Virus record (IMG/VR): IMGVR_UViG_3300043399_000297 | Span: 62,001 to 126,000 of that record | Strand: one strand, 5' to 3' | DNA length: 64,000 bases | In this document: positions 1 through 64,000 of the stretch, in pieces | Position numbering within the stretch: position 1 is the stretch's first letter | Layout of the letters: every line of letters starts with the position of its first letter | The notes under the pieces: generated by a model | What the model saw: only the letters and a program-made list of their open reading frames with translations | What the model was told of the DNA's origin: nothing | Databases searched by the model: none | Program-made: the position numbers and the translations under genes

Positions 1-22
1 AGCCCCGGATACAGATTGGAAG

Positions 23-610
23 TTGCAGAATGATTGGCAAGTATACGAAGCTAGTCCATATGAATATACTATAAAACTAGAAGCTGATATGTATATTCCT
101 AGATCAATCGATTATTGGTGGGATATATTAAAGGATAGAGATTTAGTAGTATCAACCACTATTAGAAATTTTAAACAAGAGATTTCAGATATCAAAGCAT
201 ATCGCAGATTTATTATTGATAATAATTTGCCGGATACATATAATGCAATTACATATTTTCGTAAAAGCGAATTAGCAGAAAAATTCTTTAAGATTGTTAG
301 AGATGTGTTTGAGAATTGGGATGTATATAGAAGTTCTCTCAAATGCAATACAAATGAATTATGCACTACAGACTGGGCTTACGCTATTGCTAGTCATATA
401 TTAGGAGTTGAGAATACTACATTGCCTCCGTTTAAAGAAATGTCTATGGTTCATATGAAGCAGTTTATTAATAGTCTTCCAACTGAGAATTGGACAGATA
501 TATTCATTCACGAAATATTACCGCACACGTTTAGAATCAATACAATTGCACAGATGTATCCGGTTCATTACCATATCAAGAGTTTTGCTAAGGAAGCATT
601 AAATGGATGA
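23..610 (+). CDS. Glycosyltransferase-like protein (GT-A/GT8-like), 5'-truncated by the window edge
   Basis: Frame is open from the window start; SPYEYTIKLEADM resembles the DxD strand of GT8-like phage proteins. Confidence 0.5.
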   Translation: MQNDWQVYEASPYEYTIKLEADMYIPRSIDYWWDILKDRDLVVSTTIRNFKQEISDIKAYRRFIIDNNLPDTYNAITYFRKSELAEKFFKIVRDVFENWDVYRSSLKCNTNELCTTDWAYAIASHILGVENTTLPPFKEMSMVHMKQFINSLPTENWTDIFIHEILPHTFRINTIAQMYPVHYHIKSFAKEALNG

Positions 611-932
611 TCAAGAAGATTATGTAATCATTTGGGAACCGCCTGTTCTTGAAAAACCAGAGTTTCGTTTATACTATGACGACAGAGGTAATGTAATTAC
701 ATATACTTGCGAGAAGCTTGATGGCAATTATATCATCATTGATGCACTGACGTTTGCAGAAGCCAGACCCGACGTAAAAGTGGTAGATAATAAGTTAGTA
801 AAGATCGGTACCGGTTCTGTCATATCTCGTTTATTTTCATCCGACGAAGGTATTATGTGTGAAAAAGAAGACATAAGTATTGTTACTAATTCAGACGGAT
901 GCTTTTATAAACTAAGAGTAGTTAAAGTTTAA
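603..932 (+). CDS. Hypothetical protein
   Basis: 109-aa ORF overlapping the upstream stop, with AAGGA upstream. Confidence 0.6.
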   Translation: MDDQEDYVIIWEPPVLEKPEFRLYYDDRGNVITYTCEKLDGNYIIIDALTFAEARPDVKVVDNKLVKIGTGSVISRLFSSDEGIMCEKEDISIVTNSDGCFYKLRVVKV

Positions 933-1656
933 ACCCGCCGCTTATCTCAATTATTTGTGCGGTAATGTGTTTTCCTGCATTAGAGCAGAGTAGACTTGCC
1001 ATCTCCGCTATTTCTTCGGGTTTTCCCAATCTATTAAGCGCAGTAATACTTAACACTTCACTCAACATAGCCGGATCATTTGTTACGTATTCTGTTGTCT
1101 CACCGATAGTAAATCCTGGGCTTATTGAATTTACTGTTATCCCTCTGCTACCCAAGTCTGCTGCCATTACTCTAGTAAACGCATTCAATGCATTTTTGGC
1201 CATCGTATATACTATGATGTTTGGATCTGTTATTCTTGCGCCAGCAGATGAAATATTAATTACTCTACCTCCATCATTTATATTGTGATAAAAAGCGCGA
1301 GTCAAGAAGAACGCACTCTTGACATTATTGTTCATAATTTCATCGAAGAATTGTTCATCGGCTTTCAATATGTTACCATAATCACTGCCGCCTATATTGT
1401 TAACAAGTATGTCAATGTTATTGACTTTGTTTAATACAAGTGATGCTAGTTCCTCGGCATCTTTTTGTCCGGTTAATTTAATTTTAATTGCATCAGCTTG
1501 CCCGCCGTTTTTTATAATTTCTTCAACAGTATTCTTTGCAGCAACATCATTGTTAGCATAATTAATGATTACATTTATGCCCTGTTCAGCAAGTTTTAGT
1601 GCAATACTTTTTCCTATTCCGCGGCTTCCGCCGGTAATTAGTGCAGTTTTTGTCAT
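922..1656 (-). CDS. Short-chain dehydrogenase/reductase (FabG-like SDR)
   Basis: TGGSRGIG, NNIG (NNAG-like), NISS and YTMAK catalytic YxxxK motifs. Confidence 0.9.
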   Translation of the reverse strand: MTKTALITGGSRGIGKSIALKLAEQGINVIINYANNDVAAKNTVEEIIKNGGQADAIKIKLTGQKDAEELASLVLNKVNNIDILVNNIGGSDYGNILKADEQFFDEIMNNNVKSAFFLTRAFYHNINDGGRVINISSAGARITDPNIIVYTMAKNALNAFTRVMAADLGSRGITVNSISPGFTIGETTEYVTNDPAMLSEVLSITALNRLGKPEEIAEMASLLCSNAGKHITAQIIEISGGFKL

Positions 1657-1661
1657 AGAGA

Positions 1662-1697
1662 TATTTATTATTTACTATGTCAGAAGTAAAGTAAATA
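1662..1697. promoter_or_regulatory. Divergent pair of T4-like late promoter cores (TAAATA)
   Basis: TAAATA on - (1667-1662) and on + (1692-1697), each 5 nt before an ATG. Confidence 0.6.
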
Positions 1698-1702
1698 ATG
1701 CA

Positions 1703-2647
1703 ATGGACGACATTATTGATATTGCAGACTTAGACGTAATATACCTAAGCTATGACGAACCTCAAAAAGAAGAATTCTGGCTCAAGATTAAGAATATGGT
1801 GCCTTGGGCTGTCAGAGTAGATGGTGTTAAGGGAAGTGACGCTGCACATAAAGCAGCAGGGGAAGCATCATCTACTGAGAGATTCATTCTCATTGACGGT
1901 GACAACTTGCCCGATGAGAACTTCTTTAATTTACAATTAGACTTTACCGATAAAGACCCTAACTACAAGTTAGCGCAGTATCGTTGGAGAGCAGTCAATG
2001 CTATCAACGGGCTACGTTATGGCAACGGCGGTATGTCGTCCTGGACAAAAACTTATGTTGCCAATATGAAGACCCACGAAAGTAGTGACGGTAGTGATGC
2101 CACGACGGTTGACTTTTGTATGGATTCTTCAGATAATCTATACTGGGCAATGCACGATTGCTACTCTACTACGTATCCAAACTACACTCCCTTCCAAGCG
2201 TGGAGAGCAGGATTCCGTGAAGGTGTCAAGATGGTGCTTGATCGGGGTGCAAGGCCCAGTATAGACGATTTCAAAGAGAGAGTTGCTGGCCGCAATTTAG
2301 ATAATCTTAAAGTTTGGTTTAATGTCGGCGCAGACGCAGAGAACGGCTACTGGGCCATATATGGCGCAAGGCTCGGAACGTATATGACTATGCTTACTGA
2401 CTGGGACTATTTAGAAGTAGCGGACTTTGATACATTTGTTAAATTGTGGGAAGACCATAGATATAATTATCCTGAACAAGAAATTGAACGTCTTGGCAGA
2501 GAATTAGATAATAAATTAGGTCTCCCCGTCTGCTTACTCAGCCCGGAACAATCAAAGTTCTTCAAGCATTTTTACAACGCTGACAAACACAATCAAGGAC
2601 CATTGGTCAAGGAGATGGATGTGATTCGCCGCCTAGAGGGATGGTGA
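1703..2647 (+). CDS. GT-A-fold glycosyltransferase-like protein
   Basis: DVIYLSYDE, RVDGVKGSDAAHKAA, LIDGD (DxD) and WRAGFREGVK; start moved to the ATG at 1703 after TAAATA. Confidence 0.6.
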   Translation: MDDIIDIADLDVIYLSYDEPQKEEFWLKIKNMVPWAVRVDGVKGSDAAHKAAGEASSTERFILIDGDNLPDENFFNLQLDFTDKDPNYKLAQYRWRAVNAINGLRYGNGGMSSWTKTYVANMKTHESSDGSDATTVDFCMDSSDNLYWAMHDCYSTTYPNYTPFQAWRAGFREGVKMVLDRGARPSIDDFKERVAGRNLDNLKVWFNVGADAENGYWAIYGARLGTYMTMLTDWDYLEVADFDTFVKLWEDHRYNYPEQEIERLGRELDNKLGLPVCLLSPEQSKFFKHFYNADKHNQGPLVKEMDVIRRLEGW

Positions 2648-2648
2648 G

Positions 2649-3224
2649 TTACTTAAACTTACATTTATCGCCATGGTTCTTGGTATAGTTACTTGCCCCT
2701 TTACCTTCTTTCCCGCAATGTTCACACTTCCATTTGCGTTGAGAAGGATGTGTTCCAGCTTCAAGGGTTCTGCGATTCATTTCTCTTTGAATATTGCCAC
2801 CTAAGAACGGGTGCGTTCCGTTCTTAGCTCTTTCTCTTTGTAATTCTCCGCCTAGAAAATTATGAGTACCGTTCTTAACCCGCTCCTCGTTTATAGCCCG
2901 ACTGACTTCTCCGCCTAAGAAATGATGGGTCCCTGCGTTAACTAATTTTTTCTGAGTGTTTCTAGAAAGCATTGACAACTCATCAGGGGATAGCTGCATA
3001 TTATGAATAGCTATCTTGTAGCAGGCACCGTAGTCACCTTGAGCATAATGAATATTATAGTGTTCTTGAACAGAAAGAGCAACTAAATTAGATGGATGAT
3101 TGTTCTTGCGATTTCCATCAATATGATGCACTTCATAGGTGCGGCCGTCTGAATCTTTTGGAATAAACCCATAATGAGCTTCATAGATTTTTCGGTACTT
3201 AGTTGTACCGCAGTAAATACACAT
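2649..3224 (-). CDS. Free-standing HNH homing endonuclease
   Basis: YEVHHIDGNRKNNHPSNLVALSVQEH, repeated GTHxFLGG units and C-terminal CEHC; likely start MCIYCG at 3224. Confidence 0.85.
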   Translation of the reverse strand: MCIYCGTTKYRKIYEAHYGFIPKDSDGRTYEVHHIDGNRKNNHPSNLVALSVQEHYNIHYAQGDYGACYKIAIHNMQLSPDELSMLSRNTQKKLVNAGTHHFLGGEVSRAINEERVKNGTHNFLGGELQRERAKNGTHPFLGGNIQREMNRRTLEAGTHPSQRKWKCEHCGKEGKGASNYTKNHGDKCKFK

Positions 3225-3293
3225 AGCTGATAGTCCTTTCACGACTGTTAGAGTAGTTGGGAATCCCCATTCCGCGAACTACAACTTTATTTA
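3225..3293 (-). promoter_or_regulatory. Late promoter and structured 5' leader of the HNH gene
   Basis: Minus strand reads TAAATA..GTAGTT-cgc-GGAAT-gggg-ATTCC-c-AACTAC..AGTC-gtgaaag-GACT-atcagct-ATG; the second hairpin overlaps the AAGGA RBS. Confidence 0.55.
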
Positions 3294-3310
3294 TCTTAAA
3301 AGAGCAAAAA

Positions 3311-4723
3311 TTGTCAGAATCAGAAACCGACAGAATAAAAAGAATTCGTGACTACATTGATGTAGATGCTACGCCTACATTCTGTTTGGCCAAGTGGCAT
3401 CACGTTACGATGTATCTACAGTCAGGTGAAACACATAGTTGTTATCACCCTCAGCCGCATAAGATTCCACTAGAAGAACTGAAGGATAATCCCTCAGCAT
3501 TACATAATACAATGCATAAGAAATTAGAGCGCCAGCAAATGCTTAATGGTGAGAAACCGGTAGGTTGTCAATATTGCTGGAATATAGAAAGTATGGGACC
3601 GGACTATATAAGTGATAGACACATTAGAAATAGTTCCATATTTACGGAGGAACGTTATGTTCATACATCTAAAGGTCCATGGGATCAAAATATTAATCCT
3701 GAGTATTTGGAAATTAATTTCGGTAATGAGTGTAATTTTAAGTGCGGGTATTGTCATCCAAAATACTCTACTCGATTTTATAAAGAGATTGAAGACTTCG
3801 GGCCGGTAACAACCGTAAAGAACCATCGCTGTGATATTGACTGGATGAAACTATACCAGCGCGAAGAAGAAAATCCATATGTTGATGCATTCTGGAAGTG
3901 GTGGCCTGAACTACGCAAGACATTGAACATTATGCGTATTACTGGAGGTGAACCTACATTACACAAATCAACTTGGCAGATTCTTGACAGTATCGACGAG
4001 GACCCAATGCCATGGTTAGAACTTAATATTAATAGTAATTTTGGTACTAAGCATATATTGTTTGAAAGATTAAGTGAAAAAGTAAACAAACTAGTTAGCG
4101 AAAAGAAAATTAGAAATTTCAAGATGTTCACATCAATGGACACTTGGGGACCTAGAGCAGAATATATTCGCACTGGGTTAGACTTAACCGTTTGGGAAAA
4201 GAACTTTCACACTTATATGTCAAAGACAGGCTGTCCGGTCACATTTATGATCACATTTAATATTTTCAGTGTGACAAGCTTTAAGAGTTTACTTGAGAAG
4301 TTTTTAGAGTGGCGAAAGTTATATGGCTGGTATGATATTGAACAGTTATCCTACCCTATGCATAGAGTAAGATTTGATACGCCATATCTTCGTGACCCGA
4401 TTCAATATGATATGAACATTCTTCCAAAGGAAGAATTTATGCCCTATATGTATGACTCATTAAAGTTCATAGAAGACAACCTAGATGACACACGCCCGGA
4501 TGCGTTCACTACAATTGAATATGAAAAGTTCAAGAGAGTGGTTGACTATATGGCAGAAACAGTGTATAATGATGAGAAGTTGATTGAAGGTCGTAGAGAC
4601 TTTTATAATTGGTTTAATGAGCTAGATGATCGTCGTGAAAACGATATGTTATCTGTGTTCCCTGAAATGATGGATTTTTATAGATTATGTCAGCAAGCAA
4701 ATTTGACAAACCCTTTCTCTTAA
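3311..4723 (+). CDS. Radical SAM protein with N-terminal twitch/SPASM-like Cys domain
   Basis: CNFKCGYC, TGGEPT and N-terminal CLAKWHH..SCYH..CQYCW; probable TTG start at 3311. Confidence 0.85.
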   Translation: MSESETDRIKRIRDYIDVDATPTFCLAKWHHVTMYLQSGETHSCYHPQPHKIPLEELKDNPSALHNTMHKKLERQQMLNGEKPVGCQYCWNIESMGPDYISDRHIRNSSIFTEERYVHTSKGPWDQNINPEYLEINFGNECNFKCGYCHPKYSTRFYKEIEDFGPVTTVKNHRCDIDWMKLYQREEENPYVDAFWKWWPELRKTLNIMRITGGEPTLHKSTWQILDSIDEDPMPWLELNINSNFGTKHILFERLSEKVNKLVSEKKIRNFKMFTSMDTWGPRAEYIRTGLDLTVWEKNFHTYMSKTGCPVTFMITFNIFSVTSFKSLLEKFLEWRKLYGWYDIEQLSYPMHRVRFDTPYLRDPIQYDMNILPKEEFMPYMYDSLKFIEDNLDDTRPDAFTTIEYEKFKRVVDYMAETVYNDEKLIEGRRDFYNWFNELDDRRENDMLSVFPEMMDFYRLCQQANLTNPFS

Positions 4724-5931
4724 ACCAAAGTAAAACATTTTGTATGTTCCCGTGGTTGCATCTTAACGCTACACCTAAAGGAGATGTCTACCCTTGCTGC
4801 TCAAATAATTATTCAGAACCGTTCGGAAGTACTAAAGAGAATACTCTAGAGGAAATTTTTAACAGTCCAAAGATGAAGGAATTACGTTTGGATATGCTAA
4901 ACGAGCGTAAAAATAATATTTGTGACTTTTGTTATAAGCACGAAGAAGCAGGACCTCATAGTTTTAGAAGCTATAGTAAAACACATTTCAGTAAATATTT
5001 TGATGAAGTTGTTCCTACCACATTAGAGGACGGAACCGTCCCTGATTTCAAGATGCGGTATTTTGATATTCGCTTTAGTAATATTTGCAATTTTAAATGT
5101 CGTACTTGCGGTAGTGAATTCAGTAGTCAGTGGGCTACTGATATGCAAAAGCACTTTGATCCCTCACATCCAATTGTGATTCACGTTGATGATAATACAG
5201 GGAACGTTCTTGATGAGGTGTTAGAACACATTGATTATATTGATTTGGCATATTTCGCCGGCGGCGAACCCCTCATCACTGACGAGCATTATACAATGCT
5301 TGAAGCGATGATACGCAAGGGACGAACAGATATCACACTTAGGTATAATACTAATGCTAGTAATATCAAATATAAGAAACACGATATTCTAGAATTGTGG
5401 AAACACTTTAATAAGATAGAATTGAGTTGCAGCATTGACCATTATGGATCTAGGGCAGAATATATAAGAAAGGGAACCGATTGGGGTAAGGTAGAAAGTA
5501 ACCTTTTAACTTTTAGAGAACTAGACTACATTGATTTTCAAATTAATACAGTATTATCTATTTTTAACGTATTAACGTTAGATGATTTCTACACATATCT
5601 TTATTCAAAGGATATTATTAGAAAGCACGACTGGTACCATAGTTTATATCTAGCTGTTCATCCCAATTATTATTGTGCTAAAAGTTTACCCAAAGAACTT
5701 AAACTAATTGCTACCCAAAAACTTAACAGTTGGTATAATAATCATAAAGACGATGAAACTTGTGTTCCTAGATTAATGACTGAGGGTAATTCTTTTATGA
5801 ATGAAAGCCACAACTGGAGTCAATATAAAAATAAATTTTTTATGCATACTAACAGCATAGACAATATAAGAGGCGAAAGTTTGTGGGAAGTATTTCCCGA
5901 GTTAAGTAAATTACAAGATTTAGAGGAATAG
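4687..5931 (+). CDS. Twitch-domain radical SAM protein
   Basis: CMFPWLH..PCC..CDFC, CNFKCRTC, AGGEP. Confidence 0.88.
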   Translation: MSASKFDKPFLLNQSKTFCMFPWLHLNATPKGDVYPCCSNNYSEPFGSTKENTLEEIFNSPKMKELRLDMLNERKNNICDFCYKHEEAGPHSFRSYSKTHFSKYFDEVVPTTLEDGTVPDFKMRYFDIRFSNICNFKCRTCGSEFSSQWATDMQKHFDPSHPIVIHVDDNTGNVLDEVLEHIDYIDLAYFAGGEPLITDEHYTMLEAMIRKGRTDITLRYNTNASNIKYKKHDILELWKHFNKIELSCSIDHYGSRAEYIRKGTDWGKVESNLLTFRELDYIDFQINTVLSIFNVLTLDDFYTYLYSKDIIRKHDWYHSLYLAVHPNYYCAKSLPKELKLIATQKLNSWYNNHKDDETCVPRLMTEGNSFMNESHNWSQYKNKFFMHTNSIDNIRGESLWEVFPELSKLQDLEE

Positions 5932-5934
5932 ATA

Positions 5935-7212
5935 ATGCCTAATAGAGAGCAAGTAGAAAATCTAGTAAAGAACGGTAAGCATTTCTGTGTATTACCCTGG
6001 GTACATTTTCACGCCTGGCCTGACTCAAGAGTGATGCCTTGTTGTGTTGCTGATAGTGAATTGCCTGTTGCTAAGATTGAAGACGACCAATCAATTATTG
6101 ATTTAATGAACAGCGATAGGTATAAGGAAATACGCGCTGCTATGCTAAACGACGAACCGGTCAATGAGTGTAAGCGTTGTTTTGATATTGAGTTGATGGG
6201 CACCTGGACTATGAGACAGTCGCATAATACTAGACGAGGACTAGAGTATGTTGACTATATCACTAATAATACGCAAGAAGATGGGCATTTGAGTGAATTT
6301 GAGATGAAGTATATGGATATACGCTTTAGTAATCTATGTAATTTCAAGTGCCGTAGCTGCGGTCCTGCTTGCTCTTCCCAACACGCACAAGAATATATAG
6401 AAAATCAGGGCAAGGATAAGTATAAACAATATTTTAATACTGATAAAGTCATTATCAACAATAATGAAGAACAAAAGTTTATGCTCAAACTTAAGCCTTA
6501 TTTGGCCGATGTATTAGAAGTTTATTTCGCAGGTGGCGAAATTATCATTACTCCTGAGCATTATGAATGTCTTGACTATTGGATAGAGAACGGACAAGCT
6601 GATACTATTGAACTTAACTATACAACCAACTTTAGTACACTACACGGATACAAAGATAAAAATCTACTAGAATACTGGAAGAAGTTTAAGAATGTTCAAG
6701 TTTGGGCAAGTCTTGATGCTCACGGGCCTTTAGCAGAATGTATTCGCAAGGGTTCAGATTGGGAAAGAATCGAACAAAATATTAAGGATTTGAAAGCAGA
6801 AGTACCGCACGTTCAATTTCAAATTACTCCCACAATTAGTATTTGGAATATCTTTAAGTTTCCTGATTTCTTTGACTATATGGTACAAAACAACTATATT
6901 TCTACGGATTCTTGTCCTAGATTTAATCTGTTAACAAGCCCTTGGTTTGCTAATATTATGATTATGCCTAAGCACGTAAAGAATAGATTGATTGAATTAT
7001 ATAGAGTATACGCAAACAAGTATGGAAAACATAACGTAGATTTGCACAATGGATTCAAGATGATCATTTATAATCTTAGTGTGGGTGAAGAAAATAAGGG
7101 CGGCATTCAAGAATTTATGAAGTACAATGAAGAAATGGACAAGTGGAGAAAAGAAAAGTTCGAAGACCTTGTCCCAGAAATTAAGGAAGTTTATGAGTGG
7201 GCACAATCCTAA
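5935..7212 (+). CDS. Twitch-domain radical SAM protein
   Basis: CVLPWVH..PCC..CKRC, CNFKCRSC, AGGE. Confidence 0.88.
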   Translation: MPNREQVENLVKNGKHFCVLPWVHFHAWPDSRVMPCCVADSELPVAKIEDDQSIIDLMNSDRYKEIRAAMLNDEPVNECKRCFDIELMGTWTMRQSHNTRRGLEYVDYITNNTQEDGHLSEFEMKYMDIRFSNLCNFKCRSCGPACSSQHAQEYIENQGKDKYKQYFNTDKVIINNNEEQKFMLKLKPYLADVLEVYFAGGEIIITPEHYECLDYWIENGQADTIELNYTTNFSTLHGYKDKNLLEYWKKFKNVQVWASLDAHGPLAECIRKGSDWERIEQNIKDLKAEVPHVQFQITPTISIWNIFKFPDFFDYMVQNNYISTDSCPRFNLLTSPWFANIMIMPKHVKNRLIELYRVYANKYGKHNVDLHNGFKMIIYNLSVGEENKGGIQEFMKYNEEMDKWRKEKFEDLVPEIKEVYEWAQS

Positions 7213-7378
7213 TTGTAGACAGATTCTATTAGTAGAAAAGGTTCGGCAATTTGTTACTGAATACCAACATCACTACAATTTAGATCAAGTATACGGAATA
7301 GATATTGAAGCGTCATTGTTTCTTTTTGTAAAAGAATGTATTAAGGAATATAATGAAGCGAAACCTAATCGCAATTGA
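7193..7378 (+). CDS. Small hypothetical protein (61 aa)
   Basis: AAGGA RBS at about 7183 and ATG at 7193; fills the gap between two radical SAM genes and overlaps both. Confidence 0.55.
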   Translation: MSGHNPNCRQILLVEKVRQFVTEYQHHYNLDQVYGIDIEASLFLFVKECIKEYNEAKPNRN

Positions 7379-8312
7379 AGCACCAGAACCCTATTTAGCG
7401 GTTACTTGGCAAGTCAACAATTTCTGCAACTTTCGTTGCAGTTATTGTAACCCTGGTAACTGGGGCGGCGCCAATCCCAACAATGGCAATCTTGCTATCT
7501 ATATCAATAATCTAAAAGACATTATCGACAAATATACTAGTATAGGATACAAGAATTTTAAGTTCTTTTTTAGTGGTGGTGAACCTACAGCTTGGCGCAA
7601 CTTTATTCCCATATGTGAGTTTCTAAAAGAATATGTAACTTGTACATTAGCAGTCAATACCAATCTAAGTAGACCAATTGAGTGGTGGCAAAAGCATTAT
7701 CATCTGTTTGATGATATCGTTGCCAGCTTTCACGTAGAGTTTACAAAGAAAGAACGATATGAGGAAAATAACATCTTCTTGTGCGATAAGGTAAATTATC
7801 TGTCAACTAAGATGCTGTTGCACGATGAAAGATTTTGGGAAGTCGTAGAGTTTGGCAACTATCTAAAAACAGTGATGCCAAACTACTTTATTGAATGGAC
7901 ACCACTGTTTGATGAGATGACAACTAATGCAGGTCCGTGGAACTATACTGACCCATTGAAAGAACAGTTCATACACGAACATACTATCGAAATTAAGCAG
8001 TCATTACCTAAACCCAACAAAGCCGCAGAAACGTCTAGTTATAATAGATATGACAATGGTGACATTTGCCCTACTAATTCTAATCAGGTTATTGTCGATG
8101 GGGACAATTTCTTCACTGGTTGGAAATGTAATGTGGGAGATAGCATTTTCATAAGCCCAAACGGAGATGTATCGTTGGCAAGCTGCGGTCAAGGTGGTAT
8201 AGTAGGGCATATATTAGAAGATATCAGTCAGGTTGGCCCAAAACAAATAATCTGTCATAAAGATCATTGTCATTGCGGAACAGATATTATCATACCTAAA
8301 TTTATCGATTAA
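7353..8312 (+). CDS. Radical SAM protein with C-terminal Cys-rich (twitch-like) domain
   Basis: CNFRCSYC, SGGEPT, C-terminal C..C..CHKDHCHCGTD. Confidence 0.88.
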   Translation: MKRNLIAIEAPEPYLAVTWQVNNFCNFRCSYCNPGNWGGANPNNGNLAIYINNLKDIIDKYTSIGYKNFKFFFSGGEPTAWRNFIPICEFLKEYVTCTLAVNTNLSRPIEWWQKHYHLFDDIVASFHVEFTKKERYEENNIFLCDKVNYLSTKMLLHDERFWEVVEFGNYLKTVMPNYFIEWTPLFDEMTTNAGPWNYTDPLKEQFIHEHTIEIKQSLPKPNKAAETSSYNRYDNGDICPTNSNQVIVDGDNFFTGWKCNVGDSIFISPNGDVSLASCGQGGIVGHILEDISQVGPKQIICHKDHCHCGTDIIIPKFID

Positions 8313-8320
8313 ATATTCAA

Positions 8321-10243
8321 ATGAGAAAAAAGATAGTAAGTTTTGTGTGTCCTAATTTTCCTCAGGGACCTAAGGAATTTAATGCATACTACCTGCCTTA
8401 TAGTCCTGGCGTGATATGGAGTTATGCCAACCAATTCGATGTAGTTAGTGATAATTTCCAGCTTGGGGAGTTTATTTGGCGCAGAGATCCTATAGAAGAA
8501 GTAGTTGAACGTCTAAAAAATCACGATATCGTGGGTCTGTCTACTTACATATGGAACAGAAGTTATATAAACGTTTTGGGTAGAGAGCTTAAAAAAGCTA
8601 ATCCCGATATCTTTATATTTACCGGCGGGCCCGAACCTCCCATTACTGATAAAAACTTCTTCAAGCGTTTCCCTTATCTTGATATTTGCGTGAAGCAAGA
8701 AGGCGAGAAAGCACTTAAGAATATTCTTGAGAGGTTTGCAACTGACAAAGATTATACTGTTATAACAGGGTTATTAGTTAATAATAACGGAGAAGTGATC
8801 AACACTGGCGAACCAGATCGCATAAGTGATTTGGATAATATCCCTAGTCCTTATTTAACAGGGATATTTGACGATTTGATGAGGAAACATCCAGACGTTA
8901 CTTGGAATGCAATTATTGAAACCAACAGGGGTTGTCCATATATGTGCACCTTTTGCGATTGGGGAAGCCTGACATATAGTAAGGTAAAGAAGTTTAACTT
9001 AGAGCGCGTATTTGATGAGCTAGAATGGGTAGGCAAGAACAACTGCGACTTCATATCAGTTACTGACGCGAATTTCGGTATCTTCGGTGAACGAGATATG
9101 CTAATAGCAGATAAATTAATTGAAATACAGAAAAAATATAATAAGCCTACTGCCTACTCATTCGCTTGGGCTAAGAACCAGAAAAAAGAAGTAGTGGAAA
9201 TTGTAAAGAAGCTTATATATGAAGGCGGAAGTAAGATTGGTCTAAATCTCAGCGTTCAGAGTATGGACGAAAATACTTTAGAAATAATCAAACGCAAGAA
9301 CCTCGAAATGAATCGAATCAAAGAAGTGTTTGAGATGTGCGAAGAAAACAATATTCCGTTATTTACTGAATTGATTTTAGGATTACCGGGCGAAACGGTA
9401 GATACTTGGAAAAATAATTTTTACAAGTTATATGAAGCTGGCAATCATACTGGTATTACTATATACCAGGCGCAGTTGCTTGAAAATGCCGAAATGAATC
9501 TAACTCAGCGTGAAGCCTATGATCTTAAGGGAACGATAGTTTATGACTATATCGCCGGTACTTATAATGAACACGAAGTAAAAGAGGGTGTGGAAGTTGT
9601 GATTTCTACCCGAGACCTGCCTACTGAGAAGATGATAGAATGTCAGGTTTTCAGTTGGTTTCAAAACACGTTTCACATTAACGGTATTACTAACTATATT
9701 GCTAGGTATTTACATAAGATTGGCATTCCGTATAATGAATTTTACGAAACATTATTTGAAGTCATTAAGAACGATGAGTACTTCAAGGAAGAAATTGAGA
9801 GAATCAAACTTCACTATTCTAATTGGAGTAAATTTGGTAAGATTGACCATACTCCGATTCAAGGTATTGAAATACACGGATGGAATCTAATACACAGTAC
9901 AATTATTAATTTGGCAAGCTTAGATAAACACGATTATATGTTTAATCTACTTGAAGAATTTTTAAACAACAACTTTGATATACCTGAGGATATACTTGAA
10001 GATTTATTAACTATACAAAAGAATTATTTTATACGGTATACTGACATTAGTAGTTACCCCAAGACTGTCAATTTGAAGTATGATATTCTTGGATATGTGC
10101 AGAATGACACCGAACTAAATGTGAATTCTACTTATATTTTCGATTTCCCGGAAGATAAAGATATGTCACTTATTCGGTTCTGTGAACAAATATATTTTGC
10201 CCGCCGCCGAAATTTCGGTAAAGCCTGGATTTCAAAAGTATGA
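8321..10243 (+). CDS. Cobalamin-binding radical SAM protein (class B methylase-like)
   Basis: N-terminal B12-binding-like domain (GLSTYIWN..GGPE), ETNRGCPYMCTFCDW, DANF, LGLPGET. Confidence 0.88.
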   Translation: MRKKIVSFVCPNFPQGPKEFNAYYLPYSPGVIWSYANQFDVVSDNFQLGEFIWRRDPIEEVVERLKNHDIVGLSTYIWNRSYINVLGRELKKANPDIFIFTGGPEPPITDKNFFKRFPYLDICVKQEGEKALKNILERFATDKDYTVITGLLVNNNGEVINTGEPDRISDLDNIPSPYLTGIFDDLMRKHPDVTWNAIIETNRGCPYMCTFCDWGSLTYSKVKKFNLERVFDELEWVGKNNCDFISVTDANFGIFGERDMLIADKLIEIQKKYNKPTAYSFAWAKNQKKEVVEIVKKLIYEGGSKIGLNLSVQSMDENTLEIIKRKNLEMNRIKEVFEMCEENNIPLFTELILGLPGETVDTWKNNFYKLYEAGNHTGITIYQAQLLENAEMNLTQREAYDLKGTIVYDYIAGTYNEHEVKEGVEVVISTRDLPTEKMIECQVFSWFQNTFHINGITNYIARYLHKIGIPYNEFYETLFEVIKNDEYFKEEIERIKLHYSNWSKFGKIDHTPIQGIEIHGWNLIHSTIINLASLDKHDYMFNLLEEFLNNNFDIPEDILEDLLTIQKNYFIRYTDISSYPKTVNLKYDILGYVQNDTELNVNSTYIFDFPEDKDMSLIRFCEQIYFARRRNFGKAWISKV

Positions 10244-11349
10244 ATGTTTTAAACACCCAAGGTATTCCCTATTTCAGTAGTAATGGATTTGAATTGCGCG
10301 GGAGTGCAATTATTCATAACAATTTAGCTGACTTTGATGACTCTCCTATTTATTATGTGGAATTCTTTTCCGGTGAGGATATGCATATTTTCGAAACAGT
10401 TACCCCTCCGCATATTCTTGATAGTATCAGAAAGCGAGAAGTTACACTAGTTATTAACAACTCGCACGAAGCGTTTCATCACATCGTAGATCCTTTGTAT
10501 AGAATTTTATGTGTAGAGTTGAATTTGCCGCCGGAACAAATTGTTCTGTTGAGTGAATCTGCAATCATCAACCAAGAGATTGCTACTATAGCAAAAAAAT
10601 ATAACTTGCCTAGGATGCAGTCTAAGTGGATTAGAATCTGCGAACACAATATTAGAATTTCTAATACTACCGTTATTGATACTCTTGAACTTAAAGAATA
10701 CCCGAAAAAATATCTTAATTTTAACAGAAGATGGAGACCACACAGACCTGTTTTTGTTGGATTGTTAAAACTAAATAATTTATTAGATCAGGGGTATGTG
10801 AGTCTAGCTCCCAGTGACGATAATAGAAATTGGGAAAATTTTATAGACATATTAGGTACTTATGATCCTCAATTCATCGGCAGAGAGCAGGAGATATTAA
10901 ATACGGAACCTTTGTATCTAGATACTAAAGACCTACATATTAACCAGGCTATATTAACTGATAGCACTGATTTTTATTACAGTAACACATATTTCAGTGT
11001 AGTCAGTGAGACTAACTTTTATAAAGACTTTGGTGAGGGAGTGTTTCTTAGCGAAAAGGTGTTTAAACCCATCAAAAAGATGCACCCATTCATATTACTA
11101 AATAGGCCGTTTTCTTTGTCTGCTTTACGAAGTTTAGGTTATAAAACGTTCGGTAATGTTATAGATGAAAGATATGACATTCAAGAAGATGATCAAACAA
11201 GAATACGAATGATATTAGAGGAAACTCGTAGATTGTGCAACTTAAATATTAACGAACTTGAACATTTCTTAAACGAATGCAAAATAATATGTAGGTACAA
11301 TTATGATCTGCTGCACAGCAAAAAAACATTTTATACTATGCTAATATAA
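10240..11349 (+). CDS. Glycosyltransferase-like protein (NR..HR / ET..SEK / GYKTF family)
   Basis: NFNRRWRPHR, FSVVSET, FLSEKVFKP, HPFI, LGYKTF, DERYD; paralogous to 11366, 15422 and 21187. Confidence 0.55.
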   Translation: MNVLNTQGIPYFSSNGFELRGSAIIHNNLADFDDSPIYYVEFFSGEDMHIFETVTPPHILDSIRKREVTLVINNSHEAFHHIVDPLYRILCVELNLPPEQIVLLSESAIINQEIATIAKKYNLPRMQSKWIRICEHNIRISNTTVIDTLELKEYPKKYLNFNRRWRPHRPVFVGLLKLNNLLDQGYVSLAPSDDNRNWENFIDILGTYDPQFIGREQEILNTEPLYLDTKDLHINQAILTDSTDFYYSNTYFSVVSETNFYKDFGEGVFLSEKVFKPIKKMHPFILLNRPFSLSALRSLGYKTFGNVIDERYDIQEDDQTRIRMILEETRRLCNLNINELEHFLNECKIICRYNYDLLHSKKTFYTMLI

Positions 11350-11365
11350 AATAAAGGATTAGCTT

Positions 11366-13447
11366 ATGACTCACACCCTATACTATAATCAGCAGTTCGG
11401 GTTACCAGATCATACCAAAATTTTGTCAGATGTTTACTCTCAGTCTGCAAGCAGAGTAGTATTGTTATGCGAGCAAGAATGGGAAATTACAGGTTTAACT
11501 AAAGAATTTGTCGAGGAGTTGAATAAGAAGAACGTTCAATTAAAAATTGTCCACGGGTCCTTTAGAAATCAATACTATGAAGATTTCTATGCTGAGCTGG
11601 GGGTTCCTATCAATGATGTTGACTTTTGGGGTACCCATTGGATTAATGGAACATATTATGCCATCGATAATATATACAGACCTGAATTCTATGTTCCGAA
11701 TCCTAGCAAATTTAAGTATAAATTTATTAGCCTCAATAATCGAAGTCACCTTCATAGATGCGCCTTCATCGATGAAATGGCAGGACAAAATCAACTAGAT
11801 AAAGGCATTGTTACCTGGGTAAAACATTTGAATGAGAATAGTGATTATCCGTACAAATATTTTGACAATAGACAGGTGCTATTAGATGATGGTTTTGTAA
11901 CCAAACTTAATTCTTTTTTACTTCCCACTGAGTGGCACGAATCAGCATTGCACGTTGTAGTAGAAAGCACGACAATGGCTACCTTCATTACTGAAAAAAC
12001 TGCAATTCCTCTTTTACTCAAGAAGCCTTTCCTGGTGTTTGGTGCTATGGGATTCAACCAATGCTTACAGAAATTAGGCTTTGAATTGTATGATAATGTA
12101 TTTGATTATTCATTCGATTCTATTTCGGATACACACGAAAGAGCAAAATGTTTTGTTAATAACTTGCGCGTTCTAGAAAACTATAGTCCTCGCGAGATAT
12201 ATTCTGTTTTAATAGACAAAACAATTCGCAATTACAATCGTGCATTAGAAATTTTACTAGACAATAGCTTTATACCTGAATCAGTTATGGATTTCTATAA
12301 ATCCGGTATTAACAATGCAATATCTAGTAGAATAGGATCGTACTTAAATGTTAATATAAAAAAACTGAAATTTTATTCGGTTTGGGAAAACAATCCAGAC
12401 TATCTAACAGAAGTTAAAAATCAGGACACGAGAGAAGTTATTGTAGATAATACTGTTGAAACTAGGTACACCTCGCTGCAACATTCATCAGTGGGAGTTC
12501 AAAATCTAGCAACAGTATGCCATTCAGAAAATGTCCCTTTGACTTTATTGTCTGCTGGATATAGATTTAACAAAGAAATGCTTGATGATACTATTGCAGA
12601 ACGAATTAAAATTGTTGATCATAGTTGCTATTGGATAGCTATATATTTGGATATGTTAACTAATCAAACACACTATCAAGAAAACTTGAATCGCGGCTAC
12701 GACATTTTTGACAAAGATGTTGGGTTCGCTCAAGACATCGACTATCTTTATATCACTCTCAACAACATCGCTAAGTATCATCGCTGTGTTATGATGGATT
12801 TTCTTAGTAAATATGAACTAATTGATCAGGGAGCCATAGTATGGAGAGGTAAAAATAGGGGATATGATAATGTAAGAGAATCATTAGGTAACACTGATGA
12901 GAGTGGATATGATTTTAAATATTGGACTCCTACTAGGATGTTTCTGGACATACCCAATGATAACACTAGTACTGTAAATCAAAATCTAATACCTAATGAA
13001 TTCAAAAATTCCTTTATGCAGTTGGTTGCTGAGTCTGAACATAGGATGTTTTTTATTTCAGAGAAGACAGTGTTACCTATTATAGCTAACAAGCCCTTCT
13101 TAGTGGTGAGCGACAAAAATTTTCATAAAAATTTAAAAGAATTAGGTTTTGAGTTGTTTGATGAGTTGTTTGATTATTCTTTCGATAATATCGACGATGT
13201 TAAAGACAGAATTGAGAAACTTGTATTGAATGTGCATAGATATCGTAATCATAATAAAGAAGAATTGAGGGAACTTACTAATTTAGTAAAGCCCAAGTTA
13301 ATTCATAATAGAGAATGCGCAAAAACATACCTTAAAGAGATTATTGATATGTTCACTCCTTATATGTATAAACTAGCCTTTAGTAATATACATTCACGAT
13401 TGGAATTGCTAGCGAGGTGCGAAAAAAATGTTAATAGATTTTCCTAA
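11366..13447 (+). CDS. Glycosyltransferase-like protein with two tandem copies of the same domain
   Basis: The motif set LNN..HR, E(S)..FI(T/S)EKT..P...KPFL, LGFEL(Y/F)D..FDYSFD occurs twice. Confidence 0.55.
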   Translation: MTHTLYYNQQFGLPDHTKILSDVYSQSASRVVLLCEQEWEITGLTKEFVEELNKKNVQLKIVHGSFRNQYYEDFYAELGVPINDVDFWGTHWINGTYYAIDNIYRPEFYVPNPSKFKYKFISLNNRSHLHRCAFIDEMAGQNQLDKGIVTWVKHLNENSDYPYKYFDNRQVLLDDGFVTKLNSFLLPTEWHESALHVVVESTTMATFITEKTAIPLLLKKPFLVFGAMGFNQCLQKLGFELYDNVFDYSFDSISDTHERAKCFVNNLRVLENYSPREIYSVLIDKTIRNYNRALEILLDNSFIPESVMDFYKSGINNAISSRIGSYLNVNIKKLKFYSVWENNPDYLTEVKNQDTREVIVDNTVETRYTSLQHSSVGVQNLATVCHSENVPLTLLSAGYRFNKEMLDDTIAERIKIVDHSCYWIAIYLDMLTNQTHYQENLNRGYDIFDKDVGFAQDIDYLYITLNNIAKYHRCVMMDFLSKYELIDQGAIVWRGKNRGYDNVRESLGNTDESGYDFKYWTPTRMFLDIPNDNTSTVNQNLIPNEFKNSFMQLVAESEHRMFFISEKTVLPIIANKPFLVVSDKNFHKNLKELGFELFDELFDYSFDNIDDVKDRIEKLVLNVHRYRNHNKEELRELTNLVKPKLIHNRECAKTYLKEIIDMFTPYMYKLAFSNIHSRLELLARCEKNVNRFS

Positions 13448-14213
13448 GTATAAAAGGGCGTTTGCATTTGGTTGTAGTTTTACGAAATATGACTACCCAA
13501 CTTGGGCAGACCTAATGTTTGACCAATTGCCAAACATAGAATGTTATAACTTTGCATCGCCGGGCGGCGGGAACCAGTTTATATCTTCTAGAATTGCAGA
13601 AGCTAATGTTCGATTTAAGTTTTGTGAAACTGATTTGGTTATGGTAATGTATACTACGGTGCTTAGAGAAGATAGGTACATTGACGGCAGATGGCAAACA
13701 TTAGGAAACATATATAATCAACGATATTATGATACAAACTTTGTCAAAAATTATGTGGATCCGTTCGGTTTTGTATTAAGAGATTTAGCATTGATTGAAT
13801 TATCTATTAGGTATTTACAGTCGTTACCGTGTGATATCTTAAAGCTTAGAGCAGACAAGATTGAAAATGAAAAACCTTTGTTCGGCGACAAAGTTCAAGA
13901 GGCTATTGAGTTATACAAAGATTTAACTGATAGCTTTCCTCCCTCTCTAAAAGAAACATTATATAAGAATAATTGGGGTAAACAAATTATTACCCGAAAA
14001 GACGCCGCCGGCAAAGAATTTAAAGACGATCATCCGCTGACGATTGATTACTATAACTACTTGACCTATATAGGAGTCAATTTAAGCAATAAAGCGTATG
14101 CAGAAGAATCTACTGAAAGGATATTTTTACTTAAACCAGACCGAAGTAATGCAATGTCTTGTTTTCCTGTAGTTCAAAGCAGAAATTTTTTATCAAGCAC
14201 CAAAATGTTTTAA
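13428..14213 (+). CDS. SGNH/GDSL-like hydrolase or acyltransferase
   Basis: FAFGCSFT (block I), NFASPGGGN, C-terminal DDHP. Confidence 0.6.
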   Translation: MLIDFPKYKRAFAFGCSFTKYDYPTWADLMFDQLPNIECYNFASPGGGNQFISSRIAEANVRFKFCETDLVMVMYTTVLREDRYIDGRWQTLGNIYNQRYYDTNFVKNYVDPFGFVLRDLALIELSIRYLQSLPCDILKLRADKIENEKPLFGDKVQEAIELYKDLTDSFPPSLKETLYKNNWGKQIITRKDAAGKEFKDDHPLTIDYYNYLTYIGVNLSNKAYAEESTERIFLLKPDRSNAMSCFPVVQSRNFLSSTKMF

Positions 14214-14240
14214 ATAGAGCTATTATTAAAGAAGGATATT

Positions 14241-15425
14241 ATGACTAAAGTAGCAATGATTGGTGTTGGAAAGTTAGGACAAGATTGTGCCGAAATTATG
14301 GCAGAACAATATGATGTAGTGGGATACGATGTTCAACCTCGCTATCCTTCTTTTACTATGTGCAACTCGATTGAAGAAGCAGTAGAAGATAGGGACATTA
14401 TTTTTATTGCAGCTCCTACTCCTCACGACCCTATGTACGGAGGAGAGACACCTACTAGTCATCTTCCCAATAAAGATTTTGATTATACTATCGTAAGTGA
14501 TATTTTGGATGAAGTCAACAAGTATGTTAATCCTAAGCAGCTGGTGGTATTGATTTCTACAGTTTTACCCGGAACAGTTCGCAGTATTCTCCGTCCTAAA
14601 ATCACAAATGCAAGATTTGTTTATAACCCATATCTTATTGCAATGGGTACTATTAAGTGGGATATGGTCAACCCTGAGATGATCATCATTGGAACTGAAG
14701 ATGGTAGTCAAACCGGCGACGCCTTAGAACTAATTCAATTCTACAAGCCATTAATGAAGAACCATCCTAGGATAGAAGTTGGAACTTGGGACGAGGCAGA
14801 ATCAATTAAAATTTTTTATAATACTTTCATTAGCGCGAAAGTATCTATCGTGAATATGATTCAGGATGTAGCCGAACGAAACGGCAATATTAATGTAGAT
14901 GTAGTTACTAATGCGTTAGCTAAATCGTCGTATCGAATTACTGGTCCGGCATATATGACTGCTGGTATGGGTGATGGCGGCGCCTGTCACCCCAGGGATA
15001 ATATTGCTTTGCGTTATATGGCTGACCGCTTGGACTTGGGATATGATCTATTTGATGCTATAATGCGAGCTAGAGAAGTGCAAGCAGAGAATATGGCTAA
15101 AAAGATATTACAGCACGGAAAGAATGTAACAATTATAGGAAAAGCTTATAAGCCAGGAGTACATTATACAAACGGTAGTTCAAGTATGTTGGTCGGCTAT
15201 TATGTAGAGCAATTAGGCGGAAACGTTAATTATTACGATGTTCATACAGGCGATCTTGATCTAGCTGAAGATTGGACAGAAGTATATTTGATCGGTTATT
15301 GGGACAAGTATGTGCAAGACATAGAATTTAAGGCAGAAACCATTGCCACTATCATTGATCCTTGGAGAAAGTATACAAACGACAACTATTCAGGAACAGT
15401 CATTCACTATGGAAATTCTAGATGA
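14241..15425 (+). CDS. ugd: UDP-glucose/GDP-mannose dehydrogenase family protein
   Basis: GVGKLG, AAPTP, STVLPGT, AESIKIFYNTF, GGACHPRD, GKAYKP. Confidence 0.88.
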   Translation: MTKVAMIGVGKLGQDCAEIMAEQYDVVGYDVQPRYPSFTMCNSIEEAVEDRDIIFIAAPTPHDPMYGGETPTSHLPNKDFDYTIVSDILDEVNKYVNPKQLVVLISTVLPGTVRSILRPKITNARFVYNPYLIAMGTIKWDMVNPEMIIIGTEDGSQTGDALELIQFYKPLMKNHPRIEVGTWDEAESIKIFYNTFISAKVSIVNMIQDVAERNGNINVDVVTNALAKSSYRITGPAYMTAGMGDGGACHPRDNIALRYMADRLDLGYDLFDAIMRAREVQAENMAKKILQHGKNVTIIGKAYKPGVHYTNGSSSMLVGYYVEQLGGNVNYYDVHTGDLDLAEDWTEVYLIGYWDKYVQDIEFKAETIATIIDPWRKYTNDNYSGTVIHYGNSR

Positions 15426-16570
15426 GTAGACCCTATGATAGTGATTGGGCTAAGCAAGAACTATATTCAGTTTGGCCTGAACTAAAAAAGTTTGATGACT
15501 TTATATATTTGATATACGCAGCAAATAATCCAGACCACCCTTTTTGGAAAAGAACTGTCGAAGATTTATGCGATGAGATTACATTGAACTACAACTCAGG
15601 AAAAACTAGATTTCTTTTTGAGTGCTTCAGTGAGACAGTGATAACTGAACATCTATTAAAAATACACAATACTATTACTAAGGTTAAAGAGTTTGTGCCA
15701 CTAGCCAAATTCTATTTAATATCTGGTTCTCCGCAAGCTGAGTTAGCATATAAGCAATTTTGTGAGAGACTACAGGTTGAACCACTAATAGATATTCTTG
15801 CTTGCTATCATCAGGAGTTTTTGTATTCAAGAAAATATACGTATGACAAGATGTATACACCCGGGCCTAAAAGTAAAAAGTTTTTGTGCTTCAATCGAAT
15901 GTATAGACAACATAGAATAGATTTATTAGAAGAAATTATAAAGTATGATTTGTTAAAAGAATCGTATTATAGTTTTACCTTACCTGAGCATAAATTATTA
16001 GACTTAGAGAAATATTATAGCTCAGTTGAGCCACACCCTTATCAAAATGTCATATCTTTAAAAGATAGTTTTCCGTTAATACTTAACTTAACCGAAGATC
16101 GTCCTATGTTTGGGTTGGATATCATTGAGGATGATCTGAAATATTTTGAAAATTCTTATTTTAGTATTATCACTGAAACTGTTTTCTATGATATGCTGTC
16201 TAAACAATCAACGTTCTATTCCTTGTTATTAGATTCCGAACATTGCGTTTTCCCCACGGAGAAGACATATAAGGCTATAGGAATGAAGCACCCCTTTATT
16301 GTGGTAAGTACTGATGGGTTTTTAAAAGAAATAAGGAAACAAGGCTACAAAACGTTTAGTCCATACATTGATGAGTCATATGATACCATTGTAGATGATA
16401 AAGCAAGATTGGCTGCTATTGTAAATGAAGTTAAGCGATTAAGTTCTATGTCAGAGGAAGAGCTAATAGAATTAACACATTGCTTTAAAGATATCGTTGA
16501 ACACAACTATGACGTTTTTAAGAATCAGACAGATTTCCGTGCCACAAAAAATGTCGAAACACTTTTTTAA
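15422..16570 (+). CDS. Glycosyltransferase-like protein (same family as 10240)
   Basis: CFNRMYRQHR, FSIITET, PTEKTYK, HPFI, GYKTF, DESYD. Confidence 0.55.
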   Translation: MSRPYDSDWAKQELYSVWPELKKFDDFIYLIYAANNPDHPFWKRTVEDLCDEITLNYNSGKTRFLFECFSETVITEHLLKIHNTITKVKEFVPLAKFYLISGSPQAELAYKQFCERLQVEPLIDILACYHQEFLYSRKYTYDKMYTPGPKSKKFLCFNRMYRQHRIDLLEEIIKYDLLKESYYSFTLPEHKLLDLEKYYSSVEPHPYQNVISLKDSFPLILNLTEDRPMFGLDIIEDDLKYFENSYFSIITETVFYDMLSKQSTFYSLLLDSEHCVFPTEKTYKAIGMKHPFIVVSTDGFLKEIRKQGYKTFSPYIDESYDTIVDDKARLAAIVNEVKRLSSMSEEELIELTHCFKDIVEHNYDVFKNQTDFRATKNVETLF

Positions 16571-16590
16571 TAAGGCTGCACTATCCTTGG

Positions 16591-18855
16591 ATGGAATTTA
16601 TTTTGGATTTTAATTTAACTTCTTTGGCAAAAAAAGATTTAAAGCCAAATGAAAGGCCAACTGAAGATATAGCTGACGTTAGGCATAGAGCAATGATGGA
16701 TGCCATTGCTCCCTATGCTAAATCTACAGTGCAAAAGAACTTAACTCCGGTTTACGTAGATTACAAAACAAGAGAAACTACAATGGTTCTTGTATTGTGT
16801 CCCGAGTGGAGCCCTTATATGCCGCCGTTTAGTCTTGCTAGGCTAAGTGGTATTGCTAAAGCTGCGGGCTATGAAACACATATAATGGATTTGAATGTGA
16901 AGGCATATAATGCTTTCAAGAATGATTGGCAACCAAATAATAAATTGCCTTTTCGGTTGTGGTACCCCAGTTCTAGTTGGCATTGGCTAGGACAATCATA
17001 CATGAATGATATTCATCCTGTTTTGGAACCTATATTGAACGAGGCAGTAGATAAAATTATTGAAATGAATCCAACTGTAGTTGGCTTTAGTGTTTACTAT
17101 ATCAGTGAAGAACCCACTAAGTGGATGTGTCAGGAAATTAAAAGACGCAACCCAAACATTCTAATTGCAGTAGGCGGACCTAACGTTCATAACAGTTGGT
17201 TTCAAATTCATCCTTATTATGATTATGTTATAGTAGGAGAAGGGGAGCAAAATCTTCTTAAGATGCTTGATGAGATTGAAGAGGGATGGGTACCTACTAA
17301 AACTAAAGTGTTAACACAGCCTGAGAACGAGCGTATTAATATAAATGGTCTTCCTATGCCTGATTATGAAAGCATAGATTTTAGTGAGTATGAAATTCCA
17401 AATGGCATTAATAGCGAGATTAGCCGCGGGTGTACGGCCAAGTGTTCGTTCTGCGAAGAAACTCATTTTTGGAAGTATAGACAAAGACAAGCAGTTGATT
17501 TAATTACTGAGATAGAATGGCTTTATTATAATAAAGGAACAGATATTATTTGGTTCATTGATAGTCTTATCAATGGTAACATTAATGAGTTACGCGCATT
17601 TGCATTGGCACTAAAACAAAAGAATCTGCCTATTAGGTTTACTGGATATGCAAGACACGACGGTAGAATGGATTTAAATTACTTACAAGACCTCAAGGAC
17701 GGCGGCTGCATTATGTTTAATTTTGGGTGTGAATCAGCATCACAGAAAGTTCTTGACGATATGCACAAGGGTGTAACCATTCAAGAAATGGAACAGAACT
17801 TTATCGATTGTAAGAAGGTAGGCATCTATTGTGCTACTAATTGGATTGTAGGATTCCCTACAGAAGATTTTCAAGATTATAGCGATACTATGACTTTTAT
17901 GTGGCGTATGCGTAATAATAACATAAACAATATGGGATTAGGAGTAGGATATGGTTTAGGACCTGAAACGATTGTAGGTCAGAATCCACAAAGATTCAAT
18001 GTATCATATCACAAATATCAAAATCATTGGATTACTGCTGACTTAAAAATGGGAGGCCCGCATGTTATGACTCGCGTTAAAACTATACATATGTGGCTTG
18101 ATTTTTTCAAAGGTTGTACTGAAGTTCCGATCGGATATCCTGCTCGTTTCTTTCTTGAAAAAGAGCATTATAAAATTATATTAAATGATCCTACTGTGCA
18201 AAAAGAAATGTATTACGAAAAGTTCAATTATAATATCATTCCTCCTGTATCAGACGATAATCCTTTTGCTAATCAATTGATAAATGAAATGTGGCCCTTC
18301 TTTAGAAATCTTTGGAGAGCAAGAGGTGGGTATGAAGCAGAAGTATTGTTCAACCCTGAAATCGATTTGAAAGAATTTGGAACTCAGTATGGTCCGGGGC
18401 AGTATTGGGCGACATATAAGTTCAAGATTACTGACGAAGGACAGTGGGAAGCAGACTTTGATATCAAGTTTGAGCAAGTTGATAATCCGCTAGATGACCG
18501 CCCTTACCCGCCGGAGGGACGCAAGGGTCCTTTCTATGCTCAGGATTATAGTAGAGCGCAGACAAACACTGTTAAGCGGGCCCGAAAGTTAGCTAAGCCA
18601 ACTTGGAGTAATGAAACGGGCAGAGACGATAGTGAGTTTTGGGAACTTTTAGAAGAAGAAAGAAAGTTAAATGAAACAATTGACTTCTCGTTTCATACTC
18701 AATATACTGCAACTGGTGACTGGAGTGATATCGACAGATATAAAGTTGAGGTATCTAACCAAAAGAGAGCTTTATTACCCGAAAAGGATGTTGATATCGG
18801 TAGTGATGTAGTATCATCTATATCACTAGATAGTATTATAAAAAAGAAGAAATAA
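16591..18855 (+). CDS. Cobalamin-binding radical SAM protein with long C-terminal extension
   Basis: PPFSLARLSG, GFSVY, GGPN, GEGE, SRGCTAKCSFCEE, FGCESAS, IVGFPTE. Confidence 0.88.
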   Translation: MEFILDFNLTSLAKKDLKPNERPTEDIADVRHRAMMDAIAPYAKSTVQKNLTPVYVDYKTRETTMVLVLCPEWSPYMPPFSLARLSGIAKAAGYETHIMDLNVKAYNAFKNDWQPNNKLPFRLWYPSSSWHWLGQSYMNDIHPVLEPILNEAVDKIIEMNPTVVGFSVYYISEEPTKWMCQEIKRRNPNILIAVGGPNVHNSWFQIHPYYDYVIVGEGEQNLLKMLDEIEEGWVPTKTKVLTQPENERININGLPMPDYESIDFSEYEIPNGINSEISRGCTAKCSFCEETHFWKYRQRQAVDLITEIEWLYYNKGTDIIWFIDSLINGNINELRAFALALKQKNLPIRFTGYARHDGRMDLNYLQDLKDGGCIMFNFGCESASQKVLDDMHKGVTIQEMEQNFIDCKKVGIYCATNWIVGFPTEDFQDYSDTMTFMWRMRNNNINNMGLGVGYGLGPETIVGQNPQRFNVSYHKYQNHWITADLKMGGPHVMTRVKTIHMWLDFFKGCTEVPIGYPARFFLEKEHYKIILNDPTVQKEMYYEKFNYNIIPPVSDDNPFANQLINEMWPFFRNLWRARGGYEAEVLFNPEIDLKEFGTQYGPGQYWATYKFKITDEGQWEADFDIKFEQVDNPLDDRPYPPEGRKGPFYAQDYSRAQTNTVKRARKLAKPTWSNETGRDDSEFWELLEEERKLNETIDFSFHTQYTATGDWSDIDRYKVEVSNQKRALLPEKDVDIGSDVVSSISLDSIIKKKK

Positions 18856-19439
18856 TGGAAAAGGTTGCAGAACTTGAAAAGTTAATTGCAGACTATTATA
18901 ATGCACCATATGCCGTAGCAGTTGATTGTTGTACTCACGCAATTGAATTGTGTTTGCGCACACGAAAGACATTACTTGTCACCTGCCCCAAGAACACATA
19001 TGTTAGTGTTCCTATGACATTCAAGAAATTAGGACTTAACTGGAAGTTTCAAGAAGAACGATGGAATGACTATTATCTGATTGGTGGAACGAACATTATT
19101 GATGCTGCCGTATATTGGAAAGAAAACGGATATCTTCCTGGATCTATGATGTGTCTCAGTTTTCAATTTAAGAAACATCTCAATTTGGGCAGAGGAGGAA
19201 TGATCTTACTCGACAACTACGATCAATATCTTACCTTAAAGAAGATGAGGTATGATGGCAGAATTGATGGCATACCTTGGGCTGAACAAGATATCGACAC
19301 AGTGGGTTATCATTATTATATGACGCCTGAAACTGCACAGCTTGGTATATCTCGTTTTTCTATTGCAAAGACTACTGAACCTAAGCAGTGGTCTTATCTA
19401 GATTATCCTGACCTATCTAAGATGAAGGTGTTCTCCTGA
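18855..19439 (+). CDS. DegT/DnrJ/EryC1/StrS PLP aminotransferase (short form)
   Basis: AVAVDCCTHAIEL, IIDAA, SFQFKKHL (PLP Lys), GRGGM, GYHY. Confidence 0.85.
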   Translation: MEKVAELEKLIADYYNAPYAVAVDCCTHAIELCLRTRKTLLVTCPKNTYVSVPMTFKKLGLNWKFQEERWNDYYLIGGTNIIDAAVYWKENGYLPGSMMCLSFQFKKHLNLGRGGMILLDNYDQYLTLKKMRYDGRIDGIPWAEQDIDTVGYHYYMTPETAQLGISRFSIAKTTEPKQWSYLDYPDLSKMKVFS

Positions 19440-19449
19440 GATACCTTCG

Positions 19450-20190
19450 ATGAAGTTATTCATTTTGTCTTTTCCGCATCACGCAAAATTATCAAAATTA
19501 TGTGCAAAGTTTGCAATCAATAATGTTTTAGGAGTAACCGAAATAGTATATCTATGGGATGATTTTCATCTAACTGGACAACAACATCCATATGGTACTG
19601 GCGCAAATGTTATAAATTATAGCTATTTTAAACATACTAATTTAGCCACTAGTGGTTGGATTAGACAGCAATTTGTAAAGCTTCAGCTACATTTACTAAC
19701 AACTGATGAAGATTTTTATATTCTTGACGGTGATACTTTAGTTCGTAATCCAATAGACCTAAGGCCAAATAGAATGCTAACTTTTACAGAGCATCACTAT
19801 CCCTATTTTGAATTCATTGACAAAGCACTTAGATTACAAAAAAAGAATGACTTTAGTTTTATTTCTCCGCTAGTTAGATTCGAAAGAGAAGTATTAGTCG
19901 AATTAGAAAATTATTCAAATGCTATTAACGGGTGTGATCTTTTTGAGACATTTTTGCAATGCAACTATGATCCCAGTACATTGCCGATATCGGAATGCGA
20001 AATATACGGGACCTTTGCGACACAAATTTTAGGTAAAACTTTTGAATTCATATCCTCACCCTTTACAGAGTGTTCATTGGCTAAACCAAATGGAAATGAT
20101 TTTGAAGAATTATATTTCACGACTAACTGTGATTTAGTGTTGTCTGGCTCAGAATATTTTCTGAGTGATTATTTTTGGGATAATTGTTAG
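19450..20190 (+). CDS. Putative GT-A glycosyltransferase (DUF6492-like)
   Basis: GWIRQQFVKL, ILDGDT (DxD), SECEIYG. Confidence 0.5.
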   Translation: MKLFILSFPHHAKLSKLCAKFAINNVLGVTEIVYLWDDFHLTGQQHPYGTGANVINYSYFKHTNLATSGWIRQQFVKLQLHLLTTDEDFYILDGDTLVRNPIDLRPNRMLTFTEHHYPYFEFIDKALRLQKKNDFSFISPLVRFEREVLVELENYSNAINGCDLFETFLQCNYDPSTLPISECEIYGTFATQILGKTFEFISSPFTECSLAKPNGNDFEELYFTTNCDLVLSGSEYFLSDYFWDNC

Positions 20191-21165
20191 ATGCTTAGTA
20201 AAAATGAATGGGATCCCTTGAAAACTGTAATCGTGGGTATTGCAGATGATGCAAAAATTCCAAGAACTAATATAGGACTTAGAACAGTAAATTATGCCGA
20301 CTTAACTTTTAGTGAATACCTAAGGGTTAAGCACGGAAGATATCCAGATCAAGTTATAGAGGAAGCCAATGAAGACCTATCTATTCTATGTGAATTTTTA
20401 CGAGAACAAGATATTCAAGTTCTGCGCCCTCAAAGCAACGATCCTGACTATTATAACTATTGCCCTAGAGATACTGTATTAGTACACGATGATATTATAC
20501 TTGCAACTCCTACTGCACTATCCTGCAGGAGAGAGGAGTGGCGAGCAAATAAAGCACACTTTGATATAGACAGATTGATAGTAGCTCCTAAACCCGAACA
20601 CAGTGATACTTATAACTCAGGATGTGTAGGAAACCCTGATATATTAGCACTACGAGAATATGAACCAGTCTTTGATGCTGCAAACATTCTTAGATGTAAC
20701 GATGATTTGTTTTATCTCGTGAGCAATACCGGTAATAAGAAGGGTGCAGAATATTTACAAGAGATTGTAGGACCTAGCAAGCGAGTACACACTATTGAAA
20801 ACGTGTATAGCTATATTCATCTTGATAGCACTATAGCATTCTTGCGTGAAGGATTGGTGTTATTGAACCCTTCGCGAATTAAAAGCATAGATCAACTTCC
20901 TGAAGTATTACATAATTGGGATGTAATCTGGGCTCCTGAGCCATTCGACATTGGCCACTATCCGGGATACTGTAATGCAAGTAAATGGGTGAGCGTGAAC
21001 CTACTATCAGTTAATCCTAAGCTAGTTGTTCTAGAGGAACATCAACACGCCCTGTGTAAAGAATTAGAAAAATATAACATTGATTCGGCTATGCTTCCAA
21101 TGCGACACGCTCGTACTCTGGGAGGATGTTTTCACTGCGTTACCTTAGATTTAGAACGCAGATAA
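20191..21165 (+). CDS. Amidinotransferase (StrB1 inosamine-phosphate / glycine amidinotransferase family)
   Basis: NEWDPLKTVIVG, CPRD, FDAAN, HLDST, GGCFHCVTLD (catalytic Cys). Confidence 0.9.
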   Translation: MLSKNEWDPLKTVIVGIADDAKIPRTNIGLRTVNYADLTFSEYLRVKHGRYPDQVIEEANEDLSILCEFLREQDIQVLRPQSNDPDYYNYCPRDTVLVHDDIILATPTALSCRREEWRANKAHFDIDRLIVAPKPEHSDTYNSGCVGNPDILALREYEPVFDAANILRCNDDLFYLVSNTGNKKGAEYLQEIVGPSKRVHTIENVYSYIHLDSTIAFLREGLVLLNPSRIKSIDQLPEVLHNWDVIWAPEPFDIGHYPGYCNASKWVSVNLLSVNPKLVVLEEHQHALCKELEKYNIDSAMLPMRHARTLGGCFHCVTLDLERR

Positions 21166-21186
21166 ATTTAATACTTAAATACTCTT

Positions 21187-22908
21187 ATGAAACAAGCAAA
21201 AGTTGAAGTTGGTCATATGGGTAGATATTGGAACGATGATTTCAAAACTTTGCCATATGTGAAACAGGGTGTAACTAAAGAAGAAGTCGAAAACTGGGAG
21301 CGGTTGGGATATTCTGAAAATTTTGTAAAAAGCTACACTGGATCAATGTATGATCACAGTAATGTGATGCCTGAATGGATAGATAGATTTGAAAATGCGT
21401 TTGGTTTATATAAGCAATCCTACACGTTTTACTGTATGCAAACTTGTGAAATTATGCCGACGCACAGTGATCACTTCTCTACCTATTGCAAAATAAATAA
21501 CACCACGCCTGATAAAGTCTATAGGGCAATACTGATGTTAGAAGATTGGAAACCCGGCCACTATTTTGAACTCGACGGTGTTGGATATGTTAACTGGAAG
21601 GCAGGAGACTGGTTCAAATGGAGAGGAGATGTTCCGCATGCCGCAAGCAACATAGGAATAGAGCCTAGGTATACGCTACAAGTTACTGGTCTTGATTTTA
21701 GAGTCGGTCAGTTAAACAGACTGTTTTCATTTAATATACCGGACGTTGAGGAGGAGGATAATCATCCCTTACTAAAAGATATATCTAATAAGATACAAGA
21801 GTCTCATTATATGGTGTATTTAAATAACGGATATATAACTGAGCTTGATTCTATTAACCACTCTCAGGATGTTCAAGAATTATTGAATAAAGAAGGATTG
21901 CATATCTATATGTATGAACCGCTGTGTAGTTATAGAATGCAGCAGGATAATCATACTCAAGGGTTTTATTCAGAATTTGATGATATATCACCTTATGATT
22001 TGCAAGCTGAAGAACTTGATAGCATATATGTTTATGTTAGAAGAAATAATTTGAACAATGTTACTGTTCATACAGGTGATTATAATGCAGGAGATTGGTA
22101 TAAAGATTACACTGATCGAATGAATTTGATATGTGACGATTTGTTTTTGAAAACACAAAAAACAATAGTTAACATACGGGAAACACCTAGTAATGAATTC
22201 ATTTATAATTTTATATGTTTAAACTGGCGCTTTACTAAACATAGACAATTAGTTGCTACTTATCTTGCTGGGCAGTCAGGACATTTGAGTTGGCATTTCA
22301 AATCAAAGTTTGATGTACTAGGAAAAGATTTGTTTTTTGATTTAGCCGAGTGGAAAGAGAAATATCCCACAATATATCAGAGGTTAGAACAAGGATGTGA
22401 CTATATTAGTCAGCATTCACCGTTATGCCTAGACAAAAGATCAAATCGTGCAATAGAAGTGTTAGATCCTAAATATGTAGAAATGTGGCCAGATTCAAAT
22501 GAATATGAACCAGGTGTCACGCCTTCACTGTACAATCAGGTATCCAATAACTTGTCCGATTATTATTTCCACGTGTTTTTGGATGTAGTAAACGAAACTC
22601 GGTTTGCACAACCGACTGCTAACATCAGTGAGAAGACTTTCCAGCCTATGCAATATTTTAAACCCTTTGTGCTAGTTGCCCCACCTAAGTCCCTTGAATA
22701 CGTCAAATCACTCGGTTTTAAAACCTTCAGTGATTTTTGGGATGAGAGCTATGATAACGAGTTTGATCACGGGGAGAGATTAGTTAAGATTTTTCAATTA
22801 TTAGATAAGTTGTTTGCAATGTCTAATCAAGAGCAACGTGACCTTTATAATAAGATGTTGCCTGTATTGCAACATAATTTTGACAGGTATAAGGATTTTG
22901 TGTTATGA
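21187..22908 (+). CDS. Cupin/2OG-Fe(II) oxygenase-like domain fused to a glycosyltransferase-like domain
   Basis: N-terminal PTHSD..DWKPGH..PHAASN..RYTLQVTG; C-terminal LNWRFTKHR..NET..SEKTFQP..KPF..LGFKTF..DESYD. Confidence 0.65.
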   Translation: MKQAKVEVGHMGRYWNDDFKTLPYVKQGVTKEEVENWERLGYSENFVKSYTGSMYDHSNVMPEWIDRFENAFGLYKQSYTFYCMQTCEIMPTHSDHFSTYCKINNTTPDKVYRAILMLEDWKPGHYFELDGVGYVNWKAGDWFKWRGDVPHAASNIGIEPRYTLQVTGLDFRVGQLNRLFSFNIPDVEEEDNHPLLKDISNKIQESHYMVYLNNGYITELDSINHSQDVQELLNKEGLHIYMYEPLCSYRMQQDNHTQGFYSEFDDISPYDLQAEELDSIYVYVRRNNLNNVTVHTGDYNAGDWYKDYTDRMNLICDDLFLKTQKTIVNIRETPSNEFIYNFICLNWRFTKHRQLVATYLAGQSGHLSWHFKSKFDVLGKDLFFDLAEWKEKYPTIYQRLEQGCDYISQHSPLCLDKRSNRAIEVLDPKYVEMWPDSNEYEPGVTPSLYNQVSNNLSDYYFHVFLDVVNETRFAQPTANISEKTFQPMQYFKPFVLVAPPKSLEYVKSLGFKTFSDFWDESYDNEFDHGERLVKIFQLLDKLFAMSNQEQRDLYNKMLPVLQHNFDRYKDFVL

Positions 22909-23651
22909 AAAAGATAGGTTTGGTAGCTGGATGCAGCCATTCGGCAGGCTCAGAAATGGATGGAACAGAGGATAGTTATTATAATCGTCAAAATGCATTT
23001 GGCTCATTATTGTGCAAAAGCCTAGGGTACGAACCAATAAACATTGCATTGGGCGGCGCGGCAAATAGCGGCATCGCAAGAAGTATTTTGTTGTGGTTTG
23101 ATGAGTTTTATAAAAAAGATGAGATGGATGTGTTTGTTGTTATCGGGTGGACTGAAAGCTCAAGACTTGAAGTTCCGGCAGAATCTAGGCTTTGTTATTA
23201 CAACGAAGCTAATAGCAGTGCAGATTGGTATGACGCTTCTGCTAACTATTTTCATAGAATAAACTTTGGGTGGATGGGAGCAACCGAAGAAGAACAGATT
23301 ATGATTCCTATATATCAAAACTTTATGGCAAATAATCCTTCAATTCTAGAAAATTGGTCAGCAACTAGCGTTTTGCAAATTCAATACTTTTTAAAATCGT
23401 TGAATGTTAAGTATGTAATGAGCAATACTATGCATATGTTTCAACCAGACAATGATTTTACTAAGTTCTTGATTAGTCAAATAGATAAAACAAGATATTT
23501 TAATTTACTTACTGATCAAAATATGTCGTTCTATTGGAAGTATGCAAATCTAGGATATGAAAATAAGAAAGCTACATATTGGCATCACGATGAAGAACCT
23601 CACCGGTTGTATGCAGAAGAACTTCTTAAGTTTCTAGAAGACGTAGAATGA
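22905..23651 (+). CDS. SGNH/GDSL-like protein
   Basis: VAGCSHSAG, NIALGGAANSGI, IGWT...R, WHHDEEPH. Confidence 0.55.
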   Translation: MKKIGLVAGCSHSAGSEMDGTEDSYYNRQNAFGSLLCKSLGYEPINIALGGAANSGIARSILLWFDEFYKKDEMDVFVVIGWTESSRLEVPAESRLCYYNEANSSADWYDASANYFHRINFGWMGATEEEQIMIPIYQNFMANNPSILENWSATSVLQIQYFLKSLNVKYVMSNTMHMFQPDNDFTKFLISQIDKTRYFNLLTDQNMSFYWKYANLGYENKKATYWHHDEEPHRLYAEELLKFLEDVE

Positions 23652-24478
23652 TTTTGTACTGTAATGGAGACAGTTTTGTAGCGGGAGTCGAATTGGGGGA
23701 TGATATTTTACCTGAATATCCCGGCACACAAGACTTTGATGCTCCCACTAGTGTAATAAATCTGGCAAAAGAGTGGATATTAAAAACACAGAATCACACA
23801 CATCCGTGGGCGGCTATGCGACAAGAGCTATTCACACAAATTTTTGATATCGAACGCAGTAGAGCTTTCCCTAACAAGATTAGTAAATTACTTAATCTTC
23901 CTGTAATCAATAACGCATTAGGAGGTTCTAGTATGGATAGAATAGCAAGAACTACTATTGATAGCTTAATTGAATTAAAGAGAGAAAATGAGGATATTAT
24001 TGCTATAATAGGAATAACTGAGGCTAGTAGATCAGAACTTGCTAACTTCAATGAGTGTTACAATAACGAGTATTCAACTAGATGGGTAGATATGTCATTG
24101 GGTTATGTTAATGAAGGGGTAAAGCCACTAGAAGCAGTCAGAAACTACAAACTGCGTTATGAAACGGATTATCACTGTCAAATAAATTTCTACAAGAATG
24201 TTATTCTTTTACAAGATTTCTGTAAAGTAAATCATATTCCCTTGTTTTGGGTAAACCCGGGTTTTACTAATCTATCTAACTCGCACCCTGATACTGATTT
24301 GCTAAATATGAAGAATTATGCAAATCTTACTTGTATTGTAGATATGGTAGAGATTGCAAGAAAAATTAATGTTAACGTTAGGTGTCCATCGGGGCATCAT
24401 TCGGAAGTAGTTCACGATGAAGTGGCAAAAATAATTGCCTCGATATTACAGGAGAGCAGCTATGTTCAAATTCATTAA
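23648..24478 (+). CDS. SGNH/GDSL-like protein
   Basis: YCNGDSFVAG, NNALGGSSMDRI, SGHHSEVVH. Confidence 0.6.
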   Translation: MILYCNGDSFVAGVELGDDILPEYPGTQDFDAPTSVINLAKEWILKTQNHTHPWAAMRQELFTQIFDIERSRAFPNKISKLLNLPVINNALGGSSMDRIARTTIDSLIELKRENEDIIAIIGITEASRSELANFNECYNNEYSTRWVDMSLGYVNEGVKPLEAVRNYKLRYETDYHCQINFYKNVILLQDFCKVNHIPLFWVNPGFTNLSNSHPDTDLLNMKNYANLTCIVDMVEIARKINVNVRCPSGHHSEVVHDEVAKIIASILQESSYVQIH

Positions 24479-24566
24479 AAAAATTGTCAACAAGATTAAA
24501 CGAGAGATTACATACCGCAAGCGTGTCAAAGAACTACGCAAAAGAGATCCGTTCATTTACAAATGA
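24462..24566 (+). CDS. 34-aa basic peptide MFKFIKKIVNKIKREITYRKRVKELRKRDPFIYK (not in the ORF track)
   Basis: GGAG RBS upstream; the stop overlaps the carbamoyltransferase start (ATGA); fills the intergenic gap exactly. Confidence 0.75.
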   Translation: MFKFIKKIVNKIKREITYRKRVKELRKRDPFIYK

Positions 24567-26047
24567 GTTATCTAGGCATTAGCTGCGGCTTTCACGATGC
24601 TGCTGTCAGTGTAGTTGACAGTGTTGGCAATATCACCTTCGCCGGACATAGCGAACGTTATAGTAAGAAAAAACACGATGAAAACTTATCTGTTGATCTA
24701 GTCAAAGATGCACTAACGCATTCATATGGCTCTATGGAACTACACTATTATGAGAGACCATACATTAAGGCTATCAGGCAATGGCAAGCTGGACAAGATA
24801 TCGGGCCATTGAACGTTAAAGATATAATTGGCTCAGATGTATTAGATACTCTAAAAATGTATGATAGTAAGATTCATACACACAATCATCATCTTTGTCA
24901 CGCCGCAGCCGGCTTTCAAACAAGCCCATTCAATGATGCTACTGTAGTTGTCATTGATGCGATAGGGGAATTAGATACTATTAGTATTTGGCACGCCACT
25001 TATAATAAGAAAGGTAGAGCGAAGTATAAGAAGCTTTGGGGAAAGAAATATCCTAATTCAATAGGACTAATGTATTCAGCTATGACACAGAGAGTAGGTC
25101 TTAGACCATTAGACGAAGAATACATATTGATGGGTATGGCAGCATATGGCAAACCTAAATATTTTGATTTATTAAATGATACCTTTTTGTCTAATCCTGC
25201 GTATATTGATTTTAGGCAGAACTTGCATACAGGAGTAGATCAAAGTTTCTTGTCCGGTGCAGATGATATGGATATTGCTAGTTCTGCGCAAGCGTTGGCA
25301 GAAGTATTGATTCGAATTGTATTGTTAAAGGCGATGCATCTGGGAAGAAGTAGTAACCTAGTATATAGCGGAGGAGTAGCACTCAACTGTGCAGCCAATA
25401 GATATCTAGGAAGCTATTTCAAAAATATGTGGATTATGCCTAACCCAGGTGATGCAGGCAATAGTCTTGGTGCAGCAGCATTAGGGTACGGTAAGAAATT
25501 AAATTGGACTAATGCATTCTTGGGTTATGAAATCAAAGGCGATTATCCGGTTGACAATCTCATAAAAGAGTTGCATAGTAATAAGATCGTAGGAGTAGCT
25601 AGTGGTAGAGCAGAGTTCGGTCCAAGAGCATTGGGTAATCGTAGTCTGTTAGCAGACCCACGCGGCCCTAATATTAAGGATAAGGTTAATGAGATTAAGC
25701 GAAGACAAAAGTTCAGACCATTTGCGCCGATCGTTTTGGAGGAGTTGGTTACTGATTACTTTGATATGCCTACTGGTTGGACTGACTCTAGGTATATGCA
25801 AGTCGTCGCTATTTGTAGGCATCCTGGTTTATTTCCTGCTATCGTTCACGCTGACGGGACTAGTCGTGTTCAGACTGTTCCTAAAGATGAATCAGGAATC
25901 AGAAAGCTTTTAGAAGTTTGGTACGAACAGACCGGCTGCCCTATGCTTCTTAATACATCACTGAATATTCGCGGTGAACCCATGGTCAACGATAGAAATG
26001 ATGCTGACCGCTTTGAAAAACTCTATGGAGTAAAAGTATATTCATAA
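24563..26047 (+). CDS. O-carbamoyltransferase (NodU/CmcH/TobZ family)
   Basis: HDAA, ERYS, HHLCHA, MGMAAYG, GGVALN, PGDAG, EFGPRALGNRS, FRPFAP, NTSLN. Confidence 0.93.
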   Translation: MSYLGISCGFHDAAVSVVDSVGNITFAGHSERYSKKKHDENLSVDLVKDALTHSYGSMELHYYERPYIKAIRQWQAGQDIGPLNVKDIIGSDVLDTLKMYDSKIHTHNHHLCHAAAGFQTSPFNDATVVVIDAIGELDTISIWHATYNKKGRAKYKKLWGKKYPNSIGLMYSAMTQRVGLRPLDEEYILMGMAAYGKPKYFDLLNDTFLSNPAYIDFRQNLHTGVDQSFLSGADDMDIASSAQALAEVLIRIVLLKAMHLGRSSNLVYSGGVALNCAANRYLGSYFKNMWIMPNPGDAGNSLGAAALGYGKKLNWTNAFLGYEIKGDYPVDNLIKELHSNKIVGVASGRAEFGPRALGNRSLLADPRGPNIKDKVNEIKRRQKFRPFAPIVLEELVTDYFDMPTGWTDSRYMQVVAICRHPGLFPAIVHADGTSRVQTVPKDESGIRKLLEVWYEQTGCPMLLNTSLNIRGEPMVNDRNDADRFEKLYGVKVYS

Positions 26048-26056
26048 GTAGTTATT

Positions 26057-29000
26057 ATGCTACGTGATGTATTTTACTATGGACAGAAACCAAACGTTCA
26101 TCCGAGAGAACAGTTTGCTAAAGATTTAGAAGATGCTAGGAATAAAGCGACTACTCGTGACTTTTGGATAATCAACGAATTCTGCGATTATCGTAATTTT
26201 AATTGGGATTTCGATTTTGAGTTTCTCCCAGATGAAGATGTATGGGCAGAAGATCATAACAATGTATGGCCTAGCCAACATCAAAAAGATTCAGGAACCT
26301 GGTTATGCCCCAAACAGCATAGTGACTTAATTATATATCGGTGTGATGTTGATCCTATCTGGCGCAAGAACGAAAAGCAAAGTGTTAATTGGGTTGAATT
26401 AGATTTAATTGACCATACTAAGTTTGACTTTAGTTGGCATCCTGATCCTACTGATCCTCCTTATATCTATAAGTGGGGATGCAAATATTATCCTGCTCAA
26501 ATCAAGCACGTATTAGAATATCGTGTTCCGGGCTCAACTCAAGAAAAATTTATGGATATTTCTGCGGAACTTTTGCCTGACTGGGATAAATGGGTAATAC
26601 CTGACAGTATAAATAAATCCGGGTTTGATTTTTCTTGGAGACCCAGTCCTCTTGACCCGCCGCTTATATATGAATTTGGAACGCAATGGCAAAAGGATGG
26701 TGGACCGATTTATGTTGCTAGTGGAGCAACTAAAAGGAAGTATATCAATGATCAAAAAGCTACGAGGATTGCTTCAAACGAAAATTGGACGATTCCTGAC
26801 AATATTGATATTGCTGGATTTGATTTATCATGGCATCCAGATAATATTAGTCCTCCTTATATCTATGTATTTGCTACTCAGTGGGCACTCAGTGGCGGAC
26901 CTGTTTACACAGTTCCTGGCGCAACTGAAATCAAATATGTAGACGCTCAGGTAGCTACTGCACTCCCCGATAAAACAAATTGGATATACAACGAAGAAGA
27001 AATTGACGTTTCTAGTTTTGACTTCAGTTGGCATCCCTTTTCAGGGGACGACCCTTTCATCTATCAGTTTGGTACTCAATGGCAAAAGACTGGAGGTCCG
27101 AAATATATTACTCCGGGCGCGGATGAATCAAGCCCGATCAAGTATGTTGATACTCGTATTATCAAAGCTACTCACCTGCCTGACAAAAACAAGTTCATTG
27201 TATTGGGAAACAATGCTGTTCAGGAGTTTGATTATAGTTGGCATCCAGATGATACAGAAGATCCATATATCTATGTGTTTGGCAATCAATGGCATACAGC
27301 AGAAGTTATGCCAACCATTGAATACAGGATGACTGGCGCAACCCAATACAAGTATATAAATGATACTATTGCTATTCTTGGTCCTAATATGACACATTGG
27401 TTTTACGACTCAAACGAGATAGATGTTTCTGATTTTGATTTTAGTTGGTGTCCTAATCCCGGAGAACCTGAATTAATTTATGAGTTTGCTACTCAGTGGC
27501 AAAAGACTGGTGGTCCTAGATATATTGTGCCGGGTGCTACTGACGTAAAGTATTTAGACTTTCAAAAAGCAAGAGCATTGCCTTCTGAAAAAAATTGGAC
27601 AGTTCCTAGCAATATTGATGCAACGTTGTTTGACTTCAGTTGGCATCCTGATGCGACTAGCCCTCCTTATATCTATGTATTTGCTACTCAGTGGGCACTC
27701 AGTGGCGGACCTATATATACTGTACCGAACGCAACCGAATACAAATATGTCGATGAACAGATAGCTACTGCATTACCTGATATGACCAATTGGGTATATG
27801 ACGAAACAAAGATTGATGTTGAAAGTTTTGACTTCAGTTGGCATCCATATGTTGAAGATCAGCCATATATCTATCAGTTCGGTACACAATGGTGGCCAAC
27901 TGGTGGACCAAAATATATTGCACCGGGGGCAACAAGCGCAAGCCCAGTAAAATACATTGATACACGTATCATTAAAGCTAATACAATACCGGGTCTTGAA
28001 AATTGGGAAATTCCGGACGAGGTAGATAAAAGTAAGTTTGATTTTACTTGGATCCCTCATCCAGAAGACCCTCCCTATATATATGTGTTCGGCAATCAGT
28101 GGTTTAGTGCAGAAAAAATGCCCACTGTAAGATATATTGTTGAAGGTGCAACTGAAATTAAGTATGTTCGCGATATCATTGCTACAATAAAACCAAACAA
28201 AGACAATTGGACAATAGCTAATAATATAGTAGTGAAAGAGTTTGATTTTAGTTGGATACCAGATCCTCATTCTCCTCCTTATATCTATGTGTTCGGTAAT
28301 CAATGGTATTCAGCAGAAGAAATGTCAACTGTAGAATATCACACTCTTGGTGCTACTGAAAGAAAATATATTAATGATATTAGGGTTGTGTTAGACAAAA
28401 ACTTTACGAATTGGGAAATACCAAAAGGAATCGATGTTTCGCGATTTGATTTTAGTTGGATCCCTCATCCTAAAGCACCTCCATATATCTACCAGTTCGG
28501 CACCTTAAAGGATCCGTTGGATGGACCTAGATATATTACTCCAGGCAACAATGGAGAAATAGTTCGTGTACCAAGAATAGAACTTGATGAAATTGAATTT
28601 ATGCCTATCAATAGATATTATATTGAAACTACGTTGGATGACTTGATTATTAAACATCCAGATGAAATGTTCTGGGCGCTGAATAAAGAAATAGATTATT
28701 CTACATTTAACTTTGACTGGACCCCTTCATTGGACCAAGCAGATTATATTCAGGTATTCGGTCAAAGCTCAAGTATAAAAACTCAAACTTATTTGATCAA
28801 TTCTACATTGTGGACTAAAGGGTTGCGAGAGTTTAATTATGTAGAAGAACAAGAGAAAAAGACTGTTTCTGATTTGGATATCTTTTTTGTGGACAAAGGA
28901 AACTCAGAAGCTAATGAAAGATTCCATATACTAAAAAACAAGTTCGGCTCAAAGATTCAAAAGACACGATATCTCAACAGTTGGGTAGACACAATTAATC

Positions 29001-30604
29001 GCTGTATTAATCGTGCTACAAGTAATCTAATTTGGATTCTTAACAGCGAATTAGATTATTCTAACTTTGACTTTACTTATTACCCTAACCCTTGGCAGAT
29101 GAAGATGGTTCACGTATTTGGAACACAACATAGTCATTGGGGAACAACTTTTATGGTCAATCGCGAAACGTTTCCCGAAGATACAAAGTATATTAAAATC
29201 ATTGAACATTTGTCAAATCTAAACTTTGTCAAGGACATTAGAGCCAAAGCAACTGAATGTGTATATGATATTGTCATTATAGACCACAATAATATAGAAA
29301 GCTTATCAGTTACAGAAACGATGAAAAGAGTTTGGGCTCCTAATAGGAATGTTACTACTATAAAATATGAGGATAGTTATCTAAACACAATTCGTAACTA
29401 TGTAAAGAAGTTACCTGACAAAAAAGAACATTATCTTTGGATTTGCTCAAGCGTATGCGACTATACTAACTTTGACTTTAGTTATATATGTGATCCCTTT
29501 GCTAAAGATAATCTACACGTATTTCCCAGCAATAATCAAAAGTTTGGGGACACGTTCTTGTTGGATGTAAACAAGACTAAAGAAATCATAGATGATCTAG
29601 AAAAACTTGAAGATTATAATAAGGTGAGCTATAACAGTGCTACGAAGGCGAATAGATTGTTGCCACCAATCATCGTCACAGAAAATGATACGCATACCAA
29701 TTCATTAGAAACTATTACAGGATTTCCTTATGCAAGACTGATTACTAAGGACAACTTGAATGTTGAAGTTCCTGAGATTGAACCTATGAATCTATGGTCA
29801 CCTGAAACTAAGAACATTCAGGTACTAAGCACCGGTGCAACTCATATTGTAGCTCCTATAGAAATTAAAGATTATGTCAAGAAAGAACTATACGAATATC
29901 CATATATTAAACGCGCTCCAAAGTTAGCATTGTCTAATCCTATTGATATCGTGTTCTTGAGCAACGGTGAAATTGGTGCAGAAGAAAACTATGAACATCT
30001 ATTGAATATCACTAAGAACTTGAAGAACCGTGTAGTGAGAGTAGATGGGGTGAACGGTCGTGTTGCAGCATATCATAAAGCAGCAGAAGCTAGCGAAACG
30101 CCGTGGTTCTTCACGGTGTTTGCTAAGTTGAAGGTTAGTCCCAAATTTGATTTTAACTGGCAACCTGACAGAATGCAAATCCCCAAGCACTACATCTTCC
30201 ACGCAAAGAATCCTGTCAATGGGTTGACATATGGTCACCAGGCAATGATTGCATACAACAAAAAGCTTACTCTTGCTAATGAGGGATATGGACTAGACTT
30301 TACATTAGATGACGAACACGAGGTTGTGCCACTTATCTCTGGTACCGCACATTATAATACAGATGAATTTTCTACTTGGAGAACAGCATTTAGAGAGGTA
30401 ATCAAGCTTAAAGCAGACATTAGTGATATAGCCAAAGATAGACTTGATGTATGGTTGAATAAAGCAGAAGGTGACTTTGCTCAATATAGCATTAAGGGTG
30501 CATTGGATGCTGATGAATATTATGATGAAGTCAATGGCGAGTTTGACAAACTCAAGCTAAGCTATGAATGGGATTGGCTACGCAAAAAGTTTGGGGAAAT
30601 GTGA
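26057..30604 (+). CDS. 1515-aa protein with tandem FDFSWxP/PYIY repeats and degenerate GT-A-like domains
   Basis: 11 internal repeats of about 65 aa; C-terminal domain homologous to ORF 1703 (DIVFLS, RVDGVNG, WRTAFREVIK). Confidence 0.75.
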   Translation: MLRDVFYYGQKPNVHPREQFAKDLEDARNKATTRDFWIINEFCDYRNFNWDFDFEFLPDEDVWAEDHNNVWPSQHQKDSGTWLCPKQHSDLIIYRCDVDPIWRKNEKQSVNWVELDLIDHTKFDFSWHPDPTDPPYIYKWGCKYYPAQIKHVLEYRVPGSTQEKFMDISAELLPDWDKWVIPDSINKSGFDFSWRPSPLDPPLIYEFGTQWQKDGGPIYVASGATKRKYINDQKATRIASNENWTIPDNIDIAGFDLSWHPDNISPPYIYVFATQWALSGGPVYTVPGATEIKYVDAQVATALPDKTNWIYNEEEIDVSSFDFSWHPFSGDDPFIYQFGTQWQKTGGPKYITPGADESSPIKYVDTRIIKATHLPDKNKFIVLGNNAVQEFDYSWHPDDTEDPYIYVFGNQWHTAEVMPTIEYRMTGATQYKYINDTIAILGPNMTHWFYDSNEIDVSDFDFSWCPNPGEPELIYEFATQWQKTGGPRYIVPGATDVKYLDFQKARALPSEKNWTVPSNIDATLFDFSWHPDATSPPYIYVFATQWALSGGPIYTVPNATEYKYVDEQIATALPDMTNWVYDETKIDVESFDFSWHPYVEDQPYIYQFGTQWWPTGGPKYIAPGATSASPVKYIDTRIIKANTIPGLENWEIPDEVDKSKFDFTWIPHPEDPPYIYVFGNQWFSAEKMPTVRYIVEGATEIKYVRDIIATIKPNKDNWTIANNIVVKEFDFSWIPDPHSPPYIYVFGNQWYSAEEMSTVEYHTLGATERKYINDIRVVLDKNFTNWEIPKGIDVSRFDFSWIPHPKAPPYIYQFGTLKDPLDGPRYITPGNNGEIVRVPRIELDEIEFMPINRYYIETTLDDLIIKHPDEMFWALNKEIDYSTFNFDWTPSLDQADYIQVFGQSSSIKTQTYLINSTLWTKGLREFNYVEEQEKKTVSDLDIFFVDKGNSEANERFHILKNKFGSKIQKTRYLNSWVDTINRCINRATSNLIWILNSELDYSNFDFTYYPNPWQMKMVHVFGTQHSHWGTTFMVNRETFPEDTKYIKIIEHLSNLNFVKDIRAKATECVYDIVIIDHNNIESLSVTETMKRVWAPNRNVTTIKYEDSYLNTIRNYVKKLPDKKEHYLWICSSVCDYTNFDFSYICDPFAKDNLHVFPSNNQKFGDTFLLDVNKTKEIIDDLEKLEDYNKVSYNSATKANRLLPPIIVTENDTHTNSLETITGFPYARLITKDNLNVEVPEIEPMNLWSPETKNIQVLSTGATHIVAPIEIKDYVKKELYEYPYIKRAPKLALSNPIDIVFLSNGEIGAEENYEHLLNITKNLKNRVVRVDGVNGRVAAYHKAAEASETPWFFTVFAKLKVSPKFDFNWQPDRMQIPKHYIFHAKNPVNGLTYGHQAMIAYNKKLTLANEGYGLDFTLDDEHEVVPLISGTAHYNTDEFSTWRTAFREVIKLKADISDIAKDRLDVWLNKAEGDFAQYSIKGALDADEYYDEVNGEFDKLKLSYEWDWLRKKFGEM
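26385..28560 (+). repeat. Coding tandem repeat array (11 units of about 200 bp) with an 810-bp higher-order duplication
   Basis: Unit is NW...ID...FDFSWxP...PYIYxFGxQW...Y..PGAT..KY; 51 bp are identical at 26852-26902 and 27662-27712. Confidence 0.85.
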
Positions 30605-30613
30605 TTATTTCAC

Positions 30614-30642
30614 TTGACAATATGGTATAAGATAAGTATATT
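30614..30642 (+). promoter_or_regulatory. sigma70-type promoter
   Basis: TTGACA-17-TATATT. Confidence 0.7.
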
Positions 30643-30677
30643 AGAACATAGTTCAATTTATCTTGAAGGATATTAAA

Positions 30678-31055
30678 ATGAAGAAGATTGTGTCAGCTAT
30701 TGCCCTCGCTACAGTGCTTTTTTCTAGCACTGCTGCTCTTGCAGACGGTCGCGATTATCGCTGGGGAGTAGACAGCAATCGTCATAGCCCATATTACGGT
30801 AGAAATTATGATCGTGGATATGATCGCAATTATGATAGGCATCGTGATGGTGGTGTAAGCACAGGAGGTGCTGTTGCAATTGGGCTTGGGGCATTGATCG
30901 TTGGTGCATTGATTGCTAATGGTAATAGGAATAATCGCAACACCTATCAGGATCAGCAGCAGTATTATCAGCCACAGCAGGTTTGTGAAGATATCATCAA
31001 GTATGACTATTACAATAACCCCTATGTTGCTGGTAGAAATTGCTGGTATAGATAA
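30678..31055 (+). CDS. Secreted/membrane protein with signal peptide and glycine-zipper helix
   Basis: MKKIVSAIALATVLFSSTAALA signal, RxYD repeats, GGAVAIGLGALIVGALIA. Confidence 0.65.
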   Translation: MKKIVSAIALATVLFSSTAALADGRDYRWGVDSNRHSPYYGRNYDRGYDRNYDRHRDGGVSTGGAVAIGLGALIVGALIANGNRNNRNTYQDQQQYYQPQQVCEDIIKYDYYNNPYVAGRNCWYR

Positions 31056-31058
31056 AGA

Positions 31059-31087
31059 TTGACATTTATATCACATTGTGATATATA
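31059..31087 (+). promoter_or_regulatory. sigma70 promoter of the tmRNA with a palindromic spacer
   Basis: TTGACA-17-TATATA, containing TATATCACA-T-TGTGATATA. Confidence 0.75.
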
Positions 31088-31093
31088 AAGTTA

Positions 31094-31446
31094 TCAGTTG
31101 TTGATACAATCTGATGTTTGTGCAGGACCCGGGGGCGGTACCCGGCAGGTCCACCATCAACCTTGTCACTGTAGCTAGTGAAAGCTGACTAGTGAAAAAG
31201 GATAAACCTGTCGAAGGAGGATAAGCTCTCCGGGGGACGGGGGAATGGCCCGCTCGACATGCGGGAGGACAAGGTTGTTGATGGGCCTGAAACAGGATCG
31301 ACTGCAAGGCGGAGGTGAGAGTAGACTGATTGGTTGGTCGCATATAGACCAAAATAAACAACTGCAAATGATAATGACTTTGCATTTGAATTGGCTCTAG
31401 CAGCCTGATTCATTGGGTATGGCTCCACCCCGAAACAGAACGGGCC
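31094..31446 (+). ncRNA. ssrA: Circularly permuted two-piece tmRNA (alphaproteobacterial type)
   Basis: Acceptor piece ends GGACCCGGG-GGCGGTA-CCCGGCAGGTCCACCA (31156). Coding piece starts GGGCCTG (31283), giving a 7-bp acceptor stem with a G3.U70 pair. Tag ORF 31364-31408 reads ANDNDFAFELALAA*. Outer ends are approximate. Confidence 0.93.
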
Positions 31447-31470
31447 TCTTTCCATACAGATAAATACAGT

Positions 31471-33999
31471 ATGGACATTTCAGAACTCGCCAATTTCAAT
31501 TTAAGTGATGCAGTATCTTTTCACGAGGAACTAAACCCACAGCTTTGGGAAGACCACAAATTAGACAGAGAAGTTCGTGATCAGTTATTGTTGATTGCAG
31601 AAGACTTTGTAGAATATCTTGGTATTGGTACACTTAAAGTAAAAGATGTTACTATCAGTGGTAGTAACGCTGCATATTCATATACTCCCCACAGTGATTT
31701 AGATTTGCATATCATAGTAGATTTTAATGATCTACCTAACGATCCAGTGTACCAAGAACTATTCACTGCTAAAAAAACAATATATAATGAAATGCACGAT
31801 ATAACGGTTCATAGTGTTCCTGTAGAATTATATGTGCAAGATATTAATCAACCTGTGCAGTCATTGGGTGAATATAGTATTGTTCACAACAAGTGGATTC
31901 GTATTCCTAAAAAGCGTAGAGCTAACTTTGACGAAGTTGCTACTAAAGCCAAATATGATAAACTAGCTGACTTGATTGAACTTACATTGAAGTCAAAAGA
32001 CTATAATAAAGTGAAAAATACACTTGATTTGCTCAAGCGTTATCGTAAAGCTGGGTTGGAAAAAGAAGGTGAGTTTGGTCCTGAAAATCTCGCATACAAG
32101 GCTCTTAGGAAGCAAGGTGCTGTAAAAGATTTGTTTGATCTTAAAGCTAGGCTTCACGCTGAACGGTTGAGTATTGAAGAAGATTCAAAATTACTTGACA
32201 AGCCGGAAATGACTATAGCACAGTTAGCAGAGAAGCACGGTGTATCTCGTATGGAAATTGCAACGCAGTTGGACAAAGGCATTAAGGTTGAACTTGAACA
32301 CACTAGTCATAAAAATGTAGCTCGTGAGATTGCATTAGACCATATTGCTGAGGATCCAAAATACTATGATAAATTATCTAAGGCTGAGTTGGAAGAAGAG
32401 ATTGTAGATGAAACCGCAGAAGAAAATCAAATAATTAGCTTGATAGCTAAACACGCGGCTGATAATATCGTAGACATAATGCAAGTTAAAGAAAATGCAT
32501 TTTTATCATTTATACAAGCAGGTATGACTCCCAAACACAATCTTACAGTGTTTGGTGTCAAAATCAAAGATTTAGGTATTCCTAAAGTCAAGGATCCCAC
32601 ATTAGCAAAATTGTTAAAAACTATGGAAATCAAGGTTAAAACTTCTAAAAATTGGGAAAATGATGAGGGTATAAAAACGCACGGTAGTTATTATCCCGGA
32701 GAAAATTATATTGAACTTTATTTTCCGGCTCACGAGTTCACTGCTAAAAAAAGAGATTCATCATTGCAAGTAGAAATAGCAGACACACTTGCTCACGAAA
32801 TACAACACGCATTGGATGACTTTAAAAGTAAAGGAAACGCATTTAAAGATTTAGCATCTTATTCAGGTGGTAAAGATTATGAATCATACTTAAAACTTCC
32901 ATATGAAGTAAATGCTAGATTCCAGCAAGCAACTATGGATATAGCAAAGTATATAGCTACACCGAAAAAAGATGGATCAAGAACTACACAAAAAGATTTG
33001 CCCGAATTGATTAGATATGCGTTTGAGAAAAATCAATTAAACAATATATATAGAAAGAACCAAGCAGAATATAAGCGATTACTCACTAGAGCATATAAAT
33101 TTTTTCAAGCAGAATTAAATGCTCCCAAGAAAGCAACGCCTCAGAATATAGTAAGTAGGGCAGTCAATTGGATATTAGGAAAGCCTACTACACAGGTTAA
33201 GGAAGCATCAGGATATATCCCCAGAAAAAAAGAAAATAACTATTTAGGCTGGGAATTCACAAAACCAAAACCTGATTATTGGATGATGCAAGAAGCGGTT
33301 GAAGAATATTACAAGAAAGATGGTAAATGGTTTCCCCACAGAACACACGGAATTCATCAATTGGTCACTAGACAGGAATTACGTGAATCTATGCAAGATG
33401 AAGTCAAAGAATTCTGGAACCAAATGATTCGTTTAGACGGTCGTAAAGAAGTAAAATTAAAGCCCGGTAGTTCAGTTAGTGTCATACAATGTTGGTCTCA
33501 TCCTTATGATTCTATATTTGAGTTGAGGGGCAACTTAAACCCTAAAAAAATAGCAGATGTATATTATGAGGATGGAGGATCAATCAGTTATATACAATTT
33601 GAAGACGGATCAACATTCCCGGACAAATCATTTCTAGACCGAGGACAAGGCGGAGAATTGGATGGTATCATAACTACTTTCTTTCCGTCTAAGCAAGCAG
33701 CCGAACATATGTTGACTGCTTTACGGTTAGTTGTTCCTGCTGGATGGAAATTAAGCACCGCTAACTTAAACGAATCTTCGTTGAATGAAGCCTCGGGATA
33801 TATTCCAAGTAAAAAAGAAAAGAACGACCCTCGCTTCAAGACTGCCCTCACTGTAGATGTAAAGCCAGACAGCATCAAAAAGAATGCTAATGCGTTCAAC
33901 TGGAAAACATCGCGGGCCGGCATTCCTCCCCAGGCTAGATCAGATGGCAAACTAGCAGAAGATTTGATGAAAGAGTTTAAAAACTTTTTGGGTAAGTAA
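31471..33999 (+). CDS. Modular protein: Pol-beta-type nucleotidyltransferase, small helical domain, HExxH zincin-like domain and unknown modules
   Basis: ISGSNAAYSYTPHSDLDLH..VELYVQD; GIKVELEHT..IALDHIAEDPKYYDKL; LAHEIQHALD..EVNARF; duplicated EASGYIP. Confidence 0.7.
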   Translation: MDISELANFNLSDAVSFHEELNPQLWEDHKLDREVRDQLLLIAEDFVEYLGIGTLKVKDVTISGSNAAYSYTPHSDLDLHIIVDFNDLPNDPVYQELFTAKKTIYNEMHDITVHSVPVELYVQDINQPVQSLGEYSIVHNKWIRIPKKRRANFDEVATKAKYDKLADLIELTLKSKDYNKVKNTLDLLKRYRKAGLEKEGEFGPENLAYKALRKQGAVKDLFDLKARLHAERLSIEEDSKLLDKPEMTIAQLAEKHGVSRMEIATQLDKGIKVELEHTSHKNVAREIALDHIAEDPKYYDKLSKAELEEEIVDETAEENQIISLIAKHAADNIVDIMQVKENAFLSFIQAGMTPKHNLTVFGVKIKDLGIPKVKDPTLAKLLKTMEIKVKTSKNWENDEGIKTHGSYYPGENYIELYFPAHEFTAKKRDSSLQVEIADTLAHEIQHALDDFKSKGNAFKDLASYSGGKDYESYLKLPYEVNARFQQATMDIAKYIATPKKDGSRTTQKDLPELIRYAFEKNQLNNIYRKNQAEYKRLLTRAYKFFQAELNAPKKATPQNIVSRAVNWILGKPTTQVKEASGYIPRKKENNYLGWEFTKPKPDYWMMQEAVEEYYKKDGKWFPHRTHGIHQLVTRQELRESMQDEVKEFWNQMIRLDGRKEVKLKPGSSVSVIQCWSHPYDSIFELRGNLNPKKIADVYYEDGGSISYIQFEDGSTFPDKSFLDRGQGGELDGIITTFFPSKQAAEHMLTALRLVVPAGWKLSTANLNESSLNEASGYIPSKKEKNDPRFKTALTVDVKPDSIKKNANAFNWKTSRAGIPPQARSDGKLAEDLMKEFKNFLGK

Positions 34000-34010
34000 T
34001 ACAAAATCGG

Positions 34011-34039
34011 TTGACATTTACTCAAAATCATTGTAGTGT
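34011..34039 (+). promoter_or_regulatory. Early sigma70 promoter (leaderless arrangement)
   Basis: GGTTGACA-17-TAGTGT, then 6 nt to the ATG. Confidence 0.7.
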
Positions 34040-34045
34040 GAGAAT

Positions 34046-34318
34046 ATGACTAAGACATTCAACACCGCAGAAGAAGCTAGGTCCATAATGTATGACATTA
34101 ACACCGAGCTAGGTCGTCTCCCTTATAACCCAGACTTGAGTAAGTTTTGCTATAACATCTGCGATATGGTGACAGAACTTAGTCGCCTCGAGGTATACAC
34201 CCGTCGCACTCCTCCCCGTTCTAGATATCATATTGAATATAATAAGAAGCGCGAAACCATTCGCGATGCCATCAAGCATCTAGAGAACCTAGTCCTCATG
34301 GCTAGGTTGATGGCATAA
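34046..34318 (+). CDS. Hypothetical early protein
   Basis: 90-aa ORF directly behind a promoter. Confidence 0.7.
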   Translation: MTKTFNTAEEARSIMYDINTELGRLPYNPDLSKFCYNICDMVTELSRLEVYTRRTPPRSRYHIEYNKKRETIRDAIKHLENLVLMARLMA

Positions 34319-34579
34319 AAAATATCCACTTAGGCAAAAAAGTGGTTGACATTTGCCCAAAACCTCTGTATATATAGTATATCAAAAGCGAAAAAGGAAC
34401 TTGATATGACTGATCGTGAACTGTTTGATGCAATCATCGTCGCTTACAATGCTAATCCTTCTTATGAGCTTGAAGAACGCCTCCAGATTCTCTGGACCGC
34501 AACTCGTGCCCAGCTCGTTGAACTATACAACGAACTTTGTGCATAAAAAATATCCACTTAGGCAAAAAAGTGGTTGACA
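34313..34579 (+). repeat. Perfect 39-bp direct repeat (34313-34351, 34541-34579) carrying a stop codon, a hairpin and a -35 box
   Basis: GCATAAAAAATATCCACTTAGGCAAAAAAGTGGTTGACA twice; each copy is followed 17 nt later by a -10 box (TATATA, TATAAC). Confidence 0.92.
34406..34546 (+). CDS. 46-aa early hypothetical protein
   Basis: AAGGA RBS, ATG at 34406, own promoter, bracketed by the 39-bp repeats. Confidence 0.7.
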   Translation: MTDRELFDAIIVAYNANPSYELEERLQILWTATRAQLVELYNELCA

Positions 34580-34660
34580 CTAACATCAAGATAGCGTATA
34601 ACGAGACTATAGAGAGCAAGAAAGTAAATCTCTCTACTAACTTAAACTAGGAGCTAATTT

Positions 34661-35761
34661 ATGTCTCAAATGTCTGATACCCTCACTGTTACTTCGATCC
34701 AGGCGCGCAAGGCTATTCTTGCTGCTTTCAAGGCAAAGCGTCCTGTCTTCCTCTGGGGCCCTCCGGGCATCGGTAAGTCGGAAGTCGTTCAGGAAATTAC
34801 TGAGGAACTCGGTGGTTATATGGTCGATCTGCGTATGGCGCAGATGGAACCCACTGATATTCGTGGTATCCCCTACTACAACAAGGACCTCGGCAAGATG
34901 GATTGGGCCGAGCCCGTCGATCTTCCCAGCGCAGAACTTGCTGCTGAATACCCCATCGTTGTTCTCTTCCTTGACGAAATGAACTCTGCTCCCCCGGCTG
35001 TTCAGGCTGCTGGTTATCAGCTTATTCTGAACCGTCGTGTTGGTAAGTATAAGCTGCCCGATAATGTTGTTATCGTTGCTGCTGGTAACCGTGACAGCGA
35101 CAAGGGCGTTACTTATCGTATGCCGATGCCGCTTGCTAATCGTTTCGTTCACCTTGAAATGCGTCCCGACTTCAATGCTTGGCAGCAGTGGGCTGTTCAC
35201 AAGGCTGTTCACAAGGACATTGTTGGTTATCTCTCGTTCGCTAAGCAGGATATGTATGACTTTGATGCAAAGTCTTCTTCTCGTGCTTTTGCTACCCCGC
35301 GTTCGTGGGTGTTCGTGAGCGACCTGCTCGTTGACGAGGACAATGTTGACAACGATACACTGTTCAATCTTGTTGCAGGTTCTGTCGGTGACGGTCTTGC
35401 TACTAAGTTTATGGCACATCGTCGTGTTGCTGGTCAGATGCCTGAGCCGATCGACATTCTCGACGGTAAGGTAAAGGACCTCAAGGTCAAGGAAATCTCT
35501 GCGATGTACTCGCTCACGATTTCTATGTGCTACGAACTCAAGGACGCACTTGATAACAAGCGTGTTGACAACAAGCAGTTCCACGTGATGGCTGACAATT
35601 TCTTCGAATACATCATGAAGAACTTCGAAACTGAACTGGTTGTGATGGGTGCGAAGATTGCGCTCAAGACTTATCGTCTGCCGATTGAGCCCTCGCAGCT
35701 TTCTAATTTTGACGAGTTCCACAAGAAGTACAGTAAGTATATCGTGGAAGCTGGCAACTAA
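34661..35761 (+). CDS. MoxR-type AAA+ ATPase
   Basis: GPPGIGKS, LFLDEMN, AAGN, LANRF, TPRSW. Confidence 0.9.
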   Translation: MSQMSDTLTVTSIQARKAILAAFKAKRPVFLWGPPGIGKSEVVQEITEELGGYMVDLRMAQMEPTDIRGIPYYNKDLGKMDWAEPVDLPSAELAAEYPIVVLFLDEMNSAPPAVQAAGYQLILNRRVGKYKLPDNVVIVAAGNRDSDKGVTYRMPMPLANRFVHLEMRPDFNAWQQWAVHKAVHKDIVGYLSFAKQDMYDFDAKSSSRAFATPRSWVFVSDLLVDEDNVDNDTLFNLVAGSVGDGLATKFMAHRRVAGQMPEPIDILDGKVKDLKVKEISAMYSLTISMCYELKDALDNKRVDNKQFHVMADNFFEYIMKNFETELVVMGAKIALKTYRLPIEPSQLSNFDEFHKKYSKYIVEAGN

Positions 35762-35774
35762 GCTAGCGGCTCCT

Positions 35775-35809
35775 GGGGAGAGGTTCGAGACAGCCTCTCC
35801 CCTTTTTTT
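35775..35809 (+). terminator. Rho-independent terminator
   Basis: GGGGAGAGGT..GCCTCTCCCC followed by T7. Confidence 0.85.
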
Positions 35810-35812
35810 CGG

Positions 35813-35841
35813 TTGACATTCCCTTCAAGGTTTGTTATATT
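35813..35841 (+). promoter_or_regulatory. Early sigma70 promoter
   Basis: CGGTTGACA-17-TATATT. Confidence 0.75.
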
Positions 35842-35866
35842 GTCTCTATAAAGCAAGGAGATTTTT

Positions 35867-37177
35867 ATGAGTCAAGTTATTCCCGGTACTGCGACTAAGC
35901 CCAAGAAGGGTAAGCGCACTCGCAGCCAAAAGTTTGAAAATCTGATCGGTCCGACTGATCCTAAGATTGACCACGAAGCTCGTGAACGTCTGATCACTGC
36001 TCGTATTGGTCTCCTTCTTCGTCATAGCTTTTTCGGCAACCTCGCTACTCGTCTCCAGCTTGTAAATGCTGACGAGTGGTGCTCCACTGCTGCTACTGAC
36101 GGTCTTCGTTTTTATTACAACAGTCGTTTTATCAAGATGCTTAAGACTAAGGAGGTTGAATTCCTCGTTGGTCACGAAGTGCTTCACGTAGTCTACGATC
36201 ACCTTGGTCGTCGTGACAGTCGTGATCCTGAAATCTGGAACATCGCTAACGACTATGCTGTTAACGCTGACCTTAAGCGTCACAAGGTCGGTGAAATGAT
36301 CACTACTGTTCCTGCTCTCTTTGAGCCTAAGTATGATGGTAAGGCTTCTGAGGAAATCTATGATGACCTTATGAAGAATGTCAAGTATATTGACATTGAT
36401 GAACTCCTTGACAAGATGCTTGACGATCACCTTGAAGACGAGGGTCAGGGTATGGGTGATGAAGACGGTGATGAAAATGGTCAGAAGGGTAATGGCAAGC
36501 GTCCTAAGATGAGTCCTGAGGAGCGTGAGCGCGCCCGTCAGGAGATGAAGCAGGCTATCATCAATGCTGCACAGAGTGCCGAAGCTGGTTCTATCCCGGC
36601 TGGCGTTCAGCGTATGATCAAGCAGCTTACTGATCCTGTTATGCCCTGGCGTGAACTGATCCAGACGAACCTTACTTCGTCTATCAAGAGCGATTACACT
36701 TGGATGCGTCCTTCTCGTCGTTCTTGGCATATGGATGCTGTTATGCCCGGTATGAACCCGGGTGAAGAAATCGATGTTGATATCTATATCGATATGTCGG
36801 GTTCTATCTCTAACAAGCAGGGTATGGCATTTCTTTCGGAAGTCGCCGGTATGATGGAAGCGTTCGATGGTTATTCGCTTCGTGTCACTTGCTTTGATAC
36901 TCGCTGCTATAACACACAGGAGTATACTAGCGAGAATATGGAGAATATCGAGGAGTATGAGCTTGCAGGTGGCGGCGGTACTGACTTCGACTGCATCTTT
37001 GACGACCTTAAGGAAGCAGGACGTGTCCCGGTTCGCTTGATCGTATTCACTGACGGTTATCCTTGCGGTAGCTGGGGTGATGAGGATTACTGTGATACGA
37101 CTTGGATCATTCACGGTGATCCCAATCCGAACCCGCCCTTCGGTACGTATGCTATCTATGACGACCACAGAAAGTAA
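35867..37177 (+). CDS. Metallopeptidase-like plus VWA domain protein (DUF2201-type), partner of MoxR
   Basis: TAATDG, HEVLH, WNIANDYAVN, DMSGS (MIDAS), GGGGTDF, FTDG. Confidence 0.88.
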   Translation: MSQVIPGTATKPKKGKRTRSQKFENLIGPTDPKIDHEARERLITARIGLLLRHSFFGNLATRLQLVNADEWCSTAATDGLRFYYNSRFIKMLKTKEVEFLVGHEVLHVVYDHLGRRDSRDPEIWNIANDYAVNADLKRHKVGEMITTVPALFEPKYDGKASEEIYDDLMKNVKYIDIDELLDKMLDDHLEDEGQGMGDEDGDENGQKGNGKRPKMSPEERERARQEMKQAIINAAQSAEAGSIPAGVQRMIKQLTDPVMPWRELIQTNLTSSIKSDYTWMRPSRRSWHMDAVMPGMNPGEEIDVDIYIDMSGSISNKQGMAFLSEVAGMMEAFDGYSLRVTCFDTRCYNTQEYTSENMENIEEYELAGGGGTDFDCIFDDLKEAGRVPVRLIVFTDGYPCGSWGDEDYCDTTWIIHGDPNPNPPFGTYAIYDDHRK

Positions 37178-37199
37178 GACATTAGCAAAAGTGGGGGCT

Positions 37200-37433
37200 A
37201 TGATATATGAGTCCCCGGACGGCGGAAAGACGATCTATGCCAGAGAGCGTAGATCGTCTATTCGCAAGTTAGTCAGTGAAGAGGATGCAGAAACTGTTAG
37301 ATCAATCGCATTAGGTAAATGGCAACTTCTTATTACAAAGATTGTTCCATTGTCATACACAGTTCCGGCATTAGCTGATCAATTGGAAAAGCTTAAAGAA
37401 CTATATCTATTGGTGAAAAATGAAGACGATTGA
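37200..37433 (+). CDS. Hypothetical phage protein
   Basis: MIYESPDGGKTIYAR N-terminus; GGGG RBS. Confidence 0.6.
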   Translation: MIYESPDGGKTIYARERRSSIRKLVSEEDAETVRSIALGKWQLLITKIVPLSYTVPALADQLEKLKELYLLVKNEDD

Positions 37434-37662
37434 TGATATAAATCTATACACTTGGTTCAGTGAGAGGGAACTTAATTTCGCTCCTGAACATTTCGTGTCT
37501 TCCAAAACATCATTAACTGATGAATCAAAAGCGTGGATTCTTGAAAAGCTTACTGGGCGTTTTGCTGTTATTCCCAACCAAAATTTTTTTACAGCAGGTA
37601 ATACAGAAGTAGCGTTTGAAGATCCTAAAGAAGCATTGTTTTATGAACTTACGTGGGGCTAA
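37420..37662 (+). CDS. Small hypothetical protein (C-terminal F.D.K....F/Y.L.W motif)
   Basis: Shares its C-terminal motif with the next ORF. Confidence 0.6.
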   Translation: MKTIDDINLYTWFSERELNFAPEHFVSSKTSLTDESKAWILEKLTGRFAVIPNQNFFTAGNTEVAFEDPKEALFYELTWG

Positions 37663-37948
37663 TCACACCATAGCATTATTTGATGAATTTGCTCCGGCCC
37701 ACCGGCGTATAGCCACCTTCTCTAGGGAAAGCAAAATCTTTCATCAAACACATTATTATGCCAATCCAATAATGTATTCGTTTGCAGAGATGGAAGAAAT
37801 GGCGTATTGGTGCCACGATACATTTGGTCCTCGAGGGTTCAATCCAAACAACACACCGACTGGATGGGACTTTCAGAACGACCCAGACTATATCTTTTGG
37901 TTCAGCGACGAAAAGAACCTTACGTTGTTCGTCCTTCGCTGGTCATAA
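37643..37948 (+). CDS. Small hypothetical protein (C-terminal FVLRWS motif)
   Basis: WC..TFG..W..FWFSDEKNLTLFVLRWS. Confidence 0.6.
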   Translation: MNLRGANHTIALFDEFAPAHRRIATFSRESKIFHQTHYYANPIMYSFAEMEEMAYWCHDTFGPRGFNPNNTPTGWDFQNDPDYIFWFSDEKNLTLFVLRWS

Positions 37949-38004
37949 AAATATTTTATTAATATTTTCTCTATTAAATAATACAGATTTAAGGAGAAAA
38001 TCAA

Positions 38005-38748
38005 ATGGCTTTTTTAAGACACGTTGGTAAGCACGGTGATCGCAAAGTTGCAGTCGTATTCCGTGAAGTACCCGGCGAGCCGCATATGTGTTTAGTAGTA
38101 TACACTGAAATACTCAACAGAAATATTCACGATCCACTTATTAAGTGCATCGAAAGCGATATTGGTCAGAACAGCAAGAACTTAGCTGACGCACTAAATC
38201 GCACTCACACCGTCGACGGTCACATCATTCTACAGAAGCTTCACGCAGAAGGAATGCTCAAGAAGGTTCAGACTGAACTTATCGTAATGACTCCCGCTCC
38301 TAATACACAGATTAAGCTTAGCGAACTCAACCAGATTCTTGACGAAATGGAGAAGGGCGAAGCAGCAGTGCAAAAGCTTGCTGAAATGGATAAGCAGATG
38401 GGTATGCAGGATCCAGTTCAAGTTGCTAAGCGTATGCGAGGAGATCGTGATGCTTACACCCCTGAGACGATCCCTCAAGCACCGTCTGGAATACAAGCAG
38501 GCAGTGATGCGTTAGGTGATAATGCTATCGCAAACAACCTGCGTCAGCAGGCATTGAAAATGTCAGCAGAAGCAAAGGGTCTACTAGCCGAAGCAGATAG
38601 ACTATTGCAGGAAGCAGCAAGTTTAGATCCAGCTACACCCAGTCCTACTATTACTGTCGGGCCGACAGCTTCTATAACTCCTGTCATTGATGGGACAGGG
38701 ATTAAGCGTAGTCGAGGAAGACCAAAGAAGGTAGCAAACCCAGTTTAA
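38005..38748 (+). CDS. Phage protein with C-terminal AT-hook
   Basis: TAAATA at 37975, AAGGAG RBS, KRSRGRPKK. Confidence 0.65.
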   Translation: MAFLRHVGKHGDRKVAVVFREVPGEPHMCLVVYTEILNRNIHDPLIKCIESDIGQNSKNLADALNRTHTVDGHIILQKLHAEGMLKKVQTELIVMTPAPNTQIKLSELNQILDEMEKGEAAVQKLAEMDKQMGMQDPVQVAKRMRGDRDAYTPETIPQAPSGIQAGSDALGDNAIANNLRQQALKMSAEAKGLLAEADRLLQEAASLDPATPSPTITVGPTASITPVIDGTGIKRSRGRPKKVANPV

Positions 38749-38758
38749 GGTAACATAA

Positions 38759-39055
38759 ATGTCCCCTGAGTTTTTTGAAAAATGGGAAAAGTTACTGGAA
38801 GGTGTTGATAAACAAAAGATACCTATTGAGTTTATTAAAAAGCTTGTTATAAGATTGCGCGGCAAACGCCAACAAACTATTAACATTGAAAAGTTAATCA
38901 AGCAAGGACTGGACCCCGACGAAATAGAAGAAGTGATATCCGGAAGACTAATAGAATTAGATGAATTAGTTTTGGGTATTGAATTTATTCTAAATGTAGA
39001 AACAATTGCTGACATTGTTCAGCCAGAAACAGATAGATTATTGAATAAGTTATGA
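38759..39055 (+). CDS. Hypothetical protein
   Basis: 98-aa ORF coupled to DHFR. Confidence 0.65.
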   Translation: MSPEFFEKWEKLLEGVDKQKIPIEFIKKLVIRLRGKRQQTINIEKLIKQGLDPDEIEEVISGRLIELDELVLGIEFILNVETIADIVQPETDRLLNKL

Positions 39056-39522
39056 AGTTAATTATTGCTTGTGACTCTGAAGGGGGAATAGGCTATCAGA
39101 ACAAGTTGCCCTGGACTAATATCCAGGGCGATTTGCCAAGATTTAAACGTCTTACAGAAAATAAAACTGTCATAATGGGACGCAATACTTGGGATAGCTT
39201 ACCAAAGAAACCATTGCCCGGTAGAATCAACGTTGTCATAACTTCTAGACCACTAGAACCGGAACACGACTACACCGACACATTAAGATTTTCGGAACTT
39301 AACAATTGGAATAGACCAGATGATGTAGATTTTTGGCTTATCGGCGGAGCAAAGCTAATCGAAGGATATTGGAAAGAGATTGACGAAATTCATCTAACTA
39401 AAGTATATGACCATTATACTTGCGATACCTTCATAGATTTGTTATATATAGAAAATAACTATAACAGGATTTTTAGTGAAGTGTTCCCTGACCATAGATA
39501 TGAAATTTGGAAAAGAAAATGA
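39052..39522 (+). CDS. folA: Dihydrofolate reductase
   Basis: GIG..NKLPW, DL.RFK, VIMGRNTWDSL, PLPGRINVV, IGGA, CDTF. Confidence 0.95.
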   Translation: MKLIIACDSEGGIGYQNKLPWTNIQGDLPRFKRLTENKTVIMGRNTWDSLPKKPLPGRINVVITSRPLEPEHDYTDTLRFSELNNWNRPDDVDFWLIGGAKLIEGYWKEIDEIHLTKVYDHYTCDTFIDLLYIENNYNRIFSEVFPDHRYEIWKRK

Positions 39523-40418
39523 GGCAATATCTAGAACTATTACAAGACATACTAAATAACGGTATAGAGAAAGAAGATAGAACAGGTGTAGGGACAATTA
39601 GTGTCTTCGGTCGACAACTTAGGTTCGACTTAGCAGAAGGCTTCCCGGCTGTTACAACTAAAAGACTTGCGTTCAAGTCGGTTGTAAGCGAACTATTGTG
39701 GTTTATAGAAGGGAGTAATGATGAGAGAAGACTTAGAGAAATTTTATACGGACGACCAGATTCAGAACGTAATACGATATGGACAGGAAATGCTGAGGCA
39801 GCTTATTGGCGAGACAAAGCATTATACCCCGGTGATTTGGGACGAGTATACGGAGTGCAGTGGAGACACTGGAACAAGTATATTGAGCGAAAAGACTTTG
39901 GACCAGCACACTTAGGAGGAAATAGAGTAGCGGCTGATAAGGTTGAAGTTGATCAATTAACCAACCTGATTGAAGGGATTAAGACTGATCCTAATGGTCG
40001 TAGACATATATTGACTGCTTGGAACGTGGCAGAGTTGGATCAAATGGCTTTGCCACCCTGCCATGTCCTTGCTCAATTCTATGTTAGTAAGGGCAAGCTA
40101 AGCTGCCATATGTATCAGCGTAGTGTTGATGTATTTCTTGGTTTGCCCTTTAATATTGCAAGCTATGCATTACTTACGCATTTAATTGCTAGAGAATGTG
40201 ACCTAGAAGCCGGTGAGCTTATCATTTCTACTGGTGATACGCATCTTTATACTAACCACTTAAAGCAAGTAGAACAACAATTATCCCGCAGCCCAACAAA
40301 GTTACCCAAGCTTTGGCTCAATCCTAATATCAAGAAAGTCACTGACTTTACAATGGAAACTATTGAGTTGGATGATTACTTTAGTCACGAACCAATTAAA
40401 GCGGAGATGGCAGTGTGA
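39519..40418 (+). CDS. thyA: Thymidylate synthase
   Basis: DRTGVGT, ELLWF, YGVQWR, MALPPCH, YQRSVDVFLGLPFNIASY, HLY. Confidence 0.97.
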   Translation: MRQYLELLQDILNNGIEKEDRTGVGTISVFGRQLRFDLAEGFPAVTTKRLAFKSVVSELLWFIEGSNDERRLREILYGRPDSERNTIWTGNAEAAYWRDKALYPGDLGRVYGVQWRHWNKYIERKDFGPAHLGGNRVAADKVEVDQLTNLIEGIKTDPNGRRHILTAWNVAELDQMALPPCHVLAQFYVSKGKLSCHMYQRSVDVFLGLPFNIASYALLTHLIARECDLEAGELIISTGDTHLYTNHLKQVEQQLSRSPTKLPKLWLNPNIKKVTDFTMETIELDDYFSHEPIKAEMAV

Positions 40419-41203
40419 CTAGAGAACAAATCATTAATAATATGTGTCTCACCTTTCGTCACGATTATGGACTTGAAATCAGCGAAGACGATAAGATGTA
40501 TACGCTTATGTCAGGTATGACAAAGAGAGAGCGTGAATCATTGTACCGTAATATGGCACAAATTTTTGACAATGACATTGCTCCATATATGACATTTATA
40601 GACAAACCTGATTATTTTTTTACTGGCGATTATTTTTCTGCTTGGAAATCTCAGTGGGACCAGTATAAGGAATATCTTGTCGGTACATTTAGTAAAGATT
40701 TAATTTGTGTAGAAGCAGGAACTTACGAGGCTATGTCAGCATTGTATATGCTTGACAATATGGTAGGTGAAACCGGGCATTTGTATACAGTTGATTGTTT
40801 TTTGTTAGAACACACTAAAAATATTTGCCACTATAATATTGATCTTAATCCTAAAAAGGAACAAGTCACCGTAATTGAAGGTTCATCTTTAACTGAACTT
40901 CCTAAATTATTAGACACTTTGGAAGAGAAAGTTCATTTCATTTATATTGATGCAGGTAAAACTGCTATGGATAATATATGCAACCTGGCTATTGCAGAAA
41001 GGTTATTGGCTGTTAACGGAATGCTCGTCATAGATGATTATAAGTGGGGCGAAGGGAAGCAGGTTGAGCCTGCTAAAACTCCTAAACCAGCTGTTGATTA
41101 TTTTATGGAAAACTCATTATTATGCGAAACGTTTCAGGTTGGATACCAAGTTGCTTTCGTGAAGCGTAACACCAACCGCTCATTGATACTTACCAACCAA
41201 TAA
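40415..41203 (+). CDS. Class I SAM methyltransferase (Methyltransf_24-like) with an extra N-terminal domain
   Basis: VEAGTYEAMS, TVD, GSS, FIYIDAG, GMLVIDDY. Confidence 0.7.
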   Translation: MTREQIINNMCLTFRHDYGLEISEDDKMYTLMSGMTKRERESLYRNMAQIFDNDIAPYMTFIDKPDYFFTGDYFSAWKSQWDQYKEYLVGTFSKDLICVEAGTYEAMSALYMLDNMVGETGHLYTVDCFLLEHTKNICHYNIDLNPKKEQVTVIEGSSLTELPKLLDTLEEKVHFIYIDAGKTAMDNICNLAIAERLLAVNGMLVIDDYKWGEGKQVEPAKTPKPAVDYFMENSLLCETFQVGYQVAFVKRNTNRSLILTNQ

Positions 41204-41204
41204 T

Positions 41205-42167
41205 ATGCGCATACTCGTAACCGGCGGTCTGGGTTTTATAGGACATAATGTTGTATCTCAGCTAGAAGAATTAAAGCACGAAGTTACAATAGTTGATAAC
41301 TTTACTGATTATGGAATCATTCCTAGTGAAGAATTGAATGCTCTAATGCTTGAGAGGCAGAAAGAGATTTATTCTGTAAACTATGTCTATGACATTGCAG
41401 AACCTGCATTAGAAGCTGCATTTATGGCAAATAGACCAGAGATTGTAATCCATCTTGCTAGCTTCCCTAGGCAGAAAGTAGTGAACAGTAATCCTGTATT
41501 AGCTGCCGACACGATGATGAAGGGCCTGCTAAACGTATGTGAACTAAGTTGTGAATATAAGGTTAAGAAGTTTGTCTATATCAGTAGCAGTATGGTCTAT
41601 GGTAATTATATAGAAGGTACAGATGAATATTCCTTCTGCAAACCGCAAGGACAATATGCTATTATGAAACTTGCAGGAGAACATCTTGTGAGAGATTATG
41701 GGCATAAGGGCTGTTTTGATTACACTATTCTCAGGCCTAGTGCAGTTTATGGTCCTCGTGATGTTGAGGATCGTGTTATCTCAAAGTTCTTTATGGCGGC
41801 GATGCGTGATGAAGACCTAGTAGTAAAAGGCAAAGATGAGAAGCTTGACTTCACATATGTAACAGACACCGCCTCAGGCATCGTGCAAGCGGCCCTCAGC
41901 GACAATACAGTATACAGAACATACAATATCACGCGAGGAAAAGCATTCACCTTGTTAGAAGCAGCAGAACTAGTGACTAAGATTGTTGGAAAGGGTCACA
42001 TCAAGATAACTTACCGAGATGAGGATTATCCGAGCAGGGGTGCGTTAAATATTAATGCTGCCAAACGAGATTTTAATTTTGATCCCAAGATAGACCTTGA
42101 AGAGGGTTTAAATAGATATTATGAATACTTACAAAATTCCCCACTTTGGTCTCAAAAGACAGTATAA
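41205..42167 (+). CDS. NAD-dependent nucleotide-sugar epimerase/dehydratase
   Basis: TGGLGFIG, HLAS, SSSMVYG, YAIMK, VYGP. Confidence 0.92.
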   Translation: MRILVTGGLGFIGHNVVSQLEELKHEVTIVDNFTDYGIIPSEELNALMLERQKEIYSVNYVYDIAEPALEAAFMANRPEIVIHLASFPRQKVVNSNPVLAADTMMKGLLNVCELSCEYKVKKFVYISSSMVYGNYIEGTDEYSFCKPQGQYAIMKLAGEHLVRDYGHKGCFDYTILRPSAVYGPRDVEDRVISKFFMAAMRDEDLVVKGKDEKLDFTYVTDTASGIVQAALSDNTVYRTYNITRGKAFTLLEAAELVTKIVGKGHIKITYRDEDYPSRGALNINAAKRDFNFDPKIDLEEGLNRYYEYLQNSPLWSQKTV

Positions 42168-43176
42168 AAATCTAAAAAGTGAATTACTAGAGGCAACCGA
42201 CTTAGCTATTAGGGACGGTATACTTGTTGATGGGCCATATAGTAAGAAATTCAATGAATGGTTGTGTAAAAAGACTGGGGCAACATATGCAGTATTAGTG
42301 CATTCCGGCACTCAGGCACTAGAACTGATAGCACTATATTGGTATATTATAGCAAAAAATTATGATATTGAAACACCTACAATCAATATCCCGAACTTAA
42401 CTTATGTAGCTACATTCAATGCCTTTCACAAGGTGGGATTCAATATCAATTTAGTTGATACAGACAAGAACGGCATATTTAAAATAGATACCTGTCCTCC
42501 CTCTGATTTTGATTGTTATGTGGGTTTATATGGCGCACATCCGCTTAAACATACCAAGAATGTTATAGTAGACGGTGCCCAACATTGGTTAGTAGCTGAA
42601 ACAATTGGTGAAGCAATGGCAATTAGTTTTGACCCTACTAAAAATCTTAATGCTACTGGTAACGGTGGAGCTATAGTAACTAACAACAAATATTTATTTG
42701 ACTTTGTAACCGAAACAAGAAACAATGGTAACCCTAATAATAATGTCTGGGGAACGAATTCAAAATTAAGTGAACTAGATTGTAGTCATCTATTAGTGAG
42801 AACAAAATATATTGACAGTTGGCAAAAAAGACGCAGAGAGATTAGAGACTTCTACATAGATCAGTTTAACGACTTACCAATCAGATGTTTGAGTAAGGGT
42901 ATTCAAACTCACAGTGATCAAAAGTTTGTAGTCTATAGTGATAACCGAAATGGGTTGAAAGCACATTTAGAAAAGAACTCAATTGAAACCAAAATTCATT
43001 ATGAACTTGCACTAAGTGAATTACCAATAGCTAAGATAAATGTATCAGTCAAGCCAGACTTGATGAGTAATAGTATCTTGTTATCTAGGGGAGTATTAAG
43101 CTTGCCTATATATCCAGAACTAACCGACAACGAAGTTGAATATATAGCAAGTAAAGTTAAGGATTTCCATAACTAG
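42121..43176 (+). CDS. DegT/DnrJ/EryC1/StrS aminotransferase
   Basis: SGTQALEL, DGAQ, SFDPTKNL, GNGGA, NSKLSE, LSLPIYP. Confidence 0.9.
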   Translation: MNTYKIPHFGLKRQYKNLKSELLEATDLAIRDGILVDGPYSKKFNEWLCKKTGATYAVLVHSGTQALELIALYWYIIAKNYDIETPTINIPNLTYVATFNAFHKVGFNINLVDTDKNGIFKIDTCPPSDFDCYVGLYGAHPLKHTKNVIVDGAQHWLVAETIGEAMAISFDPTKNLNATGNGGAIVTNNKYLFDFVTETRNNGNPNNNVWGTNSKLSELDCSHLLVRTKYIDSWQKRRREIRDFYIDQFNDLPIRCLSKGIQTHSDQKFVVYSDNRNGLKAHLEKNSIETKIHYELALSELPIAKINVSVKPDLMSNSILLSRGVLSLPIYPELTDNEVEYIASKVKDFHN

Positions 43177-43192
43177 TATAAATAATAGTGCT

Positions 43193-43654
43193 ATGTCACT
43201 ATATTGGATCTTAACTTTTGTTCCTGAATTAGTAATTCATTTAGTTTTGGTTATTGGCCTCATTGGGTTGTTTGTAGCAGCATTTGTTCAAGCAGTGCCC
43301 TTCATTAACCAATATAAGTTTCCTATTCAAATTATAGCATTGATATTATGCTTGACCGGTGTCTATTTTGAGGGTGCATTAGGATATAAAAATAGCGTTG
43401 CCATAGAAGTGGCCGAGCTGAAACAAAAATTGGCCGAAGCAGAAGCTAAGGGTGCAAAAGTCAACACTGAAATAGTTGAAAAGATAGTCAAAGATACTCA
43501 GGTAATACGCCAAAAGGGCCAGACTATCACTGAATATGTAGACCGCGAAGTAGTCAAGCACGATCAAGATTGCACTATCCCCAAAGAAGTCATCAACGCA
43601 CACAATGCAGCAGCTACGATGGATATTAGTAAACTAGATGGAGCAACTAAGTGA
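43193..43654 (+). CDS. Putative inner-membrane spanin (Rz-like)
   Basis: N-terminal TM segments, coiled coil and C-terminal Cys; overlaps a lipoprotein gene. Confidence 0.6.
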   Translation: MSLYWILTFVPELVIHLVLVIGLIGLFVAAFVQAVPFINQYKFPIQIIALILCLTGVYFEGALGYKNSVAIEVAELKQKLAEAEAKGAKVNTEIVEKIVKDTQVIRQKGQTITEYVDREVVKHDQDCTIPKEVINAHNAAATMDISKLDGATK

Positions 43655-43917
43655 AGAAACTTATCTTGTTACCAATGTTTATGTTAGTAGGCTGTGTTCA
43701 CGCAGAACCAGTCACTGTTAAATTCCCAGAAGCGCCTGCAACATTACAAGAAAAGTGCGCCAAGCTCAAAGAAGCTACTGAAGGTATGTCTCTCAGTGAA
43801 TTCACTAAGACTGTAGTTGAAAATTATATTTTATACCACGAATGCGAACGCAAAGTTGAAGGCTGGAACGAGTGGTATAATAAACAAAAAGAAATCTTTG
43901 AAAAGGCAACCAAATAA
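43651..43917 (+). CDS. Putative outer-membrane spanin lipoprotein (Rz1-like)
   Basis: Lipobox LVGC, Pro-containing segment, two further Cys. Confidence 0.6.
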   Translation: MKKLILLPMFMLVGCVHAEPVTVKFPEAPATLQEKCAKLKEATEGMSLSEFTKTVVENYILYHECERKVEGWNEWYNKQKEIFEKATK

Positions 43918-43965
43918 CATTCTAGTCTACGTTGTGATAAATACATTATAAGACGGAAGAATGTT

Positions 43966-44520
43966 ATGACTACTACTTTGTATTCTCAGGAAATTATTAA
44001 TGTAGGCGCCAATCCTAATGACGGACAGGGTGATCCATTACGCACTGCGTTTCAAAAGATCAACAACAACTTTAGTAATCTCTTCCAAACTTTCGTAAAC
44101 TCAACAGTATCATATTCATTTGGAGATGCCCCCGGTCAAGTTATTTTCGAGACAGATGCAGCTACTTTTACATTAGGTCAGTTTTTTATTAAATCAACGA
44201 ATGGAAATACTGCAAATAGTCAAAGTATTGAATTGTTTGCACAAATAAACAATAGTCACGATGACGTTAAATTCACTGGTTATGGCAGCACATTCTTTGG
44301 TGATCCATTAACACGTTATGATATGGATTATGATAGTATTAGTGGTAATGTAAGAATTCTAGTAAATCCACTTATCAATGACGATCTAACACATTATATT
44401 GCAAGTTCTATTATGTATTCAGGTCCAGATGTTCCTGGAATGTATATTGGATTTGATGGATATGACGATAGTGCAATGTCTACAGAAACTGAGATTCCAG
44501 TCACAACCGAGCAACCATAA
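43966..44520 (+). CDS. Virion tail/baseplate-associated protein
   Basis: INVGANPNDGQGDPLRTAFQKINNNF is a T4 gp9/gp10-like N-terminal motif; TAAATA at 43938. Confidence 0.65.
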   Translation: MTTTLYSQEIINVGANPNDGQGDPLRTAFQKINNNFSNLFQTFVNSTVSYSFGDAPGQVIFETDAATFTLGQFFIKSTNGNTANSQSIELFAQINNSHDDVKFTGYGSTFFGDPLTRYDMDYDSISGNVRILVNPLINDDLTHYIASSIMYSGPDVPGMYIGFDGYDDSAMSTETEIPVTTEQP

Positions 44521-44930
44521 TGAGAGCATATGAATTCATTACAGAATCAAATGATCCCAATGATAGGGAAAACGGATTGCAATTAGCAGCTAGACCTTTG
44601 CCAAATACATACATTATCAATGATTTAAAAAATCAAGATTTTTATGAAATCTATCGATTTGGTCTAGCTATTGCCGATGTTCGTGGGCAAGGTGGTCAAG
44701 ATGATGGGGTGCAAAATAAAAAGTATCAAGTGCCATTTGAAGCAGAGACTTCTTGGGGAGAACACGAAGTTGTAACTAGTTTTGACCCCAACATCGGTAA
44801 GGTAATAGACCAAGCACTAAAAAAAGTTAACAAGAGTGGCAAAAAGCTCGCTAGTACACCTACTAGCGAGGAGCAAGCAGATGTTGAGAAAACTTCTCCC
44901 ATCAAAGCTTTTAAAGGCTATAAAAGATGA
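44520..44930 (+). CDS. Putative internal head protein
   Basis: N-terminus MRAYEFITE resembles the T4 capsid-targeting sequence. Confidence 0.5.
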   Translation: MRAYEFITESNDPNDRENGLQLAARPLPNTYIINDLKNQDFYEIYRFGLAIADVRGQGGQDDGVQNKKYQVPFEAETSWGEHEVVTSFDPNIGKVIDQALKKVNKSGKKLASTPTSEEQADVEKTSPIKAFKGYKR

Positions 44931-45307
44931 GAGCAAGTGAATTCATCAATGAAAGCTATGATGCAGCCAAACCCACAAAAAGACAGCATTATGCATCAAA
45001 GGGTATGCACAAGTTTCGTGATCCTCAAGGATATGATCGCACATATGAAATGAACCGCATTGGTATGGCTCTTGCTTGCACTGACGGAGAAATTGAGCCT
45101 GATGTAGATCAAGAATCTTGGGCTGGAAGATTCAATACTTCCCACCCGTATACTGACATAGAGCAAAAGATGCTACAAAAGGCTTATAAGGCAATGGGAT
45201 CAGCATATCAAGATTTAAATCACGGTGATTTAAAAAGTGATGAATTAGACGGTACTAACAGTGTCAGCCCTGTAATAGCAAACAAAAGAAACTACAGAAA
45301 AAAATAA
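44927..45307 (+). CDS. Putative internal head protein, paralog of 44520
   Basis: MRASEFINE; shares YE..R.G.A.A and C-terminal SP motifs with 44520. Confidence 0.5.
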   Translation: MRASEFINESYDAAKPTKRQHYASKGMHKFRDPQGYDRTYEMNRIGMALACTDGEIEPDVDQESWAGRFNTSHPYTDIEQKMLQKAYKAMGSAYQDLNHGDLKSDELDGTNSVSPVIANKRNYRKK

Positions 45308-45337
45308 TGACATACTAATTACTGAATAAGTAATTTT

Positions 45338-46054
45338 ATGGACAACTTAATAGATATCAATCAAACCCTCGACCTAATCAAGCTAAAGTTTTATAATGAA
45401 TGGCTTTATACTGCCCACATTCACGATGAAGGCGAAAGTCAATTACATAAAGTTTTAAGTAAGCAAGCAATAGAAACTTATGTGGATCCCTTAAACTTAC
45501 CCAAAGACGCACATATTCTTGATCTTGGATGCGGACCTGGTTATTTCCTTGACGAAATGAAGGATAGGGGATATACCAATCTGATTGGAGTCACGTTAAG
45601 TCCAGGGGATATTAAAACTTGCGAAGACAAAGGTCACACTATTAAGAAGTATGATTTGAGCTTTTTACCACAGAAGGATGGATATTACGACGAGTCAGTA
45701 GACTTTATCTTTATTCGTCAAGCATTAGAACACAGCCCGTATCCCATTTTTAGTCTAATGGAATACAATCGTATTTTAAAACAAGGCTCTTATATTTACA
45801 TTGAAGTTCCTGCTCCCGACTGCGAGAGAGGTCACGAGTTCAATCCCAATCATTATAGTATTATGGGGTCCAATCAGTTGGGTGCATTACTAGTAAGAAC
45901 TGGATTTGATGTTATAGAATTCAATAATTTAGAGTTTGATGCACAAGGGCCGGATCCAAAAGCCGACGATCCGGCTACTGCCCCGCTAGTCTCATTTAAA
46001 GAAAAGTTCTATTGCATTTTAGCTAAAAAAGCAAGACCATTAGATATCAAGTAA
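45338..46054 (+). CDS. Class I SAM-dependent methyltransferase
   Basis: ILDLGCGPG, ALEHS, RILKQG..IEVP. Confidence 0.85.
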   Translation: MDNLIDINQTLDLIKLKFYNEWLYTAHIHDEGESQLHKVLSKQAIETYVDPLNLPKDAHILDLGCGPGYFLDEMKDRGYTNLIGVTLSPGDIKTCEDKGHTIKKYDLSFLPQKDGYYDESVDFIFIRQALEHSPYPIFSLMEYNRILKQGSYIYIEVPAPDCERGHEFNPNHYSIMGSNQLGALLVRTGFDVIEFNNLEFDAQGPDPKADDPATAPLVSFKEKFYCILAKKARPLDIK

Positions 46055-46060
46055 GAAATA

Positions 46061-46084
46061 GAAAAGACCCGTACGGGTCTTTTC
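46061..46084. terminator. Probable bidirectional terminator hairpin
   Basis: GAAAAGACCC-GTAC-GGGTCTTTTC. Confidence 0.65.
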
Positions 46085-46125
46085 TTGTATGAAGTATGAT
46101 AAATACTTTAAAGGATTAAAGATCA

Positions 46126-46413
46126 ATGGCTTCATACATTCAAACAGCTTCTGGAAATACTGCAAGTATAGGCCCAATTGCTACTGATAAAGTTCGTATA
46201 GCTGCTATTTCATCAATTGCTGTAGCAGTAGGAAATTCCAGTGTAGCCGCTAACACGACTGCTTGTGAAGTCATCCCGTCTGGAACAGTAGAACGTAGCT
46301 TTGTCGTGGGGCAGGGCAATTATTTAGCATATATTGGAATTGGAACAGGATCACATCAACCGTTTTCTGTAACTGAATTAGGTATGCCACACGAAGATAC
46401 AGGAACTGAATAA
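46126..46413 (+). CDS. Small virion structural protein (putative)
   Basis: TAAATA at 46100, RBS, Ala/Gly/Ser/Thr-rich beta-type sequence. Confidence 0.5.
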   Translation: MASYIQTASGNTASIGPIATDKVRIAAISSIAVAVGNSSVAANTTACEVIPSGTVERSFVVGQGNYLAYIGIGTGSHQPFSVTELGMPHEDTGTE

Positions 46414-48035
46414 TGTCTGAACCAAATCCAAGTAATGTAGCGCCGTGGTACTTACGTAATATCACACAAGCACTAGAGCTTGATTCTGTAACTGGACAGG
46501 TTCATGTTCGTTCAAGTATAGTAGGCGGCAACGTTACTATCGCAGGTAATATTATTGTCAGCGAAGTAGGTGTTAATGCTTTAGGCAACGTTGACATTTC
46601 CGGTAATACGTTACCTGTCAGCGGCAATATCAACATAGATGCAGGTAATGTTACTGTATTTCAAGGCACTGATCCTTGGATGGTTGAAGGTAATGTTAAC
46701 GCAAATGTTACTGGTAATATAAACATTGATAACAGTGTTGAAGTCACTCAAGGCACTGATCCTTGGATGGTTGAAGGTAATGTTGCTATTACTGGAACAG
46801 CCGAAGTAGCATTCGCCGCAGAAGCAACAGACGCATTCGGTAGACTTAGGGTAAGCAATCCATACACACTGTTTGATACACAAGCACGATATTATGATCA
46901 TAAACAATTTAGTAATAATATCAACGGTACCGCAGATGTTCAATATGATGCTGATTCAGGTTCATATGAACTTACTGTGGGTCAAAGTGTAGGAGACAGT
47001 GTATTAAGAGAAACAACTAAGACCTTCCCATATCAGCCGGGAAAGAGTTTGTTGATTCTTTCTTCATTCTCTATGAGTCAACCTAAAGTAAATCTTCGTC
47101 AAAGAATAGGATATTTCGGAGCACAGAACGGAATATTTTTTGAAGTTAATGGCACTACATTGAATATGGTTATCAGAAGTAGTAGCACAGGTACACTCGT
47201 AGAAGATAGAATTCCACAAAGTCAATGGAACGGTGATAGACTAACTGGACTAGGCGGCGCCAACAATCCAAGTGGAATTGAATTAGACCCCGCATTAGAC
47301 CAGATTTTTTGGATAGATGTCGAATGGTTGGGGGTTGGCAGTGTTAGAGTAGGTTTCATCATCGATGGGACGTATATTACTTGCCATACATTTAATCACG
47401 CAAACACAATAAGCACCCCAACTACTGACAACACTACTACATATATGACAACTGCTACATTGCCATTGCGTTGTGAACTTACTAATACTGGTGCAACTGC
47501 AAGTCCAAGTTTGATGAGACAGATTTGTGCTAGTGTTATTAGTGAAGGTGGATTCCAAATATCAGGCTCAGGTAATCCAAGAGCCGCCGCACATACACTT
47601 GCTGCTCCTGTAAGACTTAATAACGACCAAAGCTTTAAGCCAGTAATAGCAATAAGATTGAAAAGCACAACATTAGATGCTGTAGTTTGTCCCACAGCAT
47701 ATTCATTAATCCCTAAAGGTCAGAGTATATTCCAATATCGTATATACAAAAGGGCTATTACATCAGGTGGCTCGTGGGTAAGTTCGGCTGCTGATAGTTC
47801 AGTGGAATACAATCTATCTCCTACTACATTAGTAAGTGGAGACATTGCAGAACAAACATTCCTTAACTCTAGCAATCAATCTAGCAGTGCAGCTTCACAG
47901 CTTCCTTTTGAGTTTCAGTATCAACTTGAAAGAGAACCATTTACTAGTGTTGCGTATGAATATGTCATCACGATGGCAACTATCGGCACAAATGAAGACA
48001 TATATGCAAGCTTAGAATGGCAAGAGATAACCTAA
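46413..48035 (+). CDS. Virion structural/fibre protein (putative)
   Basis: GN-rich stalk with a QGTDPWMVEGNV repeat (37 bp identical at 46661-46697 and 46748-46784), DAFGRLRVS and a beta-rich body. Confidence 0.55.
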   Translation: MSEPNPSNVAPWYLRNITQALELDSVTGQVHVRSSIVGGNVTIAGNIIVSEVGVNALGNVDISGNTLPVSGNINIDAGNVTVFQGTDPWMVEGNVNANVTGNINIDNSVEVTQGTDPWMVEGNVAITGTAEVAFAAEATDAFGRLRVSNPYTLFDTQARYYDHKQFSNNINGTADVQYDADSGSYELTVGQSVGDSVLRETTKTFPYQPGKSLLILSSFSMSQPKVNLRQRIGYFGAQNGIFFEVNGTTLNMVIRSSSTGTLVEDRIPQSQWNGDRLTGLGGANNPSGIELDPALDQIFWIDVEWLGVGSVRVGFIIDGTYITCHTFNHANTISTPTTDNTTTYMTTATLPLRCELTNTGATASPSLMRQICASVISEGGFQISGSGNPRAAAHTLAAPVRLNNDQSFKPVIAIRLKSTTLDAVVCPTAYSLIPKGQSIFQYRIYKRAITSGGSWVSSAADSSVEYNLSPTTLVSGDIAEQTFLNSSNQSSSAASQLPFEFQYQLEREPFTSVAYEYVITMATIGTNEDIYASLEWQEIT

Positions 48036-48053
48036 TATTAACTAAATAGTTTT

Positions 48054-49601
48054 ATGGCGAACACAGCATCATTAGTTAAGGATCCATATAAGAAAACCGT
48101 CTTCAAGAACCAAAAGGAGATTGAGGACTTTATCAAGTGTTGTGATCCAGACACTGGTTATCTATACTTTATGGATAACTTCTTTATGATTCAGCATCCC
48201 ACACAAGGTGCTATGAATTATCACCCTTGGGACTATCAAAAAAAATTAATCGAAACATATCACAAATATCGTTTTAGTATTAGTTTGATGCCTAGACAGT
48301 CAGGTAAGAGTACCTCAGCAGCAGGATATTTGCTTTGGTATGCGATGTTCGTACCTGACAGCACTATTCTAATTGCAGCACACAAGTATACCGGTGCACA
48401 AGAAATTATGCAGCGTATACGATATGCATATGAAAACTGTCCAGACCATATCAAAGCAGGGGTGACCACTTATAATAAAGGCTCGCTTGATTTTGAGAAC
48501 GGATCACGCATTGTGTCTGCAACTACTACTGAAAATACCGGTCGTGGTATGTCTATCTCATTACTATATCTTGACGAGTTCGCCTTCGTTAGACCCTCAA
48601 TCGCAACTGAATTCTGGACTTCTATCACACCAACATTAGCAACAGGTGGTAAGGCAATTATCACTTCTACTCCAAACAGTGACGAAGATCAATTTGCTCT
48701 TATTTGGAAGATGGCTAACAAAACCGAAGATGAATTTGGAAACACTACTGAGCTAGGTGTAAATGGATTCAGATCGTATCGCGCATATTGGAATGAACAG
48801 CCCGGAAGAGATGAAAAATGGGCTAGAGAAATGCGCGCCCAATTAGGTGAAGATCGCTTTAATCGTGAAATTGGTTGTGAATTCATTATCGCAGATGAAA
48901 CGTTGATCAATCCAAACACATTGTTCAAACTTGAGGGGGTAGAACCAACAGCAAGAATGGGACAAGTTCGTTGGTACAAGAAGCCCGAAAAGGGCAATTT
49001 ATATGTAGTCGGTCTTGATCCAAGTTTGGGTACGGGCGGTGACCCTGCTGCTATACAAGTATTTGAAGCTAATACAACTACACAAATCGGTGAGTGGAAA
49101 CATAATAAAACAGATATTCCTAGTCAAATTAAACTATTAGCTGAAATCTGCAAGTATATCGCAGAGTGTACCGGTGAACCAAACAGTATCTATTACTCAG
49201 TAGAAAACAATAGTATCGGTGAAGCAAGTCTTATCTCATTAAACGAGTTTGGTGAGAGCAATATTCCTGGCATATTCTTAAGCGAAAACGGAAAAAAACG
49301 TAAAGGCTTTAATACAACACAGAAGCCTAAACTTGCTGCCTGCGCAAAGTTCAAGACATTACTTGAATCAGGAAAGATGACGATTTATAGCAAGTCATTG
49401 ATAACAGAGTTAAAAGCCTTCGTAGCAAGTGCAGGTAGTTATGCAGCTAAGATAGGTGACACAGACGATTTGGTAATGGCTTCGTTATTATCTGTCAGAA
49501 TTATGCAGCAATTAGCTGACTATCACGGTGACTTAGAAAGTCATATTCGTGATCACGATGAAATCATAGCACCACTTCCATTCTTTGCCGTCATTAACTA
49601 A
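48054..49601 (+). CDS. terL: Terminase large subunit (T4 gp17-like)
   Basis: PRQSGKS, LYLDEFAF, ITSTPN, GLDPS, VENN, DDLVMA. Confidence 0.95.
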   Translation: MANTASLVKDPYKKTVFKNQKEIEDFIKCCDPDTGYLYFMDNFFMIQHPTQGAMNYHPWDYQKKLIETYHKYRFSISLMPRQSGKSTSAAGYLLWYAMFVPDSTILIAAHKYTGAQEIMQRIRYAYENCPDHIKAGVTTYNKGSLDFENGSRIVSATTTENTGRGMSISLLYLDEFAFVRPSIATEFWTSITPTLATGGKAIITSTPNSDEDQFALIWKMANKTEDEFGNTTELGVNGFRSYRAYWNEQPGRDEKWAREMRAQLGEDRFNREIGCEFIIADETLINPNTLFKLEGVEPTARMGQVRWYKKPEKGNLYVVGLDPSLGTGGDPAAIQVFEANTTTQIGEWKHNKTDIPSQIKLLAEICKYIAECTGEPNSIYYSVENNSIGEASLISLNEFGESNIPGIFLSENGKKRKGFNTTQKPKLAACAKFKTLLESGKMTIYSKSLITELKAFVASAGSYAAKIGDTDDLVMASLLSVRIMQQLADYHGDLESHIRDHDEIIAPLPFFAVIN

Positions 49602-49619
49602 TTTGGCATAAATATTGTT

Positions 49620-51431
49620 ATGGCAAAAAACGTAAAATCAATTCAGCAGGATCTATTTAACATTCTCCGTACGCGAGGATTTGATCCAGTATCCGCTAAA
49701 GTAGGCGACAAAACTGTTCCAGTACCGCAAGAAGCTGATATCATACGATTCACTTTTAAGAAAGATGGAAAATCGTATGGAGATGCGTGGGCTACTATTG
49801 ACGATGATAAAAAATTGATTGTTTATTACGATAAGGAACAGCAGGAAAGTCCCAACGAAAGAACATCGGGAATTGAATACGATGATACTTGGTATGGATT
49901 TCTTGGATTTTTAAAAGATTTTGCTCAACAGAACGTCTTGAAGTTTCAAACTGACTATCACGACAAGAAAAACTACGATTTGGCTCAAAGGAAGTATAAC
50001 GAAATGCAAGAGAAATTAGGCGAAAGCTACCATCCAATGGGACGCAAAGCAAGTTATAATGATGCTGTTCCTAATGTGAAGATCATTCTACAGCACAATC
50101 GTAGCCTTGAAGAAGGTGAAGCACGTTTTCGTAATGTAGCTCGTATCTTCTTAGAAAATATGGATGGTGAAAGATTCCTAGCTCCAACTACTCGCCCTGG
50201 CCTTGCTCGTGTATATGCTCGTCATATCGCAGAAGGCGGTGTACCAAATGATGACAAGTGGAATCATATTAAGTCAATCTGTGAAGATTATGGCAAGCTA
50301 GCTGGATTTGTTCGCGCAACAAAGAACAATCAGTTTAACGAATCAGCACAAGAGTTAGTGAATGAGGGAATCAATCATTATAATAACTTGCGTGAAACAT
50401 TACACAAGTTAACTACACATAAAGGATATCAGAACTATTTTGAAAGTTATACTCCCACACTAATGGAAGGTGATGGAGAAGATATCAGCGAAATGTTTAT
50501 GTCAAGCTCAATGGATCCGAGAATTGAAGCTGCTATGCCTATCTTATCAAGACTCAAGAAGCCAGTCACTGAAATGGAAGAAGTTGATAGTTTAGCAGAG
50601 TGGGCAGACGATATCATTAATGAGAAATTAGAACTTGATGAGATTTCGGATAAAACAAAGCTAGGATATGTATCTACGGCTACTAAAAATATCCCTCAAC
50701 TTCAGGGTAAAAAAGGTAAAATTGCTCGTGATACATATTATAACTGGCACAGTAGTGATGACGACCGTGCCGATGCTGACAAAAAGACGGCTGCATTAGA
50801 CAAGAAAATTGCAAATCGTAAGCAAGGAATCGAACGGGCTACTGGAGAAGAATCACTTGATGAAATTGATGAATCCTTGTTAGGTGCAGCCGCAATAGGC
50901 GGAGCAGCAGCAGCGTTAGGATCAAAATTAAAAGACAAGATAGCTGACCGTAAATCACAGCCTGGTCCTAGAACTGGTGATCCGCATAGAACTGGAAAAA
51001 AGCAAGTAGGTGAAATGGATAAGAGCCAGGGCTCACGCCGTGACTTTGACAACGCAAGAGGTCCGGATAAAACTGCTAAACCAATTTCACCTGAACAGAT
51101 GGTTAAGGGTGCAAAAAACAAACTGAATAAATTACTAAACAAGGCACATAAAGCAGAAAAGCTTGATGAAGTTAACAAAGAACTACAGTCATATGTTGAC
51201 CAAACACACGAATACAAGAATCAAGGCGAAGAGCTGGCGAACGCTGAAATAAATCAACCTAAACCTACTAACGAAACTCTTTCTAAAGAACAACGCAAGG
51301 TTGGTCAACTTGGTCCTACTGAAAAAATTACTAAGAAGAATCCTCTCAGAGGAAAGTTAGTGGGAGCTAACGAAAGTAAAGAATATGCTGAATTACAACT
51401 GATACTAAAATATTCTGGTCTTGATAAATAA
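49620..51431 (+). CDS. Probable head-associated/core protein with many (L/I)xE sites
   Basis: Follows the terminase, has its own TAAATA, charged C-terminal half with LDE/IDE/LGE/ANE junctions. Confidence 0.5.
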   Translation: MAKNVKSIQQDLFNILRTRGFDPVSAKVGDKTVPVPQEADIIRFTFKKDGKSYGDAWATIDDDKKLIVYYDKEQQESPNERTSGIEYDDTWYGFLGFLKDFAQQNVLKFQTDYHDKKNYDLAQRKYNEMQEKLGESYHPMGRKASYNDAVPNVKIILQHNRSLEEGEARFRNVARIFLENMDGERFLAPTTRPGLARVYARHIAEGGVPNDDKWNHIKSICEDYGKLAGFVRATKNNQFNESAQELVNEGINHYNNLRETLHKLTTHKGYQNYFESYTPTLMEGDGEDISEMFMSSSMDPRIEAAMPILSRLKKPVTEMEEVDSLAEWADDIINEKLELDEISDKTKLGYVSTATKNIPQLQGKKGKIARDTYYNWHSSDDDRADADKKTAALDKKIANRKQGIERATGEESLDEIDESLLGAAAIGGAAAALGSKLKDKIADRKSQPGPRTGDPHRTGKKQVGEMDKSQGSRRDFDNARGPDKTAKPISPEQMVKGAKNKLNKLLNKAHKAEKLDEVNKELQSYVDQTHEYKNQGEELANAEINQPKPTNETLSKEQRKVGQLGPTEKITKKNPLRGKLVGANESKEYAELQLILKYSGLDK

Positions 51432-51455
51432 TTTGATAACAAAAGGATAATCACA

Positions 51456-51974
51456 ATGGCAGAATCCAGCACAGTAGCTTCAGAAAAAAATACTCCGGCA
51501 TCTTTTGCAAAGGGGCAAGAAGGAATTGCATCTATTAAAAACTTTTTGAAGGGTGTCAAGTTTCCTCCCACTACTGCTGAGGATAGAGCTAAACTGAAAG
51601 CTGCAATTGAAGCATACCGCGCTCAAATAAAGAAGACTTTACAAACCTCTGCCAGTCAAGCTAATAGCAGAAATAATCCAGCATCACTTTTAGCCGCACA
51701 AACTAAAACAATTAAAGATGCGATTGCAAGTATTAAAGATTATCTTCCTGCAGGAACCAATTTAGATACAACATCATTTGATGCTGCACTTAAATCAATG
51801 GAAAATACTATTAATAAAATTACAGAATTAGCAAAAAAACCAGCGGTAGATAGCAATACTCCTCCTCCTCCTCCAGGTCAACCTCTCCCTAAGCCGCAAG
51901 TTCTTCCAAAAGGAGCCATTGATAATCTACCAGTAAAAGCAATGGAATCAACTAAACCTACCTCTGCTCAATAA
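51456..51974 (+). CDS. Hypothetical Ala/Lys/Pro-rich protein
   Basis: TAAATA at 51425, AAGGA RBS, poly-Pro tract. Confidence 0.6.
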   Translation: MAESSTVASEKNTPASFAKGQEGIASIKNFLKGVKFPPTTAEDRAKLKAAIEAYRAQIKKTLQTSASQANSRNNPASLLAAQTKTIKDAIASIKDYLPAGTNLDTTSFDAALKSMENTINKITELAKKPAVDSNTPPPPPGQPLPKPQVLPKGAIDNLPVKAMESTKPTSAQ

Positions 51975-52020
51975 TTGGGTATATAGTGTAATATAATAAT
52001 ATATTATGCACCCAATACTA

Positions 52021-52063
52021 TTGTAAATATATTACACATAAGTTATAACATAACTTATGTGTA
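52021..52063 (+). promoter_or_regulatory. sigma70-like promoter of the SSB gene overlapped by a perfect 14-bp inverted repeat
   Basis: TTGTAA-17-TATAAC; TACACATAAGTTAT-aac-ATAACTTATGTGTA at 52033-52063. Confidence 0.6.
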
Positions 52064-52136
52064 GTTGTCTCCAAACAACGAAACATAAAAACACTTTTAG
52101 GCTCAACTTAGGCACATTTAAAAAGGAGAAAACAAA

Positions 52137-53126
52137 ATGGCAAGTCTAGCAGAAATCCGGGCTCGTTTGGCAGCCCAAGAAAATAAGAATCAGAACAACG
52201 GTCCTCGCACTCAGTCTGATAACGCAATTTACCCACATTGGAATATGGCAGAAGGAACGACTGTAACTACTCGTTTCCTCCCCGACGCCGACAACACTAA
52301 CGACTTTTTCTGGGTTGAACGCCAGATCATCAAGCTTCCATTCAATGGCATCAAGGGTCAGCCCGAAGCCAAGCAAGTAATCGTTCAGGTTCCTTGTGTA
52401 GAAATGTATGGGGACAACTGCCCCGTTCTTGCAGAAGTTCGTCCTTGGTACAAGGATGACACTCTTAAGGACCTCGCTAATAAGTATTGGAAGAAGCGTT
52501 CTTATCTCTATCAGGGATTTGTTCGTGCTAATCCACTCGGTGATGATCAGACCCCAGCTAACCCCATTCGTCGCTTCGTAATCAGTCCTCAGATTCAGAC
52601 TGTTATCAAGGCATCATTGATGGATCCTGAGTTGGAAGAACTGCCAACTGATTATCTTCGTGGTCTTGACTTCAATATTAAGAAGACTAGTAAGGGTGGT
52701 TATGCTGACTATTCTACTAGTAACTGGGCCCGTAAGGAAAGCCCATTGACTGAGGCAGAAATGGCTGCTATTGAGGCACATGGTCTTTTCAATCTTAAGG
52801 ACTTCTTGCCCAAGAAGCCCAGCGAAGCAGAACTTCGTGTTATCAAGGAAATGTTTGAAGCAAGTGTCGATGGTCGTCCATATGATCCTGACAAGTTTGG
52901 TGCTTACTATCGTCCATATGGACTTGAGGCGCCTGCAGGAGCAGCACAGGACGAAACTACAGTGACTGCTGAAACCAGCACTACCCCGGCTGCTTCTGTT
53001 TCAACAGATACACCTGAAGTTCCTTGGGAAGCCGATGAACCAGTAGTTGTTCCGAGCAATAACACTTCTAGCGATAAGGCGCAGGATATTTTACAGATGA
53101 TCCGCGCTCGTCAGAACAAGTCCTAA
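52137..53126 (+). CDS. Single-stranded DNA-binding protein (T4 gp32-like)
   Basis: RFLPD, C.E..G..CPV, YWKKRSY, G.DF.IKK..KGGYADYSTS, acidic tail. Confidence 0.88.
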   Translation: MASLAEIRARLAAQENKNQNNGPRTQSDNAIYPHWNMAEGTTVTTRFLPDADNTNDFFWVERQIIKLPFNGIKGQPEAKQVIVQVPCVEMYGDNCPVLAEVRPWYKDDTLKDLANKYWKKRSYLYQGFVRANPLGDDQTPANPIRRFVISPQIQTVIKASLMDPELEELPTDYLRGLDFNIKKTSKGGYADYSTSNWARKESPLTEAEMAAIEAHGLFNLKDFLPKKPSEAELRVIKEMFEASVDGRPYDPDKFGAYYRPYGLEAPAGAAQDETTVTAETSTTPAASVSTDTPEVPWEADEPVVVPSNNTSSDKAQDILQMIRARQNKS

Positions 53127-53135
53127 ACTTGTCTA

Positions 53136-53160
53136 GGGGAGGGAGAAATCCCTCCCCATT
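53136..53160 (+). terminator. Hairpin/terminator after SSB
   Basis: GGGGAGGGA-gaaa-TCCCTCCCC-attt. Confidence 0.7.
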
Positions 53161-53178
53161 TATCGTATAGGAGGTTTT

Positions 53179-53409
53179 ATGAATAAACCAGAAGAAAGAT
53201 ATAGAGCCTTGAAGCAAAGCAGAAAACTGCTTGAAGAACTTTGCGATCCAGGCAAAACTCCAAGAGTTCCTAGTATTATTAGAGATAGAGCAAGAACAAT
53301 TCTTCGTCATTATCCTACAGATTATGACATTGAATGCCTGGCTGATAATAGTCCCGAACTTCTTGAAAAAAATTCAAATACTGATAAGATCAAGCAGATT
53401 GTAAGATAA
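53179..53409 (+). CDS. Small conserved protein (BPSL0761-like)
   Basis: P.ERYRA..PRVP..IR..A..ILRHYP. Confidence 0.55.
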   Translation: MNKPEERYRALKQSRKLLEELCDPGKTPRVPSIIRDRARTILRHYPTDYDIECLADNSPELLEKNSNTDKIKQIVR

Positions 53410-53419
53410 GGAAAAAACA

Positions 53420-54484
53420 TTGGCAAAACCGTTCGATATTAGTAGGTTCCGAAAGGACATTACTAAGGCAATTGATGGCCTTAGTATAGGATTTAACGAT
53501 CCGACAGATTGGGTGTCAACTGGAAATTATGCGTTAAATTATAGAATTAGTGGCGATTTTAATAAAGGCATACCTCTTGGAAAGGTTACTGTCTTTGCCG
53601 GAGAAAGTGGCTCAGGAAAGAGTTACATTTGTTCGGGAAACTTGGTTCGTCACGCTCAAGAGCAGGGTATCTATGTGGTACTCATTGACAGTGAAAACGC
53701 ACTTGACGAAGCTTGGCTTCACGCATTAGGCGTTGACACTAGCGAGGACAAGCTCCTCAAGTTAAATATGGCAATGATTGATGATGTTGCTAAGACTATC
53801 AGTGAATTTATGAAGGGCTATAAGGCAATGTCAGAAGATGACAAGCCCAAGGTTCTTTTTGTTATTGACAGTCTTGGTATGTTACTGACTCCTACTGATG
53901 TTAATCAGTTTGAAGCAGGTGATATGAAGGGTGATATGGGTCGTAAGCCCAAGGCTCTTACTTCGTTGGTTCGTAACTGTGTGAATATGTTTGGTTCACA
54001 TAATGTAGGTCTTGTAGCAACTAATCACACTTATGCGTCACAGGATATGTTTGATCCTGACGATAAGATTAGTGGTGGTCAGGGCTTCATCTATGCATCA
54101 AGTATTGTTGTGGCTATGAAGAAGCTTAAGCTTAAAGAAGACGAAGACGGCAACAAGATTAGTCAGGTTCGCGGCATTCGTAGTGCTATCAAGGTAATGA
54201 AGACTCGTTATGCAAAGCCCTTCGAAAGTGTTCAGGTCAAGATTCCATATGACAGGGGAATGTCACCTACATCAGGTCTTGTGGATCTTTTTGAATCAAG
54301 CGGTTGGTTAACCAAAGAGGGAAATAGTTTAGTGTATACTAAAGCAGACGGTGCCGTTATTAAGAAATTCCGAAAAGCTTGGGAAGCTAACGATGATGCG
54401 TGTCTTCATATCGTAATGGATGAAATAATGTCTGGCAAGAAAAAAGTAGATACTAAAATAGATGATAGCTTAATTGAGGAATAA
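53420..54484 (+). CDS. uvsX: RecA-like recombinase UvsX
   Basis: GESGSGKS, IDSENA, VIDSLG, TNHTY, SGG; TTG start. Confidence 0.93.
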   Translation: MAKPFDISRFRKDITKAIDGLSIGFNDPTDWVSTGNYALNYRISGDFNKGIPLGKVTVFAGESGSGKSYICSGNLVRHAQEQGIYVVLIDSENALDEAWLHALGVDTSEDKLLKLNMAMIDDVAKTISEFMKGYKAMSEDDKPKVLFVIDSLGMLLTPTDVNQFEAGDMKGDMGRKPKALTSLVRNCVNMFGSHNVGLVATNHTYASQDMFDPDDKISGGQGFIYASSIVVAMKKLKLKEDEDGNKISQVRGIRSAIKVMKTRYAKPFESVQVKIPYDRGMSPTSGLVDLFESSGWLTKEGNSLVYTKADGAVIKKFRKAWEANDDACLHIVMDEIMSGKKKVDTKIDDSLIEE

Positions 54485-54519
54485 TATGGATACATAGCGG
54501 TTCAATATAAATACATTAT

Positions 54520-55236
54520 ATGGAGCCGCTAATGTATTATGTTTATGCGTTGATTGATGTGAGAACTGAATTACCATTCTATATAGGTAAAGGTAAAGAA
54601 GGAAACAACCGCCACTTGGATCATTTTTGTGAGTCAATTGAAAACACGGATAACCGACAGAAAGTATATAAAATACAATATTTGTTGCTTGAGTTTGGTG
54701 ACGTTCCGGTATTAATATTAGATTCAGGAATAAAAAATGAAGATTCTGCTTACGACCTCGAAACATTTTTCATTAAAAAATATGGAAGAATAAACATTGA
54801 TCCAGGAGGGATACTTACTAATATTTTGATAGATAAGCGTCCCCCCAACCACACAGGCAGAAAACAGTCATTAGATCACATTAATAAGAGAATGTCAAGC
54901 AGAAAACACACTGCTGATACAATAGGCATAAAACCTTGTAGTCCTGAGTCTAACAAAAAGAAGGGCCGATCCGGTATTGAAAATGGATTCTATGGTAAAA
55001 AACACACTGAAAAAAATAAAAATGATCACTCAATGAGAATGAAGGGTAACAAAAACAATATTAAAACTTACGAGTTTACTGATCCAAAAGGAATATCACA
55101 CATTGTGGATGGGTTTTATGCTTTTTGTGAAGATAACCACTTAGTAGTACCTACACTAGAAAAGGCATTGAAAAACGGTACAGCAGTATACTCAGGAAAG
55201 TGTAAAGGATGGAAAGTCAGAAGGTTAAGTAAATGA
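54520..55236 (+). CDS. GIY-YIG homing endonuclease with NUMOD3-like repeats
   Basis: YYVYALID..PFYIGKG..R..H, E..FIKKYG..G.LTN, GRKQS, FYGKKHT; TATAAATA at 54506. Confidence 0.8.
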   Translation: MEPLMYYVYALIDVRTELPFYIGKGKEGNNRHLDHFCESIENTDNRQKVYKIQYLLLEFGDVPVLILDSGIKNEDSAYDLETFFIKKYGRINIDPGGILTNILIDKRPPNHTGRKQSLDHINKRMSSRKHTADTIGIKPCSPESNKKKGRSGIENGFYGKKHTEKNKNDHSMRMKGNKNNIKTYEFTDPKGISHIVDGFYAFCEDNHLVVPTLEKALKNGTAVYSGKCKGWKVRRLSK

Positions 55237-55421
55237 AAATAACAATTACAAAGCGCGATCCTAGCTATTCGTGGTTTGACATTTATGTCGACGGTGAGTG
55301 GCTTATGAGCAAAGAAAAAGCAAATGTCTACCACGTGGAAGATTACATTGACTTTTTAAGTAATCTTGAAGGCACTGGAAAGATCCAATTTAATGTATTT
55401 GACGGGGAGACTGTAGAATGA
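55233..55421 (+). CDS. Hypothetical protein
   Basis: 62 aa, ATGA-coupled at both ends. Confidence 0.6.
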   Translation: MKITITKRDPSYSWFDIYVDGEWLMSKEKANVYHVEDYIDFLSNLEGTGKIQFNVFDGETVE

Positions 55422-55999
55422 AAATTAAGGATTTGATGGAAGCCTTTCAAGTTGGAAAGTTTCCAGAAACTCCTGAAACTTCTAAAGAATTCCGGGCAGA
55501 GTATGAGAAATTATTAACTAACGCATCCAAAATTGCAGATGTGAGAAAAGATTATACTTTGTATAAGTATAATGATATTTTTATGCTTGCAAAACAAGAT
55601 AAAACTATTGTCGGAATGCTTAAATTATCCAATGCTGTGGTTTCTGGAAAAGATTATTTAGAAGTAGCCGGAATTTATGTACCAATTCAATTTAGAAAAA
55701 GTACCGCCTTATATTGGTTGTTATATGCAGTGAAAGAAACTGTAAATAAAGATGTAATCGCAGACGGTGCCATTTTTGATGACGGGCAAGCACTAGTTGA
55801 TGTAATACAAAAGCATCATATCTTTTATGTATTTGATCTAAATAAAGAAACAGGCGAGGTTAGTGAAGTAACCCGTCCTATAAACTCAATAGATCACTGC
55901 TATTTGCTTAGGACTACTAAATTAGGTTTCGGTGAACAAATATTTACTGAGGGTATGGAGTTTACTTGGTACCCGTTATTTGGGGAGATTGTAGAATGA
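55418..55999 (+). CDS. Possible GNAT-like protein with a capsid-targeting-like N-terminus
   Basis: MKIKDLME; IVGMLKL..LEVAGIYVPIQFRKS resembles GNAT motif A. Confidence 0.4.
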   Translation: MKIKDLMEAFQVGKFPETPETSKEFRAEYEKLLTNASKIADVRKDYTLYKYNDIFMLAKQDKTIVGMLKLSNAVVSGKDYLEVAGIYVPIQFRKSTALYWLLYAVKETVNKDVIADGAIFDDGQALVDVIQKHHIFYVFDLNKETGEVSEVTRPINSIDHCYLLRTTKLGFGEQIFTEGMEFTWYPLFGEIVE

Positions 56000-56274
56000 G
56001 TTTAAGTCTTATTAATGAAGTGTGGAAGTTGCTCAAGCCAAGCATTGAACACGGTGATGTTGATGAAGCAGCAGAAACATTGGTTAATTTCTTAGTTGAT
56101 GAAGCTTATGCTTCTACTCACGAGATTAAGAATGCATTTAGGGGTGATAAGGAGATCAAGGAAGCACTTGATTATTATCTAGAAACTCCAGAGTCCGGTC
56201 ATTATCACGACTATGAAGATGACGAGGATATTTACGACGATTATCACAATGATTATGATGACGATTACGAATGA
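55996..56274 (+). CDS. Hypothetical protein with acidic tail
   Basis: ATGA-coupled, D/E/Y-rich C-terminus, directly upstream of uvsY. Confidence 0.65.
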   Translation: MSLSLINEVWKLLKPSIEHGDVDEAAETLVNFLVDEAYASTHEIKNAFRGDKEIKEALDYYLETPESGHYHDYEDDEDIYDDYHNDYDDDYE

Positions 56275-56729
56275 CCTGGTACAGCAAAATCACTCAGGAT
56301 TTAAGTCATATTCCTGACTTTATTGCTCACTATGAGAATGAGTTGATTTCGTCAAAAAATGATGTAAAGGTGTACGGCAATGTTGAAAAGAACATTGCCG
56401 CACTACCCGGAGTAACCGAATATCGCTTCAATCAACTACAAGAGATTGAAGCGGTATTGAACTATCTACAGATTCAGCTTAAAAAACTAAAAAGAACCTA
56501 CTTTAAAAAATATCTAGAAAACTATAACAGACAATTACAGCCTCGTGATGCTGAAAAGTATGCAGAAGGTGAAGATGAAGTAATTGACTTTGAGATTTTG
56601 GTTAATGAAGTAGCACTATTAAGAAACAAATACCTCGGCATTATGAAGGGCCTAGACAGTAAACAGTGGCAATTGGGCCACATTGTTCGTCTACGCACAG
56701 CAGGTATGGAAGATATATCAATTGGGTAA
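56271..56729 (+). CDS. uvsY: Recombination mediator UvsY-like protein
   Basis: Helical 152 aa ending KGLDSKQWQLGHIVRLRTAG; located between uvsX and uvsW. Confidence 0.7.
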   Translation: MTWYSKITQDLSHIPDFIAHYENELISSKNDVKVYGNVEKNIAALPGVTEYRFNQLQEIEAVLNYLQIQLKKLKRTYFKKYLENYNRQLQPRDAEKYAEGEDEVIDFEILVNEVALLRNKYLGIMKGLDSKQWQLGHIVRLRTAGMEDISIG

Positions 56730-56783
56730 CAACAATGTTGCTTTATTTTACAACTTATAGTAGTGTGAATCTAGAGGAAAATT

Positions 56784-57509
56784 ATGAAACTTGCCAACGC
56801 AACCAAAGCCATACATTTTAATATAAGCTTTAGCTCAGAAGATAATAGAATCATCAATTTTGTTGAGGATCCTTTGCTTCTTAGCTGCACACTATATAGG
56901 CTAAACAAGATGCCGGAAACTACAGTAAACAAAGATCAGACATATTATGTAGTCCGTGCTTGGTCAATTGAAAGTGATGCCAGTAAGATTGCTGCAAGGA
57001 TCACACAAGAAGATAGGATCTTTGCTGAACTTGTTAAGCGATATTACAGAGGCAAGTTACTAGCAGCTAAATTGCGCGGCGACGAATTTACCAAATATAG
57101 AACTGAATTGTTAGAATATCTAACGCACGGTACTAATAGCGTATCTGTTAAGTTCGTTGGTATGCTATACAAGCTTCCATATTTCTATGAGTATGATATT
57201 AAGCTTACGGAAGAAGTATTCAGTGGTGAATATTTCCAATCAGAAGGCTTCGGTGTAGTTAAGGAATCTAGGAATCTTAAGTTTATTTCTAAACTTGATG
57301 CTTATAAGAAGCGTAAGGTTGTGTATGAATATTGGTTCAGTGATGATCAGGACAATCGGGTATTAGTTGAAGTTGATAAGAATAATCCACTGTTGAAGTT
57401 GTGGGACATTGCTATCAACAACGACATTGAAATTAAAGCCAAGTTTGAAAAGAAGCGTAAGGACAATTGGGTTTATTATAACGCAACTGGATGGAAAATA
57501 AATGGCTAA
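56784..57509 (+). CDS. Hypothetical protein
   Basis: Promoter TTGCTT-17-TAGTGT (56738-56766), GAGG RBS. Confidence 0.7.
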   Translation: MKLANATKAIHFNISFSSEDNRIINFVEDPLLLSCTLYRLNKMPETTVNKDQTYYVVRAWSIESDASKIAARITQEDRIFAELVKRYYRGKLLAAKLRGDEFTKYRTELLEYLTHGTNSVSVKFVGMLYKLPYFYEYDIKLTEEVFSGEYFQSEGFGVVKESRNLKFISKLDAYKKRKVVYEYWFSDDQDNRVLVEVDKNNPLLKLWDIAINNDIEIKAKFEKKRKDNWVYYNATGWKING

Positions 57510-57945
57510 CACTATTGAAATTAAAGACTTGCCGGAAGTTATAACCGGCTCTATGTCTAGGTCCAATAAGGTAATAATTTGTCCTCGCTGTCAGGGCTAT
57601 GGTTTTCAGTCAAAGGAAGAATGCACTAGTTACCACAAAGGTGAATACACCACTTCTAGATCGCATTGCTTGCACTGCGAAGGTGACGGTAGATTGATTG
57701 AAACTACTGAGCATATGTCATTCAATTTAGGCAAGGACAAAGTGCAAACTATGCCATACATTTCCTTCAAGGACATTGTTGATCCACATGGATATGAAAA
57801 TCGTTGGTTTAGATATCGTTTGGATTTAACCGATCGTAATCTAGAACAAAAGTATCCCGAACTTGCTGCTATTTCATATGAAAAATATGATGAAATGGTA
57901 GAGAAATATAGAACACTTGAAATGTTAAAAAAGGACTATAAATGA
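57502..57945 (+). CDS. DnaJ-type zinc-finger protein
   Basis: CPRCQGYG and CLHCEGDG. Confidence 0.65.
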   Translation: MANTIEIKDLPEVITGSMSRSNKVIICPRCQGYGFQSKEECTSYHKGEYTTSRSHCLHCEGDGRLIETTEHMSFNLGKDKVQTMPYISFKDIVDPHGYENRWFRYRLDLTDRNLEQKYPELAAISYEKYDEMVEKYRTLEMLKKDYK

Positions 57946-58118
57946 ACGGTGATAAGTTGAAGTTGCACATTATTGAATTGAAGCACAAGCACCACAATAT
58001 TGAACTTGAAATCAATGATCTAATTAATAGTCACGGAGACGATATTAAGATACAAACACTTAAGAAGCAGAAACTTAAGTTAAAGGAAGAGATTGTTCAA
58101 CACGAAAACCAACTTTAA
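57942..58118 (+). CDS. DUF465/YdcH-like coiled-coil protein, 58 aa (not in the ORF track)
   Basis: MNGDKLKLHIIELKHKHHNIELEINDL..DDIKIQTLKKQKLKLKEEI; AAGGA RBS and ATGA overlap. Confidence 0.7.
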   Translation: MNGDKLKLHIIELKHKHHNIELEINDLINSHGDDIKIQTLKKQKLKLKEEIVQHENQL

Positions 58119-58139
58119 TCTAATGATGCGTTTTTTCGG

Positions 58140-58168
58140 TTGACACTGACTACCTAACTTGCTATTGT
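58140..58168 (+). promoter_or_regulatory. Early sigma70 promoter
   Basis: TTTTTTCGGTTGACA-17-TATTGT. Confidence 0.72.
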
Positions 58169-58197
58169 TAGTTATAGACAGAAGAAAGGTGAAGCAG

Positions 58198-58644
58198 ATG
58201 AAAAAGGGTGAACTTCTCGGTAAAGTATTAGTTCTCGCTACTAACGCTCACGCAGGACAGTTTGACAGGGGCAACAACCCCTACATTCTCCACCCCCTCA
58301 AAGTGATGCACTATCTCAAGACCGACGATGAAGAACTACAGTGCATTGCACTTCTTCACGATGTAATTGAAGATACTAAGACGACTTGGAAAGACCTAGA
58401 AGAAATTGGTTGTACCGAGCGTGTTCTGAAAGCTGTTAAGGCACTCACAAAAATGCCCGGACAGACCTATGATGAATATCAGGAAATTGTGTTCGCTAAC
58501 GAAGATGCAATGCGTGTTAAGCTTTGTGATCTTCGTCATAACACTGATATCCGTCGTCTCAAGGGTGTCACTCAGAAGGACATTGATCGTGTTGCAAAAT
58601 ACAATCGTTTCTTTCTTGAGATTCAGGCTCGTTTGAACGCATAA
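58198..58644 (+). CDS. HD-domain small alarmone hydrolase (SpoT/Mesh1-like (p)ppGpp hydrolase)
   Basis: AHAGQFDRGNNPYILHP, ALLHDVIEDT, LTK, VKLCDLRHN. Confidence 0.82.
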   Translation: MKKGELLGKVLVLATNAHAGQFDRGNNPYILHPLKVMHYLKTDDEELQCIALLHDVIEDTKTTWKDLEEIGCTERVLKAVKALTKMPGQTYDEYQEIVFANEDAMRVKLCDLRHNTDIRRLKGVTQKDIDRVAKYNRFFLEIQARLNA

Positions 58645-58670
58645 AAATCGCATCCGAGGTCATTTTTCGG

Positions 58671-58699
58671 TTGACATTGCTTGCCCATTTTGTTATAAC
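58671..58699 (+). promoter_or_regulatory. Early sigma70 promoter
   Basis: TTTTTCGGTTGACA-17-TATAAC. Confidence 0.75.
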
Positions 58700-58731
58700 T
58701 AATATATCAAGACAGCAAAGAAGGAATGAAT

Positions 58732-59736
58732 ATGTCTCGCATTCTTATCAAGAACGGTGAATATCGCAATAACCCGGTCGTCAACAGCCAGTTTACCCTT
58801 GTCAAGGGCTTTCAGACTGGTAAGAAGGGTACTTATGTGACTGTCAAGAACGACGGTGTTTTCCCCGTCAACATTGACGAAGTCCGTATCAAGGTCAACA
58901 ACCTTGACGATGTTGAGTTTCTTGACGGTGATGCTCCTACTGCTACTGTCACTGAAACTGACGAGGAAGCGATGGATCGTATCGCTAGTCGTTTTGAGAT
59001 CCTTGACGAAATGAGTGCTGCTTGTATCAAGGGCGATGTTCGTGCAATGATCGTTTCGGGTCCTCCGGGTGTTGGCAAGAGCTTTGGTGTTGAACAGCAG
59101 CTTGAAAAGGCTTCATTGTTTGACAAGCTTGCTAACAAGCGTCAGCGTTACGAAGTTGTCAAGGGTGCCATGACTGCTCTTGGTCTCTATGCCCAGCTGT
59201 ATCGTTACAGCGACAAGGGTAATATCCTCGTGTTTGACGATTGCGATAGCGTGTTTGGTGACGAACTTGCTCTGAACATTCTCAAGGCTGCTCTTGACAG
59301 CGGTAAGCGTAGGCGTATCTGCTGGAACAGCGACAGTCGCCTTCTGCGTGAAGAGGGTATCCCGAATAGCTTCAACTTCAATGGTTCTGCTATCTTCATC
59401 ACGAACCTCAAGTTTGAGAATGTTCGTAGCAAGAAGTTGCAGGATCACCTTGAGGCTTTGGAGTCGCGTTGTCACTTCATCGATCTGACCATCGACACTC
59501 AGCGTGACAAGATGCTGCGTATCCGTCAGGTTGATCGTGATGCTGATGGTGGATTGTTTGCTGATTACAACTTCACTAACAACGAGGGTGCAGAGGTTCT
59601 TGACTTTATGCAGACCAATCAGAAGAAGCTTCGCGAAATGTCAATTCGTATGGCTCTCAAGCTTGCTGATCTTATCAAGATTTCCCCCAAGAACTGGAAG
59701 GCGCTTGCTGAAAGCACTTGTATGAAGCGGGGATAA
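58732..59736 (+). CDS. Phage AAA+ ATPase
   Basis: GPPGVGKS, VFDDCD, ITN, ALESRC. Confidence 0.85.
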   Translation: MSRILIKNGEYRNNPVVNSQFTLVKGFQTGKKGTYVTVKNDGVFPVNIDEVRIKVNNLDDVEFLDGDAPTATVTETDEEAMDRIASRFEILDEMSAACIKGDVRAMIVSGPPGVGKSFGVEQQLEKASLFDKLANKRQRYEVVKGAMTALGLYAQLYRYSDKGNILVFDDCDSVFGDELALNILKAALDSGKRRRICWNSDSRLLREEGIPNSFNFNGSAIFITNLKFENVRSKKLQDHLEALESRCHFIDLTIDTQRDKMLRIRQVDRDADGGLFADYNFTNNEGAEVLDFMQTNQKKLREMSIRMALKLADLIKISPKNWKALAESTCMKRG

Positions 59737-59770
59737 AAGAACTCATTGTGAGTACGGTAGTCACAAACTT

Positions 59771-59797
59771 ACAGGGACTTCGGTCCCTGTCTTTTTT
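59771..59797 (+). terminator. Rho-independent terminator with UUCG loop
   Basis: ACAGGGAC-TTCG-GTCCCTGT-CTTTTTT. Confidence 0.88.
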
Positions 59798-59840
59798 CCA
59801 ATGTACTTGATAATTTAACTGATGGTGATATAGTATGGAT

Positions 59841-60842
59841 ATGAACAATAAGGAACAAGTATTATATTTCTTCCTTCAGGGGAAAATAAGTCTTAGCCAG
59901 TATGACTACAAGTTCATGGCCAACCTGCAAACGATGATACAGAATAAGAATCGTGTCACTACCAATCAGGCAGAATTGTTCGATCATCTTATTAGCAAGT
60001 ATAAGAAACAGCTTACTAAGAATGGGTATGACAAGGACACATTGAAGTCTCTTTCTTGGAAGACTATGGTTGTAGAAAGCACCAGTGATTACACTGGAGC
60101 TACCGTCTCTATGCTCAATGACGATATCATTATTCGTGTGCCATTCAACAAGGGCTTCATTACTGCTTTCAGAAATAGTGTGTTCAACAACCCATATGAT
60201 TGGAACAATGAGTTAAAGTTGTATAAGGCTAAGTTTTCAACTACTGCGTTGAAAATTGCTGCCACCTTTTTACCGCACTATTTCTCTACAGTGAAGTATT
60301 GTGACGAAATTGAAAAGATATTGAATGATCTAGAAAACTTTAACGCTAAGGTATATAACCCAACACTGTTCAACATAAATGATAGGTTGGTAGTAGGAGC
60401 CTGCAACTATGTGTTAGGCGAGATAGTTCAAAATATGAACCTTAACCTAGACGCCAAAACATTGTTCAAAATGTCACAATTAGGCATCACTGTTGATGAA
60501 TCTGTATACAAGAATGATCCTAGACTAGAGTTTGCAAGCAAGCGTGTCTATGAAGCGGAGATCACACAACTAGAAACTGTGTTATCTTATATGAAGGATG
60601 TTGGCTGCGGTAATGTCATCATTGGTCGTGGATTGAGAAATATTCTTAATCAAAATGCGATAGACGAACTAATTGCAATGCGAGGTATGCAGCCTATGGG
60701 ACCTATGAGTTTTGGAACTCTACCTGATGGCGTCAACATACTTATACAGCATACTACTAGCGTAGATGTTACCAAAGCTTTCTCTGGTAAGCTAAGTAAA
60801 ATTGTCGTGCTAAAAGATAGCCGACCTATTGAGGTTAAATGA
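59841..60842 (+). CDS. Hypothetical protein upstream of uvsW
   Basis: Long ORF; TTGATA-16-TATAGT-6 nt-ATG favours a start at 59841 over 59835. Confidence 0.65.
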   Translation: MNNKEQVLYFFLQGKISLSQYDYKFMANLQTMIQNKNRVTTNQAELFDHLISKYKKQLTKNGYDKDTLKSLSWKTMVVESTSDYTGATVSMLNDDIIIRVPFNKGFITAFRNSVFNNPYDWNNELKLYKAKFSTTALKIAATFLPHYFSTVKYCDEIEKILNDLENFNAKVYNPTLFNINDRLVVGACNYVLGEIVQNMNLNLDAKTLFKMSQLGITVDESVYKNDPRLEFASKRVYEAEITQLETVLSYMKDVGCGNVIIGRGLRNILNQNAIDELIAMRGMQPMGPMSFGTLPDGVNILIQHTTSVDVTKAFSGKLSKIVVLKDSRPIEVK

Positions 60843-62296
60843 ACGAAGCAAAAATAATCATCAAGGATGAAGTTAATGTGCGAATTGAAAATTTGTCATT
60901 AGTTGATCGTAAAACATTGAATAATAAATTCTCCTACGAAAAGCCCGGTGCAAGATATTTGCCCTCGGTTCGTTTAGGTCGTTGGAATGGCAAGATAAGC
61001 TATTTCTCATTAGCCGGCAGCACCTATTTGAACTTGCTGGAAGATGTTATAACATATCTTTATGATAAAAATTATGACATTGAACTAGTAGATAACAGAC
61101 AGAATCACGGTAATATAACGTTTGAACCTATCAAAGAAGATAGTTTCAGTGACAAGGTCTGGCCAGACAAGCATCCCAATGCCGGCGAACCTATTATGTT
61201 ACGAGACTATCAGGTTGAGATTGTAAATAACTTCCTATCCAACCCTCAGAGCTTGCAGGAAGTCGCTACGGGGGCAGGCAAGACACTGATGACTGCTGCT
61301 CTATCTAAGAGTGTAGAGCATCTAGGACGCTCTATAGTGATCGTCCCCAACAAGAGTCTAGTTGTGCAGACAGAAGCAGACTACATTAACTTAGGATTGG
61401 ACGTAGGGGTTTATTTCGGTGATCGTAAGGAGTATGGAAAGACTCATACTATCTGCACTTGGCAATCATTGAATAACCTATTCAAGAATGTTGCTGACGC
61501 CGGAGAAGACGCCGAGCTAGCAGAATTCTTCTTTGACGGTGTTGTCTGTGTTATGGTTGACGAAGTGCATATGGCTAAGGCTGATGTTCTCAAGACAATG
61601 CTAACTGGCGTGTTCAGTGATATTCCTATTCGCTGGGGATTGACCGGAACGATTCCTAAAGCTGAAATGGACCGTGTATCCTTGCTTGTTTCACTTGGTC
61701 CTGTTATAGGGCAGTTGTCTGCTAGTGAACTACAAGATAGAGGTGTATTAGCTAACTGCCACGTTAATATCATTCAGATGAAAGATAATAAAGAGTTTGC
61801 TAATTACCAAAGCGAATTGAAGCATCTACTTGAAGACGAAGCTAGACTAGATAGGATAGCTGAATTAATTACAAAGGTCAATGAGACTGGAAATACATTG
61901 GTGCTTGTTGATAGAGTCAACGCAGGCAAAGAGTTGGTAAGTAGACTGAATAACGCAGTGTTTGTTAATGGTTCTGTTAAGGTTAAGGATAGACTAGAAG
62001 AATATGATGAGGTTGCAATAAGCGATGACAAGATTATCGTGGCCACGTATGGTGTTGCAGCAGTAGGCATTAATATTCCTAGAATTTTCAATCTTGTTCT
62101 TATTGAGCCTGGTAAGAGCTTTGTTCGTGTTATTCAGTCAATAGGTAGAGGCATTCGTAAAGCAGAGGATAAGGACCACGTGGAAATCTGGGATATCACA
62201 AGCACTTGTAAGTTTGCAAAACGACATTTGACTCAGCGCAAACAATTCTACAAAGAAGCTAATTATCCCTTCAGTTTGGAGAAATTAGATTATTAA
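60839..62296 (+). CDS. uvsW: SF2 DNA helicase UvsW
   Basis: LRDYQ, ATGAGKT, DEVH, GLTGT, GINIP, QSIGRGIR. Confidence 0.92.
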   Translation: MNEAKIIIKDEVNVRIENLSLVDRKTLNNKFSYEKPGARYLPSVRLGRWNGKISYFSLAGSTYLNLLEDVITYLYDKNYDIELVDNRQNHGNITFEPIKEDSFSDKVWPDKHPNAGEPIMLRDYQVEIVNNFLSNPQSLQEVATGAGKTLMTAALSKSVEHLGRSIVIVPNKSLVVQTEADYINLGLDVGVYFGDRKEYGKTHTICTWQSLNNLFKNVADAGEDAELAEFFFDGVVCVMVDEVHMAKADVLKTMLTGVFSDIPIRWGLTGTIPKAEMDRVSLLVSLGPVIGQLSASELQDRGVLANCHVNIIQMKDNKEFANYQSELKHLLEDEARLDRIAELITKVNETGNTLVLVDRVNAGKELVSRLNNAVFVNGSVKVKDRLEEYDEVAISDDKIIVATYGVAAVGINIPRIFNLVLIEPGKSFVRVIQSIGRGIRKAEDKDHVEIWDITSTCKFAKRHLTQRKQFYKEANYPFSLEKLDY

Positions 62297-62335
62297 TTTC
62301 TTGACTTGTTATAATATTGTTGCTATGATACTAAT

Positions 62336-62836
62336 ATGCGAATACTAACATTAGAAAATACAAATTATAACCTAGAGACACTTCCTGAGGAAATTGATGA
62401 CCTTAGGTTTGCTATTCTAGATAACTCTACTCCTTCAAATGTAGACTATCATTTTATTCCATTGATCTTTTTGGAATCATTTAATAGTCCTGCACTTGTA
62501 TTGAAAATAGCAAATAAAATTATCAAGATGCCTATTGATTGGCAAGTATTGATAGGAGAGCAAGAACACGGTGATTTAGAATCATTGCCACTATCAAGTC
62601 TTAATGACAGAGGGTTTAATGTTTTTGAGTTTAATCCACTAACTTCGTATGCTCCGGGATTTCTACCTATTGAGATACTAGACATATATCCAGAAGTAAC
62701 TTGGTATGCACCTAGATTAAAGAATGGACAATTTTTAGCCGTACCTATAGATGAAGGAGAAAAGCCAAGATGCGTTTACTTTGTTAAAGAAGTCAGTAGA
62801 AATTGTGAAGTAGTTGACTATAGCCAAGTATATTAA
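62336..62836 (+). CDS. Hypothetical beta-rich protein
   Basis: Promoter TTGACT-17-TATGAT-6 nt-ATG (62301-62329). Confidence 0.7.
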   Translation: MRILTLENTNYNLETLPEEIDDLRFAILDNSTPSNVDYHFIPLIFLESFNSPALVLKIANKIIKMPIDWQVLIGEQEHGDLESLPLSSLNDRGFNVFEFNPLTSYAPGFLPIEILDIYPEVTWYAPRLKNGQFLAVPIDEGEKPRCVYFVKEVSRNCEVVDYSQVY

Positions 62837-62846
62837 GGAGAAGACA

Positions 62847-62978
62847 ATGACTAGTGTAATTGAATCCTATAAGAAGCAGAGTAAGAAGAAAGAGGGCGAT
62901 GTAATGGGAGTAATTCGCACACTTTTCCCTGACATTGAAGTTGAAACCTTTTTGCAAAATAGGAATAAAAATGTCTAG
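62847..62978 (+). CDS. 43-aa hypothetical protein (not in the ORF track)
   Basis: TAAGGAG RBS; MTSVIESYKKQSKKKEGDVMGVIRTLFPDIEVETFLQNRNKNV. Confidence 0.55.
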   Translation: MTSVIESYKKQSKKKEGDVMGVIRTLFPDIEVETFLQNRNKNV

Positions 62979-63402
62979 TGGAAAAACTATCGCTAATTCA
63001 CAACACGCCAAAGTAATTAATGTTACGAGTAAAACTTGGACATTGCCGAACCCTGCGACAGTTCCGGCAGGAAAGATTCAAGTATATTATGATAATACAA
63101 CGAAGAAGGAAAAGAAGATGGGTTGGTTTAGAAGAAAGTTTATGGAGTGGTCTCAGCGAGCCTGGGAAGACGGTAAGAAAGAACTGCATCATTTAAATGA
63201 AGTCAGACCTCACGAAGGCGTTAGTGGAAAGTCTAGTGTTCGTTTCACCGTTTATGCTGCGTCAGGAGGACATATCATTGAATATTACAAGCAAGATCGC
63301 TATAGAGATAGTGAAGGTCCTGAACTTGTTATCGTCAGTACCGGTGATAGCCTCGGTACAGCAGTTGAGCATATTCTTACACTAGAGGCACTAAAGTCCT
63401 AA
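62971..63402 (+). CDS. Hypothetical protein
   Basis: AGGA RBS before the ATG at 62971; start uncertain. Confidence 0.55.
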   Translation: MSSGKTIANSQHAKVINVTSKTWTLPNPATVPAGKIQVYYDNTTKKEKKMGWFRRKFMEWSQRAWEDGKKELHHLNEVRPHEGVSGKSSVRFTVYAASGGHIIEYYKQDRYRDSEGPELVIVSTGDSLGTAVEHILTLEALKS

Positions 63403-63989
63403 TGGCTAAAGATAAACTATCAGTAGATGAAAAGTTTGAGAAGGTTGAGTTTGACCTTTTTGAAGCACTTGCGGCTATTGATAGGAAAGACTACGACTAT
63501 TATGATAGGTTAACTACAGAACAACAGCGTAAGTTTGTTCCTTTTATGCTAATTCATTGGGTCAGTGCTATCAAGGGTAGCAAGGATTTACAGTCATATT
63601 ATCTTCGAAGCACTGACTATCACGCTAATAGATATTTGTTCAATGAGTATGTGCAGAAAAATCCTAAACTACAATGGCTGATGCTATGTGCAGCAAGTCC
63701 GAATCGAGGAAAACAGTTCCATCAATGGATCCCGCACATAAAAGAACGTGTATCTAAACTGAAGGAATCACCCAAGAGTAGTGACATAAAGGAATATTTT
63801 AAAAAGGTATATCCAAAAGCATCTAGTTCAGATTTGTCATTAGTCACTGAGGTTTTTGTTGATAGTCATAGAAAAAAGATGTATATTGCAAACAAGTTTC
63901 CTGAACTTAAATATGATGAGATAGAGCTATTAAGTGACCTTATTACGAACGAAGATATCCAAGACTACGAAAAAGCCTCAGGTAACTAA
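63402..63989 (+). CDS. Probable clamp-loader small subunit (gp62-like)
   Basis: L.AID..Y..F.PFML..W.S..N..LQW..QFHQW pattern; replication-gene context. Confidence 0.5.
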   Translation: MAKDKLSVDEKFEKVEFDLFEALAAIDRKDYDYYDRLTTEQQRKFVPFMLIHWVSAIKGSKDLQSYYLRSTDYHANRYLFNEYVQKNPKLQWLMLCAASPNRGKQFHQWIPHIKERVSKLKESPKSSDIKEYFKKVYPKASSSDLSLVTEVFVDSHRKKMYIANKFPELKYDEIELLSDLITNEDIQDYEKASGN

Positions 63990-64000
63990 AACAGAATTTC

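What the first reader, a model, noticed from the sequence alone, without database searches (positions are those of the whole stretch)
24462..24566. Hidden 34-aa basic peptide ending PFIYK coupled to the carbamoyltransferase
Seen: an RBS-bearing ORF below the track cutoff, strongly K/R-rich and amphipathic, with its stop overlapping the carbamoyltransferase ATG. Recalled, not searched: bacterial SxtI-like carbamoyltransferases are often flanked by small SxtK/DUF5989 proteins ending in a PFIY motif. Inference: a dedicated small accessory subunit or membrane tether that docks through PFIY; less likely a peptide substrate.
Basis: partly seen in the sequence, partly recalled or inferred. Interest (0 to 1): 0.6.

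Follow-up and report, generated by a model that had tools for sequence, protein, structure and literature searches.

The report
Conserved mini-protein partner of a carbamoyltransferase
The 34-codon reading frame is a real, strongly conserved and almost never annotated gene for a one-helix basic mini-protein ending in DPFIY(K); the same tail accompanies one whole branch of carbamoyltransferases in phages and bacteria, free or fused to partner enzymes, so it is most likely a docking tail for that enzyme.

Summary
Window 24462-24566 (+) is a 34-aa ORF with AGGAG 7 nt upstream and a TGA that overlaps the carbamoyltransferase (CT) ATG.

It is a real gene.
- The same peptide (basic helix plus [RK]xDP[FY][IL]Y, with or without K or P) lies on the CT strand in 79 of 80 related IMG/VR phage loci and about 44 of 60 bacterial or MAG loci. 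The opposite strand gives 0 hits.
- dN/dS is about 0.14 with saturated synonymous sites.
- A profile search finds 464 clusters (50% identity). None has a Pfam, NCBIfam or PHROG name.

The tail is modular. In Streptomyces and relatives it is the disordered C-terminus of the neighbouring DUF6071 (SGNH-fold) enzyme. In two phage loci it ends a SnoaL-like protein.

DUF5989/SxtK ends in APFIYTLF, and 29 of 30 sampled genes sit next to a CT. That CT clade groups beside the tail-linked clade. But the peptide is not a DUF5989 member: no HMM hit, no hydrophobic segment, no SxtJ in this genome.

Best reading: a portable C-terminal docking tail, or accessory subunit, for this CT clade. Binding is inferred, not shown. 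The main rival is a HypE-like carrier or substrate tail with the invariant Tyr as acceptor.

The parts
24450..24454 (+). Shine-Dalgarno AGGAG, 7 nt before the ATG
   Evidence: GGAG/AAGGA-type sites stand before most homologs (upstream 20-mers).
24462..24566 (+). 34-aa mini-protein gene: helix over residues 2-28, then the tail DPFIYK
   Evidence: alignment A2: P30 and Y33 invariant; D29, F31, I32 at least 90%; dN/dS about 0.14; 464 clusters; helix plus tail.
24546..24563 (+). Codons for the conserved tail D29-P30-F31-I32-Y33-K34
   Evidence: the invariant P uses 4 codons and I uses 3, so selection acts on the protein.
24563..26047 (+). Carbamoyltransferase (494 aa, NodU/CmcH/TobZ type); its ATG overlaps the peptide stop
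   Evidence: Carbam_trans_N and Carbam_trans_C; phrog_1601; NovN 9s2t, GdmN, TobZ; HHxxH kept; member of the tail-linked clade.
23648..24478 (+). SGNH-like protein, weak DUF6071 match (copy b), directly upstream
   Evidence: E 5.7e-4; cluster 2; G-D-S, N and H..H blocks align with DUF6071.
22905..23651 (+). SGNH-like protein, weak DUF6071 match (copy a)
   Evidence: (E 6.6e-4).
26057..30604 (+). 1515-aa protein with 11 tandem repeats of about 67 aa, each carrying PP[YF]IY. Context only; its link to the tail is unproven.
   Evidence: I and Y invariant in the repeats; downstream of the CT in 63/80 viral loci; only a 7-column match to the peptide, probability 15%.

Best explanation
Window 24462-24566 encodes a genuine mini-protein. 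It is a single basic alpha-helix that ends, after a D-P helix stop, in an exposed C-terminal tip with the core [FY][IL]Y. The tail is a portable short linear motif specific to one clade of NodU/TobZ-type carbamoyltransferases. It occurs free (30-50 aa, usually translationally coupled to the CT) or as the disordered C-terminus of partner enzymes, namely the SGNH-fold DUF6071 protein and a SnoaL-like protein. Inferred mechanism: the tip docks on the CT, so the free peptide acts as a small accessory subunit or adaptor, and the fused form tethers the partner enzyme to the CT in a glycan or small-molecule tailoring module. Shown: the gene is real, under purifying selection, linked to the CT clade, linked to DUF6071, and modular through fusions. 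Inferred: physical binding to the CT, and what the binding achieves.
For: Conservation: 79/80 IMG/VR loci and about 44/60 genome loci carry the tail on the CT strand, with none on the other strand. It is also present, unannotated, in the cultured Ralstonia phage RsoM2USA.

Coupling: in 64 of 79 viral loci the stop lies from -4 to +7 nt of the CT start. In the other 15, a SGNH-like gene or more lies between.

Selection: dN/dS is about 0.14 and dS about 1.5 over the last 20 codons.

Fusions: the tail is the C-terminus of DUF6071 proteins (E 1e-30 to 1e-37) next to the CT in Streptomyces and other actinobacteria. Those loci have no free peptide. Sister loci have [peptide][CT][DUF6071 without tail]. 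The tail also ends SnoaL-like proteins in L041 and L043.

Structure: the fused tail (residues 263-290) has pLDDT below 50 behind a confident SGNH domain, so it does not dock in cis. The free peptide is a helix plus a tail.

Phylogeny: tail-linked CTs form one clade (SH-aLRT 99). More distant phage CTs lack the tail. The neighbouring clade is the DUF5989/SxtK-linked one, whose small protein also ends in PFIY.
Against: No direct evidence of binding exists: the complex prediction was not specific. A free peptide that only docks has no obvious second function. Amphipathicity, and hence membrane binding, is not a family trait. In DUF5989 the PFIY follows a hydrophobic segment that comes after an RKK cluster. 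If that protein spans the membrane N-in, its PFIY would lie on the far side from a cytoplasmic CT, so the shared motif may not share a role (inference sequences). The invariant Tyr fits a nucleophile as well as it fits a binding residue.
Confidence: 0.45

Rival explanations
1. Carrier or substrate tail (like HypE with HypF, or RiPP-like). The CT transfers a carbamoyl group (or an adenylate) onto the invariant Tyr of the flexible tail. The tail then delivers the group to the SGNH-like DUF6071 enzyme, or is itself the product.
For: Y33 is invariant next to the C-terminus. The tail is a disordered, swinging-arm-like extension on the SGNH enzyme. It is a small ORF beside tailoring enzymes, and radical SAM genes are frequent in the phage loci. 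From recalled knowledge: HypF, of the same YrdC/Kae1 superfamily, carbamoylates the C-terminal Cys of HypE. TIGR00143 hypF gives a weak hit to a clade member.
Against: D, P, the aromatic residue and I/L are as conserved as Y, which is typical of a binding motif. No protease, transporter or RRE-type gene is conserved nearby. The DUF5989/SxtK-linked CT clade includes SxtI, whose proposed substrate is a small molecule (PMC2679770). O-carbamoyl-tyrosine has no precedent that I know of.
Confidence: 0.22
2. Divergent DUF5989/SxtK homolog acting as a membrane tether. The peptide is an SxtK that lost its hydrophobic segment and holds the CT at the membrane through its basic amphipathic helix.
For: It has the same position 5' of a CT and the same PFIY near the C-terminus. 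The two CT clades group together. The window copy is amphipathic.
Against: There is no HMM hit. hhalign aligns 5 columns only. There is no hydrophobic segment and no SxtJ. Amphipathicity is not conserved in the family. The fused forms sit on soluble enzymes.
Confidence: 0.12
3. Cis-acting leader peptide. The nascent chain ...DPFIYK stalls or paces the ribosome to control translation of the overlapping CT gene.
For: The stop overlaps the CT start, the C-terminal residues are the most conserved, and the family is selected at the amino-acid level.
Against: The same tail ends full-size enzymes located downstream of the CT. A 35-60 nt spacer and a separate RBS follow before the next gene. In 15 viral loci the peptide is not adjacent to the CT. 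In L095 it follows the CT.
Confidence: 0.05

Closest known systems
SxtK / DUF5989 (PF19451), with SxtJ, beside SxtI-type carbamoyltransferases
   Same: It is a small protein encoded directly beside a CT, mostly immediately 5' of it. It has an invariant P-F-I-Y near the C-terminus and a basic patch N-terminal to it. Its CT clade groups beside the tail-linked clade. Its function is also unknown; it is only proposed to act 'in conjunction' with SxtI (PMC2679770).
   Different: DUF5989 has a 17-residue hydrophobic segment and ends in TLF. It comes with SxtJ. It shares no detectable similarity with the peptide beyond 5 residues. The window peptide is a fully polar helix, has no SxtJ partner, and is instead linked to DUF6071.
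C-terminal tail of HypE as substrate of HypF (recalled knowledge)
   Same: A YrdC/Kae1-type carbamoyltransferase acts with a partner protein through that partner's flexible C-terminal tail.
   Different: HypE's acceptor is a terminal Cys on a large ATP-dependent enzyme. Here the conserved residue is Tyr, and the carrier can be a 34-aa peptide. No modification has been shown.
Basic C-terminal tail of Bud32/PRPK reaching into Kae1 in KEOPS (recalled knowledge)
   Same: A basic C-terminal tail of a partner protein contacts a Kae1-fold domain as a regulator and is not itself modified.
   Different: The sequence, the partner and the system (tRNA t6A) are different. The analogy was not tested here.
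MbtH-like proteins of NRPS adenylation domains (recalled knowledge)
   Same: A small accessory protein is encoded beside a tailoring or biosynthetic enzyme, is sometimes fused to a neighbour, and is needed for the partner's solubility or activity.
   Different: MbtH-like proteins are folded domains of about 70 aa, not a helix plus a linear motif.

Membership tests
DUF5989 / SxtK (PF19451) | Match to the family HMM above its cut-off (27 bits) | tested here: not met
   No Pfam hit at E up to 1. No hit in the phage genome at E up to 10. hhalign aligns 5 columns, probability 22%.
DUF5989 / SxtK (PF19451) | Central hydrophobic segment (LLPILI..LLGGLIVL) after an RxRKK patch | tested here: not met
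   The window peptide has no run of hydrophobic residues and is modelled as one polar helix.
DUF5989 / SxtK (PF19451) | Invariant P-F-I-Y close to the C-terminus | tested here: met
   APFIYTLF versus DPFIYK.
DUF5989 / SxtK (PF19451) | Encoded beside a carbamoyltransferase and an SxtJ gene | tested here: inconclusive
   CT adjacency is met. SxtJ is present in the two DUF5989 loci tested (L145, L147), but no SxtJ is found in this phage record (the record is about 71% complete).
Unnamed 'basic helix + DP[FY][IL]Y' tail family (defined here) | C-terminal [RK]xDP[FY][IL]Y plus 0-2 residues, after a K/R-rich helix, on the strand of a CT of the tail-linked clade | tested here: met
   The profile finds 464 clusters.
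Unnamed 'basic helix + DP[FY][IL]Y' tail family (defined here) | A SGNH-like (DUF6071-type) gene in the same operon | tested here: met
   Window 22905-23651 and 23648-24478. Found in 25/80 viral and 24/60 genome loci by tblastn, which is a lower bound.
RiPP precursor peptide | Leader/core architecture with conserved processing protease, transporter or RRE-bearing enzyme nearby; modified core | tested here: inconclusive
   No such genes are conserved among the neighbours. Modification cannot be tested with these tools.
Regulatory leader / arrest peptide | Always a separate short ORF immediately 5' of the regulated gene | tested here: not met
   The tail ends 290-aa DUF6071 enzymes downstream of the CT and SnoaL-like proteins. 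In 15 viral loci it is not adjacent to the CT.

The most novel reading that the evidence does not exclude
The P-aromatic-I-Y tail is a carbamoyl carrier arm. The CT loads the invariant Tyr, as HypF loads HypE, and the tail swings the group into the SGNH-like DUF6071 enzyme, which passes it to a glycan or protein acceptor. The same logic would explain SxtK. The PP[YF]IY in each of the 11 repeats of the giant downstream protein would then be acceptor or recognition sites.
Probability: 0.15. Interest if true: 0.85.

Novelty: new variant of a known kind. Interest (0 to 1): 0.6.

Why it matters
Small proteins beside carbamoyltransferases (SxtJ and SxtK) have been listed as 'function unknown' since the saxitoxin clusters were described. 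This finding adds a second, much larger and almost wholly unannotated family with the same PFIY signature. It also adds natural fusions that name its partners: the CT and a SGNH-fold DUF6071 enzyme. That turns a vague association into a testable three-part module. The module is present in cultivable systems, including Ralstonia phage RsoM2USA, Streptomyces hoynatensis, Edaphobacter modestus, Micromonospora and Nocardia. The finding also shows that annotation pipelines miss a gene present in hundreds of phage and bacterial lineages.

Tried and rejected
- Complex prediction of CT plus peptide with family alignments. Scores were 0.63, 0.35 and 0.68, but one unrelated 34-mer control scored 0.54. 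The verdict was 'no answer', so it counts neither for nor against binding.
- Family libraries. Pfam, NCBIfam and PHROGs have nothing for the peptide.
- Word-based protein search: only 7 near-identical 34-42 aa proteins, all unnamed.
- ESM Atlas: only unnamed 33-37 aa clusters.
- Literature: no paper contains DUF5989, DUF6071 or DPFIY. A search for 'carbamoyltransferase' plus 'jumbo phage' gave nothing relevant.
- Megablast of the region against GenBank phages: no match.
- Expression: only DNA runs from a freshwater metagenome hold the locus and no RNA run does.
- Promoter and terminator scan of 19000-31500: no excess over shuffles.
- Exact-sequence look-up of the free peptides from isolate genomes: not on record as called proteins. 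Only the DUF6071-tail fusion is, named 'DUF6071 family protein'.
- Giant repeat protein: the Atlas search gave no usable hit, and Pfam and PHROGs gave none.
- 'Amphipathic membrane helix' as a family trait: rejected.

Full report
**1. The observation**

The + strand carries ATG at 24462, 34 sense codons and TGA at 24564-24566. AGGAG lies at 24450-24454, 7 nt before the start. The carbamoyltransferase (CT) ATG is at 24563-24565, so stop and start overlap as ATGA. The ORF start overlaps the last 17 nt of the upstream gene (23648-24478). The product (window:24462-24563:+) has 14 K/R in 34 residues and a net charge of +11. The downstream gene is a 494-aa NodU/CmcH/TobZ-type CT. It matches Carbam_trans_N and Carbam_trans_C and phrog_1601. 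Its closest solved relatives are NovN, GdmN and TobZ, and the HHxxH metal motif is kept. The window is part of a 244-kb IMG/VR phage record of 38.8% G+C, estimated about 71% complete, from a freshwater metagenome.

**2. It is a real gene**

A scan of IMG/VR with the CT gave 80 loci with CTs 64-74% identical.
- 79 of them encode, on the CT strand, a 31-49 aa peptide ending in ...YRKR[IL]KELRKRDPFIY(K).
- In 64 loci the peptide stop lies between -4 and +7 nt of the CT start, in several different registers. In 15 loci, one SGNH-like gene or more lies between.
- A strict pattern finds the tail on the CT strand in 79/80 viral and 37/60 genome loci. It finds none on the opposite strand and none in 30 DUF5989 loci.
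- Over the last 20 codons of 57 distinct phage sequences, dN/dS is about 0.13-0.15 and dS about 1.5. The invariant Pro uses all four codons and the invariant Ile uses three. Selection is therefore on the protein, not on an RNA or DNA element.
- In the 92-sequence alignment A2, P30 and Y33 are invariant, and D29, F31 and I32 are at least 90% conserved. The N-terminal half varies.
- AlphaFold2 on A2 gives one helix (residues 2-28, pLDDT above 90) and a non-helical DPFIYK end.
- A profile search of 1.84 billion representatives finds 464 clusters at E up to 1e-3. Nearly all are 30-75 aa, with the match at the C-terminus.
- Pfam, NCBIfam and PHROGs have no model for it. The literature library has no mention of the motif.
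- The gene is unannotated in the GenBank record of Ralstonia phage RsoM2USA, where it fills the gap between genes 201 and 200.
- The free peptides of isolate genomes are not on record as called proteins.

**3. Range**

A scan of one genome per prokaryote species with a CT profile gave 60 loci with CTs 37-62% identical. About 44 of them carry the tail. These include cultured Streptomyces, Micromonospora, Nocardia, Saccharothrix, Amycolatopsis, Agromyces and Edaphobacter modestus DSM 18101, and MAGs assigned to Collimonas, Reyranella and several other phyla.

The tail varies: DPFLYK in actinobacteria, DPYIYK, DRFIY(P), KEFIY, and INFIYT. The irreducible core is therefore [FY][IL]Y at the extreme C-terminus, after a basic stretch.

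Most loci without a tail fall into one of three groups. Some are truncated. Some hold only partial CTs. Six (L109, L117, L120, L134, L138, L139) belong, with phage C48C1, to a tail-less subclade nested inside the tail-linked clade.

More distant phage CTs have no such ORF. These are S-SSM7, HTVC008M, S-CAM8, RAS14 and C48C1.

**4. Modularity and partners**

- In Streptomyces and relatives (L110, L112, L113, L119, L137, L105, L118, L141, L130), the tail is the C-terminus of a DUF6071 protein (PF19547, E 1e-30 to 1e-37) encoded after the CT. These loci have no free peptide.
- Sister actinobacterial loci have [peptide][CT][DUF6071 without tail].
- In the window and many phages the order is [SGNH-like][peptide][CT] or [peptide][SGNH-like][CT]. 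Edaphobacter has [GDSL-like][peptide][CT].
- In L041 and L043 a SnoaL-like protein carries the tail in addition to a free peptide.
- The AlphaFold2 model of the L110 fusion has a confident SGNH/GDSL-esterase fold (pLDDT about 95). Its nearest solved folds are EstL5, TesA and Axe2. Its last 28 residues are disordered (pLDDT below 50), so the tail does not dock in cis.
- NCBI names this fusion only 'DUF6071 family protein'.
- Bacterial neighbourhoods contain GT2 and GT4 glycosyltransferases, DegT aminotransferases and a Mur ligase-type protein. Phage neighbourhoods contain radical SAM/B12 enzymes and a giant repeat protein. This points to a glycan or small-molecule tailoring module.

**5. The DUF5989/SxtK parallel**

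- PF19451 is DUF5989. It is found in 54 of 201 sampled Pseudomonadota genomes.
- Its consensus has a basic N-terminus, a 17-residue hydrophobic segment, and the end ...GSAVAPFIYTLF.
- 29 of 30 sampled genes have a CT homolog beside them, and 22 of those CTs start 20-30 nt after the DUF5989 stop. An SxtJ gene lies directly upstream in the two loci tested (L145, L147).
- The window peptide is not a member by sequence. There is no HMM hit. hhalign aligns only DPFIY with APFIY (probability 22%, P 9e-4).
- It has no hydrophobic segment, and no SxtJ is found in this phage record.
- In a tree of 78 CTs, the tail-linked CTs form one clade (52 rows, SH-aLRT 99) and the DUF5989-linked CTs another (22 rows, 99). 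Both lie on the same side of a branch (support 94) that separates them from cyanophage and pelagiphage CTs. That tree comes from a quick search, has long outgroup branches, and is rooted at the midpoint only.
- This fits an old association between this CT lineage and a small PFIY protein, but it does not prove homology of the two small proteins.

**6. Mechanism**

The best-supported reading is a portable C-terminal docking tail for this CT clade. Free, it would be an accessory subunit or adaptor. Fused, it would tether DUF6071 or SnoaL-like enzymes to the CT. The supporting points are:
- strict clade-specific co-occurrence;
- translational coupling;
- fusions to two unrelated enzyme folds;
- disorder of the fused tail;
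- a conservation pattern (D-P-aromatic-I/L-Y) typical of a binding motif.

Binding itself is inferred. The single complex prediction was not specific, so it is no evidence either way.

The main rival is a HypE-like carrier or substrate tail with the invariant Tyr as acceptor. The disordered arm on the SGNH enzyme and the radical SAM context keep this rival alive. A leader-peptide role is unlikely, because the same tail ends full-size enzymes downstream of the CT, and a spacer and a separate RBS follow those genes. A membrane-tether role is not supported as a family trait.

One caveat applies to the SxtK analogy. If DUF5989 spans the membrane with its RKK patch inside, its PFIY would face away from a cytoplasmic CT. 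This is an inference from the sequences.

**7. Verdict**

The peptide belongs to a widespread, unnamed and rarely annotated mini-protein/tail family. It parallels SxtK but is distinct from it, and it is tied to a CT plus an SGNH-like enzyme. I rate it a new variant of a known kind, with interest 0.6.

Noticed in passing
window 26057-30604 (+): A 1515-aa protein directly after the CT has 11 tandem repeats of about 67 aa (NW.IP..ID...FDFSWHP....PP[YF]IY.FG.QW...GP.Y..PGAT..KY.D), and I-Y is invariant in them. Some repeats read DDPFIYQFG or EDPYIYVFG, like the peptide tail. Homologs follow the CT in 63/80 viral loci. Pfam, PHROGs and the Atlas give nothing. hhalign to the peptide aligns only 7 columns (probability 15%), so a link is unproven.
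   Followed up: partly
L002:2026-2136 (+) = MG752970.1 complement(125891..126001): Ralstonia phage RsoM2USA, a cultured jumbo phage, has an unannotated 36-aa member (...IRKQDPFIYK) in the gap between annotated genes 201 and 200, one gene upstream of its CT (gene 199).
   Followed up: yes
L041:1131-1565, L043:2250-2669: SnoaL-like proteins of 140-150 aa end in ...FRKRDPFIYP or ...LRNRDPFIYK. Each of these phage loci also has a free peptide (...KEPYIYK or ...KDPYIYK), so one CT can have two tail-bearing partners.
   Followed up: partly
window about 18000-18852 and L030:418-2634, L078:4562-5824: Radical SAM genes, one type with a B12-binding domain, recur upstream or downstream of the CT module in 22-26 viral loci. 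The window ORF ending at 18852 clusters with the B12/radical SAM type.
   Followed up: partly
window 20191-21165 (+): A 324-aa ORF ends in ...GGCFHCVTLDLERR, which recalls the C-terminal Cys motif of amidinotransferase/arginine-deiminase-fold enzymes (recalled, not tested). Pfam gives no hit. PHROGs gives phrog_25854, of unknown function.
   Followed up: no
P0008, P0011, P0031 (database proteins): P0008 is two peptide units fused in tandem (75 aa). Several called proteins run on past ...DPFIYK with a Q (P0008, P0011, P0031). This could reflect stop-codon recoding in some phages or the gene caller's code.
   Followed up: no
L109, L117, L120, L134, L138, L139, L004: A tail-less CT subclade is nested inside the tail-linked clade, which looks like secondary loss. 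L109 and L134 keep a SGNH-like gene right after the CT, and L134's ends in ...SYVYD.
   Followed up: partly
L136:3-1952 (-): The Reyranella locus has a second, 650-aa CT divergently oriented just upstream of the [SGNH-like][peptide][CT] module. The same genome also has a separate DUF5989-CT pair (L145), so both small-protein systems coexist in one organism.
   Followed up: no

What the first reader, a model, noticed from the sequence alone, without database searches (positions are those of the whole stretch)
26057..30604. Giant protein built from an amplified fragment of a GT-A-like domain
Seen: 11 repeats of about 65 aa in an ABCD-ABCD-like order (810-bp period, 51 bp identical). The same W....D...F(D/N)F.(W/Y).P......VF motif recurs in the N-terminal domain and four C-terminal domains. 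The last domain is homologous to ORF 1703 but has FTVFAK where 1703 has ILIDGD. Inference: a scaffold of catalytically degenerate GT modules whose repeat number expands by recombination. It could act as an enzyme-assembly platform, a glycan-binding array or a chain-length ruler.
Basis: partly seen in the sequence, partly recalled or inferred. Interest (0 to 1): 0.65.

Follow-up and report, generated by a model that had tools for sequence, protein, structure and literature searches.

The report
Phage giant protein of glycosyltransferase-derived repeats
A 1515-residue protein of an uncultured freshwater jumbo phage is built almost wholly from copies and half-copies of one sugar-transferase (GT-A) domain, with a rod of 11 half-domain repeats whose number runs from 1 to 33 in relatives, and it belongs to a large, undescribed family that probably organises or measures a phage-made glycan rather than being a tail fibre.

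Summary
ORF 26057-30604 encodes 1515 aa with 11 tandem repeats of about 66 aa. It has an 810-nt (4-unit) super-repeat and a 51-nt exact duplicate. The W-motif recurs in the N-terminal domain and in four C-terminal domains.

AlphaFold2 models (pLDDT 85) show that the last two C-terminal domains, D3 and D4, are GT-A-like. Profile comparisons and structure matches show that each repeat corresponds to the part of a GT-A-like domain from the DxD strand onward.

The last domain, D4, is homologous to ORF 1703-2647 and its family (E 3.6e-32). That family keeps DxD in 144 of 150 representative domain hits. D4 always has F-A-K there and has lost the other conserved donor-site acids, so it is a pseudo-glycosyltransferase. 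D2 keeps an invariant N-S-E-L-D and may still be active.

The family has more than 1500 clusters, all called hypothetical and nearly all from uncultured phages. Repeat number changes even between proteins with identical C-termini, while the copies are under purifying selection.

The gene sits 9 nt after a carbamoyltransferase, in an island of sugar-tailoring and radical-SAM enzymes. The function (scaffold, ruler or glycan binder) is inferred, not shown. It is not a conventional tail fibre.

The parts
26057..30604 (+). Whole gene, 1515 aa (P0001). It belongs to a family of more than 1500 90%-identity clusters, all labelled hypothetical.
   Evidence: No Pfam, PHROG, NCBIfam or PDB sequence match.
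26057..26380 (+). N-terminal mini alpha/beta domain (aa 1-108). It consists of beta-alpha-beta plus a loose copy of the W-motif. Mean identity across the family is 77%, but the model confidence is low.
   Evidence: D3 HMM hits aa 20-101 with E 8e-4.
26381..28579 (+). Array of 11 tandem repeats of about 66 aa (aa 109-841). It is all-beta with pLDDT 93-97. Each unit corresponds to the DxD strand, the W-motif loop and the following strands of a GT-A-like domain.
26582..27388 (+). Super-repeat copy 1 (repeats R2-R5, aa 176-444).
27392..28198 (+). Super-repeat copy 2 (repeats R6-R9, aa 446-714), 810 nt downstream of copy 1. dN/dS between the two copies is 0.08-0.30.
26852..26902 (+). 51-nt stretch identical to 27662-27712, probably a gene-conversion tract.
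27662..27712 (+). Second copy of the 51-nt identical stretch.
28601..28876 (+). D1 (aa 849-940): a reduced GT-A-like module of beta-alpha-beta, W-motif and strands. It is the least conserved domain (46%).
28871..29257 (+). D2 (aa 939-1067): a compact alpha/beta domain, 77% conserved. It has an invariant N-S-E-L-D (aa 996-1000, nt 29042-29056) where DxD would lie.
29258..29689 (+). D3 (aa 1068-1211): a GT-A-like / nucleotidyl-transferase-like fold, 57% conserved, with no acidic pair.
   Evidence: (Z 9.6-9.8 to MobA, IspD and cytidylyltransferases)
29690..29932 (+). Beta-rich linker (aa 1212-1292) leading into D4.
29933..30379 (+). D4 (aa 1293-1441): a GT-A fold, 79% conserved. F-A-K (aa 1355-1357, nt 30119-30127) replaces DxD.
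30380..30601 (+). C-terminal helical bundle (aa 1442-1515), shared with the ORF 1703 family.
1703..2647 (+). ORF 1703 (314 aa): a stand-alone paralogue of D4 with intact D-G-D and the other family-conserved acids. It is a candidate active partner of D4.
24563..26047 (+). NodU/CmcH-type carbamoyltransferase. It ends 9 nt before the giant gene and lies directly upstream in 56 of 63 related loci.

Best explanation
The gene encodes a soluble, mostly non-catalytic protein made by repeated duplication of one GT-A (nucleotide-sugar transferase) domain. It works inside the phage's island for making and tailoring unusual sugars.

Shown:
- The C-terminal block holds three and a half GT-A-like domains.
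- The last domain (D4) descends from a DxD-bearing glycosyltransferase family. It has lost every conserved donor-site acid, but it keeps the second half of the domain (usually the acceptor side in GT-A enzymes, from general knowledge) and the helical C-terminus.
- The 11 repeats are copies of the GT-A segment that starts at the DxD strand. They lack the nucleotide-binding half, so they cannot bind a donor.
- The two ends are strongly conserved, while the number of repeats varies from 1 to 33 and turns over quickly by unequal recombination.

Inferred:
- The repeats form a stiff beta rod whose length sets the distance between the conserved N-terminal domain and the C-terminal block.
- The rod and pseudo-enzyme D4 hold a glycan, or the enzymes that build it.
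- The active chemistry comes from D2, if its N-S-E-L-D still binds a metal, and/or from the intact paralogue ORF 1703 and the neighbouring carbamoyltransferase.

In short, it is a variable-length scaffold or ruler for glycan assembly, not an ordinary multi-enzyme and not a tail fibre.
For: Fold: the C-terminal model has pLDDT 85.4. Its best PDB matches are multi-GT-A proteins: LH3 at E 1e-7, mimivirus R699, K4CP, heparosan synthase 2, LARGE1 and CHSY3-CHPF. D4 has Z 10-12 to B4GALNT1, WrtF, SpsA and STIV A197, and D3 has Z 9.6-9.8.

Repeats as a GT-A fragment: hhalign gives E 3e-14 and 1.4e-8 to D1 and D2. HMM cross-hits agree. Single repeats superpose on the second half of GT-A enzymes (Z 3-3.6, 60-65 residues, rmsd 2.3-2.8). 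About 9 of the 11 rows that match a repeat are GT-A-fold proteins, and they include D4's own best matches.

D4 degeneracy: the ORF 1703 family has 1191 50%-identity clusters. It keeps DGD or DAD in 144 of 150 representative domain hits. Among 50 scanned members, 16 carry GT-B-type glycosyltransferase domains (presumed fusions in the longer, ~740-aa proteins) and 3 hit PF00535. The family aligns to D4 at E 3.6e-32, and D4 replaces Y-D-E, G-x-D and D-x-D and lacks the T-H-E segment. F-A-K is invariant in 53 homologues and in a 42%-identical one.

Constraint: identity across the family is N-terminus 77%, D2 77%, D4 79%, against D1 46% and D3 57%. dN/dS between repeat copies is 0.08-0.30.

Repeat dynamics.

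Context: the carbamoyltransferase is adjacent in 56 of 63 loci. The island holds nucleotide-sugar dehydrogenase, 4,6-dehydratase/epimerase, DegT aminotransferases, methyltransferases and B12/radical-SAM enzymes, including a KedN5-type C-methyltransferase. No canonical GT family was found in the window's ORFs that I scanned. The only weak Pfam GT hits in the genome lie about 90 kb beyond the window's end.
Against: - No direct evidence of binding, of a glycan product, or of the protein's location.
- D2 may be catalytic. The protein would then be an enzyme with a long appendage rather than a scaffold.
- The rod-like geometry is inferred from secondary structure, high pLDDT, pTM 0.66 and non-significant matches to rod-like multi-domain proteins. 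The model's coordinates could not be inspected.
- Fast copy-number change with conserved ends is also typical of surface stalks and adhesins, which would fit a virion-borne role.
- Structural genes begin only about 13 kb downstream.
Confidence: 0.45

Rival explanations
1. It is an active multi-domain glycosyltransferase or polymerase, like K4CP, heparosan synthase or LARGE1. D2, and perhaps D3 or a metal-independent D4 that uses Lys1357, add sugars. The repeat array holds the growing chain for processivity.
For: The best fold matches are two-domain polymerising GT-A enzymes. D2 and D4 are the most conserved parts. D2 keeps an invariant N-S-E-L-D. No canonical GT is present in the ORFs scanned across the 30-kb sugar island. 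From general knowledge, metal-independent GT-A enzymes exist that use basic residues instead of DxD.
Against: D4 has lost not only DxD but also the other family-conserved acids and the T-H-E segment. D3 has no acidic pair, and D1 and the N-terminal domain lack half of the nucleotide-binding fold. The 607-aa homologue L080 lacks D1 and the first half of D2 but keeps D3 and D4, so D2's nucleotide-binding half is dispensable there.
Confidence: 0.25
2. It is a virion-associated fibre or decoration. The conserved N-terminus anchors it to the particle, the repeats form a stalk of strain-specific length, and the pseudo-GT domains act as lectins for host surface glycans. Alternatively, the protein is itself the carrier that the island's enzymes glycosylate.
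For: Conserved ends with a hypervariable number of beta modules resemble stalks of adhesins and phage decoration proteins. The repeat model's nearest, non-significant, matches are cadherin, S-layer and Ig-like rods. Baseplate-like and head genes follow within 13-16 kb.
Against: There is no PHROG or Pfam structural hit. The C-terminus is the most conserved part, unlike receptor-binding proteins. The monomer folds with high confidence, which does not suggest an intertwined trimer. The gene is probably co-transcribed with a carbamoyltransferase inside a biosynthetic block: the gap is 9 nt and no terminator was found.
Confidence: 0.2
3. The repeat array is a selectively neutral or selfish expansion with no function of its own. 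Only the N-terminal and C-terminal domains matter.
For: Copy number varies from 1 to 33 with no obvious optimum, and a 607-aa form with a single repeat exists.
Against: The frame is intact in every family member examined. dN/dS between copies is 0.08-0.30. Module pLDDT is 93-97. A period-4 order is conserved across the family.
Confidence: 0.07

Closest known systems
LH3/PLOD3 and mimivirus R699/L230-type collagen glycosyltransferases (a catalytic GT-A domain plus a non-catalytic accessory GT-A-like domain)
   Same: Tandem GT-A-like domains, one of which lacks DxD and is non-catalytic. These are the best Foldseek matches of the C-terminal block (6te3 at E 1e-7, 9dyt at 2.6e-6). A Megavirus homologue ranks 4th in BFVD. 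The accessory-domain concept is described in PMC6082870 and PMC12279948, which I listed but did not read in full.
   Different: About 8% identity and no sequence-level relation. There is no lysyl-hydroxylase domain. This protein has four modules plus an array of half-domains, which LH3 lacks.
Bifunctional GT-A polymerases (E. coli K4CP, Pasteurella heparosan synthase 2, LARGE1) and the CHSY3-CHPF enzyme/pseudo-enzyme pair
   Same: Several GT-A domains in one chain or complex, and for CHSY3-CHPF a pairing with an inactive paralogue that is my recollection, not a tool result. They are listed among the top fold matches.
   Different: Their domains keep DxD and are active. They have no tandem half-domain array and no copy-number variation.
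ORF 1703-type phage GT-A family (unnamed; includes Ralstonia phage RsoM2USA gp348)
   Same: D4 plus the C-terminal helices are true homologues (hhalign E 3.6e-32; 29-30% identity).
   Different: The family keeps Y-D-E, G-x-D, D-x-D and T-H-E, and D4 has lost all of them. The family lacks the F-D-F-x-W-x-P motif that marks the giant protein's modules.
Multi-glycosyltransferase proteins of giant viruses and phages in BFVD (for example the CeV 'multiple glycosyltransferase domain' protein and uncultured Caudovirales GT-A proteins)
   Same: Virus-encoded chains of several GT-A domains.
   Different: TM is only 0.13-0.19, so similarity is at domain level. No repeat array was reported for them here. 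Two real homologues (A0A6J5LK21 and A0A6J5L5L5, 38-39% identity, TM 0.82-0.85) are uncharacterised.
Molecular rulers of glycan length (WbdD coiled coil of E. coli O9a) and variable-repeat stalks of adhesins
   Same: This is a functional analogy only: conserved ends separated by a spacer of variable length.
   Different: The folds are unrelated. The analogy rests on my own knowledge and was not tested.

Membership tests
GT-A fold (nucleotide-diphospho-sugar transferase superfamily) | Alpha/beta/alpha sandwich with a central mixed sheet that superposes on solved GT-A enzymes | tested here: met
   D4 has Z 10-12 (rmsd 2.8-3.3, 132-143 residues) to B4GALNT1, WrtF, SpsA and A197. D3 has Z 9.6-9.8 to MobA, IspD and cytidylyltransferases. 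D1, D2 and the N-terminal domain are linked by HMM only.
GT-A fold (catalytically competent, metal-dependent) | DxD (or ExD) motif at the end of the fourth strand | tested here: not met
   D4 has F-A-K, invariant in 53 homologues. D3 has S-S-V-C-D. The repeats have only I-D and lack the nucleotide-binding half. D2 has N-S-E-L-D, which is inconclusive.
Pfam Glycos_transf_2 (PF00535) and other curated GT families | Score above the gathering threshold | tested here: not met
   No Pfam hit for the protein at E up to 1 apart from one sub-threshold LAG1-DNAbind row (E 0.042). No NCBIfam or PHROG hit either.
ORF 1703-type phage GT-A family | Sequence homology over the whole domain | tested here: met
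   hhalign probability 99.9%, E 3.6e-32, 214 columns. D4 HMM hits ORF 1703 at 1e-10.
ORF 1703-type phage GT-A family | The family's nearly invariant acidic residues (Y-D-E, G-x-D, D-x-D, T-H-E) | tested here: not met
   In D4 these are replaced by N-G-E, G-R-V and F-A-K, and the T-H-E segment is missing. The family keeps DxD in 144 of 150 representative domain hits.
Phage tail fibre / receptor-binding protein | Match to structural families, a variable C-terminal tip, and location in the tail module | tested here: not met
   No PHROG or Pfam structural match. The C-terminus is the most conserved part. The gene lies in a sugar-biosynthesis block.
Phage tail fibre / receptor-binding protein | Presence in virions, trimeric state | not testable with these tools
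   There is no proteome or cultured relative. The only match in cultured phages is a stand-alone GT-A.
Pseudo-enzyme scaffold paired with an active paralogue (CHPF-like) | Physical complex between the degenerate domain and an active GT | not tested

The most novel reading that the evidence does not exclude
The array of half-GT-A modules is a virus-encoded molecular ruler. Each module, or each four-module turn, holds one unit of a growing, heavily tailored glycan. The number of repeats, reset often by unequal recombination, would then fix the length of the glycan that the phage makes. This would be a heritable and fast-evolving way to vary a surface or shield polymer between phage strains.
Probability: 0.12. 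Interest if true: 0.85.

Novelty: new variant of a known kind. Interest (0 to 1): 0.62.

Why it matters
Proteins with several GT-A domains, some of them inactive, are known. A tandem array built from the second half of a GT-A domain alone, varying from 1 to 33 copies between close relatives, is not in Pfam, PHROGs, NCBIfam or the PDB.

The family is large (1574 clusters at 90% identity) and common in uncultured aquatic jumbo phages. It sits with sugar-tailoring radical-SAM, aminotransferase and carbamoyltransferase genes.

If the array binds glycans or sets their length, it would be a new kind of carbohydrate-binding module. It would also show how phages diversify a glycan.

The work also defines a very abundant, unnamed phage glycosyltransferase family (ORF 1703 type) and a clear natural enzyme/pseudo-enzyme pair for experiments.

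Tried and rejected
- Family scans of the whole protein and of its parts (Pfam, PHROGs, NCBIfam) gave nothing.
- PDB sequence search gave nothing.
- megablast and tblastn against 50,697 phage records gave only a stand-alone GT-A of Ralstonia phage RsoM2USA, annotated hypothetical among hypothetical neighbours.
- The word search with D4 alone returned only fragments of the same giant family on short contigs.
- Foldseek (PDB) and the ESM Atlas shape search with the repeat model found nothing outside the protein's own family.
- The language-model atlas gave only weak leads: GT2 at 0.86 and CgtA at 0.82.
- The scan of 185,579 species genomes found one MAG contig only.
- Sequencing runs: only the source freshwater sample holds the gene, and no RNA run does. 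The contig 'joints' in the repeat region have short sides (under 30-35 nt) at 90% likeness, so I do not count them as evidence of copy-number variants.
- The promoter and terminator scan was no better than shuffles.
- DNA hypermodification as the island's purpose finds no support from the nearby nucleotide genes. The thymidylate synthase is a genuine ThyA next to a DHFR, not a hydroxymethylase.
- The 'moraphage' jumbo-phage paper (PMC12619734) concerns another lineage.
No verdict follows from that.
- Conventional tail fibre: rejected for the reasons given under Membership tests.

Full report
**Setting**

The window is bases 62001-126000 of a 244,022-bp IMG/VR virus record from a freshwater metagenome. 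CheckV estimates it as 71% complete.

The record carries a T4-type large terminase that is 50% identical to those of the jumbo phages PA5oct and Atu_ph07. It also carries an SSB, structural proteins, ThyA and DHFR. All genes around the finding lie on the + strand.

**The observation**

ORF 26057-30604 is open and encodes 1515 aa.

- A regular-expression scan and a repeat HMM find 11 tandem units of 59-71 aa at aa 109-841.
- The consensus reads roughly: N-W, a short strand, I-D, F-D-F-S-W-x-P, P-x-I-Y-x-F-G-x-Q-W, G-G-P-x-Y, G-A-T, K-Y.
- Units R2-R5 and R6-R9 correspond pairwise, with R3/R7 at 75% and R4/R8 at 68% identity.
- This equals an 810-nt shift at which the DNA is 64% identical, against 25-37% at other shifts. 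It includes an exact 51-nt duplicate, 26852-26902 = 27662-27712.
- In public contigs of the source sample, the 51-mer forms its own unitig at twice the flanking depth. The 819-nt stretch between the copies is at single depth. The assembly's two copies, and hence 11 repeats, are therefore sound.
- The same motif sits at aa 884, 1004, 1139 and 1364, and more loosely at aa 47-57.
- The last domain aligns to ORF 1565/1703-2647 at 29% identity (E 7e-14), with F-T-V-F-A-K opposite I-L-I-D-G-D.

**Fold of the C-terminal block**

I aligned the region homologous to aa 842-1515 from 52 IMG/VR loci with the window's sequence and folded it. Mean pLDDT is 85.4 and pTM 0.71.

- The secondary structure is beta-alpha-beta throughout, ending in a helical bundle.
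- Foldseek's best PDB matches are proteins with two or more GT-A domains: LH3 (E 1e-7), mimivirus R699, chondroitin polymerase K4CP, heparosan synthase 2, LARGE1 and CHSY3-CHPF.
- VIA-align places aa 1295-1435 (D4) on B4GALNT1, WrtF, SpsA and STIV A197 at Z 10-12.
- It places aa 1068-1204 (D3) on MobA, IspD and cytidylyltransferases at Z 9.6-9.8.
- HMMs link the domains to one another: D1 to D2 at 1.6e-14, D2 to D3 at 1.5e-12, D4 to D2 at 1.6e-3.
- No other ORF of the 244-kb record is hit except ORF 1703, at 1e-10 with the D4 model.

**Fold of the repeats**

A model of aa 1-445 built from 46 sequences gives pLDDT 93-97 for the repeats. They are all beta. The N-terminal 108 aa reach only 42-75, and pTM is 0.66. 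Foldseek finds nothing significant in the PDB. The ESM Atlas shape search finds only the protein's own family. Two independent lines tie the repeat to the GT-A-like domains.

1. A profile of 400 repeat units aligns to D1 (probability 98%, E 3e-14, 49 columns) and to D2 (95.5%, 1.4e-8, 55 columns).
   - It aligns more weakly to D4 (E 9e-6 over 20 columns) and to D3 (2e-3).
   - It does not align to the linker or the C-terminal helices.
   - The aligned part runs from the strand that would carry DxD, through the W-motif loop, into the following hairpin.
2. In an exhaustive VIA search, each single repeat superposes on the second half of GT-A-fold proteins.
   - 60-65 residues align at rmsd 2.3-2.8.
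   - The matches are B4GALNT1, CesA1, Chs1, STIV A197, the Leptospira GT 6p61, MurU, LARGE1 and UDP-glucose pyrophosphorylase.
   - Each Z (3-3.6) is weak alone. However, about 9 of the 11 rows that match a repeat share this fold, and they include D4's own best matches.

The N-terminal 50 residues match generic Rossmann-like beta-alpha-beta units. It follows that the repeats lack the nucleotide-binding half.

**Is it catalytically degenerate?**

The stand-alone paralogue ORF 1703 (314 aa) has more than 8000 close relatives at 81-95% identity, all called hypothetical.

- Its wider family has 1191 clusters at 50% identity.
- In the best 150 representatives, the position of I-D-G-D reads DGD or DAD in 144 domain hits.
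- Of 50 members scanned, 16 carry GT-B-type glycosyltransferase domains and 3 reach PF00535. The GT-B matches are presumably fusions in the longer, ~740-aa proteins; I did not tabulate which members matched. This is a genuine glycosyltransferase family.
- Its profile aligns to D4 plus the C-terminal helices at E 3.6e-32 over 214 columns.

In that alignment D4 replaces Y-D-E by N-G-E, G-x-D by G-R-V and D-x-D by F-A-K, and it lacks the T-H-E segment. It keeps N-G-L-x-Y-G, D-F, W-R-x-x-F-R-E-x-x-K-L and the helices.

F-A-K is invariant in all 53 aligned homologues. It is also present in a 42%-identical 607-aa homologue. The only relative in cultured phages, RsoM2USA gp348, has D-G-D. D4 is therefore a pseudo-glycosyltransferase at the donor site. 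It is nevertheless the most conserved domain of the protein, at 79% mean identity.

D2 is equally conserved (77%). It has an invariant N-S-E-L-D where the weak alignment to the ORF 1703 family places D-x-D. I cannot call D2 dead. D1 (46%) and D3 (57%) are less constrained and lack an acidic pair.

**The family and its repeat dynamics**

The word search found 1574 clusters, none with a name. The listed ones are 1470-2641 aa long, and 2641 is close to the search's upper length limit.

- Full-length genes in IMG/VR loci range from 841 aa with 1 repeat (L062) to 3071 aa with 33 repeats (L050).
- The N-terminal 108 aa and the C-terminal 675 aa or so are collinear in all of them.
- Copy number changes faster than sequence. 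One pair with identical C-terminal 600 aa has 19 vs 18 repeats. Pairs at 97% and 91% identity have 24 vs 17 and 21 vs 33. At 90-97% identity only a quarter of pairs have equal numbers.
- A lag of four units gives the highest inter-unit identity in 77 of 139 proteins.
- Between the window's two super-repeat copies, dN/dS is 0.08-0.30. dS is lowest around the 51-nt identical tract, as expected for gene conversion on a background of purifying selection.

BFVD holds two uncharacterised homologues from uncultured Caudovirales phages, at 38-39% identity and TM 0.82-0.85.

Among 185,579 species genomes, only one contig matches: a 148-kb contig of a MAG labelled Haliscomenobacter. It encodes a 607-aa form with the N-terminal domain, one repeat, D3 and D4. 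A carbamoyltransferase, a radical-SAM gene and a DegT aminotransferase lie nearby.

**Context**

A NodU/CmcH-type carbamoyltransferase ends 9 nt before the start codon. No terminator-like site lies between the two genes. It occupies the same position in 56 of 63 related loci.

The 30 kb upstream encode the following:
- six radical-SAM proteins, of which two are B12-binding and one of those is of the KedN5 C-methyltransferase type;
- a nucleotide-sugar dehydrogenase;
- a DegT fragment;
- several conserved genes of unknown function.

Downstream lie a 4,6-dehydratase/epimerase, a DegT aminotransferase and methyltransferases.

No curated GT family hits any ORF that I scanned in the window. The record's only weak GT1 and GT2 hits lie at 213-227 kb of the genome. 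The giant protein and ORF 1703 are therefore the only glycosyltransferase-like genes found near this sugar island.

**Explanation**

Shown:
- The protein is a concatenation of one GT-A-like module in full, reduced and half forms.
- Its last domain has lost the donor site.
- The half-modules cannot bind a nucleotide sugar.
- The ends are constrained and the middle varies in length.
- The gene is embedded in, and probably co-transcribed with, sugar-tailoring genes.

Inferred:
- The array is a rod that spaces the N-terminal domain from the C-terminal block.
- The half-modules and D4 bind a glycan or partner enzymes.
- The chemistry is supplied by D2, ORF 1703 or the neighbours.

I put 0.45 on this scaffold/ruler reading. 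The rivals are an active polymerase with a processivity arm (0.25), a virion-borne stalk with lectin-like or glycosylated modules (0.2), and a functionless expansion (0.07).

I tried one complex prediction, D4 with ORF 1703, chosen by analogy with enzyme/pseudo-enzyme pairs such as CHSY3-CHPF.

**Comparison and novelty**

The closest known architectures are listed below.
- LH3 and R699, which have a GT-A domain plus a non-catalytic accessory GT-A-like domain.
- The bifunctional GT-A polymerases.
- The multi-GT proteins of giant viruses.

The resemblance to these is at fold level only, at about 8-10% identity.

The protein meets the fold test for GT-A. It fails the DxD test in D4 and D3, and it matches no curated family.

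I did not find the following described anywhere:
- the tandem array of second-half GT-A modules;
- its copy-number range of 1 to 33;
- the F-D-F-x-W-x-P signature.

I rate the finding as a new variant of a known kind, with interest 0.62.

**Limits**

- The model coordinates could not be inspected, so the shape of the rod is an inference.
- The alignments are shallow in diversity (44-73% identity to the window's sequence).
- No RNA or proteome data exist for this phage.
- The host is unknown. The Bacteroidota label of one MAG contig is only a hint.

Noticed in passing
Its wider family has 1191 50%-identity clusters. Among 50 scanned family members, 16 carry GT-B-type glycosyltransferase domains, presumably as fusions in the longer, ~740-aa proteins. 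No Pfam, PHROG or NCBIfam model covers it. It looks like a core enzyme of this phage group.
   Followed up: partly
window 3257-10243 and 16591-18855 (+): Six radical-SAM genes lie within 16 kb. Two are B12-binding, and one of those is of the KedN5 C-methyltransferase type. In the two paralogues at 4687-5931 and 5935-7212, the SPASM domain lies N-terminal to the radical-SAM core, the reverse of the usual order.
   Followed up: no
window 18855-19439 (+): A 194-aa ORF matches only positions 163-235 of the 360-position DegT/DnrJ/EryC1 aminotransferase profile. It is either a truncated or split aminotransferase, or a remnant.
   Followed up: no
window 34637-37177, both strands: Two pairs of near-full-length mirror ORFs lie on opposite strands: 34661-35761(+) with 34637-35722(-), and 35867-37177(+) with 35846-37168(-). 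The segment has 44-46% G+C against about 37% around it. The + strand ORFs match phage ATPase phrog_1297 and phrog_1314. The antisense ORFs are probably composition artefacts. The higher G+C may mark acquired DNA.
   Followed up: no
L080 (NZ_JBBAKG010000003.1, MAG labelled Haliscomenobacter), 7911-9734: A 607-aa minimal homologue (N-terminal domain, one repeat, D3, D4 with F-A-K) lies on a 148-kb contig with a carbamoyltransferase, a radical-SAM gene and a DegT gene. The contig is either a phage contig binned with a Bacteroidota MAG or a prophage. It is a possible host clue.
   Followed up: partly
window 31471-33999 (+): An 842-aa protein lies downstream, carrying a DUF5661 domain and a phrog_36119 N-terminus. 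It is conserved about 2 kb after the giant gene in 33 related loci. Its function is unknown.
   Followed up: no
window 21187-22908 (+): A 573-aa ORF with no family match is conserved upstream of the giant gene in 49 related loci at about 42% identity. After the carbamoyltransferase, it is the second most constant neighbour.
   Followed up: no
window 39052-40418 (+): A DHFR and a genuine ThyA (above the NCBIfam cut-off) overlap by 16 nt. They point to ordinary thymidylate synthesis, not a hydroxymethyl-pyrimidine pathway.
   Followed up: partly
G000 genome 213-227 kb (outside the window; L081-L083): Weak, sub-threshold GT1 and GT2 matches occur in three ORFs. They suggest a second glycan-related cluster elsewhere in the phage genome.
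   Followed up: no

What the first reader, a model, noticed from the sequence alone, without database searches (positions are those of the whole stretch)
31157..31282. Long, GC-rich, multi-stem intervening segment inside the tmRNA: possible passenger ncRNA
Seen: 126 nt between the CCA and the mature 5' end, much more GC-rich than the genome. It is closed by CCATCAA/TTGATGG and CCTTGTC/GACAAGG, and contains stems CACT/AGTG, TAGCT/AGCTG, TGTCGA/TCGACA, GGAG/CTCC and CGGG/CCCG, plus a mutually exclusive CCCGC/GCGGG hairpin. Known: this segment is excised during maturation and is often short. Inference: host RNase P and 3' processing would release a stable structured RNA in equal amounts to tmRNA. 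It could be a decoy, antitoxin-like RNA, switch or ribozyme. I could not match it to a known ribozyme core.
Basis: partly seen in the sequence, partly recalled or inferred. Interest (0 to 1): 0.7.

Follow-up and report, generated by a model that had tools for sequence, protein, structure and literature searches.

The report
Orphan structured spacer in phage tmRNA
The 126-base stretch is the cut-out spacer of a phage's two-piece tmRNA gene: a conserved 10-pair stem carrying a unique, strongly folded 100-base insert found in no relative; related phages hold unrelated RNAs, tiny protein genes or almost nothing at this site, so it looks like a cargo slot, but a function for this insert is unproven.

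Summary
The window comes from a 244-kb freshwater phage record and holds an intact alpha-type permuted tmRNA gene. The CCA end is at 31156 and the coding piece starts at 31283. The 126 nt between them have 52% GC against 38% for the genome and fold into a four-way junction (-48.2 kcal/mol, z -4.5).

The segment has two layers:
- **Basal helix.** A 10-bp helix followed by a UGAU leader. This is a class feature: 88% of 74 related segments have it, against 3% of shuffles, with heavy covariation.
- **Apical insert.** About 100 nt with no homologue by Smith-Waterman alignment, covariance model, Rfam or ARAGORN, and a single copy in the genome.

The closest tmRNA relatives carry 9 nt, unrelated 121- or 127-nt RNAs, or a 295-nt segment with an 88-aa ORF. 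Sampled bacterial genes never exceed 83 nt; 22 of 82 viral ones reach 100 nt or more.

Other inserts at this site are real passengers: micro-ORFs under purifying selection, a nested permuted tRNA-like unit, and one insert more conserved than its tmRNA. So the "passenger" idea fits the site, but nothing shows function or stability for this insert. No known ribozyme or riboswitch matches.

The parts
31059..31087 (+). Sigma-70-type promoter of the tmRNA gene: TTGACA (31059-31064), 17-nt spacer, TATATA (31082-31087)
   Evidence: Read. TTGACA and the TATA(A/T)A box are kept in related phage loci while the spacer between them differs. The consensus scan did not list it because the last base of the -10 box is not T. 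Function is inferred.
31093..31156 (+). Acceptor piece of the two-piece tmRNA: 5' strand of the long helix, T arm (31125-31146), acceptor 3' strand 31146-31152, ACCA 31153-31156
   Evidence: Rfam alignments; ARAGORN. It is 100% identical over 64 nt to L134 and 92% identical to L002, L061 and L126.
31157..31282 (+). Intervening sequence (IVS), 126 nt, absent from mature tmRNA by definition of the gene form
   Evidence: Lies between the CCA and G1. Appears as an insertion of about 95 nt relative to the Rfam consensus.
31158..31167 (+). Basal helix, 5' strand (CAACCUUGUC)
   Evidence: Pairs with 31268-31277 at probability 0.93-1.0. A helix of median 11 bp is present at this position in 88% of 74 related IVSs against 3% of shuffles, with 4-6 pair types per position.
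31174..31193 (+). Hairpin A (6 bp, 8-nt loop).
   Evidence: Pair probabilities 0.79-0.85; the repeat is read from the sequence.
31207..31241 (+). Hairpin B: outer 6 bp (CCUGUC/GACGGG), internal loops, inner 5 bp (GGAGG/UCUCC) with a 6-nt loop
   Evidence: Pair probabilities 0.98-0.99. This is the only part that aligns to the first hairpin of the c-di-GMP-I-GGC model, at 17.5 bits.
31249..31265 (+). Hairpin C (CCCGC/GCGGG, 7-nt loop UCGACAU), next to the basal helix
   Evidence: Pair probabilities 0.98-0.99. The loop does not fit the T-loop consensus, and ARAGORN finds no tRNA-like unit even in permuted or intron mode.
31268..31277 (+). Basal helix, 3' strand (GACAAGGUUG)
   Evidence: covariation across the class.
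31278..31282 (+). 5' leader UUGAU immediately before the RNase P site; its last four bases UGAU can pair with ACCA at 3 of 4 positions
   Evidence: TGAT ends 68 of 74 related IVSs; precursor fold. Cleavage by RNase P is inferred from established tRNA and tmRNA biology.
31283..31449 (+). Coding piece of the tmRNA: acceptor 5' strand GGGCCUG with G3:U70, the pseudoknot region, and the tag reading frame 31364-31408 (ANDNDFAFELALAA, then stop)
   Evidence: sequence.

Best explanation
The segment is the intervening sequence of a phage-borne, alpha-type, circularly permuted tmRNA gene. It has two layers.

1. **Basal module.** This is a roughly 10-bp helix that starts one base after the CCA and ends five bases before G1, followed by a UGAU leader. 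It is common to this class of genes. It probably holds the two halves of the tRNA-like domain together in the precursor and presents the cleavage sites. RNase P cuts at 31282/31283. An endonuclease followed by 3' trimming frees the CCA at 31156. The processing enzymes would be the host's, because the 244 kb held encode neither SmpB nor RNase III.

2. **Apical insert.** This is about 100 nt placed in the apical loop of that helix, folding into three hairpins. It is specific to this lineage and is one of many unrelated, interchangeable inserts at this site. tmRNA function does not need it, because near-identical tmRNA genes have a 9-nt segment.

The site behaves as a permissive, highly transcribed slot whose contents turn over by insertion, deletion or cassette exchange between the conserved tmRNA halves.

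What is shown: the anatomy, the class-wide basal helix, the hypervariability and the orphan status. What is inferred: the processing route, the release of a 126-nt by-product in one copy per tmRNA, and whether that by-product persists. I consider it most likely that this insert is a tolerated or at most accessory structured RNA. It is neither a ribozyme nor a required part of tmRNA maturation.
For: **Gene identity and boundaries:**

**Basal helix as a class feature**
- Median 11 bp; at least 7 bp in 88% of 74 unique IVSs against 3% of shuffles.
- 4-6 pair types per helix position.
- TGAT ending in 68 of 74.
- The modal 29-30-nt IVS is just this hairpin.

**Hypervariability**
- Window against L002: the tmRNA halves align well and the IVS does not, apart from compensatory changes in the basal helix.
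- Genes sharing the same acceptor-piece sequence have IVSs of 9, 121, 126, 127 and 295 nt.
- L061 (9 nt) against L131 (127 nt): flanks are 90-92% identical (95% against L126), the acceptor piece 100% and the coding piece 98.8%.
- Window against L134: the acceptor piece is 100% identical and the IVS is unrelated.

**Length contrast:** viral median 67 nt with 22 of 82 at 100 nt or more; bacterial median 28 nt, maximum 83, none of 115 at 100 nt or more; Mann-Whitney p = 5e-14.

**Orphan status**
- Single copy in the genome.
- No significant local alignment to 75 other IVSs.
- The covariance model finds nothing in 1.43 Mb of 163 related loci.
- No Rfam family reaches its threshold.

**Other points**
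- The precursor fold keeps the T arm, acceptor stem and basal helix stacked.
- The record holds no SmpB or RNase III gene.
Against: - The insert interior has 55% GC in a 38% GC genome and is somewhat more stable than shuffles (z about -2.1 to -2.4). Neutral filler should drift toward the genome's composition. This hints at selection for structure or at recent import.
- Other inserts at the same site are clearly functional or constrained, so "tolerated by-product" may understate this one.
- No RNA data exist for this phage, so the processing route and the fate of the excised piece are untested.
The metagenome scan covered only one acceptor-stem type and lengths of 111-141 nt. Homologues could have been missed.
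Confidence: 0.7

Rival explanations
1. Functional passenger ncRNA. The insert is a selected structured RNA expressed by piggy-backing on the strong tmRNA promoter. Host tRNA-processing enzymes release it, and the basal helix clamps its two ends and protects them. It would act in trans as a protein decoy, a sponge or a ligand-binding RNA.
For: - Interior GC is 0.55 against 0.38 for the genome, and folding is stronger than shuffles.
- Non-coding inserts at this site generally have GC of 0.45 or more, while ORF-bearing ones have 0.26-0.39.
- The 132-nt insert of the L169 family is 95.5-98.5% identical among loci whose coding pieces are 78-85% identical and whose flanks align at 71-79%.
- Genuine cargo is present elsewhere: micro-ORFs, including a DUF6356 member with 8 synonymous and 0 non-synonymous differences, and a permuted tRNA-like unit.
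- Literature precedents: a tRNA-Ala gene inside a permuted tmRNA IVS (PMC11915505), and a glutamine riboswitch attached to a phage two-piece tmRNA gene (PMC9004378).
Against: - No homologue of this insert was found, so there is no conservation or covariation evidence.
- No complementarity longer than 12 nt to the phage genome, which is the chance level.
- No match to any Rfam family at its threshold.
- No expression data.
- Near-identical tmRNA genes function, presumably, with a 9-nt segment.
Confidence: 0.22
2. Processing or folding modulator. The long, stable insert slows or gates maturation of the phage tmRNA. It could do so by blocking 3' exonucleases, or by making the quasi-continuous helix of about 20 bp (acceptor stem plus basal helix) an RNase III-type substrate. 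This would time tmRNA activity during infection.
For: - In the precursor fold the acceptor stem, the ACCA/UGAU pairing and the basal helix stack into one long helix.
- The basal helix and the UGAU leader are strongly conserved in the class.
Against: - Those conserved features are present in the minimal 29-30-nt segments too, so they do not explain the 100-nt interior.
- The interiors are unrelated among relatives.
- The phage record encodes no RNase III.
Confidence: 0.05
3. Novel self-cleaving ribozyme or ligand-sensing switch that frees one of the tmRNA ends.
For: - A multi-stem junction with a weak resemblance of hairpin B to the first hairpin of the c-di-GMP-I-GGC aptamer (17.5 bits, E 0.036 in a 126-nt search).
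- Mutually exclusive pairings exist.
Against: - The alignment deletes 36 consensus positions, namely the whole second hairpin, and the score is far below the gathering score of 59.
- No ribozyme family appears even at E up to 10.
- The alternative fold is 5.1 kcal/mol worse, with probability below 0.01.
- Relatives mature, presumably, without any such element.
- The ends coincide with ordinary RNase P and CCA sites.
Confidence: 0.02
4. Remnant or copy of a mobile repeat element (of the MITE or palindromic-unit type) that inserted into the tmRNA gene.
For: - The site shows clean presence/absence polymorphism between close relatives.
- The ends are inverted repeats.
- A permuted tmRNA gene whose IVS holds a repetitive element has been reported (PMC11915505).
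Against: - The insert is single-copy in the 244-kb genome and absent from 163 related loci.
- The inverted ends are the class-wide basal helix, which is also present in minimal segments without any insert.
Confidence: 0.03

Closest known systems
Intervening sequence of circularly permuted (two-piece) tmRNA genes of Alphaproteobacteria and their phages (Keiler, Shapiro & Williams 2000; Sharkady & Williams 2004, both recalled and cited through PMC3978253; PMC11915505; Rfam RF01849, RF04321)
   Same: Same position between the CCA and the mature 5' end. The gene is otherwise a full-length, intact alpha-type permuted tmRNA. It shares the basal hairpin and the UGAU leader with the class.
   Different: It is about four times the bacterial median and longer than all 115 sampled bacterial segments. 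It carries a unique 100-nt three-hairpin insert with no relatives.
Intervening sequences of bacterial 23S/16S rRNA genes: extended stem-loops, sporadically present, excised by RNase III without religation, some carrying ORFs (own knowledge)
   Same: A sporadic, hypervariable expansion of a helix tip in a stable-RNA gene. It is removed without rejoining. The base of the helix is conserved and the tip is free. Some members carry ORFs.
   Different: Here the break already exists in the gene form. The boundaries are a tRNA-type 5' end and a CCA end, so RNase P and 3' trimming are expected. Involvement of RNase III is only a possibility.
Passengers reported in or beside permuted tmRNA genes: an intact tRNA-Ala gene in one intervening sequence and a repetitive element in another (PMC11915505); a glutamine riboswitch in the 3' part of the ssrA gene of phage Melnitz and Pelagibacter phage Mosig (PMC9004378)
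   Same: They show that extra functional RNAs can ride on a two-piece tmRNA transcript. Related loci here add micro-ORFs and a permuted tRNA-like unit.
   Different: The window's insert is not a tRNA, not a repeat and not a known riboswitch.
Spacer-derived regulatory RNAs released by tRNA processing, such as the 3' external transcribed spacer of the E. coli glyW-cysT-leuZ transcript, which sponges small RNAs (own knowledge)
   Same: A by-product of RNase P or RNase E processing of a tRNA-type precursor, made in one copy per mature RNA. It could act in trans.
   Different: No target complementarity was found in the phage genome. The host is unknown and no expression data exist.
c-di-GMP-I-GGC riboswitch aptamer (RF03167)
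   Same: The AAAGG..AAACC...GGGAC-like first hairpin aligns.
   Different: 17.5 bits against a gathering score of 59. The second hairpin (36 consensus positions) is missing and a 20-nt hairpin replaces the tetraloop.

Membership tests
Permuted tmRNA gene, intervening sequence | Lies between the encoded CCA of the acceptor piece and G1 of the coding piece, in a gene that passes the family models | tested here: met
   RF04321 93.5 bits (gathering score 47) and RF01849 83.2 bits (gathering score 50), both full length; ARAGORN permuted tmRNA; boundaries at 31156/31157 and 31282/31283.
Permuted tmRNA gene, intervening sequence | Class-typical basal hairpin starting 0-1 nt after the CCA, and a UGAU leader before G1 | tested here: met
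   A 10-bp helix offset by 1 nt and 5 nt, ending in TGAT. The class shows this in 88% of cases, and the TGAT ending in 68 of 74.
Permuted tmRNA gene, intervening sequence | Absent from the mature two-piece RNA | not testable with these tools
   The RNA runs found hold only conserved tmRNA parts of relatives, not this segment.
Known self-cleaving ribozymes in Rfam (hammerhead, twister, pistol, hatchet, HDV-like and others) | Match to a family covariance model | tested here: not met
   No such family at E up to 10 in a search restricted to the segment.
c-di-GMP-I-GGC riboswitch (RF03167) | Score at or above the gathering score, and the two-hairpin aptamer architecture | tested here: not met
   17.5 bits against 59; 36 consensus positions of the second hairpin are deleted.
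tRNA or tRNA-like passenger (normal or permuted) | Cloverleaf with D- and T-loop signatures detectable by ARAGORN or the Rfam tRNA model | tested here: not met
   No tRNA in the window. None in the doubled segment even with introns allowed and lowered thresholds, whereas L145, L153 and L158 are detected by the same test.
Micro-ORF cargo (as in related intervening sequences) | An ORF of at least 20 aa contained in the segment, preceded by a ribosome-binding site | tested here: not met
   No such ORF in the window's segment. The only ATG frame (31245-31400) runs into the mature tmRNA.
Dispersed repeat or mobile element | More than one copy in the genome, or copies at other sites | tested here: not met
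   Single copy in 244 kb; none in 163 related loci.
Conserved structured ncRNA family | Homologues with covarying base pairs in the interior stems | tested here: inconclusive
   No homologue was found in the viral scan (13 loci with the same acceptor stem), the metagenome scan (26 loci) or the bacterial scan. The scans need exact anchors and were capped, so absence is not proven.

The most novel reading that the evidence does not exclude
The apical loop of the intervening hairpin of phage-borne permuted tmRNA genes is a general piggy-back expression slot. Anything placed there is transcribed from the strong tmRNA promoter and cut out by host tRNA-processing enzymes at no cost to tmRNA. Phages use the slot for micro-proteins, tRNA-like units and structured RNAs, and swap the contents by recombination between the conserved tmRNA halves. 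On this reading the window's 100-nt GC-rich junction is a new, functional, end-clamped small RNA of this kind, for example a decoy for a host RNA-binding protein or a defence factor.
Probability: 0.22. Interest if true: 0.7.

Novelty: new variant of a known kind. Interest (0 to 1): 0.5.

Why it matters
On its own this segment is an orphan spacer. Its context is the more useful result.

In aquatic phages the cut-out part of two-piece tmRNA genes is far longer and more varied than in the sampled bacteria. It holds real small genes and RNA modules behind a conserved stem.

If these are true passengers, the tmRNA gene is a natural platform for co-expressing small RNAs and micro-proteins, with release built in by host RNase P and 3' processing. 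That is relevant to four things:
- phage accessory-gene discovery;
- annotation, because these micro-ORFs and RNAs sit inside an "RNA gene" and will be skipped;
- tmRNA precursor processing, through the conserved helix and the UGAU leader;
- design of RNA expression cassettes.

Tried and rejected
- **Wrong first pattern.** My first viral-contig pattern had one N too many and found nothing. The corrected pattern was used.
- **Phage reference collection.** BLAST of the tmRNA region against the phage reference collection found no match.
- **Expression evidence.** The DNA runs that hold the locus look like the source sample. The RNA-labelled runs hold only 5-8% of the words, and these lie on the conserved tmRNA parts of relatives. 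There is therefore no evidence on transcription or stability.
- **Apparent shared motif.** The window's insert and the L169 family both contain GAAAGCTGA flanked by CAC...GTG. Against shuffles this was not significant (p about 0.1), and the consensus folds differ.
- **Interior folding z-scores.** These do not separate coding from non-coding inserts, so I did not use them to classify.
- **L169 family.** It has only one-sided changes and no compensatory pairs. Whether its contigs are phage or bacterial stays open: the neighbours are a PstS-like protein, a desaturase and Bax1-I.
- **L002 against L126.** The similarity is limited to the basal helix and one 9-mer.
- **Papers not held.** The Keiler 2000 and Sharkady & Williams 2004 papers were not in the library. 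Statements about them rest on citing papers and on my own knowledge.

Full report
**1. What is at the coordinates**

The window is bases 62001-126000 of a 244-kb IMG/VR virus record from a freshwater metagenome. Its GC is about 0.37. ORFs in the region checked (24-38 kb) lie mainly on the + strand.

ARAGORN finds one permuted tmRNA at 31064-31499 with the tag ANDNDFAFELALAA. Rfam finds tmRNA_permuted (93.5 bits) and alpha_tmRNA (83.2 bits), both over the whole model.

From the sequence:
- the T arm and acceptor 3' strand end with ACCA at 31153-31156;
- the mature 5' end GGGCCUG starts at 31283 and forms a 7-bp acceptor stem with G3:U70.

In the Rfam alignments it appears as an insertion of about 95 nt relative to the consensus.

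**2.

- GC is 0.52, against 0.38 for the genome and 0.48-0.50 for the tmRNA.
- The fold is a four-way junction. It has a 10-bp closing helix (segment positions 2-11 with 112-121, probability about 1) and three hairpins at 18-37, 51-85 and 93-109.
- The MFE is -48.2 kcal/mol, z -4.5.
- Without the closing helix the interior is only modestly more stable than dinucleotide shuffles (z -2.1 to -2.4).
A balanced switch is not indicated.

**3. Known families**

A search restricted to the segment, with E up to 10, returns no ribozyme. It returns only a 17.5-bit match to the c-di-GMP-I-GGC aptamer, whose gathering score is 59. That match aligns one hairpin and deletes the 36 positions of the other.

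ARAGORN finds no tRNA-like unit, even on a doubled copy with introns allowed. There is no contained ORF of at least 20 aa.

The segment is single-copy in the genome. Its longest complementarity to the rest of the genome is 12 nt, which is the chance level.

**4. Relatives**

The downstream 842-aa protein (DUF5661) leads to syntenic phage loci at 79% protein identity. These carry the same tmRNA gene. In the alignment the two tmRNA halves are conserved and the IVS is not. The exception is its closing helix, which is kept through compensatory changes.

Viral contigs sharing the same acceptor-piece sequence carry very different segments:

| Loci | IVS |
|---|---|
| L061, L132, L103, L133 | 9 nt |
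| L002 group | 121 nt |
| L126 group | 127 nt |
| L134 | 295 nt, with an 88-aa ORF |
| window | 126 nt |

The sequences of these segments are unrelated to one another.

Two comparisons make the point:
- L061 (9 nt) against L131 (127 nt). Flanks are 90-92% identical (95% against L126), the acceptor pieces identical and the coding pieces 98.8% identical. This is a clean presence/absence polymorphism.
- Window against L134. The acceptor pieces are 100% identical over 64 nt, the flanks are essentially unalignable and the segments are unrelated.

**5. Two layers**

Across 74 unique IVSs of at least 45 nt:
- a helix of median 11 bp starts 0-1 nt after the CCA and ends 4-5 nt before G1;
- it is at least 7 bp in 88% of cases, against 3% in shuffles;
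- there are 4-6 pair types at each position;
- 68 of 74 end in TGAT.

The most common IVS, 29-30 nt, is just this hairpin. Longer IVSs are insertions in its apical loop.

In the precursor fold the acceptor stem, a partial ACCA/UGAU pairing and the basal helix stack into one long helix. The basal module is therefore a conserved precursor feature, and the 100-nt interior is the variable part.

**6. Long inserts are a viral trait in this sample**

With the same T-arm anchor, 115 unique alphaproteobacterial segments have a median of 28 nt and a maximum of 83 nt. Among 82 unique viral-contig segments the median is 67 nt and 22 are 100 nt or longer (Mann-Whitney p = 5e-14). The literature records rare long bacterial cases (PMC11915505).

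**7. What other inserts are**

A metagenome scan covered the same acceptor stem and lengths of 111-141 nt. Together with the viral set it shows three kinds of content.

*(a) Micro-ORFs with a ribosome-binding site right after the CCA*
- L031 against L066: 8 synonymous and 0 non-synonymous differences, and a Pfam DUF6356 match at E 5e-12.
- L057 against L067: 9 synonymous and 6 non-synonymous.
- L152 against L156: 8 synonymous and 11 mostly conservative non-synonymous differences.

*(b) tRNA-like units*
- L145 and L153 carry a T arm and acceptor 3' strand, then a UUCG hairpin, then an acceptor 5' strand and a D arm.
- This is a permuted tRNA-like gene nested in a permuted tmRNA gene. ARAGORN calls it after re-permutation.

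*(c) GC-rich non-coding inserts*
- The L169 family sits in a beta-type tmRNA and has 118 nt more than the model.
- Its insert is 95.5-98.5% identical among loci whose coding pieces are 78-85% identical and whose flanks align at 71-79%.

None of the long inserts in 30 loci matches an Rfam family.

**8. Is the window's insert one of a family?**

No evidence says so.
- Smith-Waterman alignment against 75 other IVSs gives nothing beyond chance.
- A covariance model of its fold finds only itself in 1.43 Mb of 163 related loci.

No covariation test of hairpins A-C is therefore possible. RNA-labelled runs hold only the conserved tmRNA parts of relatives.

**9. Mechanism**

*Shown:* an intact tmRNA gene behind a conserved TTGACA-17-TATATA promoter. 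The IVS has class-typical ends.

*Inferred from established tRNA and tmRNA processing:* RNase P cuts after 31282. An endonuclease and 3' trimming expose the CCA at 31156. The 126-nt piece is released once per tmRNA. Its two ends are paired in the basal helix with only a 5-nt 3' tail, which should slow exonucleases.

The enzymes would be the host's, because the 244 kb held contain no SmpB or RNase III gene. The record is estimated to be 71% complete.

Whether the piece persists or acts is unknown.

**10. Verdict**

The "passenger ncRNA" reading is plausible for the site but not demonstrated for this insert. The insert is unconserved, dispensable for tmRNA in close relatives, and matches nothing known.

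The composition and stability of the interior, and the clear passengers in neighbouring lineages, keep a functional reading alive at roughly one in five.

The specific item is a new variant of a known kind. The class-level pattern, a cargo slot in phage tmRNA genes, is the part that deserves follow-up.

Noticed in passing
L031:1680-1868 (-), L066, L057:4844-4966, L067, L152:459-554, L156, L148, L151, L163, L070, L111:3116-3340 (-), L134:5727-5990 (-): Many intervening sequences of related permuted tmRNA genes contain small ORFs (21-88 aa, several with a hydrophobic helix). The ribosome-binding site comes right after the tmRNA CCA, and the stop codon often lies in the TGAT leader. L031 against L066 shows 8 synonymous and 0 non-synonymous changes and matches Pfam DUF6356 (E 5e-12). 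Gene callers would skip these genes because they sit inside an RNA gene.
   Followed up: partly
L145, L161, L167 and L153, L154, L159 (119-nt intervening sequence of a permuted tmRNA): The segment holds a T arm and acceptor 3' strand, then a UUCG hairpin, then an acceptor 5' strand, a D arm and an anticodon-stem strand. This is a circularly permuted tRNA-like unit nested in a circularly permuted tmRNA gene. ARAGORN calls a tRNA (CAT anticodon, with the 'intron' spanning the junction) only after re-permutation.
   Followed up: partly
L158 (114-nt intervening sequence): Cloverleaf-like insert whose last hairpin is a canonical T arm (GAAGG TTCGAGT CCTTC) next to the basal helix. ARAGORN gives a weak tRNA-like call only at a lowered threshold.
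   Followed up: partly
L169, L150/L155, L144/L164, L168 (beta-type permuted tmRNA, 132-nt intervening sequence): The insert is 95.5-98.5% identical among loci whose tmRNA coding pieces are 78-85% identical and whose flanks align at 71-79%. It is therefore either strongly constrained or recently spread. No compensatory changes are seen among the four variants. Whether the contigs are phage or bacterial is unresolved.
   Followed up: partly
L061, L132, L103, L133 against L126, L127, L131: The intervening sequence is 9 nt in one group and 127 nt in the other. For the pairs compared (L061 with L126 and L131) the tmRNA is near-identical and the flanks are 90-95% identical. This is a natural with/without pair, suitable for testing what an insert does.
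   Followed up: yes
window 31278-31282 and 31153-31156; 68 of 74 related loci: The leader before the mature 5' end is almost always UGAU. It can pair with the ACCA end at 3 of 4 positions (a C-A mismatch at -2/74), so the acceptor stem and the basal helix form a nearly continuous helix of about 20 bp in the precursor.
   Followed up: partly
It may be a slippage duplication.
   Followed up: no
L146:595-1038: A GOLLD RNA (RF02032, 194.8 bits) lies on the same metagenomic contig as a permuted tmRNA with a 129-nt intervening sequence.
   Followed up: no
L078:10940-11149 (-): A manA RNA motif (RF01745, 60.1 bits) lies immediately downstream of the permuted tmRNA gene (11152-11591, - strand).
   Followed up: no
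L134:1713-1789 and 2222-2296 (-): The phage contig with the closest acceptor piece carries two tRNA genes with a CUA anticodon (amber suppressors). This hints at stop-codon recoding in that phage.
   Followed up: no
window 24563-26047, 31471-33999, 34661-35761, 35867-37177: Neighbouring genes: a carbamoyltransferase; an 842-aa protein with DUF5661 directly downstream of the tmRNA and syntenic in relatives; and a MoxR-type AAA ATPase followed by a DUF2201 metallopeptidase/VWA-like protein.
   Followed up: no
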